This document shows positions 1 through 64,000 of a DNA stretch of 64,000 nt, piece after piece. The position numbers and the translations under genes were made by a program. Each line of letters begins with the position of its first letter. Within the stretch, counting starts at the first letter, position 1. The stretch is from Blasia pusilla (lineage: Eukaryota). Where the stretch lies: NCBI GenBank assembly GCA_050084515.1, contig CM114271.1, positions 15,562,001 through 15,626,000 of the forward strand. Reading direction: 5' to 3'. The notes under the pieces were generated by a model. It had not been told where the DNA came from. It searched no databases and worked only from the letters and a program-made list of their open reading frames with translations.

Positions 1-479
1 ATTTTGGACACGGACCATCATCTCCAAAGTCTTGACCAATCATCAGGGAAACAACATAGCTGCTACCCACCTGGATGCCTAGTCACTCAACACACTCTGC
101 TCACATGGTTGCATCATTCTTGGTCCTCGCTCAAGTGACATACACTCCTCTTCCTTTGGCTATGGTTCTCTTGAGCTCCAGGGTTCACCATTTAAAACTC
201 TACTAAATATGAAAAAACTCTCCGTCAGAAACCTCAGCAGCATCTTTCACTCCACGCTAGGACCATGTCCACAATAGTTCTAGTGTAGCCAAAGGTCTTG
301 ATGGTAGATTTGAATGAGAGTCACATGTGAGGAGAGTTTTTTCCAGCTTACCAACAGACACTTCCTGTTATTGTCATTTCTTGATCACTCGTTGGTGGTA
401 TGGAAGGGCACCTAAACCTCTACTATGATTCTGTCCAGACCTACTGATGATAAAAGCTTCCAATATCTAGGGCATCAAA

Positions 480-1330
480 CATAACCTTCCCCATCGTAGA
501 TAGAATTTATCGTCCACCCAATGTAATTCACAATTGAGCTTTCATTCTCCTTGAAGTGGATCCTGCTTCAGCACACCTTGTGCCTAGTTTTCAATGCCAT
601 TTTTTAAGTTCCCAGAGCATCCTGATTATAACTTTGAGCCATTTCCAAGGATTCATGCATCTTCAAACATCACAGTCTCAGCCTGTGGGTCTGCGCCGTG
701 TCCTACCAAACTACTGAAGGCTCCTAACAGGACTGTGAAACTGGAGGCAATTAGCTTTCAGACTATTAAGCCTATGTAAGACTTCGAATGCAACCACAAC
801 ATCTCACTGTGGGTGAACAGGTAAACATACCCCATATACAGATCTTTTGAGTTGCATTTAGCTCGAAATTTGATCTGTGTCCTGTGGTCATACTCCAGCC
901 CTACGCTGGTGTATCACACCATGAAGTCTCAAATGAAGAAACCAATACCTTTCATACCTTTGTTGTTGTTGGCCTTTGTCGTACATTTCTTTCCAAACCA
1001 TACATAGTGTGGCAATGGGGGTATCTCCTTTGAGATGGTTTTCCTTGACTCCTGCCCAATGTGATTTTTCAGCAAGCAGCAAGTAACCTCTAGATGCTTC
1101 ATCAGATGAGTTATCCCATAGAAATTCCCTGTTCTCAAATGGAGTCTGGTCACAAGGTGTGGTGAGGGCCAGTGTGTATGCATTATGTGTTGACGTTGCT
1201 TCTCACTACAATCAAGCCTCTTCATATGCAGAAGCTTGATTGGTGAAATCTTGAAGAGCACTAAATGTGTTGGGAGTGTAGGGCACCAGCTGCTTTGTGG
1301 GGTGAGGTCTTGCGTTTGTTCTAGATTCAC
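480..1330 (-). pseudogene. Decayed LINE-type apurinic endonuclease (APE) remnant
   Basis: Minus-strand translation gives GMKGIGFFI, then VLLGAFSSLVG (about 701-733; compare LLGDFNARVG), NGSKL and SSIVNYI (compare SxIDY). Stops and frameshifts are present and the boundaries are approximate. Confidence 0.4.
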
Positions 1331-4235
1331 CCTTAATGATCATAGTCCTCCAACTGTAGGCTTCTCTCAAGTCCAGAGACACATGAACTTTGATGCAAGT
1401 AATGTATTAGCCTCCGCTGCCCTTCATGGTTGTCTGAAAGACTCATTCACTACAATACATTATCCAAATAATCTCAGTAGTAGCCAGAGATTCGAAGCCC
1501 AAAGCTGTGCACATCATCTTGAATGACACAAAATCCACTGATGGACAACACACCAAGCATGATCATGAGCACCTGCAGTCTCCTCCCATTGACTGAACCT
1601 CTGTATCCAGCCTGGGATTGAGGCGCCTTGAGACATTGGATGTACACATGTAGGTACTCCCCACCCAGATTTGGGGTTGTTGAGCTTCTGCAAACCCCTT
1701 CGATAGGTGAACATATACTCCATGCTACCTTGGGAAGGCCTTGATAGGTTGGGCTTTGGCCGCTGGTTACGTGTACAGTTTTAGCGAAGACCTTATTTAG
1801 GATCTAGGAAGAATGTTTGAGATTCCAGTCTGAGAGTCCAGACATTGGCAGACTATCCTCTTTGTAGGAAGGAGGCGGAGAGTAAGTCCTTATTATCCTC
1901 GTGTAGAGCTTACCAAAGTTGCAGCATCAGTACAATTATTGCCACGATCATTTTCTTCAAGTTGTTCTTCCTGCATAGACACCCAGCAGTTAACTATCGT
2001 TTCAGAAACTTCAAAACTCCGTTCGTATTGACTTTCCAGGAGACTGAGAAGAACATGATGCCGGTGCTTTAACACATCATATCACACACAGGGTGTAGAG
2101 CACAGCACTCCTACCGAATGGAGAATGGAGTCAAGAAAATGTTCAGACAGAAGAGTGGGATATCAGGCCTTTCACCATATTAACATGGTGGCAACTCCTT
2201 GGGTCAAATCTTGAGGTAAACTAGTAGTCAGAACCACAAAAATAAATTTGAGTTTTGAAGAAATAGCCTACTCCGTGGTCATCCACATGAAGATGATGTA
2301 GGGGCACATCCTCTAATGTCAGGTATCCTTGAGCCTGCAAGGTAATTGCACTCCTCATTAATTCTGGTACACCCGCCACAAATCCTGCTACTCCTGGAAT
2401 CAATATACAATTAGCATAGTTCCTCTTGCTTGATTATAAAAATTCTAATAAGGTTCAAGAGAGATCGTTTACATTACTTCTCGAAAAGCATACAAAACTG
2501 GGATCTTTGTAAAAATCTCCGTCAAGAGTTTGAGCAAGAATTTCGAATAATACACATATAAATGATGCTTGGATGAAGGGGAGAGACCGAAATGTACCGT
2601 AGAATCAGTGCACGTCTGCCAGTTCCACTGGTAGCTACTAATATCCCGCGAGTTCCACACACGTAAAAACTCCATCGAAGCCGATTGAAATTCCGCTCCT
2701 GAGAGCGTTCCGTCCCGCATTGTCCTCTTGCCTCTGCCAGCAGGAAGATTGTACACCGTCATAAACCCCGTAGCTAGTCCGTCTGGATAAAGTCTGAAGT
2801 GTACTGCAAGGTTTAAATTATTCTCGGCCCTTCTATCATATCCCCCCGTTGCTGTAGTTCCTTTCCAATGTTCTAGAATTGAACCTGGACAGATCAGGAA
2901 TCTCTTAATGTCTGCCTGATCTTTCAGTAATGAGAGATGTAGGATCTTTCGTTTGTCAATAGGGAAGCAAGATGTTCACAAGTGGAAGAAAATGACAAAA
3001 TGTTGAAGAACGAATGGTTCAAGCGATTGCTCCTGATGCCAGATGACCTATAAGTATTGACGCTCAACTCCGTAGAGTGCAGCTCGTAGGCCATTTCTCA
3101 AGAATTTAGGGAGTGAAGGCAATCGGCAACCAGACATGCGTTTCGACTTTTCAATGATCACCTGCCATATTCCCAATTTCCCAAGTTTTGCACTCACATA
3201 CTTCAAACCAACTTACATACGGATAGAGATATTACAGGATCGTCGTCAATCCCGACCAGTTGAAATGATTTTTTTTCTAATTTAAAATTATTTACCTTTC
3301 CATGATTGAAATATAAAATTTTTTTAAATAAAAATTTTCAATTAAAATTTAAATAATGCTCAACTTCCTTAAATGCTTTCAAATTTATAAAATATTTTAA
3401 AGATAAATATCTATTGTATATTTTCCAAAAACTGAATTATTAGTTGATTTTAATTAAATTTTTTCCAAAATTATGGAATATAAATTAACATGATTGTTTA
3501 AAGAAATCATATTTCATTTCAATATTTAATAGAAATTTTATTTTCTTAATAAAATTCTAGTCTTCTAAGGAATTCTAATACTCAATTAAAATTTGCATGA
3601 TATCCCATTCTCTTAAATAATTTCATCTTTCCATAAAATTTAGACTATACTAATTTTTTCTCATTAATTAATAATTAAGGGATAAAATTTTAATTTTTTT
3701 CTATATTTATCACACTATTTTGTGTTATTATATACAAAGGATTACCAATTCTAATATTAATTAATTTATTAATTAATAAAAAAATCCTCTTTAACTCAAA
3801 TTCAATTTCTCTATCCATCTAATTTGAATGGAGTGGCAAAATTTAAGCATGTTGCTACTTTATTTAAAGATTAATTCAAGGTTCATGCCAACAAAATTAT
3901 GACAAAAATTAATTGAAAGTTTTGCTTTGAAGTTAATTTCATTTTTGGGAAAAAATGAAAAGGATAATAGGACACTAATGGAACTAGAATCATTCTCCAA
4001 AATAAATTTAAACAATGGATGACATGTTATTTCTATATTATCTTTAATTTTCAAGTTAGTTTGGAAGAAAAACTTAATCCCTCTTCTAGAAAAAAATTCA
4101 TCAAAAGAGAATGATTTTCTTTAACTTATTGAAAGATGGGGAGGATTGGAAAAGGGATAAATTATTTTTTCCAAAATAATAAAGGAAAAGATATGAACAA
4201 TTTTCTTGAGCCAAGTTAGATGTATTATAAAATAA

Positions 4236-4380
4236 TCTATCTTTCTTATTTTTTTATCTTTTTTAAAATTAAAATTTATTCATCGTGTGCCCATTAATTT
4301 GACGTTATCATCCTCCATATGTTAGTCTTTTCATTCCCAATCATCTCACCCGGTCCATTGCACGTGCAAAAAATTACTAG
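4236..4380 (+). mobile_element. Short non-autonomous Helitron-like element
   Basis: 5' A|TCTATC; 3' degenerate hairpin CCCGGTCCATTGCACGTG followed by CTAG|T. Confidence 0.35.
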
Positions 4381-6057
4381 TATAGATAAAGGAGGTTTTT
4401 CCTCAAAAATGAAATCAAACTTTTTCTTAATTTTCTCTTCTTATAGTATAAACATTTATTTTTTCCTCTCCATGTTCGTAGTAAAACGATGAAGTTATAA
4501 GAGAATCCGAACTTTAGAACCCTAACTTCTACCAAACAACAAAAGGGCAACTTGGAAGCTCAATATAAGTTTTTCAATATGATTGAGATTATTTTGATGT
4601 ATGGAGAAGACACATGCTAGAATTCAAAAGCAATATTTTACACTCTTTCAAAGTCAATTGTAGTATAGAACATTATATAATATGCTTTTAGGAGGGTGCT
4701 TTCTATTTGAAAGATAGCGAGTTTTTTGCAAGGATGCAAGTGGGGCATGAATGGAGACTCTTCGTCCAATTTGCAAACCATAGGTATAGGTGTCTTGACA
4801 TAGACAATCATTACGTTTGCTTGCAAGAGAAGTTGGAGTGTGATGGATTCATTCATAAGTTCATAACCAACATGGAAATAGACATAAAGGTTCCACGATG
4901 AAGAATCATTTTGTTTATGTTTATTAGAATGATCGCATGAATAATCAAGCTTCTAAGTTCCACACTTGATGCATGCAAGACTTGCACAAGTGCTATAGAT
5001 GAAGAGGCCAAAAACACACTTACCCAAGCATCATGGTGAGAAGTTACTGAATGGGACAAAAAGTTAGAAGACGTTTGCCTTGTTGGATGGATTAACTTAC
5101 TTAAAGAAGAAGTAGTTGGAACCATAATCACAAAATAAGAAAGGAAAAGAAGAATTGAGTTTGACAATGACTTATAAGATGGTGATTTTGAGGATAAGAA
5201 GCCTCCTCCTACTAAGATTTCAAACTTGGCCATTTGGAAGGTCTCCAAAGGTGACATCAAGAATTTCGAGGCATTGGAAATTTGGCACATCATTGGAGCA
5301 TTCTAATGAAGTTTCTAATGGTAGCGATATCTTGGGTATAGAATTATGGAAGGATGACCATCTCATTAATTTGGCCAAAGAGGAGCAACATACCTAAGAA
5401 AAAACAAGTGATTGGATTGAGGAGACAAATAAAGCAAGTGGAGCATTAGAACAATCTAAAATAAACAAGGAAATCTAGAAAACCCTTTGCAATCATTAAA
5501 TAGCATAGAAGATATTTTGGATTAAAGAGTTTCAAATTGTACTAGGGAACAATTGCCTTGTAAAGTTGCGAATAAAGGGGTGATGTATAAATTTGAATAA
5601 AAAATTCCATGAGATCATAAGAACGGCATAAAGCTAGATGAACTAGAAACTCAAATTGATTGTTGAAGAGAAAAAGTAGGATTCCATCCCAAAATAAAGA
5701 AATCAAAAAGAAAATGTTTCAAGCCTTTAAGGCCCTTCAAGTATTATATGCCTACATAATAATCTGAATGTTCTTTCCAACTTTTTCTATTTGGTCATAA
5801 ATCTTTAAAGGGTTATTTTAAAATTTTTTCCCATGCCTTATGGGTCCTCGAGATACAATGCTCGATTTTGTCGGTCCAATTCCAAAATCCTAATCTTAAT
5901 TTTAATTAAAGTGGTTGGTAAAAATATTCACCATGAATCACGTTGACCTTGAACTTCATCTTCCTTCAAACTTTGGAGCAAGGTTTTACAAGGTTAGAGG
6001 GACCAAGATACCAATGCAAATTTTCCCACTAATTTATTTTCTTGGTTTAGATAGTGA

Positions 6058-6150
6058 CCGTCAATGGTCCGCCATCAACGGTCAACCGTCATCATCAACG
6101 GTCAACCGTCACCATCAACGGTCAAAGGTCATCGTCAACCGTCCACGGTC
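6058..6150 (+). repeat. ~20-bp tandem repeat (CCGTCACCATCAACGGTCAA) in the retroelement 5' leader
   Basis: About 4 imperfect copies; the homologous array in copy 3 is at about 62565-62655. Confidence 0.8.
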
Positions 6151-7177
6151 CGTTGTCCACCCTTTGGTTGCCATTTCCGCCATTACGGAGTGGAGGGTTT
6201 TCCACGATGTTCGTTGATTCTCTGACTTGCGTCGCCACCACGTACTTTGTTTTGGCTGCCATCGTCATCGCAATTTCATCATCAACCAGTGATGGCAGAT
6301 GACCTCCGGTTATGGTGTTTGAGTTTTTGATTTCATGCTGCTATGTTGTGATTGATAGCCGATCGATGACGATCGAGTACCATGCTGTGACGCCCGTAGC
6401 CGTAGCGCGCCGCCGATTGCTGCGCCATGCCGCACGGCACCGTCTCGATCGCGGAACTGCTCCTTCACTAAGGAGCAGAGCGTATGAATTGCTAATTGAG
6501 GAGGATATGCCGCCGAGTGCCGCACCCCATTCCCGAGTGCCGTATTGTTTGTAGCCGTTCTGTGCCGCCAGTGCCGCACCGGACCGCTCGACTTGCACCG
6601 CACATCGAGGAGGTTGAGCAACGTCAGTACAAGAGGAGTACGACTTGCTGATTGGAGGAGTTCTCTTCATGATTGAGTTGGGGTCAAGATTTGCAGTTTC
6701 CGAGGAGCGACATCGACATTATTGTCAGGTTACCCATTCTGGTCTCTTACCCTGCACGTGTGAGGGATTTCCGAATATTGGGAAGTTATTTGGGATATTG
6801 GGTTTCGTGTTGATGCTAGGAGCATTGATAATGTATGGGTTTAGGGGACATAGAGCTATGTGGGATGTCCAGAGTTGAGGATGGTTTGTCGATGAGACGA
6901 TAGATGAGTGATTTGCTGCACCACGCTGCTTGTTACCGCACAACACACATCTCAGTGAGAGAGTGTAGGTTGAATGCCGTATGTTTAGTTTAAGTGATTG
7001 AGGGATTACTTGCAAGATTGAGAGTGATCGTGTGAGAAGGGCATGAGGGCCATCATGGCGTCCTTTCAGGATTTTGAGAGACGAGGTAGTGGACCTGAGA
7101 GTAGCTTTGGAGGGTTTACCTAGAGTGGTGCAAGGTTTCGAGGGTCTCTACGTGAGAGACCACCTCAATCTCCTTAT

Positions 7178-8327
7178 GTGTTGTCTTCAGACAAGGGGGA
7201 GCGTATAGAGGAGTGTGTTAGTGATCCACCGTACACATTGAGTGGTCCTACCACTTGGGCGTACGAGATGGACGACCAGGGTAGAGGACGGCGTAGGTTT
7301 TCGGGTGCTGTAGGCACTATAGAGCTATACGACTTCATTGCGGAGTTTAGGAGTTGGTTTGACTCAAAACGGGCTTGTAACTCTAGAGAGTTCTACCCGT
7401 TTACAACATGGAACGGTATGTTCCAGCATTTAGAGGGGGCGTCCATGGACGATTACCATGAGTTCTCCAACAGATATGCCCAAGAGATTGAGGCATGGCG
7501 ACTCTACTATGACCCACACTATGTGTCATGGACGTTCCCAGATGAGGAGGAGGAGTCAGGAGAGGCTACTTCCTCTTTCATTAGTGATGTTTTAGGAGGG
7601 TTCACTCGTACTAGAGCAATTGCATCGTTTAGTCGGGTTCGTCCGAGGTTCAACCCTGTGGTTGAGTTCTTTACTGAGTTGAGGGTGAGCTACCAAAGAA
7701 GTTGGAACAAAGAAGTTGTGGAGCATCCACAATTTCCAAAGGCGCCCGGGTGAGAGTTTGCATGAGGCTTACACTTGCTTGCGTTGGTTGATCAACGTCA
7801 CTCAGGGGGTGACAGAGGCTCAGGCTATCCAGTCATGGTACACGATGCTGGACTGGACCCTGCGGACACGGGTACGGGAGGGGGTGCTTCTTATGAATAC
7901 CTTCCCTATGTTGAGAGATGCTTTTAGGACGGCCAAGAACATTGAGCGCAACATGGCGGAGGAGAGCGTAGCCACCATGGGTTCTGGGCGATAGCACTCC
8001 CGATTGTTTGCACCACCTGTACAACAACGTGGACTCTGAGATAGGTCGACTGTGGCATCACGAGCTCAAGGAGGATATTAGGAGGTCGTGCCACAGAGAT
8101 CTGCACCTTCATATGCGGCTCAACAACAGCCGCCTACTATTCCTTGTTGGTCATGTGGTGGAGCCCATCATCAGCGCGATTGCACTCGTCAGGGTCACGG
8201 ACGTGTGCCTCAGCATGGAGGAGGAGATGGTGCCGCACCAGGAGGTTATGAGTGTGAATATTGTCAGAGGTATGGTCATACACGCGCCAGGTGTTTCAGT
8301 TTACATCCCGAGTTACGTCCGGACTGA
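7178..8327 (+). pseudogene. Gag (capsid-like region plus two zinc knuckles), frameshifted
   Basis: ORF pieces 7178-7753, 7716-7994 (QRRPGESLHEAY, MHR-like) and 8088-8327 with CWSCGGAHHQRDC and canonical CX2CX4HX4C CEYCQRYGHTRARC. Confidence 0.85.
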
Positions 8328-9149
8328 GGGCTAGAGAGGGCACAGAGCAAGTAGCCGGTCTAGGTGGGCCTATAGATCATGCACAAGGTGGTTCCGTTGG
8401 GGGACGAGGAGCTGGAGATGCCCATGGAGGAGGTAGAGTACCACCACCTAGATGCGGCAAGGGAGATGCCGGACGTGAGGTTGGGATGGCTGCTCAGGTA
8501 CAGCGGCTACAAGAGCAAATTGTTGCTATGGCATTGAGGTTACCCGATGCCAGATCCGTGGTATCGACATCATATGGAGCAGCCAGAGATATGGAGGATC
8601 CTGGTGGGATGTGCGGGGTTGCCCAGATGGAGGTCGTCGCGGTTGTGACGCGTGGAGCAGCCGCAGAGTTGGATCCACAGCGAGGGGAAGCCAGAAAACA
8701 GACTAGGCTTCCTCAATCTTTCACGTTGTCTGAAGCGATGAGGACCCCATCGATGGGTCCTCATCAAAGTTCCTGGAGAGTTGGTGATGTTGTTGGTGTG
8801 CACGCACGGAAGGCGATGGGAGAAGTGAGTGCGACGACTCCTATTGTTGATGCTCAAGAGGGGCATGTGTCGAGCACGTTGCTGGGGGCGGCCACCATTG
8901 TGTACCGCACTTCTTTATTTTCTGCTTCCGATGTTATGACATTGGGGGATACGCTCGCCGAGGCTTTTCGGCTGGTCGCTTTACTATGTGAGTGCGGAGT
9001 TGGAGTTCTTGCATCACGTTTAGAGGTGATTGCAGAGGAGGTGATGGACCTGCCCTTGGAGCAGATGCTCGGGCCGTCCACTTCAGATTCATGGCACGCT
9101 GCGGCTGCAAGGATGGCGGAGATGCCCGCTAGACCCGCGATAGAGCGTG

Positions 9150-9604
9150 CCATGGCTTCTCTTGGTGTTGTGTTGCTAGATAATCGAGGAGAGGTCTTCC
9201 ACTTGGTGAGTCCTGGAGGTAGAGCTTTTAGTCCGCAACGCATCTTGTTGGATTTAGGAGCGCAACCCCTGATGTTGGGGAAAGTGTCATTCAGAGGAAT
9301 GGGCTTGACGAGAGCCGATGTGGAGCGTTGTCCATTCCGGATACAGATATCCTTGGGTGGAGCGAGCATCACACAATATATCATCCGATAAGAGGTCATG
9401 GTGAGGATTCGCCCGGGACATCCTACAGATGAGTCCGTGGTGCGAGCCAAGGCGATAGTGACTGATACAGAGTCCTACCACGTCTTGGTTGGTGGAGCAG
9501 TGTTATACCCGATGGGGTTTTTCCTGGATTACTGGGAGGAGTCAGCATCCTACAGACCAGGATGGCAGTCACGTAATGGGCGCCTTAGCTCATTACCCAT
9601 TTGA
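9150..9604 (+). pseudogene. Retropepsin-like aspartic protease
   Basis: RILLDLGAQPL (Asp codon 9251-9253; copy 2 has ILLDPGGQPL) and downstream YHVLVGGAVL. Position between Gag and RT fits. Confidence 0.7.
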
Positions 9605-9961
9605 TTCATAGTTGCAGTGATCGCGCGACGGCCAGGAGAGGTGGCAACCTTAACAACATTTAGTAGTGCCATCATTTGGCCTAGTGATTTGATTTAGGGA
9701 CATGTCCATGTAGAGGATACTCCCGTTCCTGACATTTCTATGCAGAGGAGTATTATGGTAGCCGCATCATTCCGTGGAGGAGAGGTGCCGCTGTGGGGCT
9801 CGACTGAGGAGCTTCGACGATTGGCAGATGAACACATGTAGACCGCGTGGAGCGAGGAATTTGCATCGGAGTGTGACGGGTCTAAGGAACCCGAGGTAGC
9901 AGGGAGTGCTACGATGACACCCTTGGATACCACACCCATTTTGTGGCGTATTGTGGAGGAG

Positions 9962-10890
9962 GATATTCAAGTATTAGATCTCCTTGGAGGGATTAGCATC
10001 GGGTAAGCTTCTGTTTTGCAAGCACGAGTGCAGCAGGTGCTGTAAGTGGAGAGTGATGATGTTGCAAGGCGCGTCTCACTACGACATGTCGTGCAGTTAT
10101 GCCTACGTTTTCCCAACTTGTTGTCTACGTCCGCGATACAGGGGTACCAGAGTTCCCTAGCGAGAGATATTTCGTTGTTAGGGGCAGAGGACTTGGAGCG
10201 GGTAGGGACCATTGATTAGGTCATTGCAGGTTGGCCATGTCAGGGTCAATCGAGTGCTGGACGAGGCATCGGGTTGGTTGACACTCAATATTTTGGGAGA
10301 TGCTGAGGGTCTTGAGATATTTGCAGGAGCATCAGTCTCGTTCTCCGGCTTACATTGTGGAGAATGTACCGATCTTGGGCGATTCAAGGTCATGGGTAGT
10401 GATGAGTGCACATCAGGTGCGTGCCTAAATTGGCCCAATATTAGTTTTGGATGCGGCGAGTGTGGACATCGCCCGGGTCTATGATGGACCAACATGATAC
10501 CACACGAGGTGTTGCGGAGGGCGTATGCAAGAGTGGAGCGCCCCTCCCACTTGTTAGTGGATTCCATTATGGATCCGGGTCATGGATCACAAGCAATGAG
10601 GCATGATGATCGACCGCCGTTGATTGTGGTCAATAGGGTAGGCCGGCCGCGGGCAACCTTTCCCACGTTTGTGAGTTTTCCTGCTTCCTATGCAGACAAG
10701 GAGGCCAATCCTGGCTTGGTTTGGGATGACCAAGTTCAAAGGTTGGTAGAGCCCAATGCCAATAAGAGAGAGCGGGCGATGGGATTTCCCACAGGAGTGA
10801 CGGCAGTACCGTCAGTGCCAGAGGCATCACGACGCCATGTCTTCGGTTAGGCGATGGACCTGAACTGCTTGACATGGATCTTCAGCTTGG
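9962..10890 (+). pseudogene. C5 cytosine DNA methyltransferase domain within retrotransposon pol (copy 1)
   Basis: Motif I VLDLLGGISIG (9971-10003); motif II VESD; motif IV VIAGWPCQGQSSAG (PCQ 10235-10243); motif VI YIVENVP (ENV 10360-10368); motif VIII LDAASV..HRPGL*WTN; motif IX RERAMGFPTG; motif X SRRHVFG*AMD. Motifs are in linear order, with stops and frameshifts. Confidence 0.92.
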
Positions 10891-11231
10891 GAGTGGCTGA
10901 GCAACATCGGATGAGATCACAACAGATCACAGCGGTTGTGTTGGTGAGCCCCATGCCTACCGAGACAATGGAGGCAGTGGCTGGGGGCGAGACCCGAGGA
11001 GATGGACACACCAGGGGAGATCGAGAGAGACACCCTTTGACTTCTTGGGATGTTTTGCAGGTACGCCAGGAGATGATAGCCACAACATCGAGCATGGTTC
11101 CAGGCACTGCATGTGGAGGAGATCAGAGTTTGAAGTTGGTTGCAGGAGAGCGGCCAAGTGTTGGTGTTTGAGACGGGATTGCACCATAGCAACCATCGAT
11201 ACCCGCCCCGGAGAGTCCTATCGTAGTCACG

Positions 11232-12660
11232 ATGGAGACTTGGGAGCCAGATATGGGCCCTAAGTTGACAGGAGAAGAGCGGCGCTGGATACATCAGTTC
11301 CTTAGGAGTTATAGGAGCTGCTTTGCGTTTAGCATGGAGGATTTGGATATTCTGAAGGGACTAGGGATCCGCATTGAGTTGTCGAGTGATACACCAATCT
11401 TCCGACGATCCTACACGTACAGTGATATGGAGAGGGCTTTGATTCAAAGTAGGACCCAGGACTTGGTTGGAGCAAGACTAGTGGAGATGTCGCATGGGGA
11501 GTATGCATCTGCCACTATCATGCTTGCCAAGAAGGATTTGCATGGCAACTCGACGGATAGGCGGATGTGTGGGGATTACCGGCCTGTCAATCGGCAGACA
11601 AAGTACGATAGGTATGCCATGCCCACTCTTGAGGAGATCTTTGATACAATTGATCACACAAAGATATTTAGTTCATTGGATTTGCGAGCCGGATACCATC
11701 AACTGCCTATCATATTGGAGGATAGGCAAAAGACGGCATTTTGGGGCATCGATCCTCATGGGAAGGATTATTTGTACCAGTGGCGGTTCTTACCATTTAG
11801 GTTAAAGAACGCCTCGGCTGAGTTTTAGAGGGTCATGGATAGGATCTTGGCAGGTCTGGATTTTGCTAGATGTTATATTGATGACATTGTTGTATTTAGT
11901 GCCACGGTTGAAGAGCATGAGCAACATCTAGAGGAGGTGTTCCGAAGATTGTAGTTACATGGGTTGAAGTCACATCCAGGCAAGTGTAAGTTCTTCTACG
12001 ACTAGATTGAGTACTTGGGTCATACGATGTACCTAGATGATCTTGTTGTTTAGTAGACGAAGGTAGAGGCTATTTCACGCATTCCACGCCCTATAGATGT
12101 GAGCTTTGTTCGTGCATTCATGGGATTGGCGAACTTCTATCGGCGGTACGTCAAGGGATTTAGTTTGATTGCGAAGCCACTGACCTTGCTGACCAAGGTG
12201 GATCATGAGTGGCATTGGGAGGATGAGCAAGAGCGAGCATTTCAGCTGCTCAAGGATAGATTGACGTCCGCGCCCATCTTGAGAAGACTGATCAGGGGGC
12301 ATCCTTTCTAGTTGCACACAGATTGGAGCATATTGGGGCTTGGAACGGTGCCCATCCAACATGATGATGAGGGTAGAGAGTTCGTGGTGGCTTACGCTAG
12401 CCGTTCAAACAACATTGCAGAGGCAAAGTACAGCTTGTATGAGGGTGAATGCTTGGCTACGGTATGGGCTGTCGCACATTTCAGGTGTTATTTATTCGGA
12501 AATCCACTGATCATCAACCACTAAAGTGGTTGATGAAGTCTGACAAGCTTACAAGGAAGCTTGCGAGATGGGCTCTGTTGTTGCAAGAGTACGATTTTCA
12601 AGTGGTACATAGACCTGGGACGCTCAACCAGGATGCAGATGGGCTAAGTCGTAACCCATG
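11232..12660 (+). pseudogene. Ty3/Gypsy reverse transcriptase plus RNase H
   Basis: RMCGDYRPVN, FSSLDLRAGYHQ, KTAF, LPFRLKNA, YIDD (11874-11885); RNase H HTDWS..GLG, VAYASR, EGECLA, TDHQPL. Confidence 0.95.
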
Positions 12661-12873
12661 CCCGAGTCAGCAAGATGTGATTGGAGCTCGATGGCATGGA
12701 GAGAATGATGAGGAGTCAGAGCTAGGATGGCACGCGTCAGCCTATTTAGGCTTGTTGGCTATGGAGAGCCAGAGTGTGGAGACTTTGATAGCGAGGTCTA
12801 ATTGAGAGTCCTTGGATCCTGAGGCCAGTAAAGAGACGACATCTGGCGAGATATTCACAACGATGAAGTAGTC

Positions 12874-13960
12874 TTGGAGAATCTGCGTACTGGCAGCGTT
12901 GCGAGCACAGTGGGTGCTAGAGAGCGGGATCGAGTCCTACAGCGAGCCAGACGGTTCCCCTCGGAGGGGACACATGTGTTGCAAGTATGGAAGGATGGTA
13001 GAGTCCGTGTAGTGCCTCATCCTTTGCAGAGAGCACGTTTGGTGCGTCATGCCCACAAGGAGTTGGGTCATTTTGGAGTGAAGCGGACATATAGCTTGCT
13101 CGAGATTCAGTATTGGTGGCAAGGCATGCAGATTGACGTTCAGGATTTTGTTGCCAGATGCATGGTGTGTGATCGAGTCCGAGCATCGTTCAATGCTCCA
13201 ACTCCACAGTTGCATCCACTTCCGATCATGGGTTTAGGTTAAAGATGGAGTTTGGATTTTGCAGGACCTTTGCCTTTGACGGAGCACCATAGTCGTTATA
13301 TGTTGGTGATGGTCGAGCACTTCTCGAAGTGGATAGAGTTGATTGCATTTCCTGACAAAGTGAGTGAGGGAGTAGCGTATGCCTTCCTAGATCAAGTGGT
13401 GAGTCATTACGGCGCACCAGCTGAGGTGTTGATAGACCAAGGTACAGAGTTCCGCGTGGAGTTTCAGACCTTGTGTGATGAGGCATTGATCGACCACCGC
13501 ACTACTTCGCGAGATCATCCTGAGGCGGATGGACTAGCGGAGCAGGTTTTGTAGATGATGAAGAGAGGACTACGCAAGTATGGCTTGCAAAGAGGTCACC
13601 TAGGAGATTGGGACCTTGAGTTGCCGTGGTTGGCGATGGGATACAGATTCAGCAGGCAAACATCCTTAGCGTCTTTCTCACCGTACTTGTTGCTTTATGG
13701 CCGTGAGCCAGATTTACCTATGGCCATTCTTTGAGATATTGGTGAGGTGTTGAACCTTGATGACCTTGATGTATGGATGCAAGCATGTTCTGAGAGGGCT
13801 GAGTTGTTTCAGAGAGTGATGCCCATGGGGTTTGTGAACTTGGCGATTGCACAATATTGGGATACGTTGAGGTATGCAACTATTTGAGGAGGTGGTTATC
13901 AACCTACTATCCGGAGGTTTCATCAGGGAGACTATGTCTACTTGTAGCAGACGACACCCA
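12874..13960 (+). pseudogene. DDE integrase
   Basis: HHCC zinc finger (HKELGHFG...CMVC); catalytic LDFAGP, DQGTEF and HPEADGLAE. Confidence 0.93.
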
Positions 13961-14151
13961 CGACGTTGGATGTGACTGCAGGGTGCACCATCTTGAGAGT
14001 GCGTGAGGTTTTGCCATCTGATGTTCTCTTATTAGAGGGACGCGATGGTATGGTTTGGAAGGACTATGTGCGTAACTGTATGCCATGTCATCTTCCGAAC
14101 ATTGACGGTACAGTTGATCCAAGCTTAGCAATAGTTCCTACAGGCTTGCCG

Positions 14152-14292
14152 TGTATGTTGTGTGGTTCCGCCCGTGGTGCAGCGACTATGCTAGTCTGTG
14201 ATGGGTGTTCGAGAGGATGGCATACGGCATGTTTGACGCCACCTCTCACTAGGGTTCCTCAGGGATGGTGTATGTGTCCCAGATGTACATAG
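14152..14292 (+). other. PHD finger at the integrase C-terminus (intact C4HC3)
   Basis: CMLCGSARGAATMLVCDGCSRGWHTACLTPPLTRVPQGWCMCPRC followed by the stop at 14290-14292. Confidence 0.92.
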
Positions 14293-14460
14293 AGTAGGTA
14301 GTTTTACATTCCAACTTGTGTTTGTGACATGGATGACAAGAAGGCGACTAACGATGGGGCCACATGCGCACCCGACCTTCTTGCTCTTAGCGTTCGAGAG
14401 ATATATGTCATGGTAGGTAGGATAGATGGCTATCTGGATTTAGAGGGACCTAACCACCAG

Positions 14461-14471
14461 CTAGGGGGGCG
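14461..14471 (+). other. Polypurine-tract-like sequence
   Basis: CTAGGGGGGCG immediately precedes repeat B1; identical at 33943-33953 (minus strand) in copy 2. Confidence 0.6.
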
Positions 14472-14599
14472 ATTGGAGATATTTTGGTACTTCTTATCTC
14501 GTTGTTTGGATGCCTTGAGTTAGCATGGGATCGTGTGTGTTTGTGTGTGTGTTCGGTGACAACGATGTATGTTGTGTAGCGATATGTATGCGCATAATA
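14472..14599 (+). repeat. Split direct repeat B1 (~128 bp), copy 1
   Basis: ATTGGAGATA...CGCATAATA, a direct repeat of 15116-15244. Confidence 0.9.
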
Positions 14600-14601
14600 G
14601 C

Positions 14602-15115
14602 TGTCACGTCTTTTAGGATAGATCGGTGAGATCTAGTAGAGCGCCTTCGTGAGTAGCAAAGGACAATCTCAATAGGTCGAGGATGACCTGTTGAGACCTT
14701 GGGAAACTTGAGAGAGCAGGTTTCCCCTTCGTTTCGGCTCATTTGGAGCCATATTGAGGAACTTCCTATTTTAGGTAAGTACCATTTTAAGTATATGGTC
14801 AAGTTTATATTTTGGGAAGTGGCCCTTGACCTCCTACATAAGGTCAAGAGCCTAGGAGGTGACTTGGGAGCATAGGTTACCATTGGAGAGAGCTTGGGAG
14901 AGGAGAGGGGTATACCTCAAGGAGAGAGAGCTTGAGAGCTCATTCTCTCTTTGTTGAACCTCTTGGCATAAAGCGGCGGAGCTATGGTCCCTTGCATTGT
15001 GAGTGTAACCCAAGCCTCTCAATAGGAGAGTGGATTTGGTTTGACATGAGAGAGAGTGCACACCTTTGAGAGCTATGGTGTGAGATGGTGTAGAGAGAGA
15101 TTGGATCTTACTTTA
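14602..15115 (+). repeat. Split direct repeat A2 (~510 bp, LTR-like, starts TGTCACG), copy 1
   Basis: Matches the 5' termini of copy 3 (61492-62009) and copy 2 (39527-39938), and 33304-33812. Confidence 0.9.
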
Positions 15116-15244
15116 ATTGGAGATATTTTTGGTACTTCTTGTCTCGTTGTTTGGATGCCATGAGTTAGCATGGGATCGTGCGTGTTTGTGTGTGTGTTCG
15201 ATGACGGCGATGTATGTTGTGTAGTGATGTGTATGCGCACGACA
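15116..15244 (+). repeat. Split direct repeat B2 (3' terminus, ends CACGACA), copy 1
   Basis: Direct repeat of B1; homologous to 33176-33303. Confidence 0.9.
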
Positions 15245-15319
15245 ATGATAAATGCAATATCCAAATCTCATTTTTTTTATTAAATGGTCTACTCGCTCCT
15301 TAAATAAATGACTATTGAA

Positions 15320-17720
15320 TGTTTGGGGTTTCAATTATATGAGCATATACTTTGAAATTTTAATGTACGTTATTATTAGTTAGAATCTGATTCGGATACA
15401 ATATAATAATACCAACTTGAAGCCCAAGTGCATATTCTTGGAATCTTGGTTGAAGTTAAGAATATAAAACTGAATTTTGATAAAAAGATCTAGTTCATTT
15501 TGGGAGAAATGACCAAGGATTATTTTAGTTCCAAGTATAGTAACATTCTCTTAAAAGTTCTTAGAGTTGTCACAAGTTAAGCTAGACTAGAATACCAATT
15601 ATGAAACTAAATTCATTGAAGAAAAAAAACCTAAACTCAAATTTTATTAAAAGGTATAGTCAATTATTAAAGAATTGACATTAGACTTATTGAAGTTCAA
15701 AGTATATGGTCATTTTTTCTAATTTTCTTCAAGGTGTTACAATCTAAGATGGGGTCTAACACCAGGTTTGAGCATAAACACCAAGGTTGCATGACAATGA
15801 ACGAGGCCGGACATATCCACGGACATGGCAGGCTGAGGGCCCAAGGCGCGGGCCTTGAGTGGGCTTAAGGTTGTCCAATGGGGGCCCAACCCATCCTACG
15901 GGCCTCATTGTGGGCCATAAAATGGATGCGGGCTTGGCCAGGTTAGGTCTACGCGATGGGCTTATTAAAGACCAAGTTACAATCAAACTCATCAGACATC
16001 CAAACTGCTACATTTGGTACTCACACAAAGTAGGGTAGCTTAATCTTGGTTAGTCAGTTAAGCGCAATTATCTTAACTAGGGTTAGTTAATCATATTTAG
16101 TCTAACTCGAGACTATGGTTAAGATTAGGGTTAGGGTTGCTTGTACATATCCTATATAATTGAGAAGGGGACTAGACTCCACTCATTTTCTCATTGCAAA
16201 ATTTCGTTCTCCATGGTGGTGTGTGAGTGTGAGAGCCGTTTCCCACAAATTATACTTAAGCAGTTTTCTATAGGGTTGAGCGGGCGGGCTTAGGTGTGGG
16301 CCGTACGTACTCGAGCCGCACAGATATGTACGTCCCTACGATGGACATACGTCCCAAGACATGGACATTTCCGTGGACAAATTTTTTTGTATGCAACCCT
16401 GACGTAGGGCCCTTAGCCTACTATGCGAATACAGCCACGGGTGGTGCAGGTTGTGTGCGGGCCGGGCTCGATTAGCCCGGGTCTGCGCGATGGGCTGGGC
16501 GGGCTCAGGTGCAGGTATCCAAGCTTGCACGGACATGTCCGCAGATACATACTTTGTCCGTGTGCAACCTTGATAAATACCTAGTCTTGGTTAAAATTAA
16601 AAATTTTATTTTAGTTAATTACTCATAAATTATCAAAGAAAAAACCTTGAGGATTTTGGAGTTCAAATTGTATGGTCATATTATTCCAAAAATTTCTAAA
16701 AGGTGTCACAAGCTTAAACGGAGTAAAAATTTAAAATACCGAGTTTGAGCCCAAGGGCCTATTCTTTGTTGAAGTTTAAGTTCTGAAACTCAAATTTGAT
16801 TAAATAAAATAGTCTATAGTCGAAGAAATGACGATTGGGATTTTTAAGTATATGGTTATATTCTTTGAAGAACACCTAGTGATCTAAGTTCTATTCTTGG
16901 TTGAAGTTAAAATCTAGAACTCAAATTTGATTCAAAGGTCTAGTCAATTGTTGGAATGTTTGGAGGTCCGAGTATAGGATAGTATTATTTGAAATTTTGT
17001 GGAAGATTTTATAAGCTAAGATATGGTACAATACCAATTTTGAGCCATAATAGACATGTTTTGTTAAAGTAAAAAATCTAAAAATCAAATTTGATTAATC
17101 ATAAAAGTGTAAGAAAATAAAATGTGATGAAATCACTGAAATCTATTACAAATCTTGGAGATACAAAGTGGCCTAGTCCGTCCGTGCGCTCACAGAAGAG
17201 CTTTGATGAAACCTGAACATGGAGATAACTCGACATACGAGAATGTGCTACCGCTGCGGCTCCCGACTATTTCACTACTCTGGAAACTAGGATTTTCTAC
17301 CTATTTTTCTTCGTTTCTATTGATAGAAAATTTTTTCCGGGGGTTGCGCCCCCGAACCCCCGCGACGCATCAAGGTGCCTTGCACTTTGATGCAATATAG
17401 GATTAGATAATCCCAATAACGCTACTCCATAAACCATCTACGTCATATTACTATGACTCCTCCGACGTCTAAGTCGAAACCATCAATCTAAGCTTCTCCT
17501 CATACAAGGGGGCTGATCAGATTAATGATGCACACAGAAGTGGACGTTGAGAATCGAACAAAAAGGTCTAATCAATTGTTGGAGAATGTATGGTATTGAG
17601 ATTTTTGGAGTTCCAATTGTATAAATTTTTTTATTGAAATTCTACGGAAGGTCCGAAGGTGTGATAGGAAAAGATGGACTATAATACCAAGACAAAACCC
17701 AAATGGTTCAAGTTAAAATG
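15320..17720. repeat. Degenerate AT-rich tandem array (~170-190-bp unit, about 7 copies) interrupted by insertions
   Basis: Recurring blocks: TTGGTTGAAGTTAA, CTCAAATTTGATT, AAGGTCTAGTCAATT, GTATATGGTCATATT, AATACCAATTTGAGCC. Confidence 0.65.
15782..16572. mobile_element. hAT-type MITE
   Basis: TIRs CAAGGTTGCA/TGCAACCTTG; 8-bp TSD ATAAACAC/ATAAATAC; an internal extra terminus near 16399. Confidence 0.8.
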
Positions 17721-18493
17721 TAAAGATACCAGTGGAGCATTATCATTAAAAAACATAGGATAGAATATAATTTCACTAATTTTTTGCCAATGGGCATCTA
17801 ATAAGAAATCTGTCGTGTGCCCATAGTAATGATGGTATGTGTCTCTATGAGGAACTTAATTTGTTACATCTTGTGAAAGGTGCAAAAGTAGGGACATGCA
17901 CAAATTTTGGTTAGGATCCAAATTTCCATCTAAGTTTTTCGATAGAATTTCAATGTGACCGATCAAGGTGTTCAAAAACTTTTTACGAAATAATTATACC
18001 ACAAAAAATAGAAAGAGTAGAAATACTTAGATCCTAGAAATCCAATAGGAAAGGTGTATCTTTCTTCTTGGGTCTATGTACCTTAGTATACATTGATACC
18101 TCATGAATGCTAGTTTCATGCTCTTTGGGTTTAGACCCCTAATAAATACCCCGCTCACGTAGACCACCCAAATAATTCGATGGTCTAGGTAATAATCTCC
18201 ACTTGTAAGGAGTAGTAAGAGCATATCCAGCGATTTCCGCTAATTTGGCCCCTTAATTATAATTTATTGAGTTTGTAACCAGGTCAAATGATATCGGGTG
18301 ACCAAACTGTAACAACTTCTCTACCCGCTCATTGGTTTAACATGCCTTAATACACCATATTGCGTTTCCGGTTCCCCACCCATTGGCATAGATTCTTCTT
18401 CGCAAGGGTTTCGTTCTGTGCAGCCGATAGTGGAGAACATCGTGCCGGAAGTGGAGAACATCGATTCAATTGAATCTCGACAGACGTTGAAAC

Positions 18494-19860
18494 ATGGATG
18501 ATTGGAGAGAAGAAATGAATGCAAGGCTCAACGATTCAGATGAAGACCAGATGGAATTCAAATTTATGCAGCAAACAACCCGGGTACTAGCTTCTTTGTT
18601 GACAGGACCTGCTAACCATGGTGGTTCACGACCTTGCAAGGCTGCAAATGTGAACCGACAGAGAGAGGTAGGCCATGAGTGGATCTTTCGAGACTATTTC
18701 TGCCCACATTCATGAGTTTATGGGAACATTTTTTCCAGAAGACGGTTCCGCATGAGGAGGTCATTGTTCCTACAAATCATGAACAAGGTCTGTTCACACG
18801 ACAAGTACTTTGTTCAAAAGAGAGATGCAAGTGGGAGTTTAGGCTTGTTGCCCATTCAAAAATGCACTACAGCAATAAGAATGTTAGCTTATGGCATAGC
18901 AGCAGATGCAACAGACGAGTATTGTAGGATTGGGGAGTCCACAACTATGGAATCTATGAAACGATTTTGCATTGCCATCAAGGAAATTTATGAACCCTTC
19001 TATCTTTGGCAACCAACTCGGGAGGACATTGAGAGACATATGGAAATCAATGAACGTAGAGGGTGGCCAGGAATGTTCGGTTCATTGGATTGCAAGCACT
19101 ACACTTGGAAAAATTTTCCTCTTTCTTGGCATGATCAATTCAACAATAAGGATGGAGACAACAAAATTGTGCTTGAGGCTGTGTGTGACCAATCCCTGAA
19201 CTTTTGGCATGCACACGTTGGGATTCTCGGTTGAAATAACAACATTACTGTGTTGGATTCCAACACAGTAATGTCCTTATTTCAACCAACACAGCTTGGT
19301 GGGAAGCAACAAATTTGTTGCTTCCCACCAAGTCCTCTCATTGAAAATTTCTTAAGACAGGATATTGATTACCTTTCATTTACTGTCAATGCAATGGAAC
19401 TACTTAACCAAGGTACTATTTGTTAACTGATGGCATTTACCCAAGGTACTCCATCTTTTTTCAAACTATTCATGAGCCACAAATAGAGAAGTTTTCCTAT
19501 ATTGCAAAGAAGCAAGAGAGTGCTAGAAAAGATGTGGAGAGGGCATTTGGAGTGCTACAAGCCAAATTTGCAATGATTTCAAACCCCTTTAGGATGTGGG
19601 ATGCAGTACAAGCCGGTGAAGAACATTTGGATGGCCTATGTTTTATTGCACAATCTGATCATTGAAGACGAGAAAGACATGAATTTGGAACCTTTGTTTG
19701 ATTCCATTCCTCAACTAGGAATTTTTCGAGGGTTAACTTTTCAGTATTTGATGGAAGGCGTGATGGAGATCATGGATGAGGGAGCCCATATAGTTTGATA
19801 AATGACTTAATTGAGCACCTATGGGACCGTAGAGGTATGCTTGAAGGAGACGACGAGTAG
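18494..19860 (+). pseudogene. PIF/Harbinger DDE transposase
   Basis: FRMRRSLF, QKCTTAIRMLAYG, GMFGSLDCKH, LTDGIYP, RKDVERAFGVLQ; stops and frameshifts. Confidence 0.92.
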
Positions 19861-20639
19861 CCTATTGCAGCTATCAATAAATGTGCTTTACTTTTGTAGA
19901 ATTGGTGATAGAAATTGACTAGGCATTCCATGGATAAGCCTTGTAATCTCTGAATTAAATGAAAGGGCTATGCTCGTGTATTGGTTGTGGATTGATTTTG
20001 TCCCTCCCTATTCTATTTGAAGCAGTGATTATGCTTGAGTTTGTGTCACTTGCAAGTCTGGTCCCACATCTACTTTATGATTCCTTGGGATTGTGATTGT
20101 AGCTTGTGTACTACTATGTACGACTGGTGAGAATTGCACAATTCTCAATGTTCACATGAAATTTCCAATCCCAAGAAAAGAATGAATTGAACAATTCTCG
20201 ATGTTCACATGAATTTTTTTGGAGAAATTGTAGCCCACAAATTCAGAAGGAGAGGATTCCGTCTTATCATGTGCTTTGATGAAAGTAATTTGGAGTCACT
20301 TTTGTTAGAAAGTTTCATGAGAAGATTCTCCAACTTTGCTTGCACATAATAAAACCTAGGAATTAACTATTACAGTCAAGACTAGAAGAATGCACTATCC
20401 TCTGCCATGGCTATCGCTTTACAAAATTAAGGAGCTGTCCTACCCGTGCCTTCTAGTCGCCATCTAAAACAATTTCAGTATCTCCATCCTAATCGTTCGT
20501 GGCATATTTTCGAAGCCCATTCTCCCATGTCATGCCTACGTCTATTGGGGGACAATTCCCACTATCTGTTCGTGGTACAACAACTCCATCTATTCGACAT
20601 CTCTAGGTGATACTCTCAAATCATGAGATGTTGGAGATA

Positions 20640-21519
20640 TTGATGGACAAATATTCTCATTATAAATATCTCCTTCAGCCAACATTTGTCTCTTGAGGCT
20701 GGCAAGCTCTGCAATCTTTCAAAGCTGTAGGTACTCCTTCCCCAGTGCATCCAAGCTTGAAACATCCATACAAAATACATTCAATGTGGCTTTCCTCAAA
20801 GAGGCTTTTGCCATGGATTGAGACGCCTTCACCTATTCCTTCAATATCAAATCTACTAATTTTTCCTTCTTCAATAGGTCCTTTGCACCCTTGTTTCCTA
20901 GGGGACGTTTCATGCCATATGCAATTTCTACAGAAGGCGTAGATGCCTTCTTGAACGAGTTGCCTTCATTTCCAGTTGAAATCGTGATGTCTACAAGAAT
21001 TCCTTAGCTGCGATGTTTTACTCCTTCTTGTTTCAACTTCATAGACCTATGACCAAGCTCGTTCCACTTTGCGACATCTTTGAGAATTCTCCATGATTCC
21101 AAAAAACTGAAAGAGTGGCCTTTCGGATGTGATTGCTTGTAAAGCTGGAGAGCCTTCTCAATCTGGTCTTGCTCATTCGTCCCTGATTTGTGCAACGCCA
21201 ACACAACTTGGTGGGAAGCAACAAATTTTTGACATGTCATGCTTAATGGCACTCCATTTTGATTCCAAGCTACGGGCATGTCTATAATTTGCACCTGCAG
21301 TCCTTCGTTCATTGTAATGCTTATCAATTTGTGCCCAAAATTTCCCAGACTTATGCCCACTACTGACAATCGGGTCTTGCAAAATGTGGAGAAAAGACAA
21401 ACACAATTTTCTCTCCTCCAGGGCCCAAAAGGAATCGAAGTTGAGACATTACTGCTTGCAATTGGGCATGTGTTCGCCATCGTGTGTGATAAAAAAACAG
21501 TGAAGCGGGTGTGACACAA
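20640..21519 (-). pseudogene. Harbinger accessory Myb/SANT-like (NAM-associated type) protein
   Basis: SFLHILQDPIVSSGHKSGKFWAQI...SLESKWSAIKHDMSK, then ALQLYKQ..HSFSFLESWRILKDVAKW. The 3' boundary is approximate. Confidence 0.8.
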
Positions 21520-23278
21520 CTACAATGCAAAAAAAGCTTCAACGGCCACTTTATCGAGTGCGTGATTCAATGGCGCGTGGAAGAACCTACATTGAGACGA
21601 TGAGCGATGTGAGTAATCTGGACCGAAGAGCAATTGGTGTGTGAGCTTTTCCGTTGCAGCATATCTTATTAAAATAGTGGGTATTGGCCATATTTTGGCA
21701 CGATCAATACAAGATTTTGGCGGGCAGAAGTACGGGTGGGGAATTAAATTTTTTTCCAAGCTCGGTAGTAACCTCATTTACTGTTCCCGGCGCATTTACT
21801 GTTCACCGCCGGAGATGCTCTAACCACTTAATAAACAATCAAGTCTTGCTAAAAAGAATCTGCACTCTTCCATTTCTAGAGCATGACTACTCCCCTCTCC
21901 TCTAGATCTGTTTTCGCTACCCCAAATTTTACCTTTTCATAATATTTAAATCAAAATAAAAAATGTCTTATTATAAATATTGTATTTATAACCATTTAAA
22001 TTATTATGGAAGAATGCCTTCTATTTGATACGTGGAAAACATTTTGAATTGATCTAAATCATCATTCTTCCCTTCGACAAGAGCTCTTCTTCCCTTCGAG
22101 GACGTTACACTAAAAAGAGCTCTTCGAACATTTATTTCTATTGCATATAAGGAGAAAGGTGATGTTTATAATCTTACAACCTCATGGGACATTACCTTCC
22201 TGATTTGTCAAATAGTTTTATCATTTGAAAAGCAAGAAATTATTTGAAAACTAGACTCCACACAAGTAAGACCTTCATAACTTTTTTCATACTAAATTAA
22301 CGCGGAGGTACCATGAAGTGATAAGGCTCTCGAATGAGGCAAGAGAATATTTCTCTTTCCTCATTCGAGAAACATTTAAATTTGAGATCCGGTGCTCCAC
22401 AGTCGCTAGAAAAGGACGGCAAGAAAACAAACTAACATATAGGTAGGCAGCAAACAGATAACAGAAGTGATTGATAGGCATTTTATTGGTGGTTCAGAAC
22501 GAAACATAACATGGAAGGGCTCAAGATTTGATGTTTATGTCGCCTTTCAAGTACAAGCGATCTGATCTAACCACGACTCGATGCTGGGAAAGGAATTTTG
22601 AGAGGCAAAGGGAGCAAACAAGCCAGTGTTTTTTGACCCCATCAATGAGAACAAGAAGCCGTCTATTATTTTATTTTTGGTATGTCCGGCGCACAGTTTC
22701 AGCTCCTTACATCAACTGTGGCGGCATGAGGCGTCCGCAAAAAATGGAGATGCGTTTTGTTGGAGTATGGAAGGCGTGGTCACAACGACCGCTCGAGAAA
22801 AAAAATCATTATCGAACGGCTCGATCCGTGTATTGTGCGGCACAATTAACTTCACGTTTCTGACTCGTCCGTAAACTATGCACTTGAACCAGAACAAAAC
22901 GGTGAAGAAGAAGCCTGAGGTAATCTAGAGGCACAGTCTAATGTTCTATGCAGATAGAGAGCCGGCGAACTATTCATTTAGAAGTTCATACAACGTCTCA
23001 AGATGTTCGATACAGCCGTCTAACCCATTTGATTAATTTTACATAACACTATCTACCTAGCGATTGATTGAAGGGCCTGGCCCAAAGAATGAAGTACTTC
23101 TATATCATGATCAGCCCAGCTACAAGAATGAACCATGATACGCATGAAAGAATGGATGACAGATTCATGATTCCCAAGACGCACACCGAAATTTCGCTCT
23201 CTAGTAACTAACCTCAGTCTTATGTTTACAAAAAAGAACATCCCTGGATTGCTCTGAGGAGGCAGTGATTAGATTAGA

Positions 23279-24699
23279 TCAGATCAAACCCACGACAATG
23301 GCGATGACGAGAGTTGACGCCAGCAGCAGCCCCGAGGCCGATGGAAGAATCGTGATCCCAGCGCTTTCGATCGGGAAGATGTCGGGAAGTTGACACTCGT
23401 CCCCGTTGAACCACACCCGCTTGGGAAATCCATCTCCACCGGTGACATTGATCCCGGGTATCAACCTCTTGTTGAAGGACATGATGGACTGGACCTTACC
23501 TGGAGTGATGCCTCCCTCCAAACCGAGCAAGTAATCGTTGTAGCTTTTCTTCCCCTTCATGAACACGAGGTCCATCTGCTTATTGTCGATGAGCGTGGTG
23601 ACCTCGCTCCCGTTAAAGCTGTAGACATCCTGGTAGCCCGCCAAGGCCTTGCCCAAGTCCAAAGCGAGGAACCAGTCCGCCACCGCTTCCGCTTCCCAAT
23701 TGAAAAGCGTGATTCGGGTACTATATCCCTTGGCGAAATCAGAGTAGATGTGCCAGTTGATGGTCACGCCGCAATTGTCCGGGCAGGGCAAAGGATTCGG
23801 GATGTTGAATTTATCGATCCTGGCCAGCTCCAACGCCAATGCGGTGCGGTTGGAGGGCGGGAGGAGAAGACCGTATGTAGGTAGGAGCATGGACTCTGCG
23901 TTGGGGTCACACGTCGGGTTGGCCTTCTTGCAGTCGCCGCAAGCACAGCTCGGGCATGGAACGACGGAGCTGTTGTAAAACCCAGAAAAGGATACGCAAC
24001 ACTTGCGAGGTGTACTCGGGTCAGGAAGCGTCTGGTTGCAAGTCACCTGCCAGGTGATAGCAGCGGAACTGTAATGGAGGCCTGGATCAGGCCCCCATTC
24101 AGATGGAGCCACGAGTCTCGGTAAACCACAAGTGTAAGTCGATGCACCCTTGTTGAGATCACCGATTCTCCAGTTGGCAGGAGGGTCGACCTTGGTTTTA
24201 CCCTTCTGAAGTCGCCCCTTCTGAACGTCGAGGGTGAACACGGACTTAGTCATAGCAGGAGCGATTATCTTCGGCAGAAGGGATCCGTTCCGACAGCAGA
24301 AAGGCACCGCCATGTCCCCGTTAGACGCGAACTCCAGCGAAAGATCTACGATGGTTGGCGTTTTCTGACAACTCATAGCTGATGAGAAATCCGCTCCGGG
24401 ATTCAGTTCTGCTTGCGGGCCGTTCAAGCACTGCTCCTGGTCCTGCTCTAGTGTTTGGGCGCCCTTCATTCCCTGGATGTACTCGTCATACAACCAGTCC
24501 CACGTCAAGTTCCAGTGGTCGATCCTGCCGATCTCTTGATCGAGAGAAATCGTTACCTGTGCGGTGTATTGCTGATCAAATGTCTTCACTACGTCGTAGT
24601 ACATTGTGATGTCTCCTTTCTCCCGTGGTAGCCACTTTTTGCTCGCGGAATCTGCCAGATCGGTAGAGTTCTCCTTGCAGCAGACGACCATCGTGACGT
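23279..24699 (-). CDS. COBL: COBRA-like protein (COBL7 subgroup), exon 2 of 2
   Basis: LPREKGDITMYYDV, PTIVDL, CCRNGSLLP, CCVS motif (KCCVSFSGFYN), PCPDNCGVTINWH, GDGFPKRVWFNGDEC, hydrophobic GPI-signal C-terminus. The AG acceptor (24701-24700) is phase 1, matching exon 1. Confidence 0.93.
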
Positions 24700-25175
24700 C
24701 TAATACATCACGGGTGAATATTAGGCGCACTCGTATATACTGTAACGGGGAATGGACGGTACTCAAGGTGCACGAAATAAGCGCATACGAGACAACTCAA
24801 TCGTAAAATTCCCGCATGGACATAAAACGGCAACGACAAGAATATGGAGCCCCTACTGAAATCCTTTCTCGTTGCACGATACCCTCGCTTTCAACTCGAT
24901 TGGTCGGGAAGGACTTCGTGATATTCATTTTGTTTTGCACGTCTTCACGAGCAGATCCCCGAAGTTCCCAAGGCCGCGCGAAATCAAAGAAACTCCCTCC
25001 CACTCATTACGACCATAACTCATACTCCAAATTCTTTCGTGTGCATGACAAGAACGTTAAACGGTTGCTGTAAATTGAATTTCGATTAAGGAAGTCCCAT
25101 TTCACGTACACTGAACGATCACCTAGCCTCTTCACACAAGGATAAAGGATCTCATACAAGCAGAAGAGCACTTAC

Positions 25176-25848
25176 TGGCTTCAATCGCCGGCTTGCTGCA
25201 GTCATAGCCAGTGTTCGTGAGGGAGATATTCTTTGGAAGAGGTATGTCAATCGGCTGCCCTGGACCCACTCCAAACTCGGTTCCTGTGATTTGGTATTTT
25301 ACTTGAATTAACTGAAAGTCCTCGGCTGTATCGATGGAGGTCAGCAAATCCGGATTGTCCGTACCGGTCAGAGTGGTTCCATTTCCCACCAATGCACCGG
25401 GCAGGATTTGACTTCCGTCACCTATTACCACTCCTGGAGCCTCAGCAATCACTTCACCATGTTGGAACCCGATATAGAGTTCCCAATTACGCAGCTCAGA
25501 GTAACCCGCGTTGGTGAGCGTTCCAGAGGCTTCAAATTTGTAGGGTTGGGTCGCATTGATGAGAGAAATTGGAAGAATTCGCTGGAGGGACTTCCCGGTA
25601 GTATACGTAAGAACTACTCCCTTACAAGTATAGAGATATTGCAAATGCAGCGGCAGTGCTGAAATGTTTGTACCGTATGGAAGCGCGGCATGCACTACGG
25701 TCATCAGAAAGCACCAGGAAGCACAGAGGATGAGTCTGTTCCATGCTCCTACTTGCTTCATGGTGGACAGCCGCACCGAGCTCCTCTGCCGTCCCAGGAC
25801 TACCGCCATCACCTTTCTATGACAACCTATCTCTCTCGTCACATTCAC
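25176..25848 (-). CDS. COBL: COBRA-like protein, exon 1 of 2 (start may be 25848, 25809 or 25761)
   Basis: Signal-peptide-like segment, CKGVVLTY, QPYKFEA, WELYIGFQHGE, DLLTSIDTAED, GTEFGV. The GTAAGT donor after 25176 joins exon 2 in frame (IEA-N-VTM). Confidence 0.9.
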
Positions 25849-27233
25849 AAATTCAAATCTTCATAGCCGGAACTCGCATCTCCCTAAATTCTCATGTCTC
25901 GGGACTCCTAGCGCTTAAGTTGGTGGTGCTGATCTGAGATGCTTAGACTGCCGCTTTGTGCCGAGAGACACTGACGTTGTAGCCACCCAATTTCCGGTCT
26001 TCTGTGGGGTGACAGGCACAGAGATGGAGGCAAAGGATGGTACAATGGTACCAGCGTAATCTCCGATCGAGATCCACCATTTTAAGTACGCTGTTCTCCT
26101 CCGATAATTGCACTGCAAATCCTGCTGTTCTCCTTTCTGCGTGCGTAAGCCTCCCACGTTCTCTCCACAACTGCCCATTTTTCTCCTTCGACCGTGGCCC
26201 TAACTTTCCATCACTGTGAGACTTTCACCAAACTGTCATTCATTCACCTCCTTGTCCCAAACCTGCGCACTTTCCTCTCCACTGTTCCACAAACTCATAT
26301 TCTCAGTCAGTTACTGTCACTGTTCCGAATCAACCCGTTCCCTCGTTTCCCACCTGCCTGGACATCCTCTCCTTACCGCCCCGATCTTCTCTTACTCCAG
26401 CTGTGTGCGCCGCACAATTCCTCACGTCCGCCTCCCTTCAATCGACCACCTGGTCTCGACTCCCACACGCTTCCCTACTCGCCGTGCCCTTCACCCCGGT
26501 CAGACTAAACTGGTTGACGACGGGCTCCCATCGTGATCGCCATGACGGCGCAGGCCACCCTGTTCTTACGGCATAAACTCTTACGGCATCCATAGCTACG
26601 ACATCCATAGAGGGGTTTTCCCAAGCTCTCCCGTGTCCTTTCGTGCCCCGGGGCCCATGATTCATCCGACCGGTTTTCTTGCGTGATTGTAGCCAGTAGA
26701 CTTGCCCTGAAAGGTACAGGTCATCCCGGCGAGCTGTTAGCCATCGTGGCTTTTCAAAGGAGCGACGGCGGCTCCCGTAGGAGACGCTGCTGCAGAAGGA
26801 CGTTTCATAGTACACGCTACGAGAGCCATGGGAATTGTCAAGCTCTCGCTTTAGGGCTATTTGGGACAGAATGCGTCCTTGCAATAGGGTCTCACTGACC
26901 CTCTAAGGGACGTAACCCGGAGTTATGGTGAAGGGGGGTTGAAACAAAGGTTGTTGTTTTGTTGCAAGAGGGACAAAAGAAGGCGAAAGAAAAAAGGGGG
27001 CTTACCCCATACAAATTGAGCTCACTGATAGGAGAGACAATATCGATGAAGTCTAGTGAAAGACAACTAGCGTTAAGAAAGCTTCCAACAATGGTGTCTC
27101 CCGCAGCTTGAGCCAGCCTCAAAAGCCCATAGGCTTGGGCATGCTGCCAAGCTATGGAGACCCATTAGCTACAATGAAGAACATTAGTAGCTAAAGTGTC
27201 GCGCCCCTACTCTCCTTGAACGTCAATCTTTAA

Positions 27234-28202
27234 TGTTGCGAAAGCGTGCGTTCACTAGGTTACGAACTCATCGCCGATCTGCACCCAAACACGCACTCTC
27301 GTTAGTCGGGTTTGGGCCAACCGGCGTTCCAACCCACTGAGTCCTCATCTCGGCGTCTCATCGAGCTCAACCTTCCTTAGTTCCTAGCTTCCAAAACATG
27401 GCAAGTCCTTCAAGACTTGGAACAGACTTCCTAGTTAGTCCAGGGATCTGAAACGGCACTTGCGCGCCTAGCGATCCCAACTGTTCAACGGTCCTCGGGT
27501 GAGTTCCGAACCGAGACCCAAGTAATTGAGTCGCGGGGTGGAATCCAAGAGGGATGTCTAAAATCGCCTCACTGGACTTGGTGCAGGTTTTCCAACCCAA
27601 CCCCCAAACTCGCGTTCCGTTCCACGCCCTTGAGCCGCCCCGCGGCGCCCAAAGTGGGGTTTGGGTTCCAAGCACTCTCGGAGACCTTCCCCCCTTACTA
27701 GTACTTCTGGGGTTCTCCAATAACCCCTCCCCTTTGGGAAAAGAGGGTCGGGCCCTTCATTGTGGCCCTCAACCCGACTCCACTTACAATCGTTTTCGGG
27801 TCGTATCTCGGCCTCTGCTTATGCGTTTGCAGCGATCTTTAGTGCGTTTGGACCGGCTCTCCATAAGCTTTCCAACGCACCCTTATTTGCTCCAAACGCA
27901 TCTTGGCGCTAAAAGTTATGGCCATAAATACAGTCGGAAACTCTCAAACGCTAGTGGCGTTCCAAATCCGGATCTTCCCTTTGGCAACCCACTTCCTAGA
28001 CTCGACTTCTTTCAAGTCTCATTCCGCGTTTGGTCCAGGTTTCTCAATCGCGACCATAACACCTGAAACGCGATTCCTCGCTCGCGTCTCGTCTCTCTTG
28101 TCTCCTCTTTGAGATAACTCCAACGCGCAAACCATCTTAGCGTGAGCCCGCTAATGTTCCGATGTTCCGTTTGGCACTTGTCTGGTCATGAGGGTCGTGA
28201 CA
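27234..28202 (-). mobile_element. Solo-LTR-like element of another family
   Basis: Begins TGTCACGACC on the minus strand and ends ...TCGCAACA (TG..CA, imperfect terminal inverted repeat). Contains a CATAACTTT...CGTTGGAAAG block seen in plant LTRs. No clean TSD (only TAA shared). Confidence 0.45.
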
Positions 28203-28446
28203 TAAAGACAATCCATTTTCCGACTACATATGATGAGCGTAGAGTGTGAGGAACGAGTCAAACCTCTCATCCATAGCCTCATATATGTCTATGGCTAGGG
28301 GGACGAATTGATGAAACGAGGGAGTATGGAACACGAAGGCAAGTAAGAGGAAGGAGAAAGAAGCGAAAGGTGGGGCCCATATGGATAAGTCCTTTCATAG
28401 GACCGACATGGACATGTCCACGGACACGGACTTTGTCAACATGCAA

Positions 28447-28450
<4 letters not shown>

Positions 28451-28498
<48 letters not shown>
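28451..28498. repeat. (CT)24 microsatellite
   Basis: Perfect CT dinucleotide run. Confidence 0.97.
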
Positions 28499-28499
<1 letters not shown>

Positions 28500-29025
28500 A
28501 ACATGGAAGTCACTCTCCTTAGCAATACAAAACATGATAGCGTGAGTGGCAATCCTCTCACCCCAACTAGATAGTATTTCAAGTGCGCACCAAGAAGATC
28601 TAGACTCCAACTTCACTCAGATTATGTCGAACCAACCACCAATGGTTGGGGGAGGCTTAGCCAGAACTGCATCATTGCGATAGGGATAGTCAAGATAAGA
28701 GGCCAGTCAAGGCCCCACCCATGAGCCTACCTGCTTCTGGGAGTTAGAAGAGCAAATGCAGACCCAAGCCTCCATCAGAATATCCCCATCGGACATACTG
28801 CCTCTAGAAACTAGCTCAAAGTGGGCTTCCATCAAAGAATATTGGACCCTACTTTGACTCAAGGTAAGTAAGAAGGAGAAAGTGGGGAATCTCTACCATG
28901 CTCTAAGAGAAAACTATAATGGGAAGAAGTTGTCATCAACTTGAGACATGTACTGTAGCCCTAATCTACTCTCACATCCCATAAGGGTACAAGTGGAGTT
29001 TATTATTCGAATCCCTTATGTTATA

Positions 29026-29598
29026 AATGGTTGCATGGAAATGGACATGTTCATGGATATGCCCAACAGGTCTCATGCTCGAGTTGTTTTCGGTACGCCA
29101 ATAGCCCGCGCGAGCTCAGAATACCAGAATCGGCACAGGCTCAAATTAAGGGAGGAGGACAAGACTTGAGCCTCATGAAGCCTGCACCAGTGCGCTCTAA
29201 GCCCTAAGCCGACCCACACAATGCGGGCTTAAGGCCCGCGGACGATAAAAAACTTGATTAATCTCAAGGAAGAGGGATCTGATTGATGAGTAATACAAAA
29301 CATGATCTCCTTAGTAATTTATTTTAAAAATCAAGTTCATTATGCACTGGGAGGGCTAGGCCCACACGAGCGTGGTTGGAGGGCATGTGCGAGCCAATGT
29401 GGGCCAAGGATGAGATGGTGTGGGGTACAATATGATCGACGGGTTCCTAGACTAGGTGCAGGCTTGCTCAGCCTGAATCTTCGTTGTGGGCAAGGGATGC
29501 TCGAATGTGGGCTGCGGGTACGTGGACCCGCATGAACATGTTGGTCCTAGGGACAGACATAAGTCCGTGGACACGGAATTTGTCAATGTGCAACCTTG
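29026..29598. mobile_element. hAT-type MITE
   Basis: Termini AATGGTTGCATG / GTGCAACCTTG; perfect 8-bp TSD ATGTTATA (29018-29025, 29599-29606). Confidence 0.85.
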
Positions 29599-31659
29599 AT
29601 GTTATATCCTATTGTAGGGTGTCAAAGCCATGTAGGTTCCTTGATAGCATGCATGTAAGTTGATATAACCCCAAGTTTGCTGCCCACCTCCTAATTTATG
29701 ATTTGTTTTCAATGAGGCCTTTGGACCTTCTCTCCCTCTTTTTAATTTACTCAAAAAGTTTGCGTTACCTTTTTCCAACCTAGTCAGCCTTAAAATCTAA
29801 ATCCAAAATCTATTTACTCAATGATTACGTCGCGGATTCATGGAATTATGAAGGGTTGACGATTAAAAAACTTCCATAATCAAAGAAATTGTCTATATAC
29901 CACAAATGAAACAATGTCCAATCAATTCGTATAATATCGTAATCTACTAGTAAGGTGTTGGTCAATGGTCCCTCCATTAATAACTCTAAGAATTTTATTT
30001 GACACTAAATGGGTGACAAAAATCTCAAAAAAATTAAAACCAATCATCCCATTAGCCGATAGATATATTTTAATAATTATGATTTTTTTTCCAAAAATAA
30101 ATTGAATAACTAGTTTCCATAAAAACTATTCAAAATTTTGAGTCAAATATTAGGGATCTAATTTTAGGTATGAATATTTTGGAATATTTATGAAATATTT
30201 GAGTAGAAAATTAGGTTTTATGTCAACTATGGGATGTTTAATGGAAAGTTCACGATTGAATTTTCGGGAAGTTTTCGTAAAATTTTATTTAATATTTGGT
30301 TGATGCAAAAACTTATATTCAAGTAGAGAAATAAAGATGAATATTTTTAAGAAGGAAAGGAGGGATGAAGAAAACATTTTGAAATGAAAAAGTACACATG
30401 GAGAGTACTTTCTTTCCCTATTAAGAAAGAAAGGAAGGTATTTTTCTTCAAAGTGGGATCCGGGTTCCTTTTTCTCCCATGATGAGAAGATGGGATGAAT
30501 GGTTCTTCAACTAAAGAGAGCATGAGATGAGATTATAAATAAAAAACTCGGTTTATAAACTAGGAGTGGGGAGACTCGAGAGAGACCACTTAAATATTAC
30601 ACTATAGTAAAAGACAACATCTTCTTGATTTTTACCCTCTCTTTAATGCTTAATGAACATGTATAATTTAGGCAACAAGAACACTTGTTAACTTTGAGTA
30701 ACTCGACTAACTCCATTATCTTCGTGCATGTCACAACCTACTCACTAGTTTTCTCAAAATGAGTATGAGGGGATTTCTTGTATAGGTAGATCCCATGGAA
30801 ATATCAACAACTTGACGTTTTATGTATATTATCAATGCACATATGGAAGAATTTATCCTTGTTCAGTAGTGCATCAACACACATGCAGATCAAATGTCGT
30901 TCAAGCATTGGTGCTTCCACTTTGATAATTTGTGCTCCATGCATGGTCAAAATCCATCAGTATGGCATAAAAAGCTACTTTCCATCCTAAGGTCGATACT
31001 CTAATTAAAAATCCCCAAAATTGAATTCTCCCTTTATTTGAATTTGCATGAATCTTTAATAAAATTATAAGAAATTTCATTAATCTACTCAAAGATGAGG
31101 TTAATTTCCCATAATTTACAAATTCACTCGCAAGTTTTATGATTGAAATTTTTATCATTACTAATGAATATTGAGTGAATATTATCCACTCTTACAATAC
31201 TTCTTTTACTTTAAGACTTCCTATTTTGGCAACTCAAAGGATCATCTTATGATCTTTCATCTTATAAAGGCATACCATGATAATTCCATTCATTTACTAT
31301 TTGAGAAAGAGGGGTTCAAGGGCTGCATGTGGAAAAAATTCATATTTGCCCTATAGGCAGACTGACACTACTACATTTAAGGTCAATTTGCAAGTCCTAA
31401 AAGGCACAAACAACTTGCAGTCACAAGGGAGATGAATTGAATCTCACTTTGCAAGTGTGACGCGAGTCAGAAGGGTCATATTCTTAAATTCATACTTCAG
31501 TAGTAGTTGGGTCTTAAAAGGCTAACAATATACCCAAAAACCAGTCACAAATATTCATAGCTTTGCAAATCTACAAGAAGATTTTGCGAGTTTACATAGT
31601 CATTTTTTTTGCCCCCAATTGACACCAACAAAAGACTAGGAGACATTATCAAATCTCAC

Positions 31660-33175
31660 AAATATGCATATGGGAAATTATAGTTTGGAAGGTTAAGACT
31701 AGAAGTGATTCCATAAATTGAAAAAGGTGAAGCTTTAAATGGAAGACATGAGTACAATTTTGATGCTAGTATGAGTACACCCAAAGCCGAATTGCTAGGG
31801 TTGCACACGGACAAAGTCAATGTCCGAGGACATATCCATGTCCATGGACTTATGTTCGTCCTATGGACGGACATGCGCGTACGGGCCCAAGTACGTGCAG
31901 CTGGCACCTGAGCCCGCCCGAAGCCCGCCACATAGACCCGGGTTGACAGAGCCCGCACCCATTGCGTGCCCTGCCAGGGCCCAAGGTCGGTCCGCAACCA
32001 AGGCTTGCAAGCCTGGTTACGGGCCGACAGCGAGCCCGTGCAGGCCAGACAACACGTGCGAGCTCCGTCAGCTCGGGTCTACGTGGCGGGCATTGGATGG
32101 GCTTCGGGCGGGCTCGGGTACGGGCCGGGCATGTTTGGGTCTTGTGTGTTTTCATGAAACCTTGTGACTTGCAATTGGTAGTTGGGGGATATGCAAAAAA
32201 ATATGATTTGGACTATGATGAGACTTTCAATCTTGTAGCCAAGATGATAATAATGAGAAATTTTGTGTCATTGGGAACTAGAAAATTATAGATAATGCAT
32301 GAGATGGATTTCAAGAATGCACTTTCTCATAAAGATTTGGACAGACAAAATCAACATAGTTAGCCACCTAGACATGACTCTTGAGCATCTAGATTATCCT
32401 TCTTTGGTTACTTTATGCAAATAGAGGAAGGCTCTTTATGGACTCAAACAAGATGTAAGAGTATTGTAAGATTAATCAATTCCTAGACACCGTTGCATTT
32501 CACACGTCTTAGTTTAAATTCTTTATTTTTTTTACTAAGAATTGAAGGAAATTAAAAATTATGCTTTTTGTCTATGTTGATGATGTAATTGTAATTAATA
32601 GCAAAAAAATCTTGAAATAGAAAATCAAAGTGCAATAATGTTGTAACTAGAGTTTGAATGCAAAGATGTGGAAGAGCTCAAAGTGAGAAGCCTATTCCCA
32701 TTGGACCACATTGTGAAGCTTACAAGAGACAAAAGGTTATGAGATAAGTAATAATAATATCTACTGTGATATAGTTGGGGGCTTGATCTACTCTACTATC
32801 ACAAAGCTAGATCTCACTTATATGGTTGGTTTAGGAAGACCATACATTTATGCGATCATTGTAAAAACCCCATCTTCATACATTGAGGTGGATCTTCAAA
32901 TATGTAAAGTTCATAATTTTGTTTGGACTTTACTAATCCTCGAGCCTTTGGAGCTACACAAATACACTCATACAAATTGGGCTAGGAGCGCCCTTAACAA
33001 AAGATCTACTTCCATGTATCCACCTTGAGGAAGCAACCGTATGTTGGAAGGTAGATACGCGAGAGCAACCATGAAAATATGCAAGGAAATATGCGAACGA
33101 ATTTGGTTGACGAGTTTATTTATATATACAAGCTTAGAATGTTCAGAAATCAATTCCATATATGGAGATAATATC
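31660..33175 (+). pseudogene. Ty1/Copia RT-RNase H remnant, 5' part
   Basis: LVVGGYAKKYDLDYDETFNLVAKM, HEMDFKNA, KALYGLKQ, VYVDDVIV, then IPYGDNI-like RNase H cut by the Gypsy insertion. Confidence 0.85.
31796..32164. mobile_element. hAT-type MITE nested in Copia RT
   Basis: TAGGGTTGCAC / CATGAAACCTTG termini; degenerate 8-bp TSD CGAATTGC/TGACTTGC. Confidence 0.75.
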
Positions 33176-36100
33176 TGTTGTGCGCATACACATTGCTACA
33201 AAACATACATCGTTGTCAATGAACATACACACAAACACGCACGATCTCATGCTAACTCATGGCATCCAAAGAACGAGATAAGAAGTACCAAAATATCTCC
33301 AATAAATCAATGAAATCTCACATCAATGTCTCACACCAAAATTTCCATGGTGTGCACTCTCTCTCATGTTAAACCAAACCCATTCTCCTAGTGAGAGGCT
33401 TGGGTTACGCACACAAGGCAAGGAGGACCATAGCTCCGCCGCCTCATGCCAAGAGGTTCAACAAAGAGAGAATGAGCTCTCAAGATCTCTCTCTTGGAGG
33501 TATACCCCCTTCCTTGTCCCAAGATCTTTCCTTGGTAACCTATGCTCGCAGGTCAACTCCTTTGCTCTTGACCTGCTGTAGCGGGTCAAGGGCCACTTCC
33601 CAAAGTGGAAAGTTGACTATACTCTAAATGGAAACTTACCAAAAATAGTAAGTTTCTATATATGGCTCCAAATGAGTCGAAACAAAATGGAAACCAACTC
33701 TCTCAGGTTATTCGTGGCCTCAAGAGGTCATCCTTGACCTCCTGAGGCTGTCCTCTAGTATCTCTGAAGGTGTTCTACTAGATCTCACCGATCTATGTTA
33801 AAAGTCGTGACAATTATCGTGTGCATAGACATCCCTACACAACATACATCGTTGTCAACGAATATACACACAAATACGCACGATCCCATGTTAACTCATG
33901 GCATCCAAACAAGGAGACAAGAATTACCAAAATATCTCCAATCGCCCCCCTAGTTGGTGGTTAGGTTCCTCTAACTCTAGATAGTCATCTATCCCTACCT
34001 ATCATGACATATATCTCTCGGAGGCTAAGAGCAAAAAGGCAAGATGCTCATGTGGCCCCATCGTTAGTCGCCTTCTTATCATCCATGTCATTGACATAAG
34101 TCAAAATCTAGAACTTCCTACTCTATGTACATCTAGGACACATCCATTATCCATGAGGAACCCTAGTAAGAGATGGCGTCAATTCTCAAACGCCATGGGC
34201 ATCACTCTCTGAAATAACTCAACCCTCTAAGAACATGCTCGCGTCCATACATCAGGGTCATCAAGGTTGAACACCTCACCAACATCTCGACGAATGGCCG
34301 CAGGTAAATCTGGCTCTCGGCCATAAAGTAGCAAGTACGATGAGAAAGACGCTAAGGATGCATGCCCGCTAAACTCGACTAACATCTGTAGGGTGTGGAA
34401 TGCGTGAAATAGTCTCTACCTTTTTCTACTGTAGACCAAAGCCCCTTGGGTATATCGTATGACCCAGGTACTTAATATGGTCGTAGAAGAACTTGCACTT
34501 CCGTGGATGTAGCTTCAGCCCATGTAACTGCAATCGTCGAAACACCTCTTCTAGATGTCACTCGTGCTCCTCAACCGTGACGCTAAAGACTACAATGTCA
34601 TCAATATAACACCTAGCAAAATCCAGACTTGCCAAGATCCTATTCATGACCCTCTGAAACTCATCCGGGATGTTCTTTAACCCAAATGGTAAGAACCGCC
34701 ACTGGTACAAACAAGTCTTGGTTCCTACTCTGAATCAGAGCCCTCTCCATGTCACTGTATCTATAGGGTCGTCACAAGATTGGCGTGTCACTTGACAACT
34801 CAATGTGGATCCCTAGACCCTTCAACATACCCAAATCATGCATGCTAAATGCAAAACAACTCCTATAACTCCTAAGGAATTGGTGTATCTAGTGCCACTC
34901 TCCTCATGTCAACTTAGGGCCTATATCTGGCTCCCAAGTCTCCATCATAACTACGGTAGGACTCTCCGGCGCAAGTGTCGGTGGTTGCTATGGTGCAACC
35001 CTGTCTCGGAAAATAGAACTTGACTGCTCCCTTGCAACCAACTGTAAAATCGGATCTCCTCCACGTGCAGTACCTAGAACCACGCTCGATTATGTGGCTA
35101 TCATCTCCCGCGAAACCTACAAAACATCCCAAGAAGTCCAAGGGTGTCTGTCTCGATCATCCCTGGTATGTTGATCTCCTTGGGTCTTGCCTGACCCGAG
35201 CCACTGCCTCAACCGTCTCGGTAGGCATGGGGCTCACCAACGCAACAACTCTAATCTGTCGCATCCGCAAACGACGCTGCTTAGCCACTCCTAAGCTAAA
35301 AATCCATGTCAAGTAGTTCAGGTCGATCGCCTGACCCAGGACATGACGTCGTGATGCGTATGATAGTGATGGTACTATTGTCACTCTTGTGGGAAATCCC
35401 ATCCCTTGCTCTCGCTCATCGGTGTTGGGTTCCACCAACCGCTGTACCTAGTCATACCAAACCAAGCCAGGTCCGGCCTCCTTGAATGCATAGGAAGCAA
35501 GAAAACTCACCAATGTCGGAAAGGCTCTTCGTGGCAGACCAATCCTGTTGACCACAATCAACGGCGATCGATCATGATGCCTCACTGCCTGGGATCAACA
35601 ACTTGGATCCAGAATAGAATCCACCAACAAATGGGAGGGGGACTCCACTCTCGCCTACGCCCTCCGCAACACCTCATGTGGCACCAAGTTGGTCCATCAA
35701 AGACGCATGCGATATGCTCGTGAACCTACACTCACCGGATCCAACAACACTTCCGTACTTGATGTGCACTCGTCACCACGCGAGACTTCGAATCGCCCAA
35801 AATTGGCACATTCTCCAGAATGTATGCTGGAGAACGAGACTGATGCTCCTGTCGCAAGATCCGCATCATCTCCCAAAATAACCTGGACCGCGAGTCAGTT
35901 AACCCGCTACCTCGTCAAGCACTTGATTGGCCCTGACACGGCCAACCATCAATGACCAAAGTTATGGTCCCTACCCGCTCCAAGTCCTGCGCCCCCAACA
36001 ATGAAATGTCTCTTGGTAGGGAACTCTAGTAACCCTAGATGGCAGATGCACACAACAAGGCGGGAAATTGGAGGCGTAATTGCGCCAAATGGTGAAGTGA

Positions 36101-39100
36101 AGCGCCCCTCACAACATCAGCAATCTCCACGTACACGTACTACTGCACGCGCACTCTAGCTTGCAAAATAACAGCTCAACCGGTGCTAATCCCTTCAAAG
36201 AGATCTAGCATGCGAATACCTTCCTCTAGGATGCACCACACAATTGGGGTGGTGTCCAAAGGGGTCATAGTAGCACTCCTGGCTATCTCACGTTCCTTTG
36301 ATCCGTCATGCTCTGGTGAAAACGTCTTGCTCCACGCGGTCTGCACATGCTCATCGGCTAAGCGTCGAAGCTCCTCAGTCGAGCCCCAAAGCAACACCTC
36401 TCCTCCATGAAAGGATGCAGCTACCATGACATTCCTCTCCATAGAAATTTTAGGAATGAGAGTGTTCTCTGCATGGATATGTCCCTCAATCAAATCACTA
36501 GGCCAAGTGATGGCGCTGCTAAATGCTACTAAGTTTGCCATCTCTCCTAGTCGTCGCTTGATCACCCCACTAATGAATCAGACGGGTAATGAGCTAAGAC
36601 GCCCATCACCTGATTGCCATCTTGGTCTGTAGGATGTTGACTCCTCTGAGTAATCGAGGGAAAACCCCTTTGGGCACACTACTGCTCCACCATCTAAGAC
36701 GTCGTAGGACTCTGCATCAGTTACTATCGCCTTGGCTCGCACCACAGACTCATCTGTAGGATGTCCCGGGAGAATCCTCACCGCGACCTCCTATCGGATG
36801 ATAGACTGTATGGTACTCGCTCCACCCAAGGATGTCTATATCTAGAATGGACAACGCTGCACATCGGCTTTCGTCAAGCCTAATCCTTTGAATGCCGCTT
36901 TCCCCAACATCAAGGGTTGCCCTCCCGGATCCAACAAGATGCGCTGCGGTCTAAAAACTCTACCTCCTGGACTCACCAACTGGAAGACCTCTCCCTGCTT
37001 ATCCAGCAATACAACACCAAGAGCAGCCATGGCACCCTCTATCATGGGTCTAGCGGGCATCTCCATCATCCCAGCAGCCGCAGCCTGCCATGAATCTGAC
37101 GTGGATGGCCCGAGCATAGGCTCCAAGGGCAAGTTCATCACCTCCTCTGCAATCATCTCTGAATGTGATACAAGAACTCATCTCCATGCTTACATAGCGC
37201 AGCGGCCAGCCAGAAAATCTTGGTGGGCGTACCTCCCAACATCATAACATCGGAAGCAGAAAATAAAGGAGCGCGGTACACAACAATGGCCGCCCCCAAC
37301 AACGTGTTTGACACATGCTCCTCTTGAGCATCACCAATAGGAGTCGTCGTACTCGATTCTCCCATCGCCCTCCATGCTTGCACACCAACACCATCACCAT
37401 CACCAACTCTCTGGGAACTCTGATTAGGACCCATCAATGGGGTCCTCATCGCCTTGGACAACGTGAAAGACTGAGGAAGCCTGGTTTGTTTCTTGCCTTC
37501 CCCTTGCTATGGATCCAACTCTGCGGCTGCTCCACGTGTAACAACTGCGGTGGCCTCCATCTGGGCAACCCCGCACATCCAACCGGGATCCTCCATATCT
37601 CTAGCTGCTCCATAAGACGTCGATGCCATGGATTCAGCATCGGGTAACCTCAATGCCCTAGCGAAAATCTACTACTATAGCTGTTGTATGTGAGCATCCA
37701 TCTCAGCCTCATGTCTGGTGTCTCCCTCGACGCGTCTAGGTGGTGGAACTCTACCTCCTCCACGGGCAACCCTACCACCCCCTCGGGCAGCTCCAACTTC
37801 TCGTCCCCCAATAGGACCACATGGTGCACGACTAGCCCTCTAGGCCTACCCGGACCGGAAACTTGCTCTAGTGCTCTCTCTGGCCCAACAGCAAGTTGAT
37901 GGTGCGGGTCTCTATGGCATAGGCTCTCGATAACCTCCATGTGCTCGTGGTGCCACAGTCCTCTCTCGGAATCCACGTTGCTACACTGGTGGTGCAGATA
38001 CTCGTGGCTGCTCTCAGCATCCGCACAAAACCCAATATCCCAAATAACTGCCCAATACCCGAAATTCCCTAAGAGGTGCAAGGAAAAAGACAAGAATGGG
38101 TAACTTGACAACAAATATCAATGTCGCTCCTCATCAACAACAAACTTGACCCAACTCGGTCGTGAAGAAAAATTCCTCCAACTAGCATGTCGTACTCCCT
38201 GGTCTTGACGATGCTCAAATCTCCTCGATGTGCGGTGCGGGTCTAGTGGTAAGGTGCGGCACTGGCGGCACCGAATGGCTACAAATGGCACGGCACTCGG
38301 CAATGGAATGCGGCACTCAACGGCATAACCTCCTCAATCAACAAAACACACGCTATGCTCCCAATGATGGTGCGCCTCCGCAGTCGAGACGGTGCGGTAC
38401 GGCCACGAGCGGCACGACGCGACAATCGGCGGGGCGTTGTGGCTACGGGTGTCACGGCACGGTACTCAATCGTGATCGAGTAGCTACCAATCACAACATA
38501 GCTAGCAAAAAGAAAACTAAGACCCCATCACTCCAAAAAGCACGTAACATGTCGTCGATGGCAAAGCACATGCCGACATACCGCGGTTTGGTAGTACCGC
38601 GGCCGAAAATGCGACAGCGCGGCAGGGCGGCTGTTACTGCCGCCGGCTTAGGCGGGTTTCTAGGCCGTAGGCACAGCTGCAGGGTGGGGTAGACTCACTA
38701 GACTCCACACTAGGCACGGTAGTCGGCGGCTGCCGTTGAGGGCAGGATCCAGGTCGCACGGGCGTAGCCAGGAGTCGGCACCGGAAACTTGACTGGCCAG
38801 ACGGAAGGCTGGCGTCAAGGGTCTGCAGCAGAACGATCAATACTGCCGGCCGGCTAGTGCGGCTAACGGGTTAAGGTCGTGGCAGCCTGTAGAGATTTGG
38901 GCGCACCAGGAAAAGGGAGAGTGTTGAGAGCAATAGCCCCAATAACGGTGCATCAATCTCAGTCGCGAAACAAAAACTCCCCCACGGCCGTGGCAGCACT
39001 CAAATCGGAGCCGGCGGTAGGGACGAGGCAACAGGGCAGGTAACGCGGCAAGGCATGGCGCACGCAGAGTGGTTGTGGCCAAAGCCACCCAACAGGACTA

Positions 39101-39938
39101 GGTGGTGTGGCACCAAACTACGGCGGCATAGGCAGCAGGAAACCCGGCAGTCAACAATCGAGTCTGGAAACTACTTAAAACACCCCCTCCAACTTAGGGT
39201 CCGCCATCCTCACTTTGCTCCAAAACCTAAAATCGTGCTGACATATCCCCTTACAAATAGAGTCAACTCACTAAACATAACTTTTTTACTCACTTCTCTT
39301 CCAAGTGACAAGCCCACTTATCTGGTCCACTAGAACACATAAAGTTTTACTTTTCTTCCTCTCCAATAAGGATTTTACCAAAGGAAATTTCAAATTTCAC
39401 TCACACGGTAGCACGGTGGCTATGGCAGCTTGCTCAATCAGCCACAACTTTGTGCTCCAAACTCAGAATCGTGCAGTGTTTCTTCAGCAGCATACACAAC
39501 TTCCCGATCTATGACTTCCTCCATAGGAAACCAAACCCACTCTCCTAATGAGAGGTTTGGTTTATACACACAAGGCAAGGAGGACCATAGCTCCGTCGCC
39601 TCATGCTAAGAGGTTCAACAAAGAGAGAATGAGCTCTCAAGCTCTCTCTCTTGGAGGTATATGCCCTTCCGTCTCCCAAACTCTCTTCTCGGTAACCTAT
39701 GCTTGCAAGTCACCTCCTTGGCTCTTGATCTGCTGTAGTGGGTCAAGGGCCACTTCCCAAAATAGTAACTTTCTTTATATGGCTCCAAATGAGCCGAAAC
39801 AAAGGGGAAACCTGCTCTCTCAGGTGACCCGTGGCCTCAACATGTCATCCTAGACCTATTGAGGCTATCCTCGAGTATCTCCGAAGGCGCTCTACTAGAT
39901 GATCTAGATCTTGCCGATCGATCCTAAAAATCGTGATA
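33176..39938 (-). mobile_element. DNMT-carrying Ty3/Gypsy retrotransposon, copy 2 (both termini, internally deleted)
   Basis: 4-bp TSD TATC (33172-33175, 39939-39942). B2 33176-33303, A2 33304-33812, B1 33815-33942, A1 about 39527-39938. Protease and DNMT are retained; gag, RT, RNase H and integrase carry large deletions. Confidence 0.93.
35290..36215 (-). pseudogene. C5 cytosine DNA methyltransferase domain (copy 2)
   Basis: MLDLFEGISTG (motif I); VIDGWPCQGQS (PCQ 35941-35933); DSRSRLFWEMMRIL; YILENVP (35815-35807); LDPVSVGSRAYRMRL*WTNL; EREQGMGFP; SRRHVLGQAIDL. Confidence 0.92.
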
Positions 39939-40110
39939 TATCCGTGGCATTTATTTGGGAAAAAATTGTGATTCATGCTTAGTCTAGCAGAAAGCACATT
40001 CAGATGCATTCTCATTTAATTGGAAAGAAATTATTTTAAATTAAAAATATTGATTGTATTTGATAGTTCAATTAATAGTTCTTATATCTTCAAAGGGTTA
40101 AGTTTTGAAA
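39939..40110 (+). pseudogene. Ty1/Copia RNase H remnant, 3' part
   Basis: Joined to 33175 across the TSD it reads YGDNIRGIYLGKN...RKHIQMHSHLIGKK (compare YCDNxSAIxLAKNP...TKHIEVHYHFIREK). Confidence 0.8.
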
Positions 40111-41005
40111 TTAGTTAGTTTGCTTCCCTTGTCCTCCTTTCCAAGCTAAGACAATGATGAAATTCTATCACGATATATACTTTATGGTCCTAATACGATT
40201 ACTTTACATATCCAAATGAAAATCAATGAGAATAATCAAGTAAGCATGAAGCCAATAAATTTCGAAGATTTTTCTAAAATTCATCAAAATCAATAAATTT
40301 TACATCATCATTTATGTTATTTTCTATTATGTTAAACTCCAAAAGTGATAACACATGTCCAAAGGCTTTACACATTTTAATTTACCATTGATTCAAGGGG
40401 GTCTCTAGAAATAGCTAGCCCTAGCACTAGCCATGAAAACTTTCAAACAAGACTATCAAAGCTCAAATAATTGAGAAACTTACATATACATAGACTAGTA
40501 AGTTCCTCATATGACCACCAAATAAGCTCAAACCAAGGGAAAATCTATTCTAGCAAGTTATCCTACTTTGCAATAGGTTATCCATGACCTACAGTCACCT
40601 ACTAGACTCAAACTTTGATCTCCACCGAAGCATCACACGAGAACTTGTCGTTCCACTATAAAAAATATGAAAATGTCTGCTTTGGTGTTACCAAAGATCA
40701 ACGCACCTCTACCTCTTATTTTGGATCTACTCTCTCTCTCTCTTCATGGATCATTGATAGATGCCAACTCCCACCTCAAAATAGCCCTCCAATTGGATAC
40801 GTCACAGCTCTTAGATTCTTGCGCTGCCAACACTCATGCCTCTTGCTCCGTAGTACCCTTGGATGTTATTGCCACCAACTGCTATGCAACAATCGTAACT
40901 GGATAACAAAGATCCAAAGTGAATTGGCTATTCTTTATTGTCGTCACATTATTTGATATGCTCCCTTTATTTCCAAAATCTATCTCAACGGCTACTCGCA
41001 TACCA

Positions 41006-41314
41006 TTTTCATGAACAAACCAATAAGCCTTGAGCCCGCCCTAGCCCGTTGGACCGAAAGATGGTCTGCCAGATCAAATTTTGCGTGCCTTGAGCCCGCA
41101 TACGGGCCCATGGCGGGCCTCGAGCCCGTACCCAGTGCCTGCGTCGAGCCCGCCCTAGGTCGGGCTGTGATCCATGCATGTGCAACGGCTACGTGCGGGT
41201 TCGGGCGGGCCCTAGGTACTTGGGTCCGCACGGACATGTCCATCCATAGGATGTACATAAGTCCACGGCCATGGATATATCCACGGGCACGGTCTTTGTC
41301 CGTGTGCAACCTTG
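41006..41314. mobile_element. hAT-type MITE, left end eroded
   Basis: Right terminus GTCCGTGTGCAACCTTG and the same GC-rich GGGCCC/GAGCCCG internal motifs as the other copies. Confidence 0.7.
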
Positions 41315-41716
41315 ATACCTAAGGGTGGTAAAATTTTGCCTCTCTACGGGGATGGTAATGGGTTGTGAAGGTTTACCATCCCATGTAAATAGACCCATAT
41401 CCAAGGGTGGTAACATGCAAACCATTTCTACTAATGTCGGATTCTTGGTCAATAAGTGAGATCTTATCCATCCACACGTCACTCTAACTGACTCACTAGC
41501 ATACATCTCTTGCAATAAACATTGAACTGGATAAATTTTTTGTTGTAGAAAATTAATGTTGGATCTGACCAACCTCGTCATTTGGCCTCTCAAAAGAGGT
41601 TTCACAATTTTTGGATGTTATGCAATTAGTTATTTTTTTTGGAAAATAATGAAATTCAAGCAACATCGTGAAAATTTGGCAGAGTATGCTTTTTTAAACA
41701 TTGTTCCAATTATCCA

Positions 41717-43680
41717 ATGACAGATACTCAGACTGCTACAAAGAAGATCTATAAAAGTTGCTGGATCAATCCAACTATAGTTTTGTTGGAAATCAAATGC
41801 TTCATCTACCTTAAAGAAGATCTGAACAATAGTAGCTACATAAGAAGGGAGATCGGCCAACTTCCCATGGAGAATATGAAGGTGTGGCTCTTTGAAAATC
41901 CTTACATCCTCATAGTGTCATTTTTGTTATGGTTCATCGTGTTTATTACGCTTCAATGGAACAATGGGATCTCTCCAAAGCTCACACATGTAAGTTTCAT
42001 ATTCTTGAAGGAGACCATGCTGCAAGGGCAACAGATAGGCATAGTGGTCGTGTATACAGGTCTATAAAATAAGGAGAATAAAACCTTGGTCTAGGAATTG
42101 ACTAGAAATATAGGAATAACATAACAACTATCACCAAGAAAGAAGGGCTTCTTCATCAAACACCAAGAAATCCACTCTCCTCAATTGAGGGATAAATGTG
42201 GGCCGGAGTGCAGATTGGTATATTGGATTCTGGAAATAGGAAAGGCATTCAGAGGCATACCCCCCTCTTTCAGGTTGCTTTTTGTCTTGAAGAAGTTTGG
42301 AGGTTTTCGAACCAGATCTCGTCAATGTATGTGAAGGTTGGAACTCCTTGGCCAAAAGAAAATTCCTCTTGAGAAAATTTCAAAGAAGGAAATCAAATCT
42401 AAACTTCATCCAATGCTAAATAAGGTTTGAGAGGATTTGAAGTTGAATGATTGGAATGCACTTCAAGTTATAAAGGATGATACAATCCTTGGTAAGGGTT
42501 GTAAAAGAAAATTTCTCAATTCACCAAATGGCCATTGATGCGGAGAATCTCCTTAAAATTAGTCCATTATTCATTAATATAGCTTTAGTCGATGAGTGGG
42601 ATGCATGCAAGGAGACCTACATCGAGGAGACGAAGGAAGAAATGTTGGAGCCTTTCATTCTTGTGCTCAAGGTTTAGGTAATATTTCTTTTCATGCCACA
42701 ACCTTTGATTAATTTCCAAGTTCTTTTGTTATTTTTTGAAAACTTCCAAGAATTTCAAAGTGGTGGGTTCCATGAGTGCTCCAAAATTGGATTGGTTGCA
42801 AGACTCTTCAAGTAGCTCATCACTTCTAAGAGTATCTCAAATGTAATCAGTTGCATGACTTATCATGCGACTAATTACTTCTAGGAGTGTTTGAAATGAG
42901 TTTGGTTCCATAAGTGCTTACGCAATTGATCACTTCTAAAAGTATCTGAAATATGATTGGTTGCACTATCACATGACGAAACATACGGCCAGAGCTCCCT
43001 TCTAAAAAAAAGATCTTTTTGAGATTGCTAATGTTCCCTACTAACTTAAGGATCAAGAGTTGAAAACGACTATCCTCCCTTCTCAAAACAAGATATTTTT
43101 GAGATGATCGAAAGTTTCAAGCACACTACAACAAGTAAGGTTTGGAGGTTTGTCATTTGTCTTGCAATGGAGCAAGAAATTTTTTATGAAGCCAAATATA
43201 AAGAACCAAATCTCAAGGAATCGTTTGGCATTCTCTTTTGAAATGTGAACAATCGGTTACCATCTTATCTGAGTAGAAAGAACCTCGGACCTACACATTG
43301 CTGAACCTTTTGAGAGCCACTATAATGTTGAGTTTGCAGAAGTAGTGACAAAAAAATATACATATCTAGAAAATTACATAGTTAACCCTTATCAAAAGCA
43401 AGTCAAAGCTATGATTTGGTTTATGTCTCATTTCTCACATGTGGGAGATTGGGTGATCAATCTATGTGTAGGTATTGGTACGACTACTGTAGTGTTATTA
43501 TACCAAGGTAGAGATTGTTGTAAGGTAGGGATAAGTCAACAACAAGTTGATTTTATCCAACAGAGAATTACAAGAATGCCACTTAAGTTTAAGGATGAAG
43601 TGGACCATGGCTACTCTTGTGCTTTTGGGATAGACAAACCAATTGAATTTGCTCAAATTGAGATTTTTGTAGTTGAGTGA
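41717..43680 (+). pseudogene. Decayed ParB-like plus beta-class amino-DNA-methyltransferase (N6A/N4C, N6_N4_Mtase-like)
   Basis: ILEGDHAARA (42001-42030, ParB/Srx-like GxH); IANVPY (NVPY 43030-43041, motif IV D/N-x-P-Y); NPYQKQV (from 43384, compare HPTQKP); GDWVINLCVGIGTTTVV..GRDCCKVGISQQQVDFIQQR (compare GDxVLDPFxGSGTT..GRxxIGxE). Confidence 0.72.
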
Positions 43681-44399
43681 AAGGAAGAAAAGGAAGAAGA
43701 TCCTGCTAAAGAATAGAATATGGAGGAAGAAGAAGCAGCTAATATATAGAGACATGATGTTAGCTTAGATCTATGAATATTCCACTTATCAAATAACAGT
43801 GCAATTTCTCCAACCTGACATATTCTTGTATTTTTTTGTCTTTTCTCTTGTAATTATACTTTTCTTTATTCCTTATGTATCAAAGTGATTGATCGTAGGA
43901 CAATATGCATACAACAAATCTAATTGGTCAAAGGACAGAAAGTTTTAGGAGAAAAGTTGGAGGTTCGTTGTACAAATTTTGATTCGTTGTACGATAAAAC
44001 ACTTAAACAATGCTAGGAGTCCACCTACCTTAAACCTACAACTAATCCACCATAGGAAACAATACTGCATGCAATAAATCTAATTGGTCAAAGGACAAAA
44101 CTTGTGATTTATATTAGAAGAAAAGGTGGACAATTCTTATACAAAATATGATTGATCGTATGAAAAAACATTTAGCAAAGGTAAGAATCTACACACCTTG
44201 AACCCAAATCGCATTGGTCATAGGATTTAAATTATTTCCTCAAGACCAAACAAGTTTAGATATCTAACTCCTTAATTTTGTGTTTCTAAAGACATTTTTA
44301 TCAACTTAATTTCTCTTCTTTTCAAATTGTTTAAGAGAAAATTATAGGCAAACATATGTTTCTCTCCTACATCCAATCTATCCTTCTTCTCCTTCCTAG

Positions 44400-46214
44400 A
44401 AAATCTATTCATGAATTTTGGAAAATAAAAACTTGTAATAGTTTCCCCTATTATATTTAACCATATTATGGAAAGGTTCTTTGAGAACCCATTTACCTTA
44501 GAAAGAATCTTATCTATTTACACCAACCAAAACACTCTTCATATAGGATCTTCTTCAATTGCCACTACAATCATTGTGGATTCTTCAAGGTCGGAGAGAT
44601 TGCCCAAACTATCAACTTGTTTTCTTTGAGGAATAGTGTCCATCAACTGGAAAGGTCCCCAACTCTCTCAATTCTAATGTCTCATGATCAAATGTAATTG
44701 GGCTTGCCATGTGTTGGATTGGAATACTCTGATGTACATGAGAGGAACTTGAATGCCATTCCCACAATTTAGACCACGTTTGCGATAAAAAACGATCACT
44801 TAAGATCTCTCGTTGATTCCAAAAATAAAATCTGCCCGCCATCCTTTTGAAAATCTTCAGAATAGACATTCCCAACGTCAATTTCTTTTGTGTTGTCCTT
44901 TAAAATCCAAGAAAGAAAGGCGACCTTGTAGACAATTGCTTCCCCCATATGAATGTAGCACCATCTTCAACTTTATGGATTCGAAATTGCCTTTGGAAAG
45001 TGCATCTTGTAGATCTTTGATTGGAGAAGTTGTCAAAATACTTCTTTCTCCACTAAGATATTTAGATATGCAAGTAGATATTTTCTCAAATAGTTTTGCC
45101 AATCTCCAAGTAGAGGACCACAACGAACATTTCCTTTCCATTCTTTGATAATATTATGTAGAATTGTCATGGTCAAATTCGTATTATTATACATGTTGGG
45201 GTAGTTCAAAAAAACCCTAAATAATGACTCTTTGGTGAAGATAAGACAACTTGCCATATGAATGGATATGAATACCTCTCATTCATATTTTTTGGAGTGC
45301 AAATGAAATGAGGAAGTTCGGTTTTCTTCTGGTCCATCCTATTGCTACTTTCCAATGAGGTGAAACACTTATTGTGATACTTTGCAAATTTCTCCCTCTT
45401 TCATTTGTTGATTTTGTTATGTAGCTTATACAAACATGTTATTTTTTGTGAAAAAATTTAGGAAGTTTTCAGACTTTCACTCAATCCCAATCTTCAAACA
45501 AAGTGTGAAAATTGAACACTTTCGATCTCTAACTTATAACTTAGAGTGATCATGATCGATCATAGGACTCTTTTTCCAAATTATATTTATATCAGTGCTA
45601 TAGCTCAAAATTAGTCGTTGAAGCACTATTGTGAATAAAGTATCATACGGCTAATCACATTTTGTTTTAATTCTCTACGCTCATGACTTAGAGTGAGAAA
45701 TCATATGACTTAATCTTGTAAAATGTGTCCTACAACCGATCATTTAACAACACTAAATTATATTTTGTGAATAAATAAATGTTTTGATTTGTTTCTAATG
45801 ACCATTTATGTTTCCCTCCATGTTATAGTCCAACAATGATTGATCATAGAACAAGTCTATTCCATAATTTACTCTGATATCATAATTGAAAGCGTTAAGT
45901 TTGAAGGGCCAAAACATACCTCTTTCAAAAGGTAATATTTCTTGATCGCGCAACGTCTTGAACTCAACACATGTTGAACATGTCGACATACAATTCCACT
46001 TTGGAATTTTCAAATGATAGAATTCTTTCCTCTTTAATCTCACAAAAGAGGAAAACAAAAAAATATTTTTGGCGTGTAATATTTCAACTTTTGCTCCATA
46101 CAACAAGAAAATTTCCTTGTTTGTATAATTATCTAGAAAATGAAAGAAATTCTTGTTAGGAAGTTGTTCCATGTGTCTCTTAAAGAAATTAGAACACCAT
46201 TCCAATGCGAGCAA
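44400..46214 (-). pseudogene. Decayed Sola-like DDE transposase
   Basis: HLKIPKWNCMSTCSTCVEF, MDQKKTELPHF (about 45310-45340), NTNLTMTILHNII. Superfamily call is from remembered motifs only. Confidence 0.5.
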
Positions 46215-47109
46215 TTATGATACTTTTGAACATATATAATAGTGTTTGTTTCAAATTTTGCGGCAGTAAACCAAATAGAGGTCGGTCATTTTGTGAGAGA
46301 AGGTTTTTGAGCTACTTGCAAACAATTTATGATTTAGCATTTATCCTTTAGTCATTTCTCTCCTTCCCCTCCATCTCTTGTTGCCACACATGATCTCAAA
46401 AGTGATCGGTCATAGGATTTTTCTCTCCTACCTACATATAAAGAAAGCTAAGATAAACCTAAAATTGATTGGTGATTAGAGCTTACAACCAAGATGCGTA
46501 CGCCTCCTTTGGAACTCTTTCTTGACAATTCTCCCTAGAGTGATTGGTTGTGGGATATTTGGGGTGGAAAACTTTGTGGTACTTGCAAATGATCATACCT
46601 CTCTCCAAATTTCTCTCTTTTATTCAAACAAACTACTTGTCATTTAAATAATGGTTTTATCACAGATATCGAAACAAATTTGACACTTAAGGCTTCATTT
46701 TTTCTACGTAAAATATGGTTGGATGATAATTTTTTTGGACAATCGGAAAATTGGTAGAGTTGCATTCAAAAGTTAATGAAGCGTTCAAAGAAATAGTAGA
46801 CATCTCTATATAATATTCTATAATTTGAAGACTAGTTCCTTTCTACCCTCCAGATGACGCGTGCAAAATGACGCCTAGAGTTGAGTATTTATATTCTATT
46901 TATGTTCACAAATAAATTCCATGACGTATGGCTAGCTATCATTTTTACATTATTCCTAAAATTTACTTATGAGGTAAGCCTATGTATTTCCAAACTATGT
47001 TCTAAAATACATTTATATCTAAATTCTCTATTGTAAGGTTTTATTTTTCTATGGCATATCACTTTACATCTAGAATCTTAGTTACTTACAATTTCTTAGT
47101 TGTTTAGTT

Positions 47110-47330
47110 GCATATGATCCATAACTTTCCGTCTACAATAAGAGTTCTCTTACACCAAAAAGTTTAAAACCATCCTACTTTCCATCTTCAATTGGAATTT
47201 TTAATGTGGGAATTTTTAAAAGTATCCTATGACTAATCACTTTCCGTCTTTAATTGGATTTTTTAAAGATGCAAAGTTTTAGAATATCCCATAACAAACC
47301 TTTTTGTCTATAATTGGAAAATTTTGCACT
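47110..47330. repeat. Degenerate ~55-60-bp tandem repeat, possibly subterminal
   Basis: About 4 copies of ATCCYATRAC...TTTCCGTCT..AATTGGA. Confidence 0.5.
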
Positions 47331-48179
47331 TAAAGCTATGGACTTCGTTATCTTACAATTTTAAATACATTGTCAAATCCCAATTGAATGTTGTATTGAA
47401 CCGCTTTTTGGAGTAAATTACTAGTATGTCATAAAATGTCAATATAATATATTTTACCTCATTTTTTTATTAACCATATATTTATTAATTATGGTGTTGA
47501 GAAATTGCAATGCACTCCAATTAGCTAATTTGGTTCAAAGTTTATTCATTGATTATGCATTACCTTGATTGGATCAACTACTATGGTTAAAAAACCTAAT
47601 CCCGGTTGAAATTTTTTTAAATGGTTTCAATTATTTTGATTACCAGAAATTCCTACTTTCAACTCGTACTTTAATTTGCATATAGCCTCAAAATTATGGC
47701 AAGTAGTACCATAATTAAATGATTTCATCACTAAAATAAGTTAGGGAAAAATACCTATGTTGAATTTGTGGTCAATTTCACTACTTTTGAGAGACTCGAT
47801 TGGTAAGATTCAATGTTTATCTAGCTTTGTTCTAAAATTGAAGTTCATAGACACATCCTAGTTCATGGTTGGATGAATCTAGTCATTTTCTTTGTGGTGA
47901 AGGGTTTAGGGTTAAATATCTTGCCAATGGGTTCTCCCATTCAAGTTAAGATTGAAGGATTCATAATTATTTAGAGTCTAAGGTTAAGGTTATGACAAAA
48001 CCATGAATTTTATAGTTCAACATATTACCTCTTAAATACCACTCCCTAGATTGGGGCGAGAGTTAACCCCAAACTGACCATCACATCCGTTATATAGATG
48101 TGGCCCAAGTATGTTGGGCCCATGCTTATCTCTAGGATCTGAGATGGGCTTTTGTCGCTCCGTCCTCTCCCCACCCTTT

Positions 48180-48512
48180 CAAGGTTGCACACAAAAAATG
48201 TCCATACAGGCACAAGCACGTACGGCCCGTACACCAGCCCTCCCCACCCGCAATGTACACCTAGGTTCAACCAACACGCACCTAATCTAAGAACCCGTTG
48301 CCCCTTCTTTAGTGCACCCTAAGCCCGCATTGGCCCACGGTAGGCCCATAGCCCCGCCCTCCGCGGGCTTAGGGCGAGCCGATTCCTACCCATCTCCCTT
48401 AATTTGATCCCGCACCCATTCCCACATACCGACCTTGTACACACCACGAGGATACCATTTTACCAAACAAATCCGGGGGCTTTTTGGGCATGTCCGTTTC
48501 CATGTAACCATG
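48180..48512. mobile_element. hAT-type MITE
   Basis: CAAGGTTGCACAC / CATGTAACCATG termini; flanks CACCCTTT / CCCCCCTTT resemble a degraded TSD. Confidence 0.7.
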
Positions 48513-51500
48513 CCCCCCTTTCTTGCCATGTTCTACGTGCCATAGGTTGAAATTGTTCTTTTTAAATGAAGAGAAAATTCTTCAGAACAAAGAGCAGCAG
48601 TGCTTCAGTATAATCCAAATCTAGAAAAGATCCCAAATTCCTTGTAGAACTCAAGATATAGAATAATATATGATTAGTTTGCAAGTAGGAGTTGTAGATG
48701 TGTGAGAACCTTGTGAGTCCTTACACTTGCGAAAAACCATTTCTTTGCAAGTTTTGGCCGTGATTTCCTTGCAAATTACACATTCTTTTTTTCCATTTTT
48801 TTATTGCTCCTAACACTTGAAAAAATACTTCATTCTTCTAAAAGACTAGCAAAAAATAAACGCACGCATAAATTCTCCTTCATTTGTAATAGACTTGCAC
48901 AATTGATGCGCACAAAAAGTAGCATGTGGTAAACTTGCTAAGTATTCTTTTAGGTCAAAATGGAGCTCAAAAATTTTTAGAACCCCCAATCCATGTAGTC
49001 TTAGTAAATATGATTATTTATTTCTAGATGTGGAGCTGAGTAAAATTATTCTCGAGAAACTATTCTCCCATAGATATAAAACACCACTTGAGAATTTTAC
49101 TTAAAAAGCTTGCCTTTCCACCATTATATTGCTGCATTATGAGTAGTCGTAATAGGTTCATTGATAATACTTCCCATGATGGTAGAGTGACTCCTTTGAG
49201 GATTATTTGGGCTTCTCGAAGCCCTCTTAAGGATTATTTGGGTTTCGTATTTATGAATTATGGCAGTTAAATTACGGCAATTAAAAAAGTGGATATCTAA
49301 AGAGGTACTATGTTTGGTTTCTATGAAGTTGTAATTGAAAGGCCTAACCCTTTCTAGCTTCCAAGAAAATTTTTTATTAAAAGTTTTTCATATTCTAGTC
49401 TGGTAATTTTATTGTAAAAAATTAATGGAAGAAAAGAAATATATTGTGTGGTATCTCTCTCAAAGTACATTTATGGCTAATTAGGATTATAAATGATGAT
49501 TCCCGACCATATACATACCATAAGAGAAATTTGAGGTGAAATTTCAAGGTGGTCATCTTTGGTATCTATGCTAATTCTAATAGTACAAGCATCACCAAAA
49601 GTATGATATTGTCTTTTGAATAAATTTAAAATAAGATTCTTCAAGATATTTCAGAAATAAATTTCTCATAAAATTAATAAGATTCAATTGTAGAAAAATT
49701 CAACAAGAAGAAAAGAGTCTGATTTCCTTATTAAGACTTGTGCTATCTCAATTTGATAGAGTAGATCATATGTGTGCCGAATCCTCGATAAGATTGGGAA
49801 TTTTGGAGGGGACGTTTGAGGCATGTTGCCATGGTAAATGTGATCATAGTCGCATGATGTCCACGTTTCCACCTATGCAACCAATTGATTTTGATAGTAG
49901 GTCTGTAAGGATTGTATTGAATTTTTGATTAGTAAGATGCCCATAAGGGGATGTACTTCCCGTGCTAAATTTGTGCCATGGACATGAAGAAATTCAAATC
50001 ATAATCATCAGTAGAAGTACAAATCCTCAAATTTGCATTGATTAAGAATAACAAGGGTTGATTTGTGGACACGAAATGGGTGTCACTGAAATCGTAAAGT
50101 TAACCTCTTCCATGCATCTTATCTGAATACTACTTCGGTGTCTCACACCCTCCATAGTCCTCCATGGAAGTACACTCATGAGTCTCGAGTCTCTTTCGAT
50201 GCTCAGCCAATTAAACTCTCTGCCCTTTCTGCAACGCACCAAACACATTAAGCTAATTTGATGAAGTTCGTCCCAAAACCCGTCGTAAGGATACAAATGA
50301 TGAATGTTTTTTCATGGTAATTCCCAGCTACACGTGCAGGGACCCGACGGTCCCTGCTATCCACGGGTCAGTTTCTCATTGGCCCGATGGAGGCGCTCGT
50401 TGAGACCTCGAAGGTGGTCCGATCGACAGGGCAGAGTCCATCGCTTGAACGTGCAGATTCTGCACAACTTTTCGGCCCCGGGAGCGGTTGTTTGCTTCGT
50501 CGGTTTTACGGGCGTTCAAGTTTTCTTCCTTCCGCTGTTACTCGACGGGAATCTCGACAGTGTCATACGATCATCACATTTGTGCCAGAGCGCATCATCG
50601 TGTTCTCCTCTCTCGAGCCACGCCAGCGCTGTCAGGATTCTGAAACAGCCTGCATCGAGATATCATGGCTGGGCTCCGGAATTCTCATGCACTTAAAAAA
50701 TCCCATTCATGAGCACAAACTCACTTGGGAAGACGACCGAAACCTGCTTTCTTATCCTGATTCTTGCGTTGTCGCTAGGAAAATTCCACGAATCTACGGT
50801 GGCCACTCTCTCATCTCTTTACGTCATGATTGGCCCGACCCGATCCTTTCAATACGATTCCTCTTCAATACGAACCCTAAGCTATTAAGCACTCCGGAAT
50901 GGGTTGTCCTACGCGACGGGTCTCCATAGTTTTGCAACGCGTCCACAAATGGGCTTTTGCGGCGGGCTCACGCGGTTGGAGACGTCCATGCTAGATGTCT
51001 ATTTAGTAGTAATCATAGTTCTTTAGGTGTTGTTGATATTGTCTCTGCTGTTGATGATTTTGGTTGTTAGGGGGGAAGGCCCCTTTTTTTTTTTTTTGGG
51101 TCTCCATGCCCCCTCTTTTGTATCGTGATGGGTTTCCCATCCTTTTTCTACATATATATATTTTATTCTCTTTGCTATTAAGCACTGGTGACTATTTGCG
51201 ATTTGCGATGTACTCAAGCGAAAATGAAAATACTTCGCAAGTGGAAAATAACATGAAGCTATAACATTAGTTGATGAGTAAATTATAAAAATAGTGAACG
51301 AATAAAAAAGTTAAAAAAAGTTGAATCATCATGAAGTGACCATTTTTATTTTTTTAAATTTGAAAAGAAATTAGATATCATTATTTTTGCAATCCCATTG
51401 TCAATAAATAGAAGAAAATCATTCACGTTCAGCCAAAGATTGTTTCAAATTATTCTTAAAAAATTCCTCGCAATAAAAAATTGAATATGAAATGAAATTA

Positions 51501-54500
51501 GAATCATTTTCATCCTTGGAAAAATAACAAAATTTCCAATTTTCTATTATTATAAAATTTTCATTTAAAAAAAGAAGAAGAGAGTTTCCCTTCCAAAATT
51601 AACTTGAACTTAAAATTTTGAGGAACTTAATTTTTAAAATGGAAAAATTAGTTGAACATAAAAGATCCTCAAAAGTTCTTCTTAATGATTAAATTTTATT
51701 TAAAAAATCATATCATGAAATATTTTTTTCCACATTTTGGGTTAGTATAGATCAAATTTTACAAAAATCAAGGAGTTGAAAAGCTTCAAACGTGGTCTTC
51801 TTCCAAGCCGGACCTAAACCCCTCAAGTAGCATGATATCACATGTCGTAATACTCACTAATACAAGTATGTCCGATCTGAAATGGACACAAATGAAAAAT
51901 GGTTGATTGGGTGAGAAGCCGATGCAAAAAATTACAGAGAGTGATCCAAATATTAGATGAAAAACTTATTTGTAGAACGGTAGATTTGACTCAGTTCTAA
52001 TAAATTAATTAGTAGTGTAAAATTTGTATTTTAAAAATTTGAACATGCCGAAAACGATACTCTGAATATGAAACGTTTCTTGATTTTCAAGAATTTCTAT
52101 GCACTCGTATGTACGAGTGTATAGAGATAGAAATAGACACCGAGAAAAGAAATTTACGACCGGTAAAATTCTCTCGGTCACCGTAAACACGGGCTCTACA
52201 TTAGACCAGTAATAAAATATACCCCGGTCTAAGCTCCACGCAAACTTGTAGTATTCTCTCTTAGAGTGTCCACCTTACTCACGACTCTCCGGGAGAACAG
52301 CGTTCTCCCTCTACGAACGGGCAATAGAAAGGGCACCAAAATCCAAGGCAGGGATGTAGCGTCCCCGAGAAACTGAAGGAGCCACAGCACCGTCCATTTG
52401 GTGCGAAATTCGTGATGAACGGCGACGCTGAACGTCCGTCCCTCCGGTGAGGAAGGGCGAGTAATCTCCCTGTCTCTCGCATGTAGGACACCGGGCACCC
52501 GTTCCACCGAGGACGGCAGAGAAGTCCCAAGCTCTGTCGGTGCCGTGCCACCTTGATATTCCTGGGGGACTCCGGCGAGGACCCCGAGCGGGGCCATTGT
52601 TCGCGGAATCATCAATGGTTGGTTTGAGACCCTACAAGTTTCTAGAAGAAATAAAAATAAGAAAGGTAGAGTATTGACTATGGCCCAGGAGTCCAGGACA
52701 TAGCCTACTTGTCCACAAACAGTATCGTCCGAGATCATAATACACATCATGTTCTTGTTGCTTCTAAATCATTTAGGTGCAATGAATTCATAAACCGAGG
52801 AACCTCGTTGTAAGCATCTACCATTCCGGCAAATATGGAAAGATTCTCAGATATCTCGATTCCTCCGCTTGTCTTAACGCCAAAAATTCAATCAACCGTT
52901 CCTTCTTATTATAATAGTAGTTTGGCATTTCGTGGCACCGCATCAACTACGCCCGATGGGTCAATGGCACTATGATACTTGTGTCTATGAGGGCTGCCAT
53001 AGAGTATCACAAGGGGTCGCCGAATTTTCTTAAGAGATAGGATGAATACTTCTCGCTTTACTTCACGGGTTCTTAATTACTTAAAATATGATCGGTATTT
53101 ATTTTAGTAATTTTTCAAAATCGTAAGTAATTATAAAATATTTTTGAGGGTCATATTATTGGTTGAAAATGTAGAATTATTTTCTATCAAAAGTATGAAG
53201 GAATAGAACTAGAAAATGTATGCGCAGTGTCTAATTTTTTTTTCACGTTTGAAAATGATTCTCATAAGAATTTTGGAGCTTTTTCACATGGAGTATTCTC
53301 ATGTTTGGAAAAGAAAGCGCTAGTTTTGAACAAAAAACAAATGGAGAGTTTTCCACTAATCCTCCCACCAGAGGTCCAAAAGTGGAATCAAAATGGAATC
53401 GAAAGCCAGATGACTCGATGGAAAAACTAGAACGAATGGGCTGGAACTGCACATATTCACTAGTTAGCTCCAAGGGCGGAACGCAGCTTCATGAGTGATC
53501 GAATCGATTTGTGCATGGTGCAGTCGTATGGGCACAGCACCATGCACTTTGGACGACCGCACACTGAATCGAAGAACAAGAAACGCGATGCCGGTGACGC
53601 GTTCATCGAGTGTGACATAATAGAAGAGGGTGCCTGTGTATTTCCGACATATTTGTTGTATACAACGGTTGGAATACTCGGGGAATGAGAACATTTCTAC
53701 GTCTAGACTCTAGCTTGGAACGGAGAGTCGTAGACAGACCTACAGAGACGTTCCAAAAAATTCAATTTAAATAAAACTTACTTCTCGCCAAAAGCCGCAA
53801 TAACTGCGGAGTTTTGGAGATATGATTTTTTGGCAGACATTCCACGTGATATCCATCGGACCCACTCCGGGAGGTGTAGTTGCTCACACTCGGCACTTCC
53901 GATTCTTCCCGAAGCGATATAAATACTACAAGGGGTTTTCGGTTAGAGTAACACACATGTCGAGGGTAGTGTATCTGGTAGTAACCAATTAGGATGAATT
54001 CAGGGCATTAAAAAAGCACGACATTAGACCGTGGAATCGTCCGGTTTGGTCATTCATATAGAGCGGAAACAATATGCGTATTTCACGGATAGAGCAATTT
54101 GGGAAACATTCGCGAGATTTGATTATCTTGTCTCGTCATGATAATCCTTAATTTCGTCATGGAAAGAAAGTCGATTCGCGTGCGTCCGAGCAATCTGTCT
54201 CCTCGGGCCACCTCCCAAACTCAAAGCTTGAAACCATTTGCCGGACTGAATGAAATGCTACAGATGACATCGGTTATGGATTGACACCATTCTCTTATTT
54301 GAAAACTGGATCTTTGGTATGGTGGCCTCCTTTGTAGAACGATCAAATGTCCTTGCCGAGTCATTGCTGAGCACCATAAGCATGGCGCTGTAGGTCGTAC
54401 CGTTGTCGGTTGAGGGAAGCGAAAACGTCATTCGAGTCCGTAGACTCCAGGAAAGCGCAAACCCCCGAGCTGTTGACGACTACCTAGTGGACGACAACCG

Positions 54501-57500
54501 TCGTCCAAATCCATTCCCACATCAAAGGAGACACACAACAGTTCTGACCAGTCTCACCTTTTGGACTTGTGTGTAATACTGAGTGTTTTGACAGTTACTA
54601 CCGTGTCACTGTGGTCACTCGAGGATCGGCGTGGACTACTTTCTAGAAGAGAGAGAATACTTCTTTCTTCTTCTTCTTCGTGGGCGTCGCGTGATGGAAC
54701 GTGCTTGATGATTATCTTGAAGTATATTGGGTTTCAGATCCTCACAGGCTTCATCTTCCCCAGGCTGCAGAAATTTTAATCGTTTCATGCTAATTCCTTT
54801 TGGTTTACCAGGATGAAGATTCCATTGATTCCCGGAATTTCGATCAGCCTAAATAATGAGAGGCTTGTCTTTATTTGAACGAGTGACATGCGACAGATCA
54901 GGGACGGTCCATCTCGCTTGAATTTCTTGGTAATATGTCTGTCTTTCGGAGGAGTTTGAGTAATCTCGGAAATCTTCGCTATACTTCAAGATCTTTCAGG
55001 GCTCCTTGTCGGGAAGCTCCTATCTACGGAGCATACGCGCACTCGCTATTAACGCAAAACGTTAAGTTGAAAGCACTGACTCCGGTCTTGTCTGATGAAC
55101 CACAACATAAAATATCAAGCGCTCTACACAAGCTGATGCGATTGTCTTCTGAGGAGATAATAAGCTATCAACTGACAGAGCTATCTGCAACAGCATTTCG
55201 CTTAGACGTACTTCAATGACTGCATAAGTTGTAGGTATACGTCCTACCGAAAAGTAACCTGACGAAGACGATTGCAAAGATGACATAGAGCTATTTAAAT
55301 GTTTCTTTCAAATTCATGAGAGAATTTTGTCTCACTTTTAATGCAGCTGTGAGAAGATGCACGTTCGGATCAGTCTACTTGCGAGACCTGCTTTCAGCCG
55401 GTGCATCTGCAGGGTTCCGCCCCGTTCCAAAACGTTTCAAACGTACATCTAGGTCTGGAGAGAGAGAGTGAAACGTAAGCACTCCACCAGCAGATGACTT
55501 GTCATACCTCCAATTCCATCGTGTAGAGCCTCCGACAGATAAAACAGTTCTCCGACAGATATAAAGCTTCTTACTGTCTGTACTCTGTAGGGCGTGCTCT
55601 TAAATCACACCCGAGACGTTAGAAGTACAGCTGCAGCAAGCAATGACTGATGATCGGACGGTTGCTGTTGTTTCCAGTCTGCTACGAAAAGATTTGACAT
55701 GTCATCCAGAAGATTCTCTTGAACCGAAAAGCTGAGTCTCTACGGGGAGAGTTTCTCCTGATTCAACAGATACCTACCACAAACTAGTTTCATAAAGACT
55801 TCACTCGATGGAAAGATATGAACAAGCTCGCTTTCCGGAGTTACGGGCTTTTGCCAACCTACGCCGCTCACACTAGCCTGTAGCCTGCCTGTTCGAAAGC
55901 TCGACGAAGTGATTTCAAAAGACGGGGCTTCTAATATTTTGACATTTTTCAGTTTGGGCCTCGGGTTCTTGTTCTAGATGTCCCACGTTTCCCACTAGAG
56001 CATGCCATTGCTTTTGGGAGTTCCGCATTCACATTAGATTTCACGATTCCGTACAATCCGATGAGGCGTCACAGATGACTCTTGTCACCGGTGCGATTTC
56101 TGTTAACACTAGCATGCGAGCAGACTTGGATTCTACCAGTACGACGGCTGTTCCACAAGGGTCACAAGATGTGGGCCATCCGACGGCCGAAATTAAATAC
56201 AGAGTGATCAATCATTACCGTTACTCATCCCTCAATTACATGATCAAGGTTTAAGTTACTCACGCATCAGTCGTAGTTCCTGCCACACCGGTGAACGCGA
56301 CGTAATATTCTAAGAGATTGTTTCCAAATTAGTAGACAATGATTGGAAGAATTGAAACGTTAGAACTCTTAAAGGCAAAGGAGAATTGTCAATAGATAGC
56401 TGGCAGTTTTCGCTAGGCATTTCTCATCTGATCCTCGCGTCTCATCTATTGCTCCACGAGTAACTATCCGTGGAACGTTGCCGCGGAAAATTGAGGAGGC
56501 TTCACTTTGGAAATGATAAGTAAATCTGACTCTATGTTCACGCTCACGCCCTGATAGTCTAGCATTTCTATTGGCCTCTTACTACGTGACTCCCGTACAT
56601 GAGCATGGCATGCCTCGACCTTTCTTAGGATTGTGGCAGTAAGCTGGAAGTCCTCTGTACGGAAGAAAGGACATTTCCATTCGCCCTCAGCTTCAGTGAT
56701 TTCGTGGTGTAGATAGATATGCAGTCGTTGCATCAGCTTTCGCGGTCCAGTGTCTGACTGAGGAAGAATGTCTTCAGTCGTTGCTCCAGCTTTCGGGGCC
56801 AAGCTTTTGGCTGTTGCTGGACTAAACCCCCGTAAACAACAAGTGTACTCGGTCACTATCAATCGACTCATTTGAATTTTTGGTGGGGTAAAGTCAAAGT
56901 TGAAATTGAAGTAAATGATCGGAACTTTTTCCGTGCTGTCATAGATGCATCGGATTCTCCTTTAGTTGTGGTAAGCTCTTTCACCTCATGCAGACCATAC
57001 TCCCATTTGAAGTCCTCTCGATCTGAAACCCCCTGCTTGGTGCTTATGGAGGCTTCGCACAACTTCGTGAATCCAGATGCGCCTTCCCATCCATGTCCTA
57101 CCAAGCAAACTGTGAAATTGTAGGAATTACAAAGTTACATCCTAGGCCTAACAAATGTGGTTTGCAAAGGCGAAGTAGCAACCTTGGAAGGCATGCGTTT
57201 CAGGAATATTCAGCGGGAATGGAAGAGTGAGCAGCCGTCACCTGCTCGTGTCGGAAATATTAGGACGATAAAGTGTTGCCGGGTAGTGTGTGGAGCGACG
57301 TTCTCCCACCTTCGGGGAGATGGCACTCTGGCATTCAGATGAAAAGCCTAGTACGTTTGAAAGAAATTACGTTCTTCAGCTGACCCATTCGAAGTTCGAG
57401 CGCCTTTCTTGAACAACTAGTGGCGGCCATTGAGCATGCGTTTGAATGCTGTTCACACAGACGTCCCGCGAGAAGATCTTAACAATTAAGCTAGACGTGT

Positions 57501-59441
57501 ATGTGGAGAAAACAAATGTTACTTGCCCCGACATAGTTTAACTCCTCACAATATACTGGAGATCATGAAAACACCTACCTACGTACTCCCAACTCATATG
57601 GAAGGAAGGATCACAGCAGCACAGCAGTTCATCCTTGGATAAAAGAGCGCTCTGCCTACTCCGTAATGCTAGAAGTCCTATATCGTGGTGGAGTAGAACG
57701 TTGCCTAATGTGTTGACATGAATCGATTCGTAGCAGTCCCCGAGGTAGATACGCTTCGACGCCCCGTAAAGAGAATGTTTTACTTTCCCTGCCAATGGTG
57801 GTACAAGGAGACCACAGCCTTGCAAGCAGATTAACTAGCACTTTGTCAACCGCAACGATCACCATGTGACACGTAATCACGAAAATCGTTCTCTTCGTTG
57901 CCAAGTCTAATCGGACTGAATCTTAAGTGCCCTCCCACGTCTAGGTTTTCACCACGCCGTGACAGAACGTACACATTCCAACGTTTCAACAGCCGTGACT
58001 AGGCGGGTAGACAAAAATGCAACGCAGGGTTGCAAACCTATGGTCTCCATGTACCACCGTTGGTCAGGAGGTCCATCCGAATAAGAATGTGTCAAATCTC
58101 GCCAAGAACGCACATCCCCCAGTGTAAACGCAAGCCGGAACTCTTACTGTAAACATGGCACGAAGAGTACAGAAGAAGTCGGAAGAATCTGATACAACCC
58201 ATTCTGGAACTATTGTGGCTACAACGGGAGGCCGGAGTTGTACAGGACCAATGTCCGTCGTTGACCAATGAGAAGCAGGGCTTAGCAAGACTTTGAGAAG
58301 ACTCATGAAACCGTCAGTTCAGATGAGAGTATGCAAACCTAACACAAGATGTGTACGAATTACAAGAGGAAACTTGTAGAGATGATTGGTTGGACATGGA
58401 TGTTAATGTGCATCTGGAAGCCTAGTGTGGAGCTGACTTGCAAGGAGAGACTCGTGCGCAGCTGCACAAGCCATCCCGTGATTGCATGCAGAAACTACTC
58501 AGAATGTGAGAGATGCACGGAGAGAGAGGTAGAGAGAGAGACCAGTGATACATATAGTTGAGCATCGGACCAATGGCGTGTCACCGCGTGAGCACCATGA
58601 TTTATATTCATACATTTTTTTGCGCTCACGGGTGAGAGATGTCTAGCTTAAGGTACTTATCTGATCCCCCCTCTGCGCAACCACGAGGCCATAAGCAGAT
58701 CCCGTCAACCACCGCTCTGGAGATTGTCATCGGTTATCTGAAATGAGCTCTACCCCACATTTCCACAGCCCATCCGATCCCATCCATCCACACTGACCGC
58801 TACGACGAGTCAGCCTTACCAGGTTCACTCAGTGAACTACCTTGCATGATCCCAGTAGAACCGCAGACCTCGCATCTAAAAGACGGAGAGGCCAGATTAG
58901 ACAGGCTTACAGGGATGATGCAGTACTTCCACAACAGTTGACCTAAAAGGCCTCATCACAACGGACGTGTAGAGTCCGAATTTGGCCATGATTTCTTCGG
59001 CATCCGAACGTTTCGTGAGGACAAATGCACAACAACGAACTCCGGAGTTACACCCGCTAAGGTCAGGAAGCGGGCCACGAAAGAAAAGGAATTTTCAATC
59101 CTTCGCCAACAGAACAAGGCCCACCCACGATCTTCACTCCCCGCTTCCACCTGGCACGTCTTCCGCTTTTCGCGACCCCGCTAAAAGTACTTTTCCTTGC
59201 ACTCACCATCCCTGTCATGGCCCGCATATCTTTTTTCGTTGCCTCATCTTCGCTCGGGCCCCCACATAGCGCAGGTCGCTTGCGCCGACCTCTTCTCATT
59301 GTAGTCACTTTTTTATTATTCACTTTTTAAAAAAGATTGTAAGGTAGTATTTTGGGATATCCTCACGTGTATTTTCTCAACGAAGGTCGGAGGGTTACCC
59401 TAAACCTTAATCTTCCGCTAAGTTTTCTAAAAATACTTTTA

Positions 59442-59857
59442 TCTATATTATTAAGAGAGAATGTTTTTTAATTTGCAAACATCTATTTGTTTTGTGGCAC
59501 TTGGACATAAAAAAATGTTTCATATGGTACAGGCTACAAGAAAAAAATTGAATTTGTATGAAACATCATTAATCTCTTCCCTTCACGGGCGATACACTAG
59601 CTCTTCAAACACTTTTTTATTTTCTATTCATCGCACGAACACCTTATCTATATTATTAAAGGAGATTGCCTTCTTGATTGACCTCTCTGCTTGACACGTG
59701 ACAATTGGACAGCAAAAAAATGTTTCACATACTTCGGGAAGCAAGGGTAAAATTGGAATTTATGTGTAATATCATTAATGTCTTCCCTTCACGGGCCCTA
59801 CACTAGCTCTTCAAACACTTTTTTTATTTCTCGTGCATCACACGGGCACCTTACTAG
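59442..59857 (+). mobile_element. Tandem pair of short non-autonomous Helitrons
   Basis: Two ~205-bp units starting A|TCTATATTATTAA (59442, 59647). The 3' end has hairpin CTCGTGCATCACACGGG then CTAG|T (59854-59858). Confidence 0.75.
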
Positions 59858-61491
59858 TCATCTTAATGGGGGCTCATAACATCGGAACACGAATGAAACG
59901 TACACCGCACAATCCCTTATGGGTGCTAAATTTCTAACTACTCTTATTTCCAATGTACTTTATCACATTTCGGTGATGCTTATTTTTTTCCGGATAGGAT
60001 GTGGCTTTGCCGCTTGGGTGGGCAAGCAAGGACGGTTTAAGACAAAGCTAGATCGTCCATAGCCTCATCTACGTGTGCAAGATGTCTTCCATGGGAATGG
60101 ACGCCCATAATCATCGTGCAACATATGACCGGTTTCTACCAATGTCAGCTAGATTCGGGATTACGTGTTGAAATCTTAAATAGTGTAACCCTTCGTCAAG
60201 TTTGTTTGTTTTTTTAAATCTATAATTTTATGGGAGAGTGCAATGTCCAAGCGTAAACACCCAAGGGTCCGACACTTGGCTATTTGGCCAACTGCAAAGG
60301 AGAATTTTTAGACCGGTTCACACATGATTTTCATAATTCCTTAACCATTGGATGGGGTTCGTTAGGGTTTTTGTGCATCCGCCATGATAACTATTTTTTT
60401 TAATCATTCAAATTTTTTTCCTTGAAGTTAGGTCTACTCCATGAGGGAGGTTTGTTGATTTAATGGCCCTCTTGTTACTCAAAGATGTGTATTTATGTAT
60501 TACAAAAAACTTTCGAACCTCCAAACTCATACCGTGCACACTGTAGCCTTTGCTCAAGTAACATCAAGTCTTTACTTCTTTTTATTTCATTTACATATGC
60601 AACGACATATTACAAGCTATTCAGGCTTAAGTTATTGCTTAGGTTCTTAGATTTTTTGACATACATACTCATGGAACAAAATTATACAAGCCATCCAGGC
60701 TGAAGCTACTACTGAGCTTCTTCGAGCTCTACTCTAGGTCCTTCAAAAGGATACAAATGTAGTTTTTCAGAAAATAGCTCGATTCTTAATTTTGCTAAAC
60801 TGCCCTTATTGCATTTCAGGTACTCTACTGAGTGATCGCGCATGTGGCCCCATTGTTAGTCGCCTTCTTGTCATCCATGTTACAGACACAGGTCACAAGC
60901 TAGAACGCGGCAACTCTCACTCCTAGTTTGGCTCCTTGAGCAGCTCCCACTCATGGTTTGGCTCCTTCAGCAGCTCCCACTCTTTGTTCAACTCCTTCAC
61001 CAACTCCTGGTTAGAAATTGCCTCCCGATTCTCTAAATGATGCATCACCTCTTGTCTTCGATAGCTCCTGCCCCAAGTGCCGCTCCAGGTTCAAGTTCAG
61101 CTCCCAACCTACAAGCACCCTCAACACACAAGCGCAAAATAGATCAAAGCAACAAAAATGACCGGAATGGCAACAGGAATAACATCAAAGAAGTTCAACC
61201 AAGGAAAGGAGAAGACTATAATTAAGGTGGCTTCACAAAAAAATTTTGGTATAAGGAAAGCGGATCATGAGCCATTGGACAGTTCAAAATGGTATCCCTC
61301 TCTGTGGAAGAATCCTATGCTCCTCCATGTCTAAGAGTTCTCAACTCAAATACTCGACTCTACACCAATCAACCTATAAAGTCTCCAGAAAGCATACAAC
61401 TTCAGTGGCACTAGGAATCGGAGGGTCATATGGGCATCACTATCGAATCTTTAGCACGGTCTCAGTTGTGAGTTTACGACAATAGAGATGT

Positions 61492-62009
61492 TGTCACATC
61501 TTTTAGGATAGATCGGTGAGATCTAGTAGAGCGCCCTCATGAGTAGTGGAGGACAGGCTCAGTAGGTTGAGGATGAGCGGTTGAGGCCCGGGGAAACTTG
61601 AGAGAGCAGATTTCCCCTTCGTTTCGGCTCATTTGGAGCCATATTGAAGAACTTACTATTTTAGGTAAGTACCATTTTGAATACCTAATCGGCTTTCTAT
61701 TTTTGGTAAGTGACCATTGACCTCCTACATTAGGTCAAGAGCCAAGGAGATGACTTGGGATCATAAGTTACCATGGAGAGAGCTTGGGAGAAGGGAGGGG
61801 TATACCTCAACAAGAGAGAGCTTGAGAGCTCATTTTCTCTTTGTTGAACCTCTTGGCATGAGGCGGCGGAGCTATGGTCTTGCTTGTCTTGTGTGTGTAA
61901 CCCAAACCTCTTATTAGGAGAGTGGGTTTGGTTTGACATTGAGAGAGACATGTGAGAGTGCACACATGTGAAAACTATGGTGTTGTGAGAGAGATTGGAT
62001 CTTATTTTA
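61492..62009 (+). repeat. Split direct repeat A1 (5' terminus), copy 3
   Basis: Matches 14602-15115 up to GAGATTGGATCTTA.TTTA, then enters unique leader sequence with no B repeat. Confidence 0.88.
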
Positions 62010-64000
62010 CAAAGAGAGAATTAGTGCGTGAGAGAGCTTCATGGGGGACCTCGCACGTCACTCGCTGGTTTTGCAGGTTGGGGATTGTATCCTCTGTTCA
62101 GCGGTTCATGGGAGTGCTCACTGGAGCAAGAGCCGCTTACTTATGATGTTTCCTTTGCCAATTTTTCGTGTGAAAGAGTGGCGCGCGGAAGCGCTGCACA
62201 ATTTTTGATAGGGATTGAGTATGGGGGCGAGTTGCCCCATGCCGATGCTCTCCGAAGCACCATGTAGCTTGCTTATTTGTATTTTCACAGGTTTTACATT
62301 TTTGTTGGAAGATATCAGCGCCGAAGCGGTGTCAAATTTTTTGTAGGAGAAAGAGACATTCGGCTTTATGAGAGTCCCTGTCAATTTTTACTGGAATGTC
62401 TGATTCAAAATATTTTTTAACGCTGTCGTGAAGCTGTGCACATTGTGCAATTTGAAGTTGCGAGCAAAAATTTATGGTCAATCTTGCAAAACTGCCATTG
62501 CTAGGAAAATTTTAGGGTTAAATTGTTGAAACCCTAAACCAGCCGCCACGACGGCGGCGGCCGTCACCGTCAATGGTCCGCCATCGATGGTCAACCATCA
62601 CCATTTATGGTTAATCGGCACCATCAACGGTCAACCGTCCACCGTCCACCGTCCATTGTGTGCCGCCGCCACCGCCTAGCGCTGCTTAGAGCCGCGTTCG
62701 TCCGTTGTCCACCCTTTGGTTGCCATTGCCGCCATTACGGAGTGGAGGATCTTCCACAATGACCGTTGATTCTCTGATTGTGTCGCCACCACATACTTTT
62801 TTTTGGCCGCCACCGTCATTGTAGTTTCGTCATCAACCAGTGATGGCACATGACCTCAGGTTATGGTGTTTGAGTTTTCATTTCATGCTACCATGTTGTG
62901 ATTGGTATCCGCTTGACGATGATCGAGTATCGTGTCGTGACGCCCGTAGCCGCAACGCGCCGCCGATTGCCGCGCCATGCCGCTCATGCCGCACTGCACC
63001 ATCTCGATTGCGGAACTGCTCCTTGACTAAGGAACATAGCGTGTGAATTTTTGATTGAGGAGGGTATGCCGCCGAGTGCCACATCCCATTCCCGAGTGTC
63101 GTGCCATTTGTAGCTGTTCCGTGCCGCTAGTGCCATACCGGACGGCTAGACCTGCACCGCACATCGAGGAGGTTTGAGCATCGTCGGTACGAGAGGAGTA
63201 CGACTTGCTGATTGGAGGAGTTTTCTTCACGAACGGGTTGGGGTCGAGATTTGCAGTTTCTGAGGAGCGACATCGACATTATTGTCAAGTTACCCATTTA
63301 GATTTCTTACCCTTCACATGTGAGGGATTTCTGGATATTTGGTTTCATGTTGATGCTCGGAGCATCGATGATGTATGTAGGGGACATAGACCTGTGTGGG
63401 ATGTCCAGAGTTGAGGATGGTTTGTCGATGGGATGATGTTGATTTGCCGCACCACGCTGGTTGTTGCGGCATAGGACACGTCTCAGTGAGAGAGTGTAGA
63501 TTGAGTGCCGCCTGTTTAGTTTAAGTGATTGAGGGATTACTCGCGAGATTGAGTGATTATGTGAGAGGGACACGAGGGCCATCACGGCGTCCTTTCAAGA
63601 TTTTGAGAGGCAAGGTAGTGGATCTGAGAATAGCTCTGGAGGGTTACCCGGAGTGGTGCGAGGTCTCGAGGATCTCCACGTGAGAGACCACCTCGATCTC
63701 CTTCTATGTCGTCTTCAAACGAGGGGGAGCATATAGAGGAGTGTGTTATTGATCCACCGTATACATTGAGTGGTCCTACCAGTAGGGCATACGAGATGGA
63801 CGACCGGGGTAGAGGACCGCATAGGTTTTCGGGTGTTGTATGCACTATAGAGCTACACGACTTCATTGCGGAGTTTAGGAGTTGGTGTGACTCACAACGA
63901 GCTAGGAACTCAAGAGAGTTCAACTCGTTCACAGCATGGAACGGTATGTTCCAGCATTTAGAGGGGGCGCCCATGGAAGATTACCATGAGTTCTCCCACA
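61492..64000 (+). mobile_element. DNMT-Gypsy family, copy 3 (5' end; runs off the window within gag)
   Basis: Starts TGTCAC; about 62567-64000 is colinear with 6057-7470 of copy 1. Confidence 0.92.

Follow-up and report, generated by a model that had tools for sequence, protein, structure and literature searches.

The window, a 64,000-nucleotide stretch of the Blasia pusilla genome, contained three copies of one retroelement, of which copy 1 was truncated at the 5' end, copy 2 was internally deleted, and copy 3 was cut by the window edge. The parts of the element were arranged in the order gag, protease (PR), DNA methyltransferase (DNMT), reverse transcriptase (RT), RNase H, DDE integrase (IN) and PHD finger. 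Copy 1 lay on the forward strand. Its leader (6054-7123) started where the homology with copy 3 (62563 onward) began in the self-BLAST comparison; copy 1 lacked its 5' terminal repeat and some 550 nt of leader sequence. The decayed gag region, traced through its open reading frames, was found at 7124-8327 and included a CCHC-like zinc knuckle close to the end; only weak zinc-finger matches were obtained with Pfam, and the region resembled by eye the gag of the Marchantia protein P0166. The aspartic protease region (8861-9604) was located by tblastn of P0006 and by an ORF at 8258-9391. It read LLDLGAQPLMLG at the site reading LLDSGAQPLMLG in relatives, and Pfam detected Asp_protease_2 in the relatives P0028, P0180 and P0183. 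Downstream of the DNMT, the reverse transcriptase occupied 11190-12100 (PF00078 at 24 bits, cutoff 29.6; tblastn placed a Marchantia RT head at 11241-11804), followed by RNase H at 12057-12524 (PF17919, 64.3 bits; PF17917, 62.6 bits) and by the integrase at 12832-13554, which comprised an H2C2 zinc domain (PF17921, 61.4 bits) and an rve core (PF00665, 48.6 bits). A PHD finger formed the integrase C-terminus at 14152-14290 (PF00628, 32.9 bits, cutoff 24). The Ty3/gypsy order PR-RT-RNase H-IN with a DDE integrase was thus present in the window element and its relatives by Pfam, and the tyrosine recombinase PF00589 matched none of the proteins scanned, rve and Integrase_H2C2 being present instead.

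Copy 2, present from end to end apart from internal deletions, occupied 33175-39936 on the reverse strand, as delimited by self-BLAST and repeat analysis. The counterparts of copy 1 positions 12103-13648 and 13838-14233 were absent, which removed part of RT, RNase H and integrase together with most of the PHD finger. Copy 3 (61491-64000, forward strand, self-BLAST) continued into leader and gag from 62563. The self-comparison showed that the 3' end of copy 1 consisted of a short repeat A1 (14472-14600), a long repeat B2 (14602-15115) and a second short repeat A2 (15116-15246), all on the forward strand. A2 was 93% identical to A1, and B2 began with TGTCAC, as did the repeats at the 5' ends of the other two copies. 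The repeats of copy 2, on the reverse strand, were B1 at 39528-39936, A1 at 33813-33942, B2 at 33358-33813 and A2 at 33175-33303, and copy 3 had a long repeat B1 at 61491-62009 (forward strand) without an adjoining short repeat. The direct repeats were therefore split, with short-long-short at the 3' end of copies 1 and 2 and a lone long repeat at the 5' end of copies 2 and 3. The same layout was seen in five of the nine metagenome loci having a flanking repeat pair; the element did not have a plain pair of identical LTRs as its sole terminal repeats. Copy 1 ended in ...GCGCACGACA, and the termini of the element were TGTCAC...ACA, of the TG...CA type. A possible 5-bp duplication, GATAT, flanked copy 2 if the boundary was moved by one base.

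A tblastn search of the 64-kb window alone with P0002, an intact relative of 368 aa, revealed a DNMT3-like C5 cytosine methyltransferase domain at 9845-10904 of the forward strand in copy 1 (P0002 residues 5-367; frames 2, 1 and 3; summed E 2e-110) and a second one in copy 2 at 35274-36346 of the reverse strand (residues 2-368, running from 36346 to 35274; frames -1 and -3; E 8e-106). The original prediction had placed the enzyme between protease and RT at 9962-10890 and 35290-36215; both spans fell within those measured here, and in copy 1 the domain indeed lay between the protease (about 8861-9604) and the RT (from 11190). Motifs I, IV, VI, VIII, IX and X, which had been predicted to occur in linear order, followed each other in the canonical order in both copies when read along the tblastn alignments. 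Motif I read VLDLLGGIS in copy 1 and MLDLFEGIS in copy 2, motif IV GWPCQG in both, motif VI YIVENV and YILENV, motif VIII HRPGL*WTN and YRMRL*WTN, motif IX ERAMGFP and EQGMGFP, and motif X RRHVFG*AMDLN in copy 1 and RRHVLGQAIDLN in copy 2. The string LDAASVGSRAHRxRLxWTN of the original prediction proved to be a composite of the two copies, readable in one frame in neither.

The predicted decay of both domains was evident. The DNMT of copy 1 contained six in-frame stops and two frameshifts (near 10288 and at 10452-10464), and that of copy 2 nine in-frame stops and one frameshift; the two were 78.7% identical over 1087 aligned bases. The stop codons at 10004 and 10482 were common to both copies. 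Because these stops were shared, the common ancestor of the two DNMT-bearing copies had probably been broken already. The prediction had taken the copies as two independent insertions; two copies do exist, but with the shared stops they cannot serve as independent witnesses of function. All copies in the window are dead and of value only as fossils. When the window's own pieces were compared with PF00145, two of ten matched at 12.3 and 19.3 bits, below the gathering cutoff of 22 bits, and two of six pieces read through with X matched at 17.4 and 18.6 bits. Four of the five intact relatives tested, which were 59-70% identical to window positions 10485-10847, scored above the cutoff (31.9-42.7 bits), and so did P0012, P0022, P0028, P0180, P0183 and P0246. 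Since the window pieces gave only sub-threshold matches, the identification of the domain rests on the intact relatives. The CpG observed/expected ratio was 0.71-0.87 in the element copies and 0.73 in the rest of the window. No special CpG loss was seen in the element copies by this comparison within the 64 kb, and therefore there was no trace here of unusual methylation.

In the searches for relatives, 358 clusters scored E<=1e-30. Relatives with an open domain came from Marchantia, Calypogeia, Sphagnum, green algae and many metagenome contigs, and the named land-plant relatives, from Marchantia (including Marchantia polymorpha), Riccia, Calypogeia and Sphagnum, bore out the predicted presence in land plants. 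An intact DNMT domain was present in the Marchantia gene model Mp_4g09160. A COBRA-like gene marked the host of the window as a streptophyte. P0028, P0183 and P0180 were single open frames of 2188-2358 aa, with gag-CCHC, PR, DNMT, RT, RNase H and IN in frame. RT directly followed the DNMT tail in 55 of 81 sequences (80 loci and the window), and 47 of 56 DNMT-RT pairs shared a frame. Both window copies are dead with two shared stops, which taken alone would be compatible with a single accident, that is, with a host DNMT3 fragment lying beside, or captured once by, one retrotransposon copy and being no feature of a family. However, the domain was found inside polyproteins in hundreds of clusters, and the in-frame polyproteins and the RT downstream of the domain in relatives ruled this explanation out; we give it practically no weight. 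The claim that the DNMT is a stable part of the family was upheld, but only through the intact relatives that carry it in frame. The segment is very likely a decayed DNMT3-type C5 methyltransferase domain, an ancestral and built-in part of one green-lineage group of Ty3/gypsy-order retrotransposons. Judged by where its relatives occur, the family is present in land plants (liverworts and Sphagnum) and chlorophytes. Most copies are dead, as only six of the 80 metagenome loci kept the stretch matching the DNMT as a single open frame. The evidence for selection on the DNMT was mixed: among three pairs, dN/dS was 0.14 for L038-L040, 0.83 for L003-L004 and 0.18 for a third pair that was saturated (dS 2.8), and a fourth was too saturated for a value.

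To which class of methyltransferases the domain belongs was addressed with a family profile and a predicted structure. Against the PDB, the first 29 distinct sequences matched by the profile were all DNMT3A, DNMT3B or DNMT3C (E 2e-14 to 1.4e-9), followed by tobacco DRM (3.9e-8), DNMT2 (1.1e-5), DRM2 (2e-5) and M.HaeIII (4.8e-4); no chain named DNMT1 occurred among the 52 PDB matches. Profile positions 92-278 aligned with DNMT3A residues 7-173 and positions 367-397 with residues 237-267, so that motifs I-VIII of the profile, and after them IX-X, followed DNMT3A in order, whereas matches to DRM were confined to C-terminal chain positions 225-350. The catalytic columns Cys-Gln, Glu-Asn and Arg-x-Arg were conserved: C140, Q141, E183, N184, R223 and R225 each reached 90% conservation or more among 69 diverse relatives. 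An AlphaFold2 model of P0002 from the 69-sequence alignment reached a pLDDT of 94.5 and a pTM of 0.93; an earlier 8-sequence alignment had given a pLDDT of 36 and was replaced. The model had the fold of class I methyltransferases, including a target-recognition lobe. All of its Foldseek matches listed to rank 50 were DNMT3 chains, the best being DNMT3A-DNA complexes (E 1e-18), and the target TM was 0.80-0.85 for isolated catalytic domains. By profile and by fold match to this model, the domain is DNMT3-like, and its motif order is unpermuted, in agreement with the predicted likeness to DNMT3 and the predicted difference from the permuted DRM type.

The domain shared the motif order I-X and the aligned VIII/IX blocks with the catalytic domains of animal DNMT3A/3B/3C (PDB 6f57, 6w89, 6u8p and 8tci, among others), at a structural-alignment identity of about 20-23%. 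It differed from them in the stretch from motif VIII to IX, which spanned 88 profile positions in the family and 63 residues in DNMT3A, and in its neighbors: there was no adjoining PWWP or ADD domain, and the PHD finger stood on the integrase, some 1100 residues further downstream. Motif IV also differed, being PCQ in the window family and PCN in DNMT3A chains. PCQ is found in motif IV of most bacterial enzymes, and the relative P0306 was filed under a cyanobacteria-like MAG; both would suit a methyltransferase of bacterial or viral restriction-modification type that was not derived from DNMT3. We consider such an origin highly improbable. The bacterial enzymes were the weakest matches of the profile (M.HaeIII 22 and M.HhaI 20 bits, against 56.2 bits for DNMT3A and 27.4 bits for the DNMT2 type), and P0306, which grouped with environmental type I sequences in the family tree (FastTree, with SH-like supports only), is most simply explained as a misbinned eukaryotic contig.

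An analysis of the junction between DNMT and RT revealed a conserved stop codon. In copy 1 the gag-PR-DNMT frame ended with TAG followed by CAACCA (11187-11195, forward strand), and RT followed in the same frame; copy 2 had TAG CAA CCA at the homologous end (34982-34990, reverse strand). One homologous stop was present in all 18 loci of the window's clade (TAG in 15, TAA in three), followed by CAAC, and both loci of a second clade had TAG CAGTTA. Proteins of Marchantia, Calypogeia and metagenomes terminated at the homologous stop. The sequence in copy 1 fits the type I leaky-stop context, UAG-CARYYA (PMC5382211), and the hexamer CAACCC of most loci agrees with five of the six positions of CARYYA. 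From this context, the UAG would be leaky and RT-IN would be reached by readthrough. The prediction that the DNMT lies inside pol therefore needs to be qualified: the domain is part of the polyprotein, but in the window's clade its reading frame assigns it to the gag-PR part, upstream of the conserved UAG. Together with the split repeats and the PHD finger on the integrase, this position is new relative to the original prediction.

DNMT-bearing Gypsy elements have a precedent in KnitGypsy-Dnmt3 of Klebsormidium nitens (de Mendoza et al. 2018, Nat Commun 9:1341, PMC5890265), which the original prediction had cited correctly. The window family is a land-plant member of this known kind. As described in that paper, and compared by description only, KnitGypsy-Dnmt3 has the same Gypsy-type domain set (PR, RT, RNase H and DDE integrase), an unpermuted, intronless DNMT3-like domain inside the polyprotein, and DIRS-like repeats in the arrangement A-coding-B-A-B rather than plain LTRs (Fig. 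4c legend); the Ka/Ks of its DNMT was below 0.2. Its main text is silent on the PHD finger, protease and chromodomain, and the PHD finger, the order PR-DNMT-RT and the UAG are given here for the window family only. The host range differs, since that of the window family takes in land plants and chlorophytes. SymbioDIRS-Dnmt3 of Symbiodinium, described in the same paper, likewise encodes a DNMT3-like domain within Pol, has split direct repeats and occurs in two coexisting domain orders, but it belongs to dinoflagellates and has its tyrosine recombinase on an ORF apart, unlike the DDE integrase (rve) here. In the literature searched, no description of a DNMT-bearing Gypsy element in a land plant was found and the Marchantia gene identifiers had no match, although bryophyte copies may already figure in the supplementary DNMT trees of PMC12344493 and bioRxiv 10.64898/2026.05.21.726589.

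The authors of the 2018 study inferred that KnitGypsy-Dnmt3 acquired its DNMT "in the K. nitens lineage" (PMC5890265), which would favor a separate event in the lineage studied here, in which Gypsy independently captured a DNMT3-like gene for a second time. Two of our observations point in the same direction. The DNMT was found at two different sites in pol in two sister lineages, and therefore the module moves; also, no Klebsormidium protein occurred among the matches listed (10, 96 and the best 120 of 425). That absence means little, as it concerns only the matches listed, and the Gypsy domain set, the unpermuted DNMT3-like domain and the DIRS-like split repeats shared with KnitGypsy-Dnmt3, as far as that element is described, argue against separate origins. 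A separate capture is thus unlikely, yet has an appreciable minority chance of being right.

DNMT2 is an RNA-acting enzyme, and the element's genomic RNA or primer, not DNA, might likewise be the substrate of the domain. Its place in one frame with Gag and PR, the part that packages the element's RNA, would fit this. The Klebsormidium Gypsy DNMT produced no de novo methylation in yeast, a result that its authors regarded as inconclusive, and RNA methylation was raised by them for another retrotransposon DNMT (PMC5890265). However, the profile scored the DNMT2 type at less than half the bits of DNMT3, motif VIII (HRxRxxWxN) and the IX-X block aligned with DNMT3A, and the best fold match of the predicted model was to DNMT3 bound to DNA, so that an RNA substrate seems distinctly improbable. 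For the preferred reading, a DNMT3-type DNA methyltransferase, the gag-PR frame would mean that the enzyme is made together with Gag and PR, and RT-IN only upon readthrough of the UAG. The DNMT would be abundant in the particle because of this difference, and it could add de novo methylation to freshly synthesized cDNA or to a new insertion.

The PHD finger occupied the site of the chromodomain of chromoviruses at the integrase C-terminus, and Pfam matched no chromodomain in copy 1 or the scanned relatives. PF00628 was present in 65 of the 96 long relatives listed, as counted from that listing. The best PDB matches of the copy 1 finger were the PHD fingers of KDM5B (E 6e-13) and KDM5A (E 1.3e-12), which we take to be binders of H3 unmethylated at K4. 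By this resemblance, the finger may tether integration to nucleosomes whose H3 tail is unmethylated at K4, following the logic of targeted integration through a chromatin reader on the integrase (bioRxiv 2021.11.30.470311). The PHD finger alone is not new, because PHD fingers in Chlamydomonas retrotransposons have been mentioned (PMC8557442).

Taken to its full extent, the combination would make the clade ancient, green-lineage-wide retroelements with a complete write-and-read epigenetic module, self-methylating and choosing H3K4-unmethylated chromatin. The writer would be the DNMT3-type enzyme in Gag-like amounts and the reader the integrase PHD finger of the type binding unmodified H3 tails, and the clade may have swapped DNMT3 genes with its hosts. 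As a whole, this picture is speculative and more probably wrong than right by a wide measure. If it were true, live members in Marchantia or Sphagnum would set their own epigenetic state at birth, without waiting for the host. Cytosine methylation is the main weapon of the host against transposons, and for that reason it is paradoxical that a transposon should bring along a de novo methyltransferase of its own. Marchantia polymorpha is a genetically tractable model, and the relatives in this species and in Sphagnum bring the question within experimental reach, with methylomes, mutants and transformation at hand. The DNMT in the Gag-PR frame before a leaky-type stop, the PHD finger on the integrase and the split repeats combined with a DDE integrase offer experimental handles. 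The only streptophyte case found in the literature is that of Klebsormidium, in which activity could not be demonstrated and acquisition was thought to be lineage-specific (PMC5890265). In the Cymbomonas relatives found here, P0246 and P0247, the DNMT3-like domain lay between RNase H and integrase, and a PHD finger was present as well. A cytosine DNMT and a chromatin reader are also combined in the LTR-type EpiLTRs of Cymbomonas and Euglena (bioRxiv 10.64898/2026.05.21.726589). As that preprint describes them, they differ from the window family in that their pol carries a DNMT4-related domain at its 3' end, accompanied by a DAM adenine methylase and a chromodomain.

Self-comparison revealed one repeat family with three copies in the window, copy 1 at about 6054-15246 (+), copy 2 at 33175-39936 (-) and copy 3 from 61491 to the window end (+). 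On the + strand of copy 1, a gag-like region with a zinc knuckle (7124-8327) was followed by a protease (PR) region with LLDLGAQPLMLG (about 8861-9604), the DNA methyltransferase (DNMT) segment, reverse transcriptase (RT, from 11190, directly after the DNMT segment), RNase H (12057-12524; PF17919, 64.3 bits), the zinc and core domains of the integrase (12832-13554; 61.4 and 48.6 bits) and a PHD finger (about 14152-14290; PF00628, 32.9 bits, cutoff 24). The order of PR, RT, RNase H and integrase, together with the DDE type of the integrase, placed the element in the Ty3/gypsy order, and the DNMT lay between PR and RT as originally predicted.

Methyltransferase motifs were visible in six-frame translations of copies 1 and 2. 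When P0002, a relative of 368 aa that is essentially the DNMT domain alone, was used as a tblastn query against the window, its residues 5-367 matched 9845-10904 in copy 1 (summed E 2e-110) and its residues 2-368 matched 36346-35274 in copy 2 (summed E 8e-106). Such near full-length matches are far beyond chance, so the C5-methyltransferase domain is real in both insertions. The cleanest piece (10485-10847, 121 aa) matched 10 proteins with 59-70% identity in a protein search, including some from Calypogeia fissa and Sphagnum jensenii. The proposed check with PF00145 (cutoff 22 bits) succeeded with the relatives but not with the window itself: four of five intact relatives scored 31.9-42.7 bits, whereas the profile matched two of 10 open window pieces at 12.3 and 19.3 bits and two of six pieces read through stops with X at 17.4 and 18.6 bits. 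The profile positions matched by the window pieces were collinear; taken singly, these pieces are too short and too damaged for Pfam. Both domains were decayed, as had been noted, with 6 in-frame stops and 2 frameshifts in copy 1 and 9 stops and 1 frameshift in copy 2. They were 78.7% identical over 1087 aligned bases and had stops at two common positions, 10004 (TAA in copy 1, TGA in copy 2) and 10482 (TGA in both), suggesting that the domain was probably defective before the two copies diverged. The insertions, which the original prediction had called independent, therefore could not serve as separate signs of a domain kept for function.

The class of the enzyme was analyzed with a profile built from eight intact relatives and searched against all PDB sequences, which gave 52 matches at E<=1. 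The top 29 distinct sequences were DNMT3A, 3B or 3C (E 2e-14 to 1.4e-9), and lower matches included tobacco DRM (3.9e-8), DNMT2-type enzymes (1.1e-5), DRM2 (2e-5), M.HaeIII (4.8e-4) and M.HhaI (1.8e-3), the last two being bacterial; none of the 52 was a DNMT1-named chain. The profile aligned with DNMT3A in the same order, from motif I to VIII and then IX-X, and DRM chains were matched by the C-terminal part only, as expected for a permuted enzyme compared with an unpermuted profile. A structure model of the domain built from 69 diverse relatives had a pLDDT of 94.5 and a pTM of 0.93, while the version built from 8 sequences gave a pLDDT of 36. Foldseek against PDB returned DNMT3A/B/C chains only among the matches listed to rank 50 (best E 1e-18), with a target TM of 0.80-0.85 for isolated DNMT3 catalytic domains. 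The catalytic residues, namely Cys-Gln in motif IV, Glu-Asn in motif VI and the two Arg in motif VIII, were conserved in at least 90% of the 69 sequences. By profile, predicted fold and motifs rather than by a tree, the domain is classed as DNMT3-like and unpermuted, in agreement with the first reading.

A full HMMER scan covering 1.84 billion cluster representatives matched 4889 at E<=0.001, 1207 at E<=1e-10 and 358 at E<=1e-30. Among the matches listed, the hosts were the liverworts Marchantia polymorpha (many gene models, e.g. Mp_4g09160, Mp_6g11220 and Mp_8g17980), M. paleacea, Riccia sorocarpa and Calypogeia fissa, the peat mosses Sphagnum fallax, S. jensenii, S. troendelagicum and S. tenellum, and the green algae Haematococcus lacustris, Chromochloris zofingiensis and Cymbomonas tetramitiformis; the remainder were mostly unnamed metagenome proteins and one MAG labelled Obscuribacterales. 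The family is thus found in land plants, as had been proposed. No vascular plant and no Klebsormidium appeared among the matches listed (96 rows; 120 of 425), which is weak as an absence. Pfam analysis of long relatives revealed two domain orders: type I, gag(CCHC)-PR-DNMT-RT-RNase H-integrase (P0028, P0180 and P0183, with a PHD finger in P0180), to which the window element belongs, and type II, RT-RNase H-DNMT-integrase-PHD (P0022, P0032, P0246, and also P0040 and P0235). The DNMT of the last two was missed by Pfam and was detected by the family profile, at residues 760-1118 of P0040 and with E 7.9e-54 in P0235. A local scan of 360 proteins counted 81 with RT-RNase H-DNMT-integrase-PHD, 37 with PR-DNMT, and partial classes with fewer members. 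In a FastTree of 228 DNMT domains, which was unrooted and sampled from the best matches to the type I profile, one branch (SH-like 98) parted 39 type I from 136 type II rows. Type II, with the DNMT between RNase H and integrase, and type I, with the same domain between PR and RT, are sister lineages. The window copies, translated across every break with an X, paired on their own branch within a clade of 20 rows (SH-like 100) that also holds the Marchantia, Calypogeia and Sphagnum sequences. P0306, a family member filed in NCBI as a ‘DNA cytosine methyltransferase’ of a ‘Candidatus Obscuribacterales’ MAG, grouped with environmental type I sequences, a position suggesting that it is probably from a misbinned eukaryotic contig.

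The DNMT had been predicted to be a stable part of the family in frame with pol. In 80 metagenome loci and the window, RT lay directly after the DNMT tail in 55 of 81 sequences and in the same frame in 47 of 56 such pairs. In the window's nearest clade, proteins from independent sources (P0166 of Marchantia, P0006 and P0009 of Calypogeia, and P0005 and P0007 from metagenomes) ended about 110 residues past motif X; more distant type I proteins continued into RT. All 18 loci of this clade had a stop at one homologous codon (TAG in 15, TAA in 3), followed by CAACCC in 16 and by CAACTC and CAACCT in one each. The metagenome loci L002-L049 were among those with a conserved in-frame UAG/UAA and then CAACC[A/C]. 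TAG CAACCA stood between DNMT and RT at 11187-11195 (+) in copy 1 and 34990-34982 (-) in copy 2, and TAG CAGTTA was found in both loci of a second clade; neither of two loci of a deeper clade had a stop at this boundary. In tobamoviruses, UAG-CARYYA serves as the type I leaky-stop signal (PMC5382211); CAACCA and CAGTTA fit CARYYA fully, and CAACCC fits at five of six positions. The stop places the DNMT in the gag-PR frame, and its conservation and leaky-stop context suggest that the element is read as two parts: Gag-PR-DNMT would be one product, and RT-RNase H-integrase-PHD would be made solely by readthrough of the UAG. Two Marchantia gene models, P0260 and P0167, joined the DNMT and RT frames and skipped the stretch around the stop, which is probably an annotation artefact of introns predicted in a retrotransposon.

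The ends of the element were split direct repeats instead of plain LTRs. At the 3' end of copy 1 (+), a short repeat (14472-14600) preceded the long repeat (14602-15115), and a second short repeat (15116-15246) shared 93% identity with the first. Copy 2 (-) had the same short-long-short 3' end (33175-33942) and a 5' long repeat at 39528-39936, and copy 3 (+) had a 5' long repeat at 61491-62009; no short repeat was detectable beside the 5' long repeat in copies 2 and 3. All four long repeats opened with TGTCAC, and the element ended in ACA. A repeat pair flanked the DNMT in 9 of 41 longer metagenome loci, none of which had a short repeat adjoining the 5' long repeat. The short pair surrounded the 3' long repeat in five of the nine (L049, L052, L054, L059 and weakly L077), and one of the other four had no sequence after the repeat. 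This A-coding-B-A-B layout is that of DIRS-type elements, here together with a DDE integrase. The same layout was reported for the Klebsormidium Gypsy element by de Mendoza et al. (PMC5890265, Fig. 4c legend).

The best PDB matches of the PHD finger were KDM5B (E 6e-13), KDM5A (E 1.3e-12) and the fly homologue Lid, with further matches to CHD4, KMT2C/D, PHF21A, ATXR5, DPF3, KAT6A, BAZ2A/B, AIRE and UHRF1, so that it was closest to the KDM5A/B, CHD4, PHF21A and AIRE type. Most PHD fingers among these matches recognize an H3 tail whose K4 is unmethylated, and by analogy such binding by the window-family finger may be taken as a lead. A precomputed PHD match was present in 65 of 96 long relatives among the matches listed. 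PHD fingers in Chlamydomonas retrotransposons (PMC8557442) and wider TE-PHD fusions (bioRxiv 2021.11.30.470311) were noted previously. The anatomical description as a whole, comprising DNMT identity, DNMT3 likeness, integration in the element, stop, split repeats, PHD finger and dead copies, is probably correct.

The precedent named in the original prediction is described in PMC5890265, which reports cytosine-methyltransferase retrotransposons in Symbiodinium (LINE and DIRS types) and Klebsormidium nitens (Gypsy type), the latter acquisition being considered K. nitens lineage-specific by its authors. Later mentions of ‘streptophytes (Gypsy-DNMT3)’ (bioRxiv 10.64898/2026.05.21.726589) and of DNMT3 in ‘LTR Copia and DIRS’ elements ‘in streptophytes and dinoflagellates’ (PMC12344493) name no land plant in these statements. 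The ‘LTR Copia’ label for streptophyte elements (PMC12344493, section 5) differs from Gypsy in the original report and from the domain order here. No published description of DNMT-bearing Gypsy elements in a land plant was found in the literature searched, whose supplements may hold relevant trees. The host range of such elements now extends to bryophytes and several green algae, and the UAG boundary, PHD finger and two domain orders are added to their anatomy, the Klebsormidium element being compared by description only.

Co-produced with Gag and PR, the DNMT would be abundant in the particle and could methylate new cDNA or the fresh insertion, as hypothesized for Pol-borne DNMTs in the 2018 Discussion (PMC5890265), and the PHD finger might steer integration. 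That the enzyme actually serves to methylate the DNA of new copies of its own element seems possible but less likely than not. The Klebsormidium enzyme produced no detectable methylation in yeast, a result called ‘inconclusive’ by the authors (PMC5890265). CpG observed/expected was 0.71-0.87 in the window copies and 0.73 in the rest of the window. The DNMT match was in one open frame in 6 of 80 metagenome loci. The proposed look at dN/dS gave values for three pairs, too few to rely on (L038-L040, 0.14; L003-L004, 0.83; L003-L038, 0.18 with dS saturated at 2.8), and a fourth gave no estimate; the evidence for selection on the domain is mixed. Low values between lineages and near-neutral values between close copies should be expected where transposon copies degrade once they have inserted.

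A COBRA-like gene on the - strand (23282-24796, perhaps with 25135-25860; PF25079, 250 bits; PF04833, 147 bits), with an open 505-codon exon, was the one clear host gene seen in the window and identifies the host as a streptophyte. A PIF/Harbinger-type transposase fragment was located at 18716-19231 (+; PF04827 Plant_tran, 74 bits), and self-comparison also revealed short repeats, inverted or tandem and with no relation to the element, at 31906-32103 / 31911-32119, 43900-44204 and 59439-59853.

Follow-up and report, generated by a model that had tools for sequence, protein, structure and literature searches.

Split direct repeats usually count as diagnostic of tyrosine-recombinase retrotransposons. 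Programs that search for LTR elements presuppose two identical terminal repeats. The arrangement A1...B1-A2-B2, with the internal repeats located 3′ of the last enzyme domain, is given in the account of PMC4157794 for PAT, Ngaro, Toc, Kangaroo and Viper, and the statement of an earlier note on this DNA that A...B-A-B termini are typical of tyrosine-recombinase PAT/Ngaro/Toc elements agrees with that account. A Gypsy element carrying Dnmt3 in Pol, KnitGypsy-Dnmt3, has been described from Klebsormidium nitens (de Mendoza et al. 2018, PMC5890265); its repeats are there called the same as those of DIRS and are defined as A-coding region-B-A-B, the layout being given in one legend sentence. No description of a split-repeat layout in a Gypsy/integrase element beyond this 2018 paper was found in the literature searched, and a 2026 preprint, in the passage concerned, only cites 'streptophytes (Gypsy-DNMT3)'. 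The lineage can therefore not be called undescribed, as the earlier note had suggested, since KnitGypsy-Dnmt3 was already reported with Gypsy domains and A-coding-B-A-B repeats. The note had additionally suggested an analogous layout for Troyka, which is at variance with the description of this divergent virus-like LTR retroelement group, formerly placed under Gypsy, as restricted to animals and possessing ordinary LTRs, 3-bp TSDs and CG..CG termini (Kojima 2025, PMC12440569); a term search of that paper gave no instance of 'direct repeat' and a single one of 'split', used with another meaning.

Repeat layout and coding domains in the window

The window, i.e. the whole 64-kb stretch of DNA analysed here, contains three copies of an element whose terminal layout consists of split direct repeats, A1...B1-A2-B2, as determined by self-BLAST, MAFFT and nhmmer. 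In copy 1 (forward strand), B1 (14472-14599) is followed by a 2-nt spacer (14600-14601), by A2 (14602-15115, first letters TGTCAC) and by B2 (15116-15244; self-BLAST, nhmmer), the last letters of which, CGACA, constitute the 3′ end of the copy. B1 and B2 of this copy are 92.7% identical, and a polypurine-tract-like run of G residues (14461..14471, forward strand) adjoins B1 on its upstream side. The 3′ end of copy 2 (33176..33942, reverse strand) displays the same order, with B1 at 33942-33815, the spacer at 33814-33813, A2 at 33812-33304 and B2 at 33303-33176, and with 88.7% identity between B1 and B2; the B-A-B structure that had been noted at both 3′ ends was thus recovered. At its 5′ end (39500..39938, reverse strand) copy 2 has A1 alone, which starts with TATCAC and is truncated on its 3′ side.

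Copy 3 (forward strand) begins with a complete A1 (61492..62009), 85% identical to A2 of copy 1, which is followed by non-B sequence, namely a leader (62010..62563) that has a purine-rich start and is as a whole unmatched in copies 1 and 2. An HMM generated from the four B copies located exactly four copies of B in the 64 kb, all of them in the two 3′ ends, and no B was detected upstream of A1 of copy 3, where local alignment scored 21 and shuffled sequence averaged 18.7 (SD 3.3); the earlier reading of this 5′ end as A only is thereby upheld. Copy 1 is without its 5′ end in the window, and all three copies are degenerate and frame-broken. Copy 2 is flanked by a 4-bp TSD, TATC, at 33172-33175 and 39939-39942, in agreement with the earlier note. 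The frame on its left reaches precisely to 33175, and reading continues on the right from 39943. The claim that removal of copy 2 restores a host Copia reading frame was not confirmed; none of the 12 flanking ORF pieces tested was assigned to a Pfam family. The host sequence presumably resembles a Copia RNase H motif. At the level of the integrase the element opens with A (TGTCA...) and closes with B (...GACA), and its TG..CA inverted termini together with the 4-bp TSD bear out that these are true ends.

The window pieces and their relatives together give the domain order gag-PR-DNMT3-RT-RH-IN(DDE)-PHD. In copy 1, where all of the following features lie on the forward strand, the C-terminal part of gag, with CCHC-type zinc knuckles, was recognised from the translation of a degenerate frame (8082..8324; weak Pfam zinc-finger matches only). 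A protease-like segment 5′ of the methyltransferase (9392..9601) was identified by by-eye alignment with the protease region of the relatives P0006 and P0010; this window piece has no Pfam match, and the intact relative P0196 carries Asp_protease_2 at the equivalent position. Homologs identify the piece at 10485..10847, with frameshifts upstream, as the C-terminal portion of a C5 cytosine methyltransferase of DNMT3 type, as it is 59-70% identical to 10 database proteins, 4/10 with PF00145, and the best PDB match of the intact relative P0006 is DNMT3A/3B (E 8e-11). Methyltransferase motifs are also present in the translations of copy 2, of which the piece 35735-35914 (reverse strand) matches PF00145 at E 8.6e-4 and 19.3 bits, under the 22-bit cutoff. 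The reverse transcriptase (11190..11825) is matched by RVT_1 at E 3.7e-5 and 24 bits, under the 29.6-bit cutoff, and matches to this family are strong in the relatives. It is followed by a Gypsy-type RNase H split over three frame pieces (12057..12802; RT_RNaseH_2, E 1.1e-17; RT_RNaseH, E 4.4e-17), by an integrase with an H2C2 zinc domain, a DDE core and one in-frame stop (12832..13551; Integrase_H2C2, E 9.1e-17; rve, E 1.1e-12), and by the integrase C-terminal region with a PHD finger at its end (13948..14289; PHD, E 6.6e-8), the relatives of which fall into 611 clusters at E<=1e-10. The DDE integrase, C5 DNA methyltransferase and PHD finger named in the earlier note are therefore all present, as attested by Pfam, homologs and the PDB match of P0006. 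RT, RH and IN occur in Gypsy order in 13 of the 16 long relatives, the exceptions being P0040 and P0146, which are without an RVT_1 match, and P0019, which consists of IN and PHD only. Pfam assigned no tyrosine recombinase family to any of 21 window pieces or of the 16 long relatives (E<=1e-5 for the relatives).

Family-wide evidence from reads and related insertions

Reads from one public DNA run (X13, approximately 1% of the run used; depths are given with both mate columns summed) cover 12982-14437 at a depth of ~2,700-3,700 and A at 3,190-5,562, and the depth of ~4,400 at the 3′ end of copy 1 falls to 0-1 past 15256. Loose read ends before 14602 (n=1,323, agreement 0.33) represent diverse flanks entering A, and those behind 15244 (n=1,579, agreement 0.34) represent B leading to diverse flanks, while the consensus of those behind 15245 (n=947) is one letter followed by the start of A. 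Joints that go back 645 (63, 91 and 58 reads) all consist of the end of B, 2 nt and the start of A, and those that join the G-run to B number 454 reads (X13). After the end of B, A is the only conserved sequence in the reads. Loose ends behind 15115 (51 RNA reads, X16; 92 DNA contigs, X1) have a consensus that matches the leader of copy 3, the first ~30 nt of which differ from it at three points (2 mismatches, 1 indel). A thus leads on either to B or to this leader.

The RNA libraries (runs X16 and X17) are stranded and the signal is sense (~130-280 vs ~0-39 per bin). RNA reads include the junctions internal-to-B, B-to-A and A-to-leader, the order of which along one molecule is beyond the resolution of short reads. 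RNA depth across B2 amounts to 76-133 per bin; per DNA copy, the 3′ part of A and B2 reach ~0.35-0.65 of the internal level and B1 approximately the internal level. No start or end of an RNA molecule inside A or B was listed in the RNA read mapping. In all probability, the family is highly abundant and still transcribed, and the window holds three of its old members. As every copy is degenerate, both here and at the loci that have split-repeat ends, activity of the family is putative.

Relatives were collected as 80 metagenome loci with a pol alignment, which reduce to 38 distinct insertions. B-A-B is located 3′ of the PHD finger in 20 of these, the remaining 18 comprising 13 with a single B, one B..B pair (BLAST only), one truncated A and three that are uninformative; single B followed by non-A sequence thus accounts for 13/35 informative insertions. 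Matches to the B-HMM lie only downstream of pol in all 80 loci. In three B-A-B insertions (L028/30, L037 and L058/59) an A1 is present upstream and matches the segment between both Bs, and four distinct insertions (L027, L039/46, L044 and L062) have the form A...B, i.e. A1 upstream and a single B; these four represent three independent ones, as L027 and L062 have common flanks. The earlier reservation, a single undamaged 5′ end being visible, is lifted by the relatives, in which six further independent 5′ ends begin with A only. B stands beside A1 at 0/8 independent 5′ ends, of which two lie in the window and six in relatives. L037 has the TSD CATA/CATA, and the TSDs of the other relatives, A...B copies included, are degraded or ambiguous. 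Since the layout is family-wide in the reads and recurs in 20/38 related insertions from other organisms, it is far beyond chance. A and B of the window gave no match at E<=1e-3 to HMMs from the relatives, and the putative homology between the two sets of repeats rests on position and short motifs. In an RT-RH-DNMT-IN-PHD sub-lineage (L004, L006 and L042) no repeats were found within 446-1,267 nt 3′ of the ORF. The closest named relatives of the window element are from liverworts and moss (Marchantia, Calypogeia and Sphagnum).

Internal junction and candidate routes of replication

At the B1/A2 junction both element ends are abutted, exactly 2 nt apart, in a near-palindrome. The 2-nt spacer is readable in 18/19 B-A-B insertions displayed, and also in L063/64 (L079/80 being unreadable and L057 lying outside the displayed set). 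The G-run is located immediately 5′ of B1, and not of A, in 19 of 20 representative B-A-B insertions, and is interrupted in L010. By eye, no TGG-type tRNA primer site could be seen directly behind A1, either in copy 3 or in eight relatives, all degenerate copies, and the start of B offered no convincing tRNA-type match. Leader complementarity to A or B was not in excess (RNAduplex, 8 elements, 16 tests), with 15/16 z-scores between -1.0 and +1.2 and a single value of -2.1 (L039 vs A, p 0.03); self-priming or cyclisation through pairing of the leader with the start of B or with A was rejected on this basis.

Because its first and last bases lie in different repeats, the element is without a terminal direct repeat; the two canonical strand transfers, which yield U3-R-U5...U3-R-U5, can thus not have produced it directly, and it corresponds to a circularly permuted form of that two-LTR product. 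The mechanism we favour, although with rather less than even confidence, is that a permuted, closed cDNA is opened by the integrase at the palindrome. Reverse transcription would generate the repeat unit B-2nt-A, in which U3 would correspond to B (bounded by the G-run) and R-U5 to A, and head-to-tail closure of the cDNA would create a junction between the end of A and the start of B, as at A2|B2. The DDE integrase would then open the closed cDNA by cutting after CA on each strand of the palindrome, and this 2-nt staggered cut would leave recessed CA-3′OH ends for integration with a 4-bp duplication. The single-B A...B form may arise from the opening of a one-junction circle or from later recombination between B1 and B2. 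Head-to-head DDE end sites are known from the cleavage of retroviral 2-LTR circle junctions and from IS3/IS30-type circle junctions (2-3-bp spacer), and such closed molecules with abutted ends can act as integration substrates. In retroviruses, however, the junction is cleaved only in a side reaction and does not persist in the provirus, whereas the window element keeps it internally; IS3/IS30 are bacterial DNA transposons, and the likeness may be one of junction form only.

Equal cutting at both palindromes of a two-junction circle predicts A-B-A...B just as often, which is seen in 0/8 5′ ends, and the model consequently needs an unexplained asymmetry; that no TGG-type site was seen by eye after A1 in the window or relatives, and no excess leader complementarity to A/B, also speaks against it. 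The same problem of asymmetry between two junctions burdens, to an equal degree, a DIRS/PAT-like replication with a DDE integrase in place of the recombinase, which we regard as a minority reading of some substance. Here, the transcript would be without the outer parts of A1 and B2, and B1-2nt-A2 would serve as a template or bridge to rebuild joined ends on a (single-stranded) cDNA, the integrase opening the junction. It would account for a layout that is the same as described for PAT/Ngaro/Toc (PMC4157794; PMC5890265), for an internal junction that is the exact image of the joined ends, for the nonzero RNA depth across B2 and for the canonical tRNA primer site not seen after A1. The conserved G-run right before B1, on the other hand, suggests that plus strands are primed in the usual way where B begins, and the lower RNA per DNA copy across the 3′ part of A and B2 fits transcripts that mostly end within A2, although this evidence is weak because the two B copies share reads.

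That RNA profile can also be reconciled with an RNA redundant at its termini, which spans A1 to some point inside A2, as would be made if a pararetrovirus-like, unit-length circle (A-leader-coding-B) were the functional replicon, with A...B and A...B-A-B as side products of the integrase and the extra A-B providing only terminal redundancy for full-genome transcription from a linear copy. The 13/35 single-B insertions, among them the four distinct (three independent) A...B copies, are in keeping with such a circle, but recombination between B1 and B2 predicts single-B forms equally and the TSDs of the A...B copies are ambiguous. Moreover, no circle was seen, and the thousands of integrated copies indicated by depth, together with a complete integrase conserved in relatives, argue that integration is part of the cycle; we consider this reading improbable. 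Far less credible still, and already contradicted, is an ordinary LTR element (LTR = A+B or B+A) whose window copies are rearranged, nested or misassembled. There are indeed just three copies in the window, all degenerate, with A1 of copy 2 truncated and the 5′ end of copy 1 missing, but an identical set of junctions appears in a DNA run of independent origin, among RNA reads and in the contigs of another run, nothing except A is conserved after the end of B, B is found at no 5′ end in the window or the 80 loci, and other organisms contribute 20 distinct insertions with the split layout. The same self-BLAST did, as a control, detect a regular LTR pair of ~1.1 kb in the distant relative L035. 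Taken as a whole, i.e. identity and architecture together with the permuted, closed cDNA, the explanation appears to us evenly balanced between right and wrong, and the broader form of its mechanism, namely that the lineage in the window's host, liverworts and mosses integrates a permuted molecule, opened at GACA-2nt-TGTC, and never a canonical two-LTR cDNA, is put forward as a doubtful proposition.

Comparison with described elements

The element very probably belongs to Ty3/gypsy (Metaviridae-type), within the streptophyte Gypsy-DNMT3 group, the native ends of which would be A1-leader/coding-G-run-B1-2 nt-A2-B2. With canonical Ty3/gypsy elements it has in common the order PR-RT-RNase H-integrase, a DDE integrase, TG..CA termini, a short (4-bp) TSD and, ahead of the 3′ repeats, a tract of polypurine-like character. 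It differs from them in having A only at the 5′ end and B-A-B at the 3′ end instead of two identical terminal direct repeats, in the addition of DNMT3 and PHD, in a tract that lies before B, although B does not form the left end after integration, and in that no tRNA-type primer site was seen beside A1 (by eye, degenerate copies). PAT/Ngaro/Toc/Kangaroo/Viper elements, of the DIRS order in the case of PAT/Ngaro/Toc, have split direct repeats as well but integrate by a tyrosine recombinase, whereas the window element has H2C2 and rve (DDE) domains, TG..CA termini and the 4-bp TSD; the latter two features also separate it from Troyka, with its 3-bp TSD and CG..CG termini. Compared by description only, KnitGypsy-Dnmt3 and the window element have in common a Gypsy Pol with a Dnmt3-type (methyltransferase) insert in the polyprotein, A-coding-B-A-B repeats and a streptophyte host, a charophyte alga in the former case, while the nearest named relatives of the latter are in liverworts and moss. 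The junction palindrome, spacer, TSD and G-run of the window element are absent from the description of KnitGypsy-Dnmt3 (PMC5890265), the main text of which mentions a PHD finger 0 times.

The layout, noted once before in a green alga, extends to moss and liverwort relatives. Three features seem to be new to the literature searched, namely this spread to bryophyte relatives, the conserved palindrome with its 2-nt spacer at the inner junction, and a G-run that adjoins B instead of the left end of the integrated element. Together they offer a testable handle on replication and on the relation between DIRS-like and LTR elements. A Gypsy/DDE lineage with split repeats can dominate a large plant genome, as judged from a depth of ~3,000 from ~1% of one run vs ~0 on the flank, and yet be easily mis-annotated; LTR finders would likely pair A1 with A2, leaving B2 out. 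If integration of a permuted molecule were true, the replication logic of split repeats would exist with a retroviral-type integrase too, and the lineage could be a missing Gypsy/DIRS-like intermediate or an independent reinvention. The usual reader at the integrase C-terminus of chromoviruses is a chromodomain; a PHD finger is also carried by REM1, a Gypsy element of Chlamydomonas.

Terminal repeats in the window

The repeat layout of the three copies was worked out by comparing the window with itself, aligning the four ends and running an HMM scan based on its repeats. At the 3′ end of copy 1 (plus strand), B1 (14472-14599) is followed by a 2-nt spacer (14600-14601), A2 (14602-15115) and B2 (15116-15244), and in copy 2 (minus strand) B1 (33942-33815) and its spacer are followed by A2 (33812-33304) and B2 (33303-33176). 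Repeat A stands alone at both 5′ ends: A1 of copy 3 (61492-62009, plus strand) directly precedes a leader (62010-62563) without counterpart in copies 1 and 2, while A1 of copy 2, starting at 39938 (minus strand), is truncated and followed by approximately 1 kb of unrelated sequence. Homology in copy 1 begins at 6054. The HMM scan found exactly four occurrences of B in the whole 64 kb, all at the two 3′ ends. Local alignment showed no similarity to B in 190 nt of sequence preceding copy 3 (score 21 versus a shuffle mean of 18.7). The split repeats A1...B1-A2-B2 proposed in the earlier note, as well as the 4-bp target site duplication (TSD) of copy 2 (TATC at 33172-33175 and 39939-39942), were confirmed. 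Since A starts with TGTCAC and B ends with CGACA, the TG..CA inverted termini are split between different repeats.

The same note held that copy 2 interrupts a Copia reading frame. The flanking frames are compatible, and Pfam named no family for 12 pieces flanking copy 2; judged by its motifs, the host sequence (33029-33175 and 39941-40010, plus strand) may resemble the terminal RNase H region of a Copia polyprotein. A frameshift in this sequence lies close to an A-run immediately past the insertion site. Approximately 550 nt past the 5′ end of copy 2 lies a lone A fragment (40487-40594, minus strand; HMM positions 69-176, E 3.9e-10) with no B nearby, probably a remnant of another copy, and just upstream of copy 3 (59494-59856) two adjoining ~160-bp direct repeats share 80% identity.

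Junctions across the family and its relatives

Reads of one raw DNA run (~1% read) and two raw RNA runs, together with contigs of one run, were mapped to 12800-15500 with a likeness threshold of 80%. Summed over both mate columns, DNA depth was ~2,700-3,700 from the integrase to the 3′ untranslated region (12982-14437), 2,343 and 1,695 in two B1 bins, 3,190-5,562 in six bins from 14620 to 15165 (the last overlapping the start of B2) and 4,368 over B2, falling to 0-1 past 15256. The family therefore has a copy number in the thousands, and the element's end coincides with the 3′ end of copy 1 as placed from sequence. Unrelated AT-rich letters precede the first base of A in 1,323 DNA reads (agreement 0.33) and unrelated letters follow the last base of B in 1,579 (agreement 0.34), while 947 pass from the B end through a consensus of one letter to the A start. 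Each of three joints that go back by 645 positions (63, 91 and 58 DNA reads) consists of the B end, 2 nt and the A start, and the G-run is joined to B in 454 DNA reads. Where A ends, 51 RNA reads (run X16) and 92 contigs (X1) lead into a consensus closely matching the first ~30 nt of the copy 3 leader, with three differences. Thus, either the internal region or A precedes B, with A or flank on its other side, and A is preceded by flank or B and followed by leader or B, with no conserved B-to-leader junction among the read and contig junctions. This junction set is that of A-int-B-A-B; short reads alone also allow the permutation A-B-A-int-B, but the former is the arrangement at the window's two 5′ and two 3′ ends.

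At E<=1e-3, a piece comprising the integrase C-terminus and PHD finger matched 3,661 cluster representatives (611 at E<=1e-10). Metagenome contigs searched with a pol alignment of the nearest long relatives yielded 80 loci, 27-55% identical to the query. Self-BLAST revealed two 85-105-nt direct repeats ~380 nt apart, ~240 nt past the PHD finger, and where contigs were long enough (L028/30, L037 and L058/59) the exact inter-repeat segment recurs upstream. HMMs of the relatives' B and A units located B solely downstream of pol at all loci. After near-identical loci were merged, 38 distinct insertions remained, of which 20 are B-A-B, one (L063/64) shows a B..B pair that only BLAST detected, 13 have a lone B with 700 nt or more of non-A sequence after it, one has a truncated A and three end too early to tell. 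As flanks are shared by L028 with L037, L027 with L062, and L009 with L019 and L051, independent events amount to ~19 B-A-B and ~10 single-B. A1 is visible in eight distinct insertions (six independent), in none of them beside B. In the distant relative L035, an identical self-BLAST picked up a pair of ordinary LTRs of ~1.1 kb, indicating that canonical LTRs would have shown up. The LTRs of this distant Gypsy element (33% identity) lie at 4318-5403 and 11923-13798, the 3′ one interrupted by a ~790-bp insertion.

In the relatives, a G-run immediately precedes B1, B ends in the ...CACGACA type, A starts in the TGTCAAG type, and the B1/A2 spacer is exactly 2 nt (AT, AC, GT or GC), variants that would be expected if a GACA-GC-TGTC palindrome decayed by C-to-T and G-to-A changes. 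In L037, the 4-bp TSD (CATA) is perfect. The B-bearing loci have the domain order of the window (DNMT-RT-IN-PHD); contigs of the three loci with the other order (L004, L006 and L042) stop before any 3′ repeats could be judged. The window's A and B were not detected by the relatives' HMMs, and the putative correspondence of the repeats is based on position and short motifs. The split-repeat layout is real, robust and lineage-wide.

Single B units followed by unrelated sequence, without A2-B2, occur in L009/L047, L016, L019, L022, L025/26/54, L027, L036, L039/46, L044, L051, L062, L065 and L073/74; L027, L039/46, L044 and L062 (three independent events, given the shared flanks of L027 and L062) also have A1 upstream, giving an A...B form. 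These copies are either deletion products or a primary integration form. Within single elements, A1/A2 identity is always below that of B1/B2 (78 versus 88.7% in copy 2, 78.7 versus 85.7% in L028, 79.1 versus 87.5% in L037 and 85.2 versus 86.2% in L058), possibly because the closely spaced B copies undergo conversion, or because decay is unequal.

Coding content and known systems

Copies 1-3 are all frame-broken, and Pfam was run on unaltered ORF pieces. A Gypsy-type RNase H (E 1.1e-17), an integrase (zinc domain E 9.1e-17, rve core E 1.1e-12) and a PHD finger at the integrase C-terminus (E 6.6e-8) were identified, while the RT match (E 3.7e-5) is under the family cutoff. A C5 cytosine methyltransferase lies between protease and RT; its pieces in copy 2 contain SAM-binding and ENV motifs with a weak PF00145 match (E 8.6e-4), and a 121-aa piece in copy 1 has 10 homologs at 59-70% identity, among them proteins from a liverwort, Calypogeia fissa, and a moss, Sphagnum jensenii. 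Other named homologs come from Marchantia polymorpha and, at a greater distance, Scenedesmus. The intact methyltransferase homolog P0006 has all motifs, with best PDB matches to DNMT3A/3B (8e-11), then plant DRM. Intact relatives P0196 and P0012 encode gag-PR-DNMT in ORF1 and RT-RH-IN-PHD in ORF2, as ordered in the window, and P0201, P0040, P0044 and P0145 a single RT-RH-DNMT-IN-PHD protein; the methyltransferase thus occupies two places, PR-DNMT-RT or RT-RH-DNMT-IN. L004 (5903-12124) has an intact 2,074-aa ORF of the latter kind, extending ~450 aa past the PHD finger. Domain scans of the window pieces and intact relatives reported no tyrosine recombinase.

The reading as a split-repeat DDE element was correct, and split direct repeats are, as had been stated, a hallmark of tyrosine-recombinase elements (PAT, Toc, Kangaroo, Ngaro and Viper; PMC4157794). 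The suggested Troyka analogy does not hold: Troyka elements are LTR retroelements of animals with 3-bp TSDs and CG..CG termini (PMC12440569), in contrast to 4 bp and TG..CA here. Nor is the lineage undescribed, since the combination was published as KnitGypsy-Dnmt3 of Klebsormidium nitens by de Mendoza et al. 2018 (PMC5890265), in which the Fig 1e legend gives the DIRS arrangement as A-coding region-B-A-B. In the freely accessible papers searched, the name KnitGypsy was not found beyond that paper, a 2026 preprint merely cites 'streptophytes (Gypsy-DNMT3)', and no description of junction anatomy or bryophyte members was found. The family is placed within the known Gypsy-DNMT3 kind, as a member from a new group of hosts. 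Three of its features seem not to have been described before, namely the palindrome with its 2-nt spacer, the position of the G-run ahead of B, and the single-B variants.

Integration, replication and transcripts

The rve integrase, TG..CA termini and 4-bp TSD show integration of the DDE kind, in which the start of A and the end of B form the integrated ends. Two canonical strand transfers always place the same U3-R-U5 unit at both ends; as no string is both prefix and suffix of the element, it is not their direct product. By retroviral rules, the conserved polypurine-type G-run before B1 would mark the B start as the plus-strand DNA start and B as U3, the left part of the reverse-transcription repeat. 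The A2/B2 junction (A end/B start) is what end-joining of a linear B-A...B-A cDNA would make, and B1-2nt-A2 is two integrase sites head to head. In the model we tentatively prefer, the cDNA would be permuted and closed, and integrase would then open it at the palindrome; a cut after CA on each strand would leave recessed CA-3′OH ends with 2-nt 5′ overhangs, a normal strand-transfer substrate, and single-B copies would stem from one-junction circles or B1xB2 recombination. The main weakness of this permuted-cDNA model is that a two-junction circle should also yield A-B-A-int-B, which was seen at none of eight independent 5′ ends. No primer site was identified in the window or relatives, and the idea of leader-to-repeat pairing failed.

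The chief rival, rather unlikely in our view, is a DIRS/PAT-like route with the ends rebuilt on the internal junction and a transcript lacking the outer parts of A1 and B2. A pararetrovirus-like circular replicon, with integrated copies as side products, is less probable still, and rearranged ordinary LTRs are highly improbable beside a layout recurring across independent insertions.

Both RNA runs are strongly one-sided (first mate ~130-280 per bin on the minus strand versus ~0-39 on the plus strand), which under usual stranded protocols means that family transcripts are sense. RNA reads span the internal-to-B, B-to-A and A-to-leader junctions, and the RNA/DNA depth ratio, 0.056 (X16) and 0.064-0.075 (X17) internally, is about the same over B1 and the 5′ two-thirds of A, ~0.55-0.65 of that level over the 3′ part of A and ~0.35-0.45 over B2. 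Transcripts might thus cover most of A1 and terminate within A2, a weak inference since repeat copies share reads, solo forms raise the DNA depth, and none of the listed peaks of RNA starts or ends lies within A or B. At 14129, 14176 and 14472 (X16 and X17), 49-104 RNA reads per site exit the reference and rejoin it at 14436, and their overhangs are almost uniform (agreement 0.95-1.0), suggesting one expressed variant or subfamily with another 3′ untranslated stretch and a differently starting B. The sole listed site with many RNA molecule starts, 14092 (8-9 of 27-29), is in the minority strand orientation and may represent an antisense start inside the PHD region.

Follow-up and report, generated by a model that had tools for sequence, protein, structure and literature searches.

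What a prokaryote-like DNA methylase gene would be doing in a plant genome, tail to tail with the remains of a putative transposase gene, is the question raised by the region from 41.8 to 46.2 kb of the 64-kb stretch of DNA analyzed here (the window). A sequence-only reading of this DNA had proposed that the methylase was cargo of a cut-and-paste DNA transposon. The region is decayed and rich in AT, with plant genes and plant transposons around it; a COBRA gene, a Ty3 element and PIF/Harbinger fragments are also present in the window, and no viral hallmark genes were found in its 64 kb. Two genes, one on the plus strand (about 41843-43680) and one on the minus strand (46214-44332), converge tail to tail, and neither is intact: both pseudogenes contain frameshifts, in-frame stops and deletions.

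Features of the locus, with coordinates in the window, strand and, in brackets, the evidence used.
41843..42066, plus strand: remnant of a ParB/sulfiredoxin-like N-terminal domain (profile A5 matches, frame tracing, fold of a homologue)
42125..42671, plus strand: remnant of a helical (ParB-HTH-like) middle domain and linker
42784..42965, no strand: three tandem copies of a 55-bp unit, 67-71% alike (repeat search, blastn self-match)
43006..43680, plus strand: methylase-domain pseudogene (motif search, homologue search, profile E-values, frame tracing)
43681..44331, no strand: spacer between the convergent pseudogenes (repeat search, self-match, motif count)
43888..47237, no strand: cluster of 10 copies of ATYGRTCRWAGGA (motif count, at most 1 mismatch)
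44332..46214, minus strand: pseudogene of DUF7869, a putative DDD transposase (Pfam, tblastn with P0067, profile A6, frame tracing)

A decayed methylase of the PF01555 type

Four motifs were found in the same plus-strand frame (ILEGDH at 42001, IANVPY at 43024, NPYQK at 43384 and GDWVINL at 43444), with many stops between them. The motif IV-like IANVPY (43024-43041) runs into a stop; the methylase then resumes, frameshifted, in 43050-43238, and a second frameshift leads into the segment 43189-43677, which carries NPYQK and the SAM-binding GDWVINLCVGIGTT (43444). This is the permuted, beta-class order recognized in the sequence-only reading, with motif IV N-terminal to motif I, and relatives show the same order (ADIPYG ... 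GDWVLDLCxGSGTT). The IANVPY fragment, of 12 residues, is too short to score by itself, and was placed on motif IV because it lies directly before the aligned stretch and matches the family motif (A/V)DIPYG. About 15 residues are lost after motif IV, and the methylase domain contains two in-frame stops, one of which replaces a Trp conserved in the family (FEM*TIGY vs YETWTIGY).

In a search of 1.84 billion representatives, the 135-aa ORF at 43273-43677 matched 58 proteins (E<=1e-3), the best at 1.1e-19 with 48% identity. When the 3629 six-frame fragments of the window were compared with the profile of the relatives (A3), this ORF scored E 4e-33 and the fragment 43050-43238 E 4e-9. In a Pfam search, the window ORF reached 12.6 bits (E 0.13), below the PF01555 cut-off of 26.7, so that its assignment is based on transitive homology through the relatives, 31 of 34 of which, when scanned, match PF01555 (N6_N4_Mtase), with 28 of the 34 reaching the curated cut-off. 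The methylase that had been proposed from the motifs therefore belongs, in decayed form, to a eukaryotic PF01555-type amino-methyltransferase family. Among solved beta-class enzymes, the family profile matches CcrM (1.4e-9) and 2zie (1.9e-9), as well as RsrI, MboIIA and DpnA; the bdelloid N4CMT is matched at 1.5e-5, and the adenine enzymes CcrM and RsrI more strongly (1e-9 to 4e-8). Named members of the family occur in Ginkgo, with at least five methylase paralogues, Adiantum and Riccia, and relatives have spliceosomal-type introns and acidic low-complexity tails.

The family motif IV, D-(I/V/A)-P-(Y/H), departs from the canonical (D/S)PPY, and methyl transfer by enzymes with such a noncanonical motif is a prediction. 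A Ser-initiated motif of the TSPPY/SPPY type was not encountered, the family motif starting with Asp and that of the window with Asn. Because motif IV begins with Asp and not Ser, N6 of adenine is the more likely predicted target, over N4 of cytosine. In the window itself, motif IV reads N-V-P-Y and then a stop, which differs from the canonical (D/S)-P-P-(Y/F); together with the frameshifts, stops and deletions in both genes, this leaves nothing functional at the locus.

An upstream domain with the predicted fold of ParB

The ILEGDH motif (42001-42018), previously described as ParB-like, aligns with the VIGG(S/N/C)HS motif of a conserved N-terminal domain, which precedes the methylase on its strand at 35 of 81 fetched loci. 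In the window, its remnant is spread over three frame segments and ends at a stop after VVVYTGL. Within this remnant, the profile of the domain (A5) matched weakly over hmm positions 9-37 (E 2.4) and at E 2e-3 over positions 36-72; its three best matches in the window are colinear, at 41923-42033 (including ILEGDH, E 2e-3), 42208-42345 (1.6e-5) and 42431-42493 (6e-3). The middle domain and linker, with three frame changes and one in-frame stop, can be followed through the landmarks FQVAF..EVW (42268-42330), DWNALQ (about 42440-42460) and LVRVV..SIHQMA (42477-42551), and the 55-bp tandem units separate the middle domain from the methylase domain. As judged from Ginkgo gene models, the ParB-like and methylase parts would be fused into one protein in the clade to which the window belongs.

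The claim of a ParB-like domain holds for the predicted fold of an intact relative, but not at the level of sequence, where no profile detects ParB. Among 26 ORFs scanned with Pfam, the N-terminal ORFs had no match to ParB_N (PF02195), their only Pfam matches being to DUF6551 (E 0.009-0.03), and no ParB was matched among PDB sequences with either a single sequence or a profile (0 matches for the profile). Alignment by hhalign with the ParB-methylase of locus L081 covered the methylase part and not the ParB part, and an Atlas search, in which a ParB_N cluster ranked 17th, at 0.90, provided a lead. An AF2 model was obtained for the N-terminal domain of L004, a contig on which the methylase is linked to DUF7869 (pLDDT 71); in a Foldseek search with this model, the top ranks down to about 22 were all ParB/Noc/Spo0J/KorB proteins, with a best E of 3e-4. 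Judged on this intact relative, the domain to which the ILEGDH piece belongs is predicted to fold like ParB/Noc/sulfiredoxin, and this ParB/Srx fold is followed by a ParB-type helical DNA-binding domain. The sulfiredoxin motif is GGCHR, unlike the GG(S/N/C)H(S/G) of the present family.

The convergent neighbor is a DUF7869 pseudogene

The putative transposase remnant noticed downstream of the methylase could be traced on the minus strand as a DUF7869 pseudogene (44332-46214). Its fragment scored 21.1 bits (E 2.6e-4) against Pfam DUF7869 (PF25273), vs a cut-off of 26, an intact relative (P0067) reaching 169 bits. A profile made from 58 DUF7869 members (A6) found five colinear fragments in the window, with E-values of 1.6e-17, 6.5e-15, 1e-7, 2.6e-4 and 0.024, and tblastn matched residues 1-96, 140-282 and 545-647 of P0067. 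Most of the DUF7869 center, including the GHTHDxIDQ motif, is missing or unrecognizable, and the remnant is interrupted by four in-frame stops and shifts frame at least three times. A word-based search with a 139-aa minus-strand ORF found no longer homologues.

DUF7869 has 154 relatives at E<=1e-5 and, among the 120 listed, there are dozens of Riccia sorocarpa paralogues on several contigs, together with proteins of Adiantum, Chara, a cnidarian, sea urchins and an oyster. In the 58 members, D258 and D300 are invariant and D180 nearly so, giving a D..D..D spacing of 78 and 42 residues. Dispersed paralogues with a patchy taxonomic spread and a spaced acidic triad are typical of DDE/D transposases, and on these features we infer that DUF7869 is a DDD-type transposase. 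No match of DUF7869 to known transposase families was found in the PDB (by sequence or profile), in Pfam (58 members) or in NCBIfam (10 members). A scan of prokaryote genomes recovered DUF7869 only on 12 MAG-labelled contigs, eleven of 2.5-17 kb and one of 589 kb, which are probably mis-binned eukaryotic DNA; no methylase was found near DUF7869 on these 12 contigs.

Intact, paired copies of both genes on three contigs of the clade of the window methylase

On three metagenome contigs, L002, L004 and L005, the methylase ORF (377 aa in L002) and the DUF7869 ORF are both intact; they are arranged tail to tail as in the window and separated by a similarly short spacer of 0.3-0.6 kb. The three are the only contigs of their clade that extend 0.9 kb or more downstream, and the window methylase clusters with this clade (SH-aLRT 92). 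The pair-bearing contigs are 3-5 kb long, the rest of the element lying beyond them, and, since all come from one metagenome, they may be copies within one genome. Both window genes share about 33-49% identity with clade relatives, DUF7869 being compared with P0067 from the linked contigs and the methylase with P0005 and P0006; this similar divergence suggests an old joint descent of the two genes.

Outside the clade, none of the 21 methylase loci that extend at least 1 kb downstream has DUF7869, and none of 12 further DUF7869 loci has a methylase or ParB-like domain within 3 kb. In Riccia, the methylase genes R1sor_003565 and R1sor_017671 are numbered 5 and 13 locus tags away from the DUF7869 genes R1sor_003570 and R1sor_017684, respectively. 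Apart from pieces of plant retroelements, no recurrent partner gene was found in the flanks of 18 loci (148 ORFs). The search for intact linked copies thus recovered the pair on three contigs, with a linkage specific to one clade.

These data bear on the possibility that the two genes are chance neighbors, an ordinary or domesticated host ParB-methylase gene having decayed beside the remnant of an unrelated DUF7869 element without the two ever forming one unit. The missing partner at most methylase and DUF7869 loci would agree with this, as would the intron-bearing methylase lineage, which sits amid plant genes and retroelements with no recurrent neighbor, and the failure to find shared ends in the window (see below). 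However, the recurrence of intact ORFs in the same order and with a similar spacer on three contigs, the grouping of the window methylase with exactly the linked clade and the comparable divergence of both window genes from that clade's relatives argue against it, and we consider such a coincidence improbable. The cargo reading would be at odds with a lack of N6_N4_Mtase matches or with homologues never linked to the transposase; the family does match N6_N4_Mtase, and the reading is supported because three contigs of the same clade keep both genes intact in the same arrangement.

Element ends, copies and the spacer motif

No convincing TIR or TSD was found between 39 and 50 kb of the window. 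The sole inverted repeat near the composition boundaries, 41291-41315/48179-48203 (25 nt, 80%), was rejected as the ends: its exact core of 14 nt is near chance by estimate, and its left arm sits in an unrelated repeat that recurs at 31894-31799. A contig of the X6 run joining 41314 to 48394 (single contig, 53-nt side, 80% likeness) was likewise not used as an empty site, because the other copy of the left repeat stops before the right flank. No younger copies were detected in the same species among contigs of three DNA runs at a likeness of at least 80%, and the depth over 41.6-49 kb equals the low depth of the unique flanks.

The spacer between the pseudogenes contains a 147-bp direct duplication (43900-44036 and 44059-44204, 73% alike) and five copies of ATYGRTCRWAGGA, the extended form of which is RTGATYGRTCRTAGGAC. 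All 10 copies of ATYGRTCRWAGGA in the window fall within 43888..47237, vs an expectation of 1.25, and none of 100 shuffles reaches 10. The sequences flanking the copies are unrelated to one another, and the copies, all outside the DUF7869 and methylase matches, are read as occupying non-coding parts; none was found in the 81 fetched loci.

The pair could also be a real linked unit other than a cut-and-paste transposon, in which DUF7869 is not a transposase or the two genes are a module of a larger element (Maverick/virus-like or another giant). This is compatible with the lack of detectable relation of DUF7869 to known transposases, with the occurrence of some DUF7869 domains within open frames of 1800-2050 residues (L085, L086, L090), with the TIR and TSD not found and with the small size of the pair contigs, beyond which the element is unseen. 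Yet the dozens of dispersed paralogues in one liverwort, the patchy presence in streptophytes, cnidarians, echinoderms and molluscs, and three conserved acidic positions, 78 and 42 residues apart, which we take as typical of DDE/D enzymes, point to a transposase; viral hallmark genes are absent from the window, and a single weak match was obtained in a collection of viral contigs. We regard a non-transposon unit as unlikely, if somewhat less so than a chance neighborhood.

Taken together, the segment from 41.8 to 46.2 kb is probably a plant mobile element of two genes, now dead, with DUF7869 as its DDD-type transposase. A cut-and-paste transposon with a methylase as cargo, as had been proposed, is supported by the intact tail-to-tail pair on three contigs of the same clade, one pair of ends shared by the two genes and the function of the transposase being presumed.

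Comparison with known systems

Fusions of ParB_N with N6_N4_Mtase, and ParB-terminase loci, are described in phages and prophages in the available text of Iyer et al. 2016 (PMC4738411). The present family shares with them a ParB-type domain placed first and a permuted beta-class amino-methyltransferase placed second, with a homologous methylase core (hhalign probability of 95% for L081; best listed E of 6e-8 by tblastn in phages). It differs in being eukaryotic and often intron-bearing, in having a conserved helical middle domain and an acidic tail, in its ParB part, which has no sequence-level ParB_N match, in its motif IV, D-(I/V/A)-P-(Y/H), and, in one clade, in being paired with a DUF7869 gene. 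The description of the window gene as prokaryote-like is thus apt for the domain order and methylase core, but not for the family, which belongs to eukaryotes.

Another possible source is a piece of an endogenous giant virus, an insertion of the phage type or contaminating bacterial DNA with a ParB-methylase, such fusions being typical of phages (PMC4738411, available text); a bacterial or phage fusion, L081, is present among the fetched loci and 804 phage records match the C-terminal methylase core. The 25 phage matches listed, however, span 12-22% of the protein, all within the methylase part, and the N-terminal domain was not found by a pattern scan of 185,579 prokaryote species genomes. 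The one weak match among viral contigs is a plain methylase, the relatives possess spliceosomal-type introns and acidic low-complexity tails, and the window is AT-rich decayed DNA amid plant genes and plant transposons, so that a viral or bacterial origin appears highly improbable.

Among eukaryotic enzymes, Marchantia MpDN4MT1a/b (bioRxiv 10.1101/2021.02.12.428880) and bdelloid N4CMT (PMC8885841; PDB 8s9m) are, as far as these sources are available, also permuted PF01555-type enzymes of nuclear genomes, and the present family likewise occurs in liverworts (Riccia). MpDN4MT1 has the motif TSPPY (bioRxiv 10.1101/2021.02.12.428880, available part), vs D-x-P-Y in the present family. N4CMT carries a chromodomain and is presented, in the part available, as a host gene without eukaryotic homologues (PMC8885841). 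The available portions of these two reports contain no mention of a ParB domain or of transposase linkage for MpDN4MT1 or N4CMT (bioRxiv 10.1101/2021.02.12.428880; PMC8885841).

The combination proposed here, of a transposase with a gene for a DNA base-modification enzyme, is shared with KDZ and other fungal transposons, which differ from the present pair in carrying a 5mC oxidase rather than a methyl writer, in their transposase family and in their hosts. Fungal transposons with TET/JBP dioxygenase genes were reportedly described by Iyer et al. in 2014. According to the accessible text of a further source, KDZ and other fungal DNA transposons carry such genes (PMC12730594). Chlorophyte-type Dam methylases fused to a ParB-type HTH in chlorophytes and chytrids, and the methylase domain within the DIRS1 retroelement polyprotein, predicted to be inactive, are described in the part of PMC4738411 that was available; both are eukaryotic adenine-methylase-like domains with ParB-derived DNA-binding modules or in mobile elements, but they belong to the unpermuted, M.EcoKI/TaqI-like methylase group.

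Proposed working of intact elements

In an intact element, one gene would encode a ParB/sulfiredoxin-like domain, a ParB-type helical DNA-binding domain and a circularly permuted beta-class PF01555-type amino-methyltransferase, and the DUF7869 protein would move the element. The ParB/HTH part would guide the methylase to DNA, with that of the element itself as the most plausible target, and a methyl group would be put there on an exocyclic amino group. It is tempting to speculate that this methylation might protect the element against silencing by the host or set the timing of its transposition. Transposition of IS10 is Dam-regulated, which offers an analogy for such a role. Another is provided by the phage ParB-methylases (PMC4738411, available text). 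We propose, tentatively and with less than even confidence, that such elements form a eukaryotic DNA transposon lineage not described before, present in non-flowering plants and perhaps more widely, which combines a DUF7869 DDD-type transposase with a ParB/HTH-guided beta-class amino-methyltransferase that would mark the element's own DNA with 6mA or 4mC. No description of DUF7869, of a ParB-methylase transposon in plants or animals, or of the pairing of the two genes was found in the literature searched, Repbase and subscription journals lying outside this search.

Significance for eukaryotic DNA methylation

DNA methylation other than 5mC is contested in plants and animals, and the few accepted eukaryotic writers of 4mC or 6mA are each viewed as a rare, one-off gain from bacteria. 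The methylases described here make up an entire family of the PF01555 type, equipped with a ParB-like targeting module and present in liverworts, ferns and Ginkgo; one of its clades is physically paired with a multicopy putative transposase. The locus in the window is dead, and its value is as a pointer to intact relatives (L002-L005). Should the enzymes be active, amino-methylation could be carried into eukaryotic genomes by mobile elements. The findings would also provide DUF7869, a large family of unknown function, with a testable role. If a self-methylating lineage does exist, it would mirror, in eukaryotes, the self-marking of phages by ParB-methylases or the timing of transposition by Dam, and host base-modification enzymes might have been domesticated from it.

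Identification of a decayed methylase gene

The four motifs named by the sequence-only reading, ILEGDH (42001), IANVPY (43024), NPYQK (43384) and GDWVINL (43444), were all found on the plus strand in one common reading frame, separated by numerous stop codons. A direct Pfam scan gave scores below the cut-off both for the open reading frame (ORF) at 43273-43677 (N6_N4_Mtase, 12.6 bits, E 0.13; cut-off 26.7) and for a minus-strand fragment at 45036-45278 (DUF7869, 21.1 bits, E 2.6e-4; cut-off 26). The motifs alone therefore prove nothing, and it is the relatives that carry the identification. An exhaustive phmmer search with the 135-amino-acid ORF recovered 58 proteins at E≤1e-3, 11 of them at E≤1e-10 (best 1.1e-19, 48% identity). 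PF01555, the family proposed as a check, matched 31 of the 34 relatives scanned and reached its curated cut-off in 28, a level that the window ORF itself does not attain; the relatives left without a match were P0010 (a repetitive artefact), P0027 and P0042. A profile built from 13 relatives matched the ORF at E 4e-33 and a fragment just before it (43050-43238) at E 4e-9. Against solved structures, this profile retrieved beta-class amino-methyltransferases only, namely CcrM (1.4e-9), 2zie (1.9e-9), RsrI, MboIIA and DpnA, then the bdelloid N4CMT (1.5e-5).

The family has a motif IV of the form (A/V)-D-I/V/A-P-Y/H, whose second residue is non-canonical, with NPYQKP and GDWVLDLCxGSGTT coming later. 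This permuted beta order, already proposed for the window, was thus seen in the relatives as well. Named members come from Ginkgo biloba (at least five paralogues, 58-95% identity), Adiantum nelumboides, Riccia sorocarpa and Riccia fluitans. MpDN4MT1 and N4CMT belong to the same enzyme superfamily; the motif reported for Marchantia DN4MT1 (bioRxiv 10.1101/2021.02.12.428880) is TSPPY, which, judged by that motif, places the window family in a different lineage. In the available portions of these papers, Iyer et al. (PMC4738411) show no plant clade of this kind and Rodriguez et al. (PMC8885841) describe their own enzyme as having no eukaryotic homologues. The gene had been called a second methylase, but no other methylase domain was detected by Pfam in all 137 open frames of at least 85 residues (E≤1e-3).

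The window locus is a fossil. The frame changes eight times along the colinear pieces of the plus-strand gene, at least six of these switches being spaced too closely for introns, and the aligned stretches are interrupted by in-frame stops. The conserved tryptophan of the family has become a stop (FEM*TIGY versus YETWTIGY), motif IV reads N-V-P-Y followed by a stop, and about 15 residues are lost downstream of it. One repeat lies within the gene:
inside the plus-strand gene: minisatellite, 55 bp x 3

A ParB-like N-terminal domain

Ginkgo gene models carry a long N-terminal region fused to the methylase, and a scan of metagenome contigs found such a region upstream on the same strand in 35 of the 81 fetched loci. 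It is strongly conserved (for instance IRxPHxLHVxNLK ... YNYYVIGGxHSAEARRQL ... GLTxxEAKLLAWDHN). Its description as ParB-like found no backing from any sequence method used: Pfam returned only DUF6551 (E 0.009-0.03), searches of the PDB by sequence and by profile gave no match, and hhalign against a bacterial ParB-methylase aligned the methylase part alone. The fold, as modelled, settles the domain as ParB-like. For contig L004, the domain was modelled with AlphaFold2 (269 residues, 13-row alignment; pLDDT 71, pTM 0.52); a Foldseek search with this model ranked only ParB, Noc, Spo0J or KorB structures down to about rank 22, the best at E 3e-4. The three best matches of the N-terminal profile among six-frame window fragments were colinear, at 41923-42033 (the ILEGDH piece), 42208-42345 and 42431-42493; together with the methylase matches, they indicate that the whole architecture is kept in the window, over about 41843-43680.

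Short introns occur at conserved places in many methylase loci, one of them interrupting the SAM-binding GSG|TT. An AT-rich lineage with conserved introns (L009, L011, L013, L020, L022, L024, L026, L028, L031, L037 and L041) has one after ...EEMxxEFxK and another within GSG|TT; single assemblies can hold several diverged copies, some truncated, and L022 is without the ParB domain. The 720-residue P0188 of Adiantum nelumboides combines a region that by eye looks integrase-like, a ParB-like fragment and a full methylase domain (motif DAPY), and is probably a chimeric gene model in a transposon-rich region.

Phage ParB-methylase fusions have the same domain order as the window gene. A viral or bacterial origin of the locus is nevertheless unlikely; the window is plant DNA, with the following features:
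within 11190-14289: Ty3-type LTR retrotransposon (RT, RNase H, integrase zinc-binding and core domains)
13948-14289: PHD-finger ORF, after the Ty3 element
18716-19662: PIF/Harbinger-type transposase, two fragments (Pfam Plant_tran, E 1e-20 and 1e-23)
23282-24796 and 25135-25860, minus strand: COBRA-family gene, apparently intact (COBRA E 1e-43, COB_C E 1e-74)

Upstream of the COBRA-family gene, another long open frame runs in the same orientation.

The DUF7869 neighbour

The transposase remnant announced beside the methylase proved to be a minus-strand DUF7869 pseudogene; searches of Pfam, NCBIfam and PDB sequences matched DUF7869 to none of the known transposase families. It aligns with P0067, an intact 672-residue open frame on the minus strand of contig L005 (DUF7869 score 169 bits):
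46202-45912, minus strand: P0067 residues 1-96
45439-45036, minus strand: P0067 residues 140-282
44628-44332, minus strand: P0067 residues 545-647

The centre of the window copy is mostly gone and four in-frame stops are present. A profile of 58 members recovered five colinear fragments (best E 1.6e-17). At E≤1e-5, 154 relatives of DUF7869 were found, and the 120 matches listed include dozens of paralogues across several Riccia sorocarpa contigs, together with Adiantum, Chara braunii, Clytia, two sea urchins and an oyster. Of three acidic positions, D258 (QLDNTxRENKN), D300 (GHTHDxIDQ) and D180, two are invariant and the third nearly so. The many copies, the patchy distribution and the D-D-D pattern lead us to infer that DUF7869 is a putative DDE/D-type transposase.

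DUF7869 domains also lie within long open frames (about 1800-2050 residues) of L085 (1-6150), L086 (1-5691) and L090 (52-5568), GC-rich contigs (0.53-0.55) labelled bacterial MAGs; mis-binning of eukaryotic DNA or an unusual fused form would explain them.

Ends and copies of the proposed element

Neither terminal inverted repeats nor target-site duplications, which the sequence-only reading proposed to look for, were found around the window element. Under the leading rival reading, the two genes are not part of a simple cut-and-paste element. An AT-rich block (about 41.3-48.2 kb) is flanked by a 25-nt, 80% inverted repeat, rejected as element ends because its left arm falls in an unrelated repeat. 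At the left edge of this block, a short repeat ending ...GTCCGTGTGCAACC (41216-41311) has an 84%-alike copy on the other strand (31894-31799) and a 24-nt exact match (16552-16575), and is moderately repeated in read contigs (depth about 55). A very high-copy repeat at 39367-40100, with many variant letters and loose ends, reaches a summed contig depth of 1e4-2e5 versus about 1-5 in neighbouring sequence (three DNA runs). In read contigs of three DNA runs from the same organism, the element had the low depth of its unique flanks and no younger copies were visible (at least 80% likeness).

All 10 window copies of ATYGRTCRWAGGA (chance expectation 1.25) lie within 43888-47237. These copies (extended form RTGATYGRTCRTAGGAC), four of which contain GATC, have unrelated flanks and sit where no DUF7869 or methylase match was found; we read these places as non-coding parts of the element, and the copies could be candidate binding sites.

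Linkage of the methylase to DUF7869

On the metagenome contigs L002, L004 and L005, an intact methylase ORF and an intact DUF7869 ORF lie tail to tail, as in the window, with 0.3-0.5 kb between them; the three DUF7869 copies share 70-83% identity. No other contig of their methylase clade extends 0.9 kb or more downstream of the methylase; L003, L012 and L014 stop too soon to judge. A weakly resolved methylase tree (68 rows, 130 columns) placed the window ORF with them in a 15-row clade (SH-aLRT 92). All three contigs were drawn from a single metagenome, so that organism counts as one independent observation and the window as the second. Adjacency by chance is unlikely, because the gene order recurs. 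Outside the clade, DUF7869 was absent from all 21 methylase loci with at least 1 kb downstream, whose flanks held plant retroelement pieces, one DUF4218 fragment and one SDR gene, and neither the methylase nor the ParB-like domain occurred within 3 kb of 12 further DUF7869 loci. The proposed linkage thus holds for the intact pairs of this clade and not for the other loci.

Full-text literature searches, Repbase and subscription journals excluded, turned up no description of DUF7869 or of its pairing with a methylase. Fungal transposons with TET/JBP are comparable in the idea of a transposon-borne DNA-modification enzyme. Taken together, with linkage restricted to one methylase clade, the methylase appears to be an accessory gene that a single DUF7869 lineage carries rather than a constant partner.
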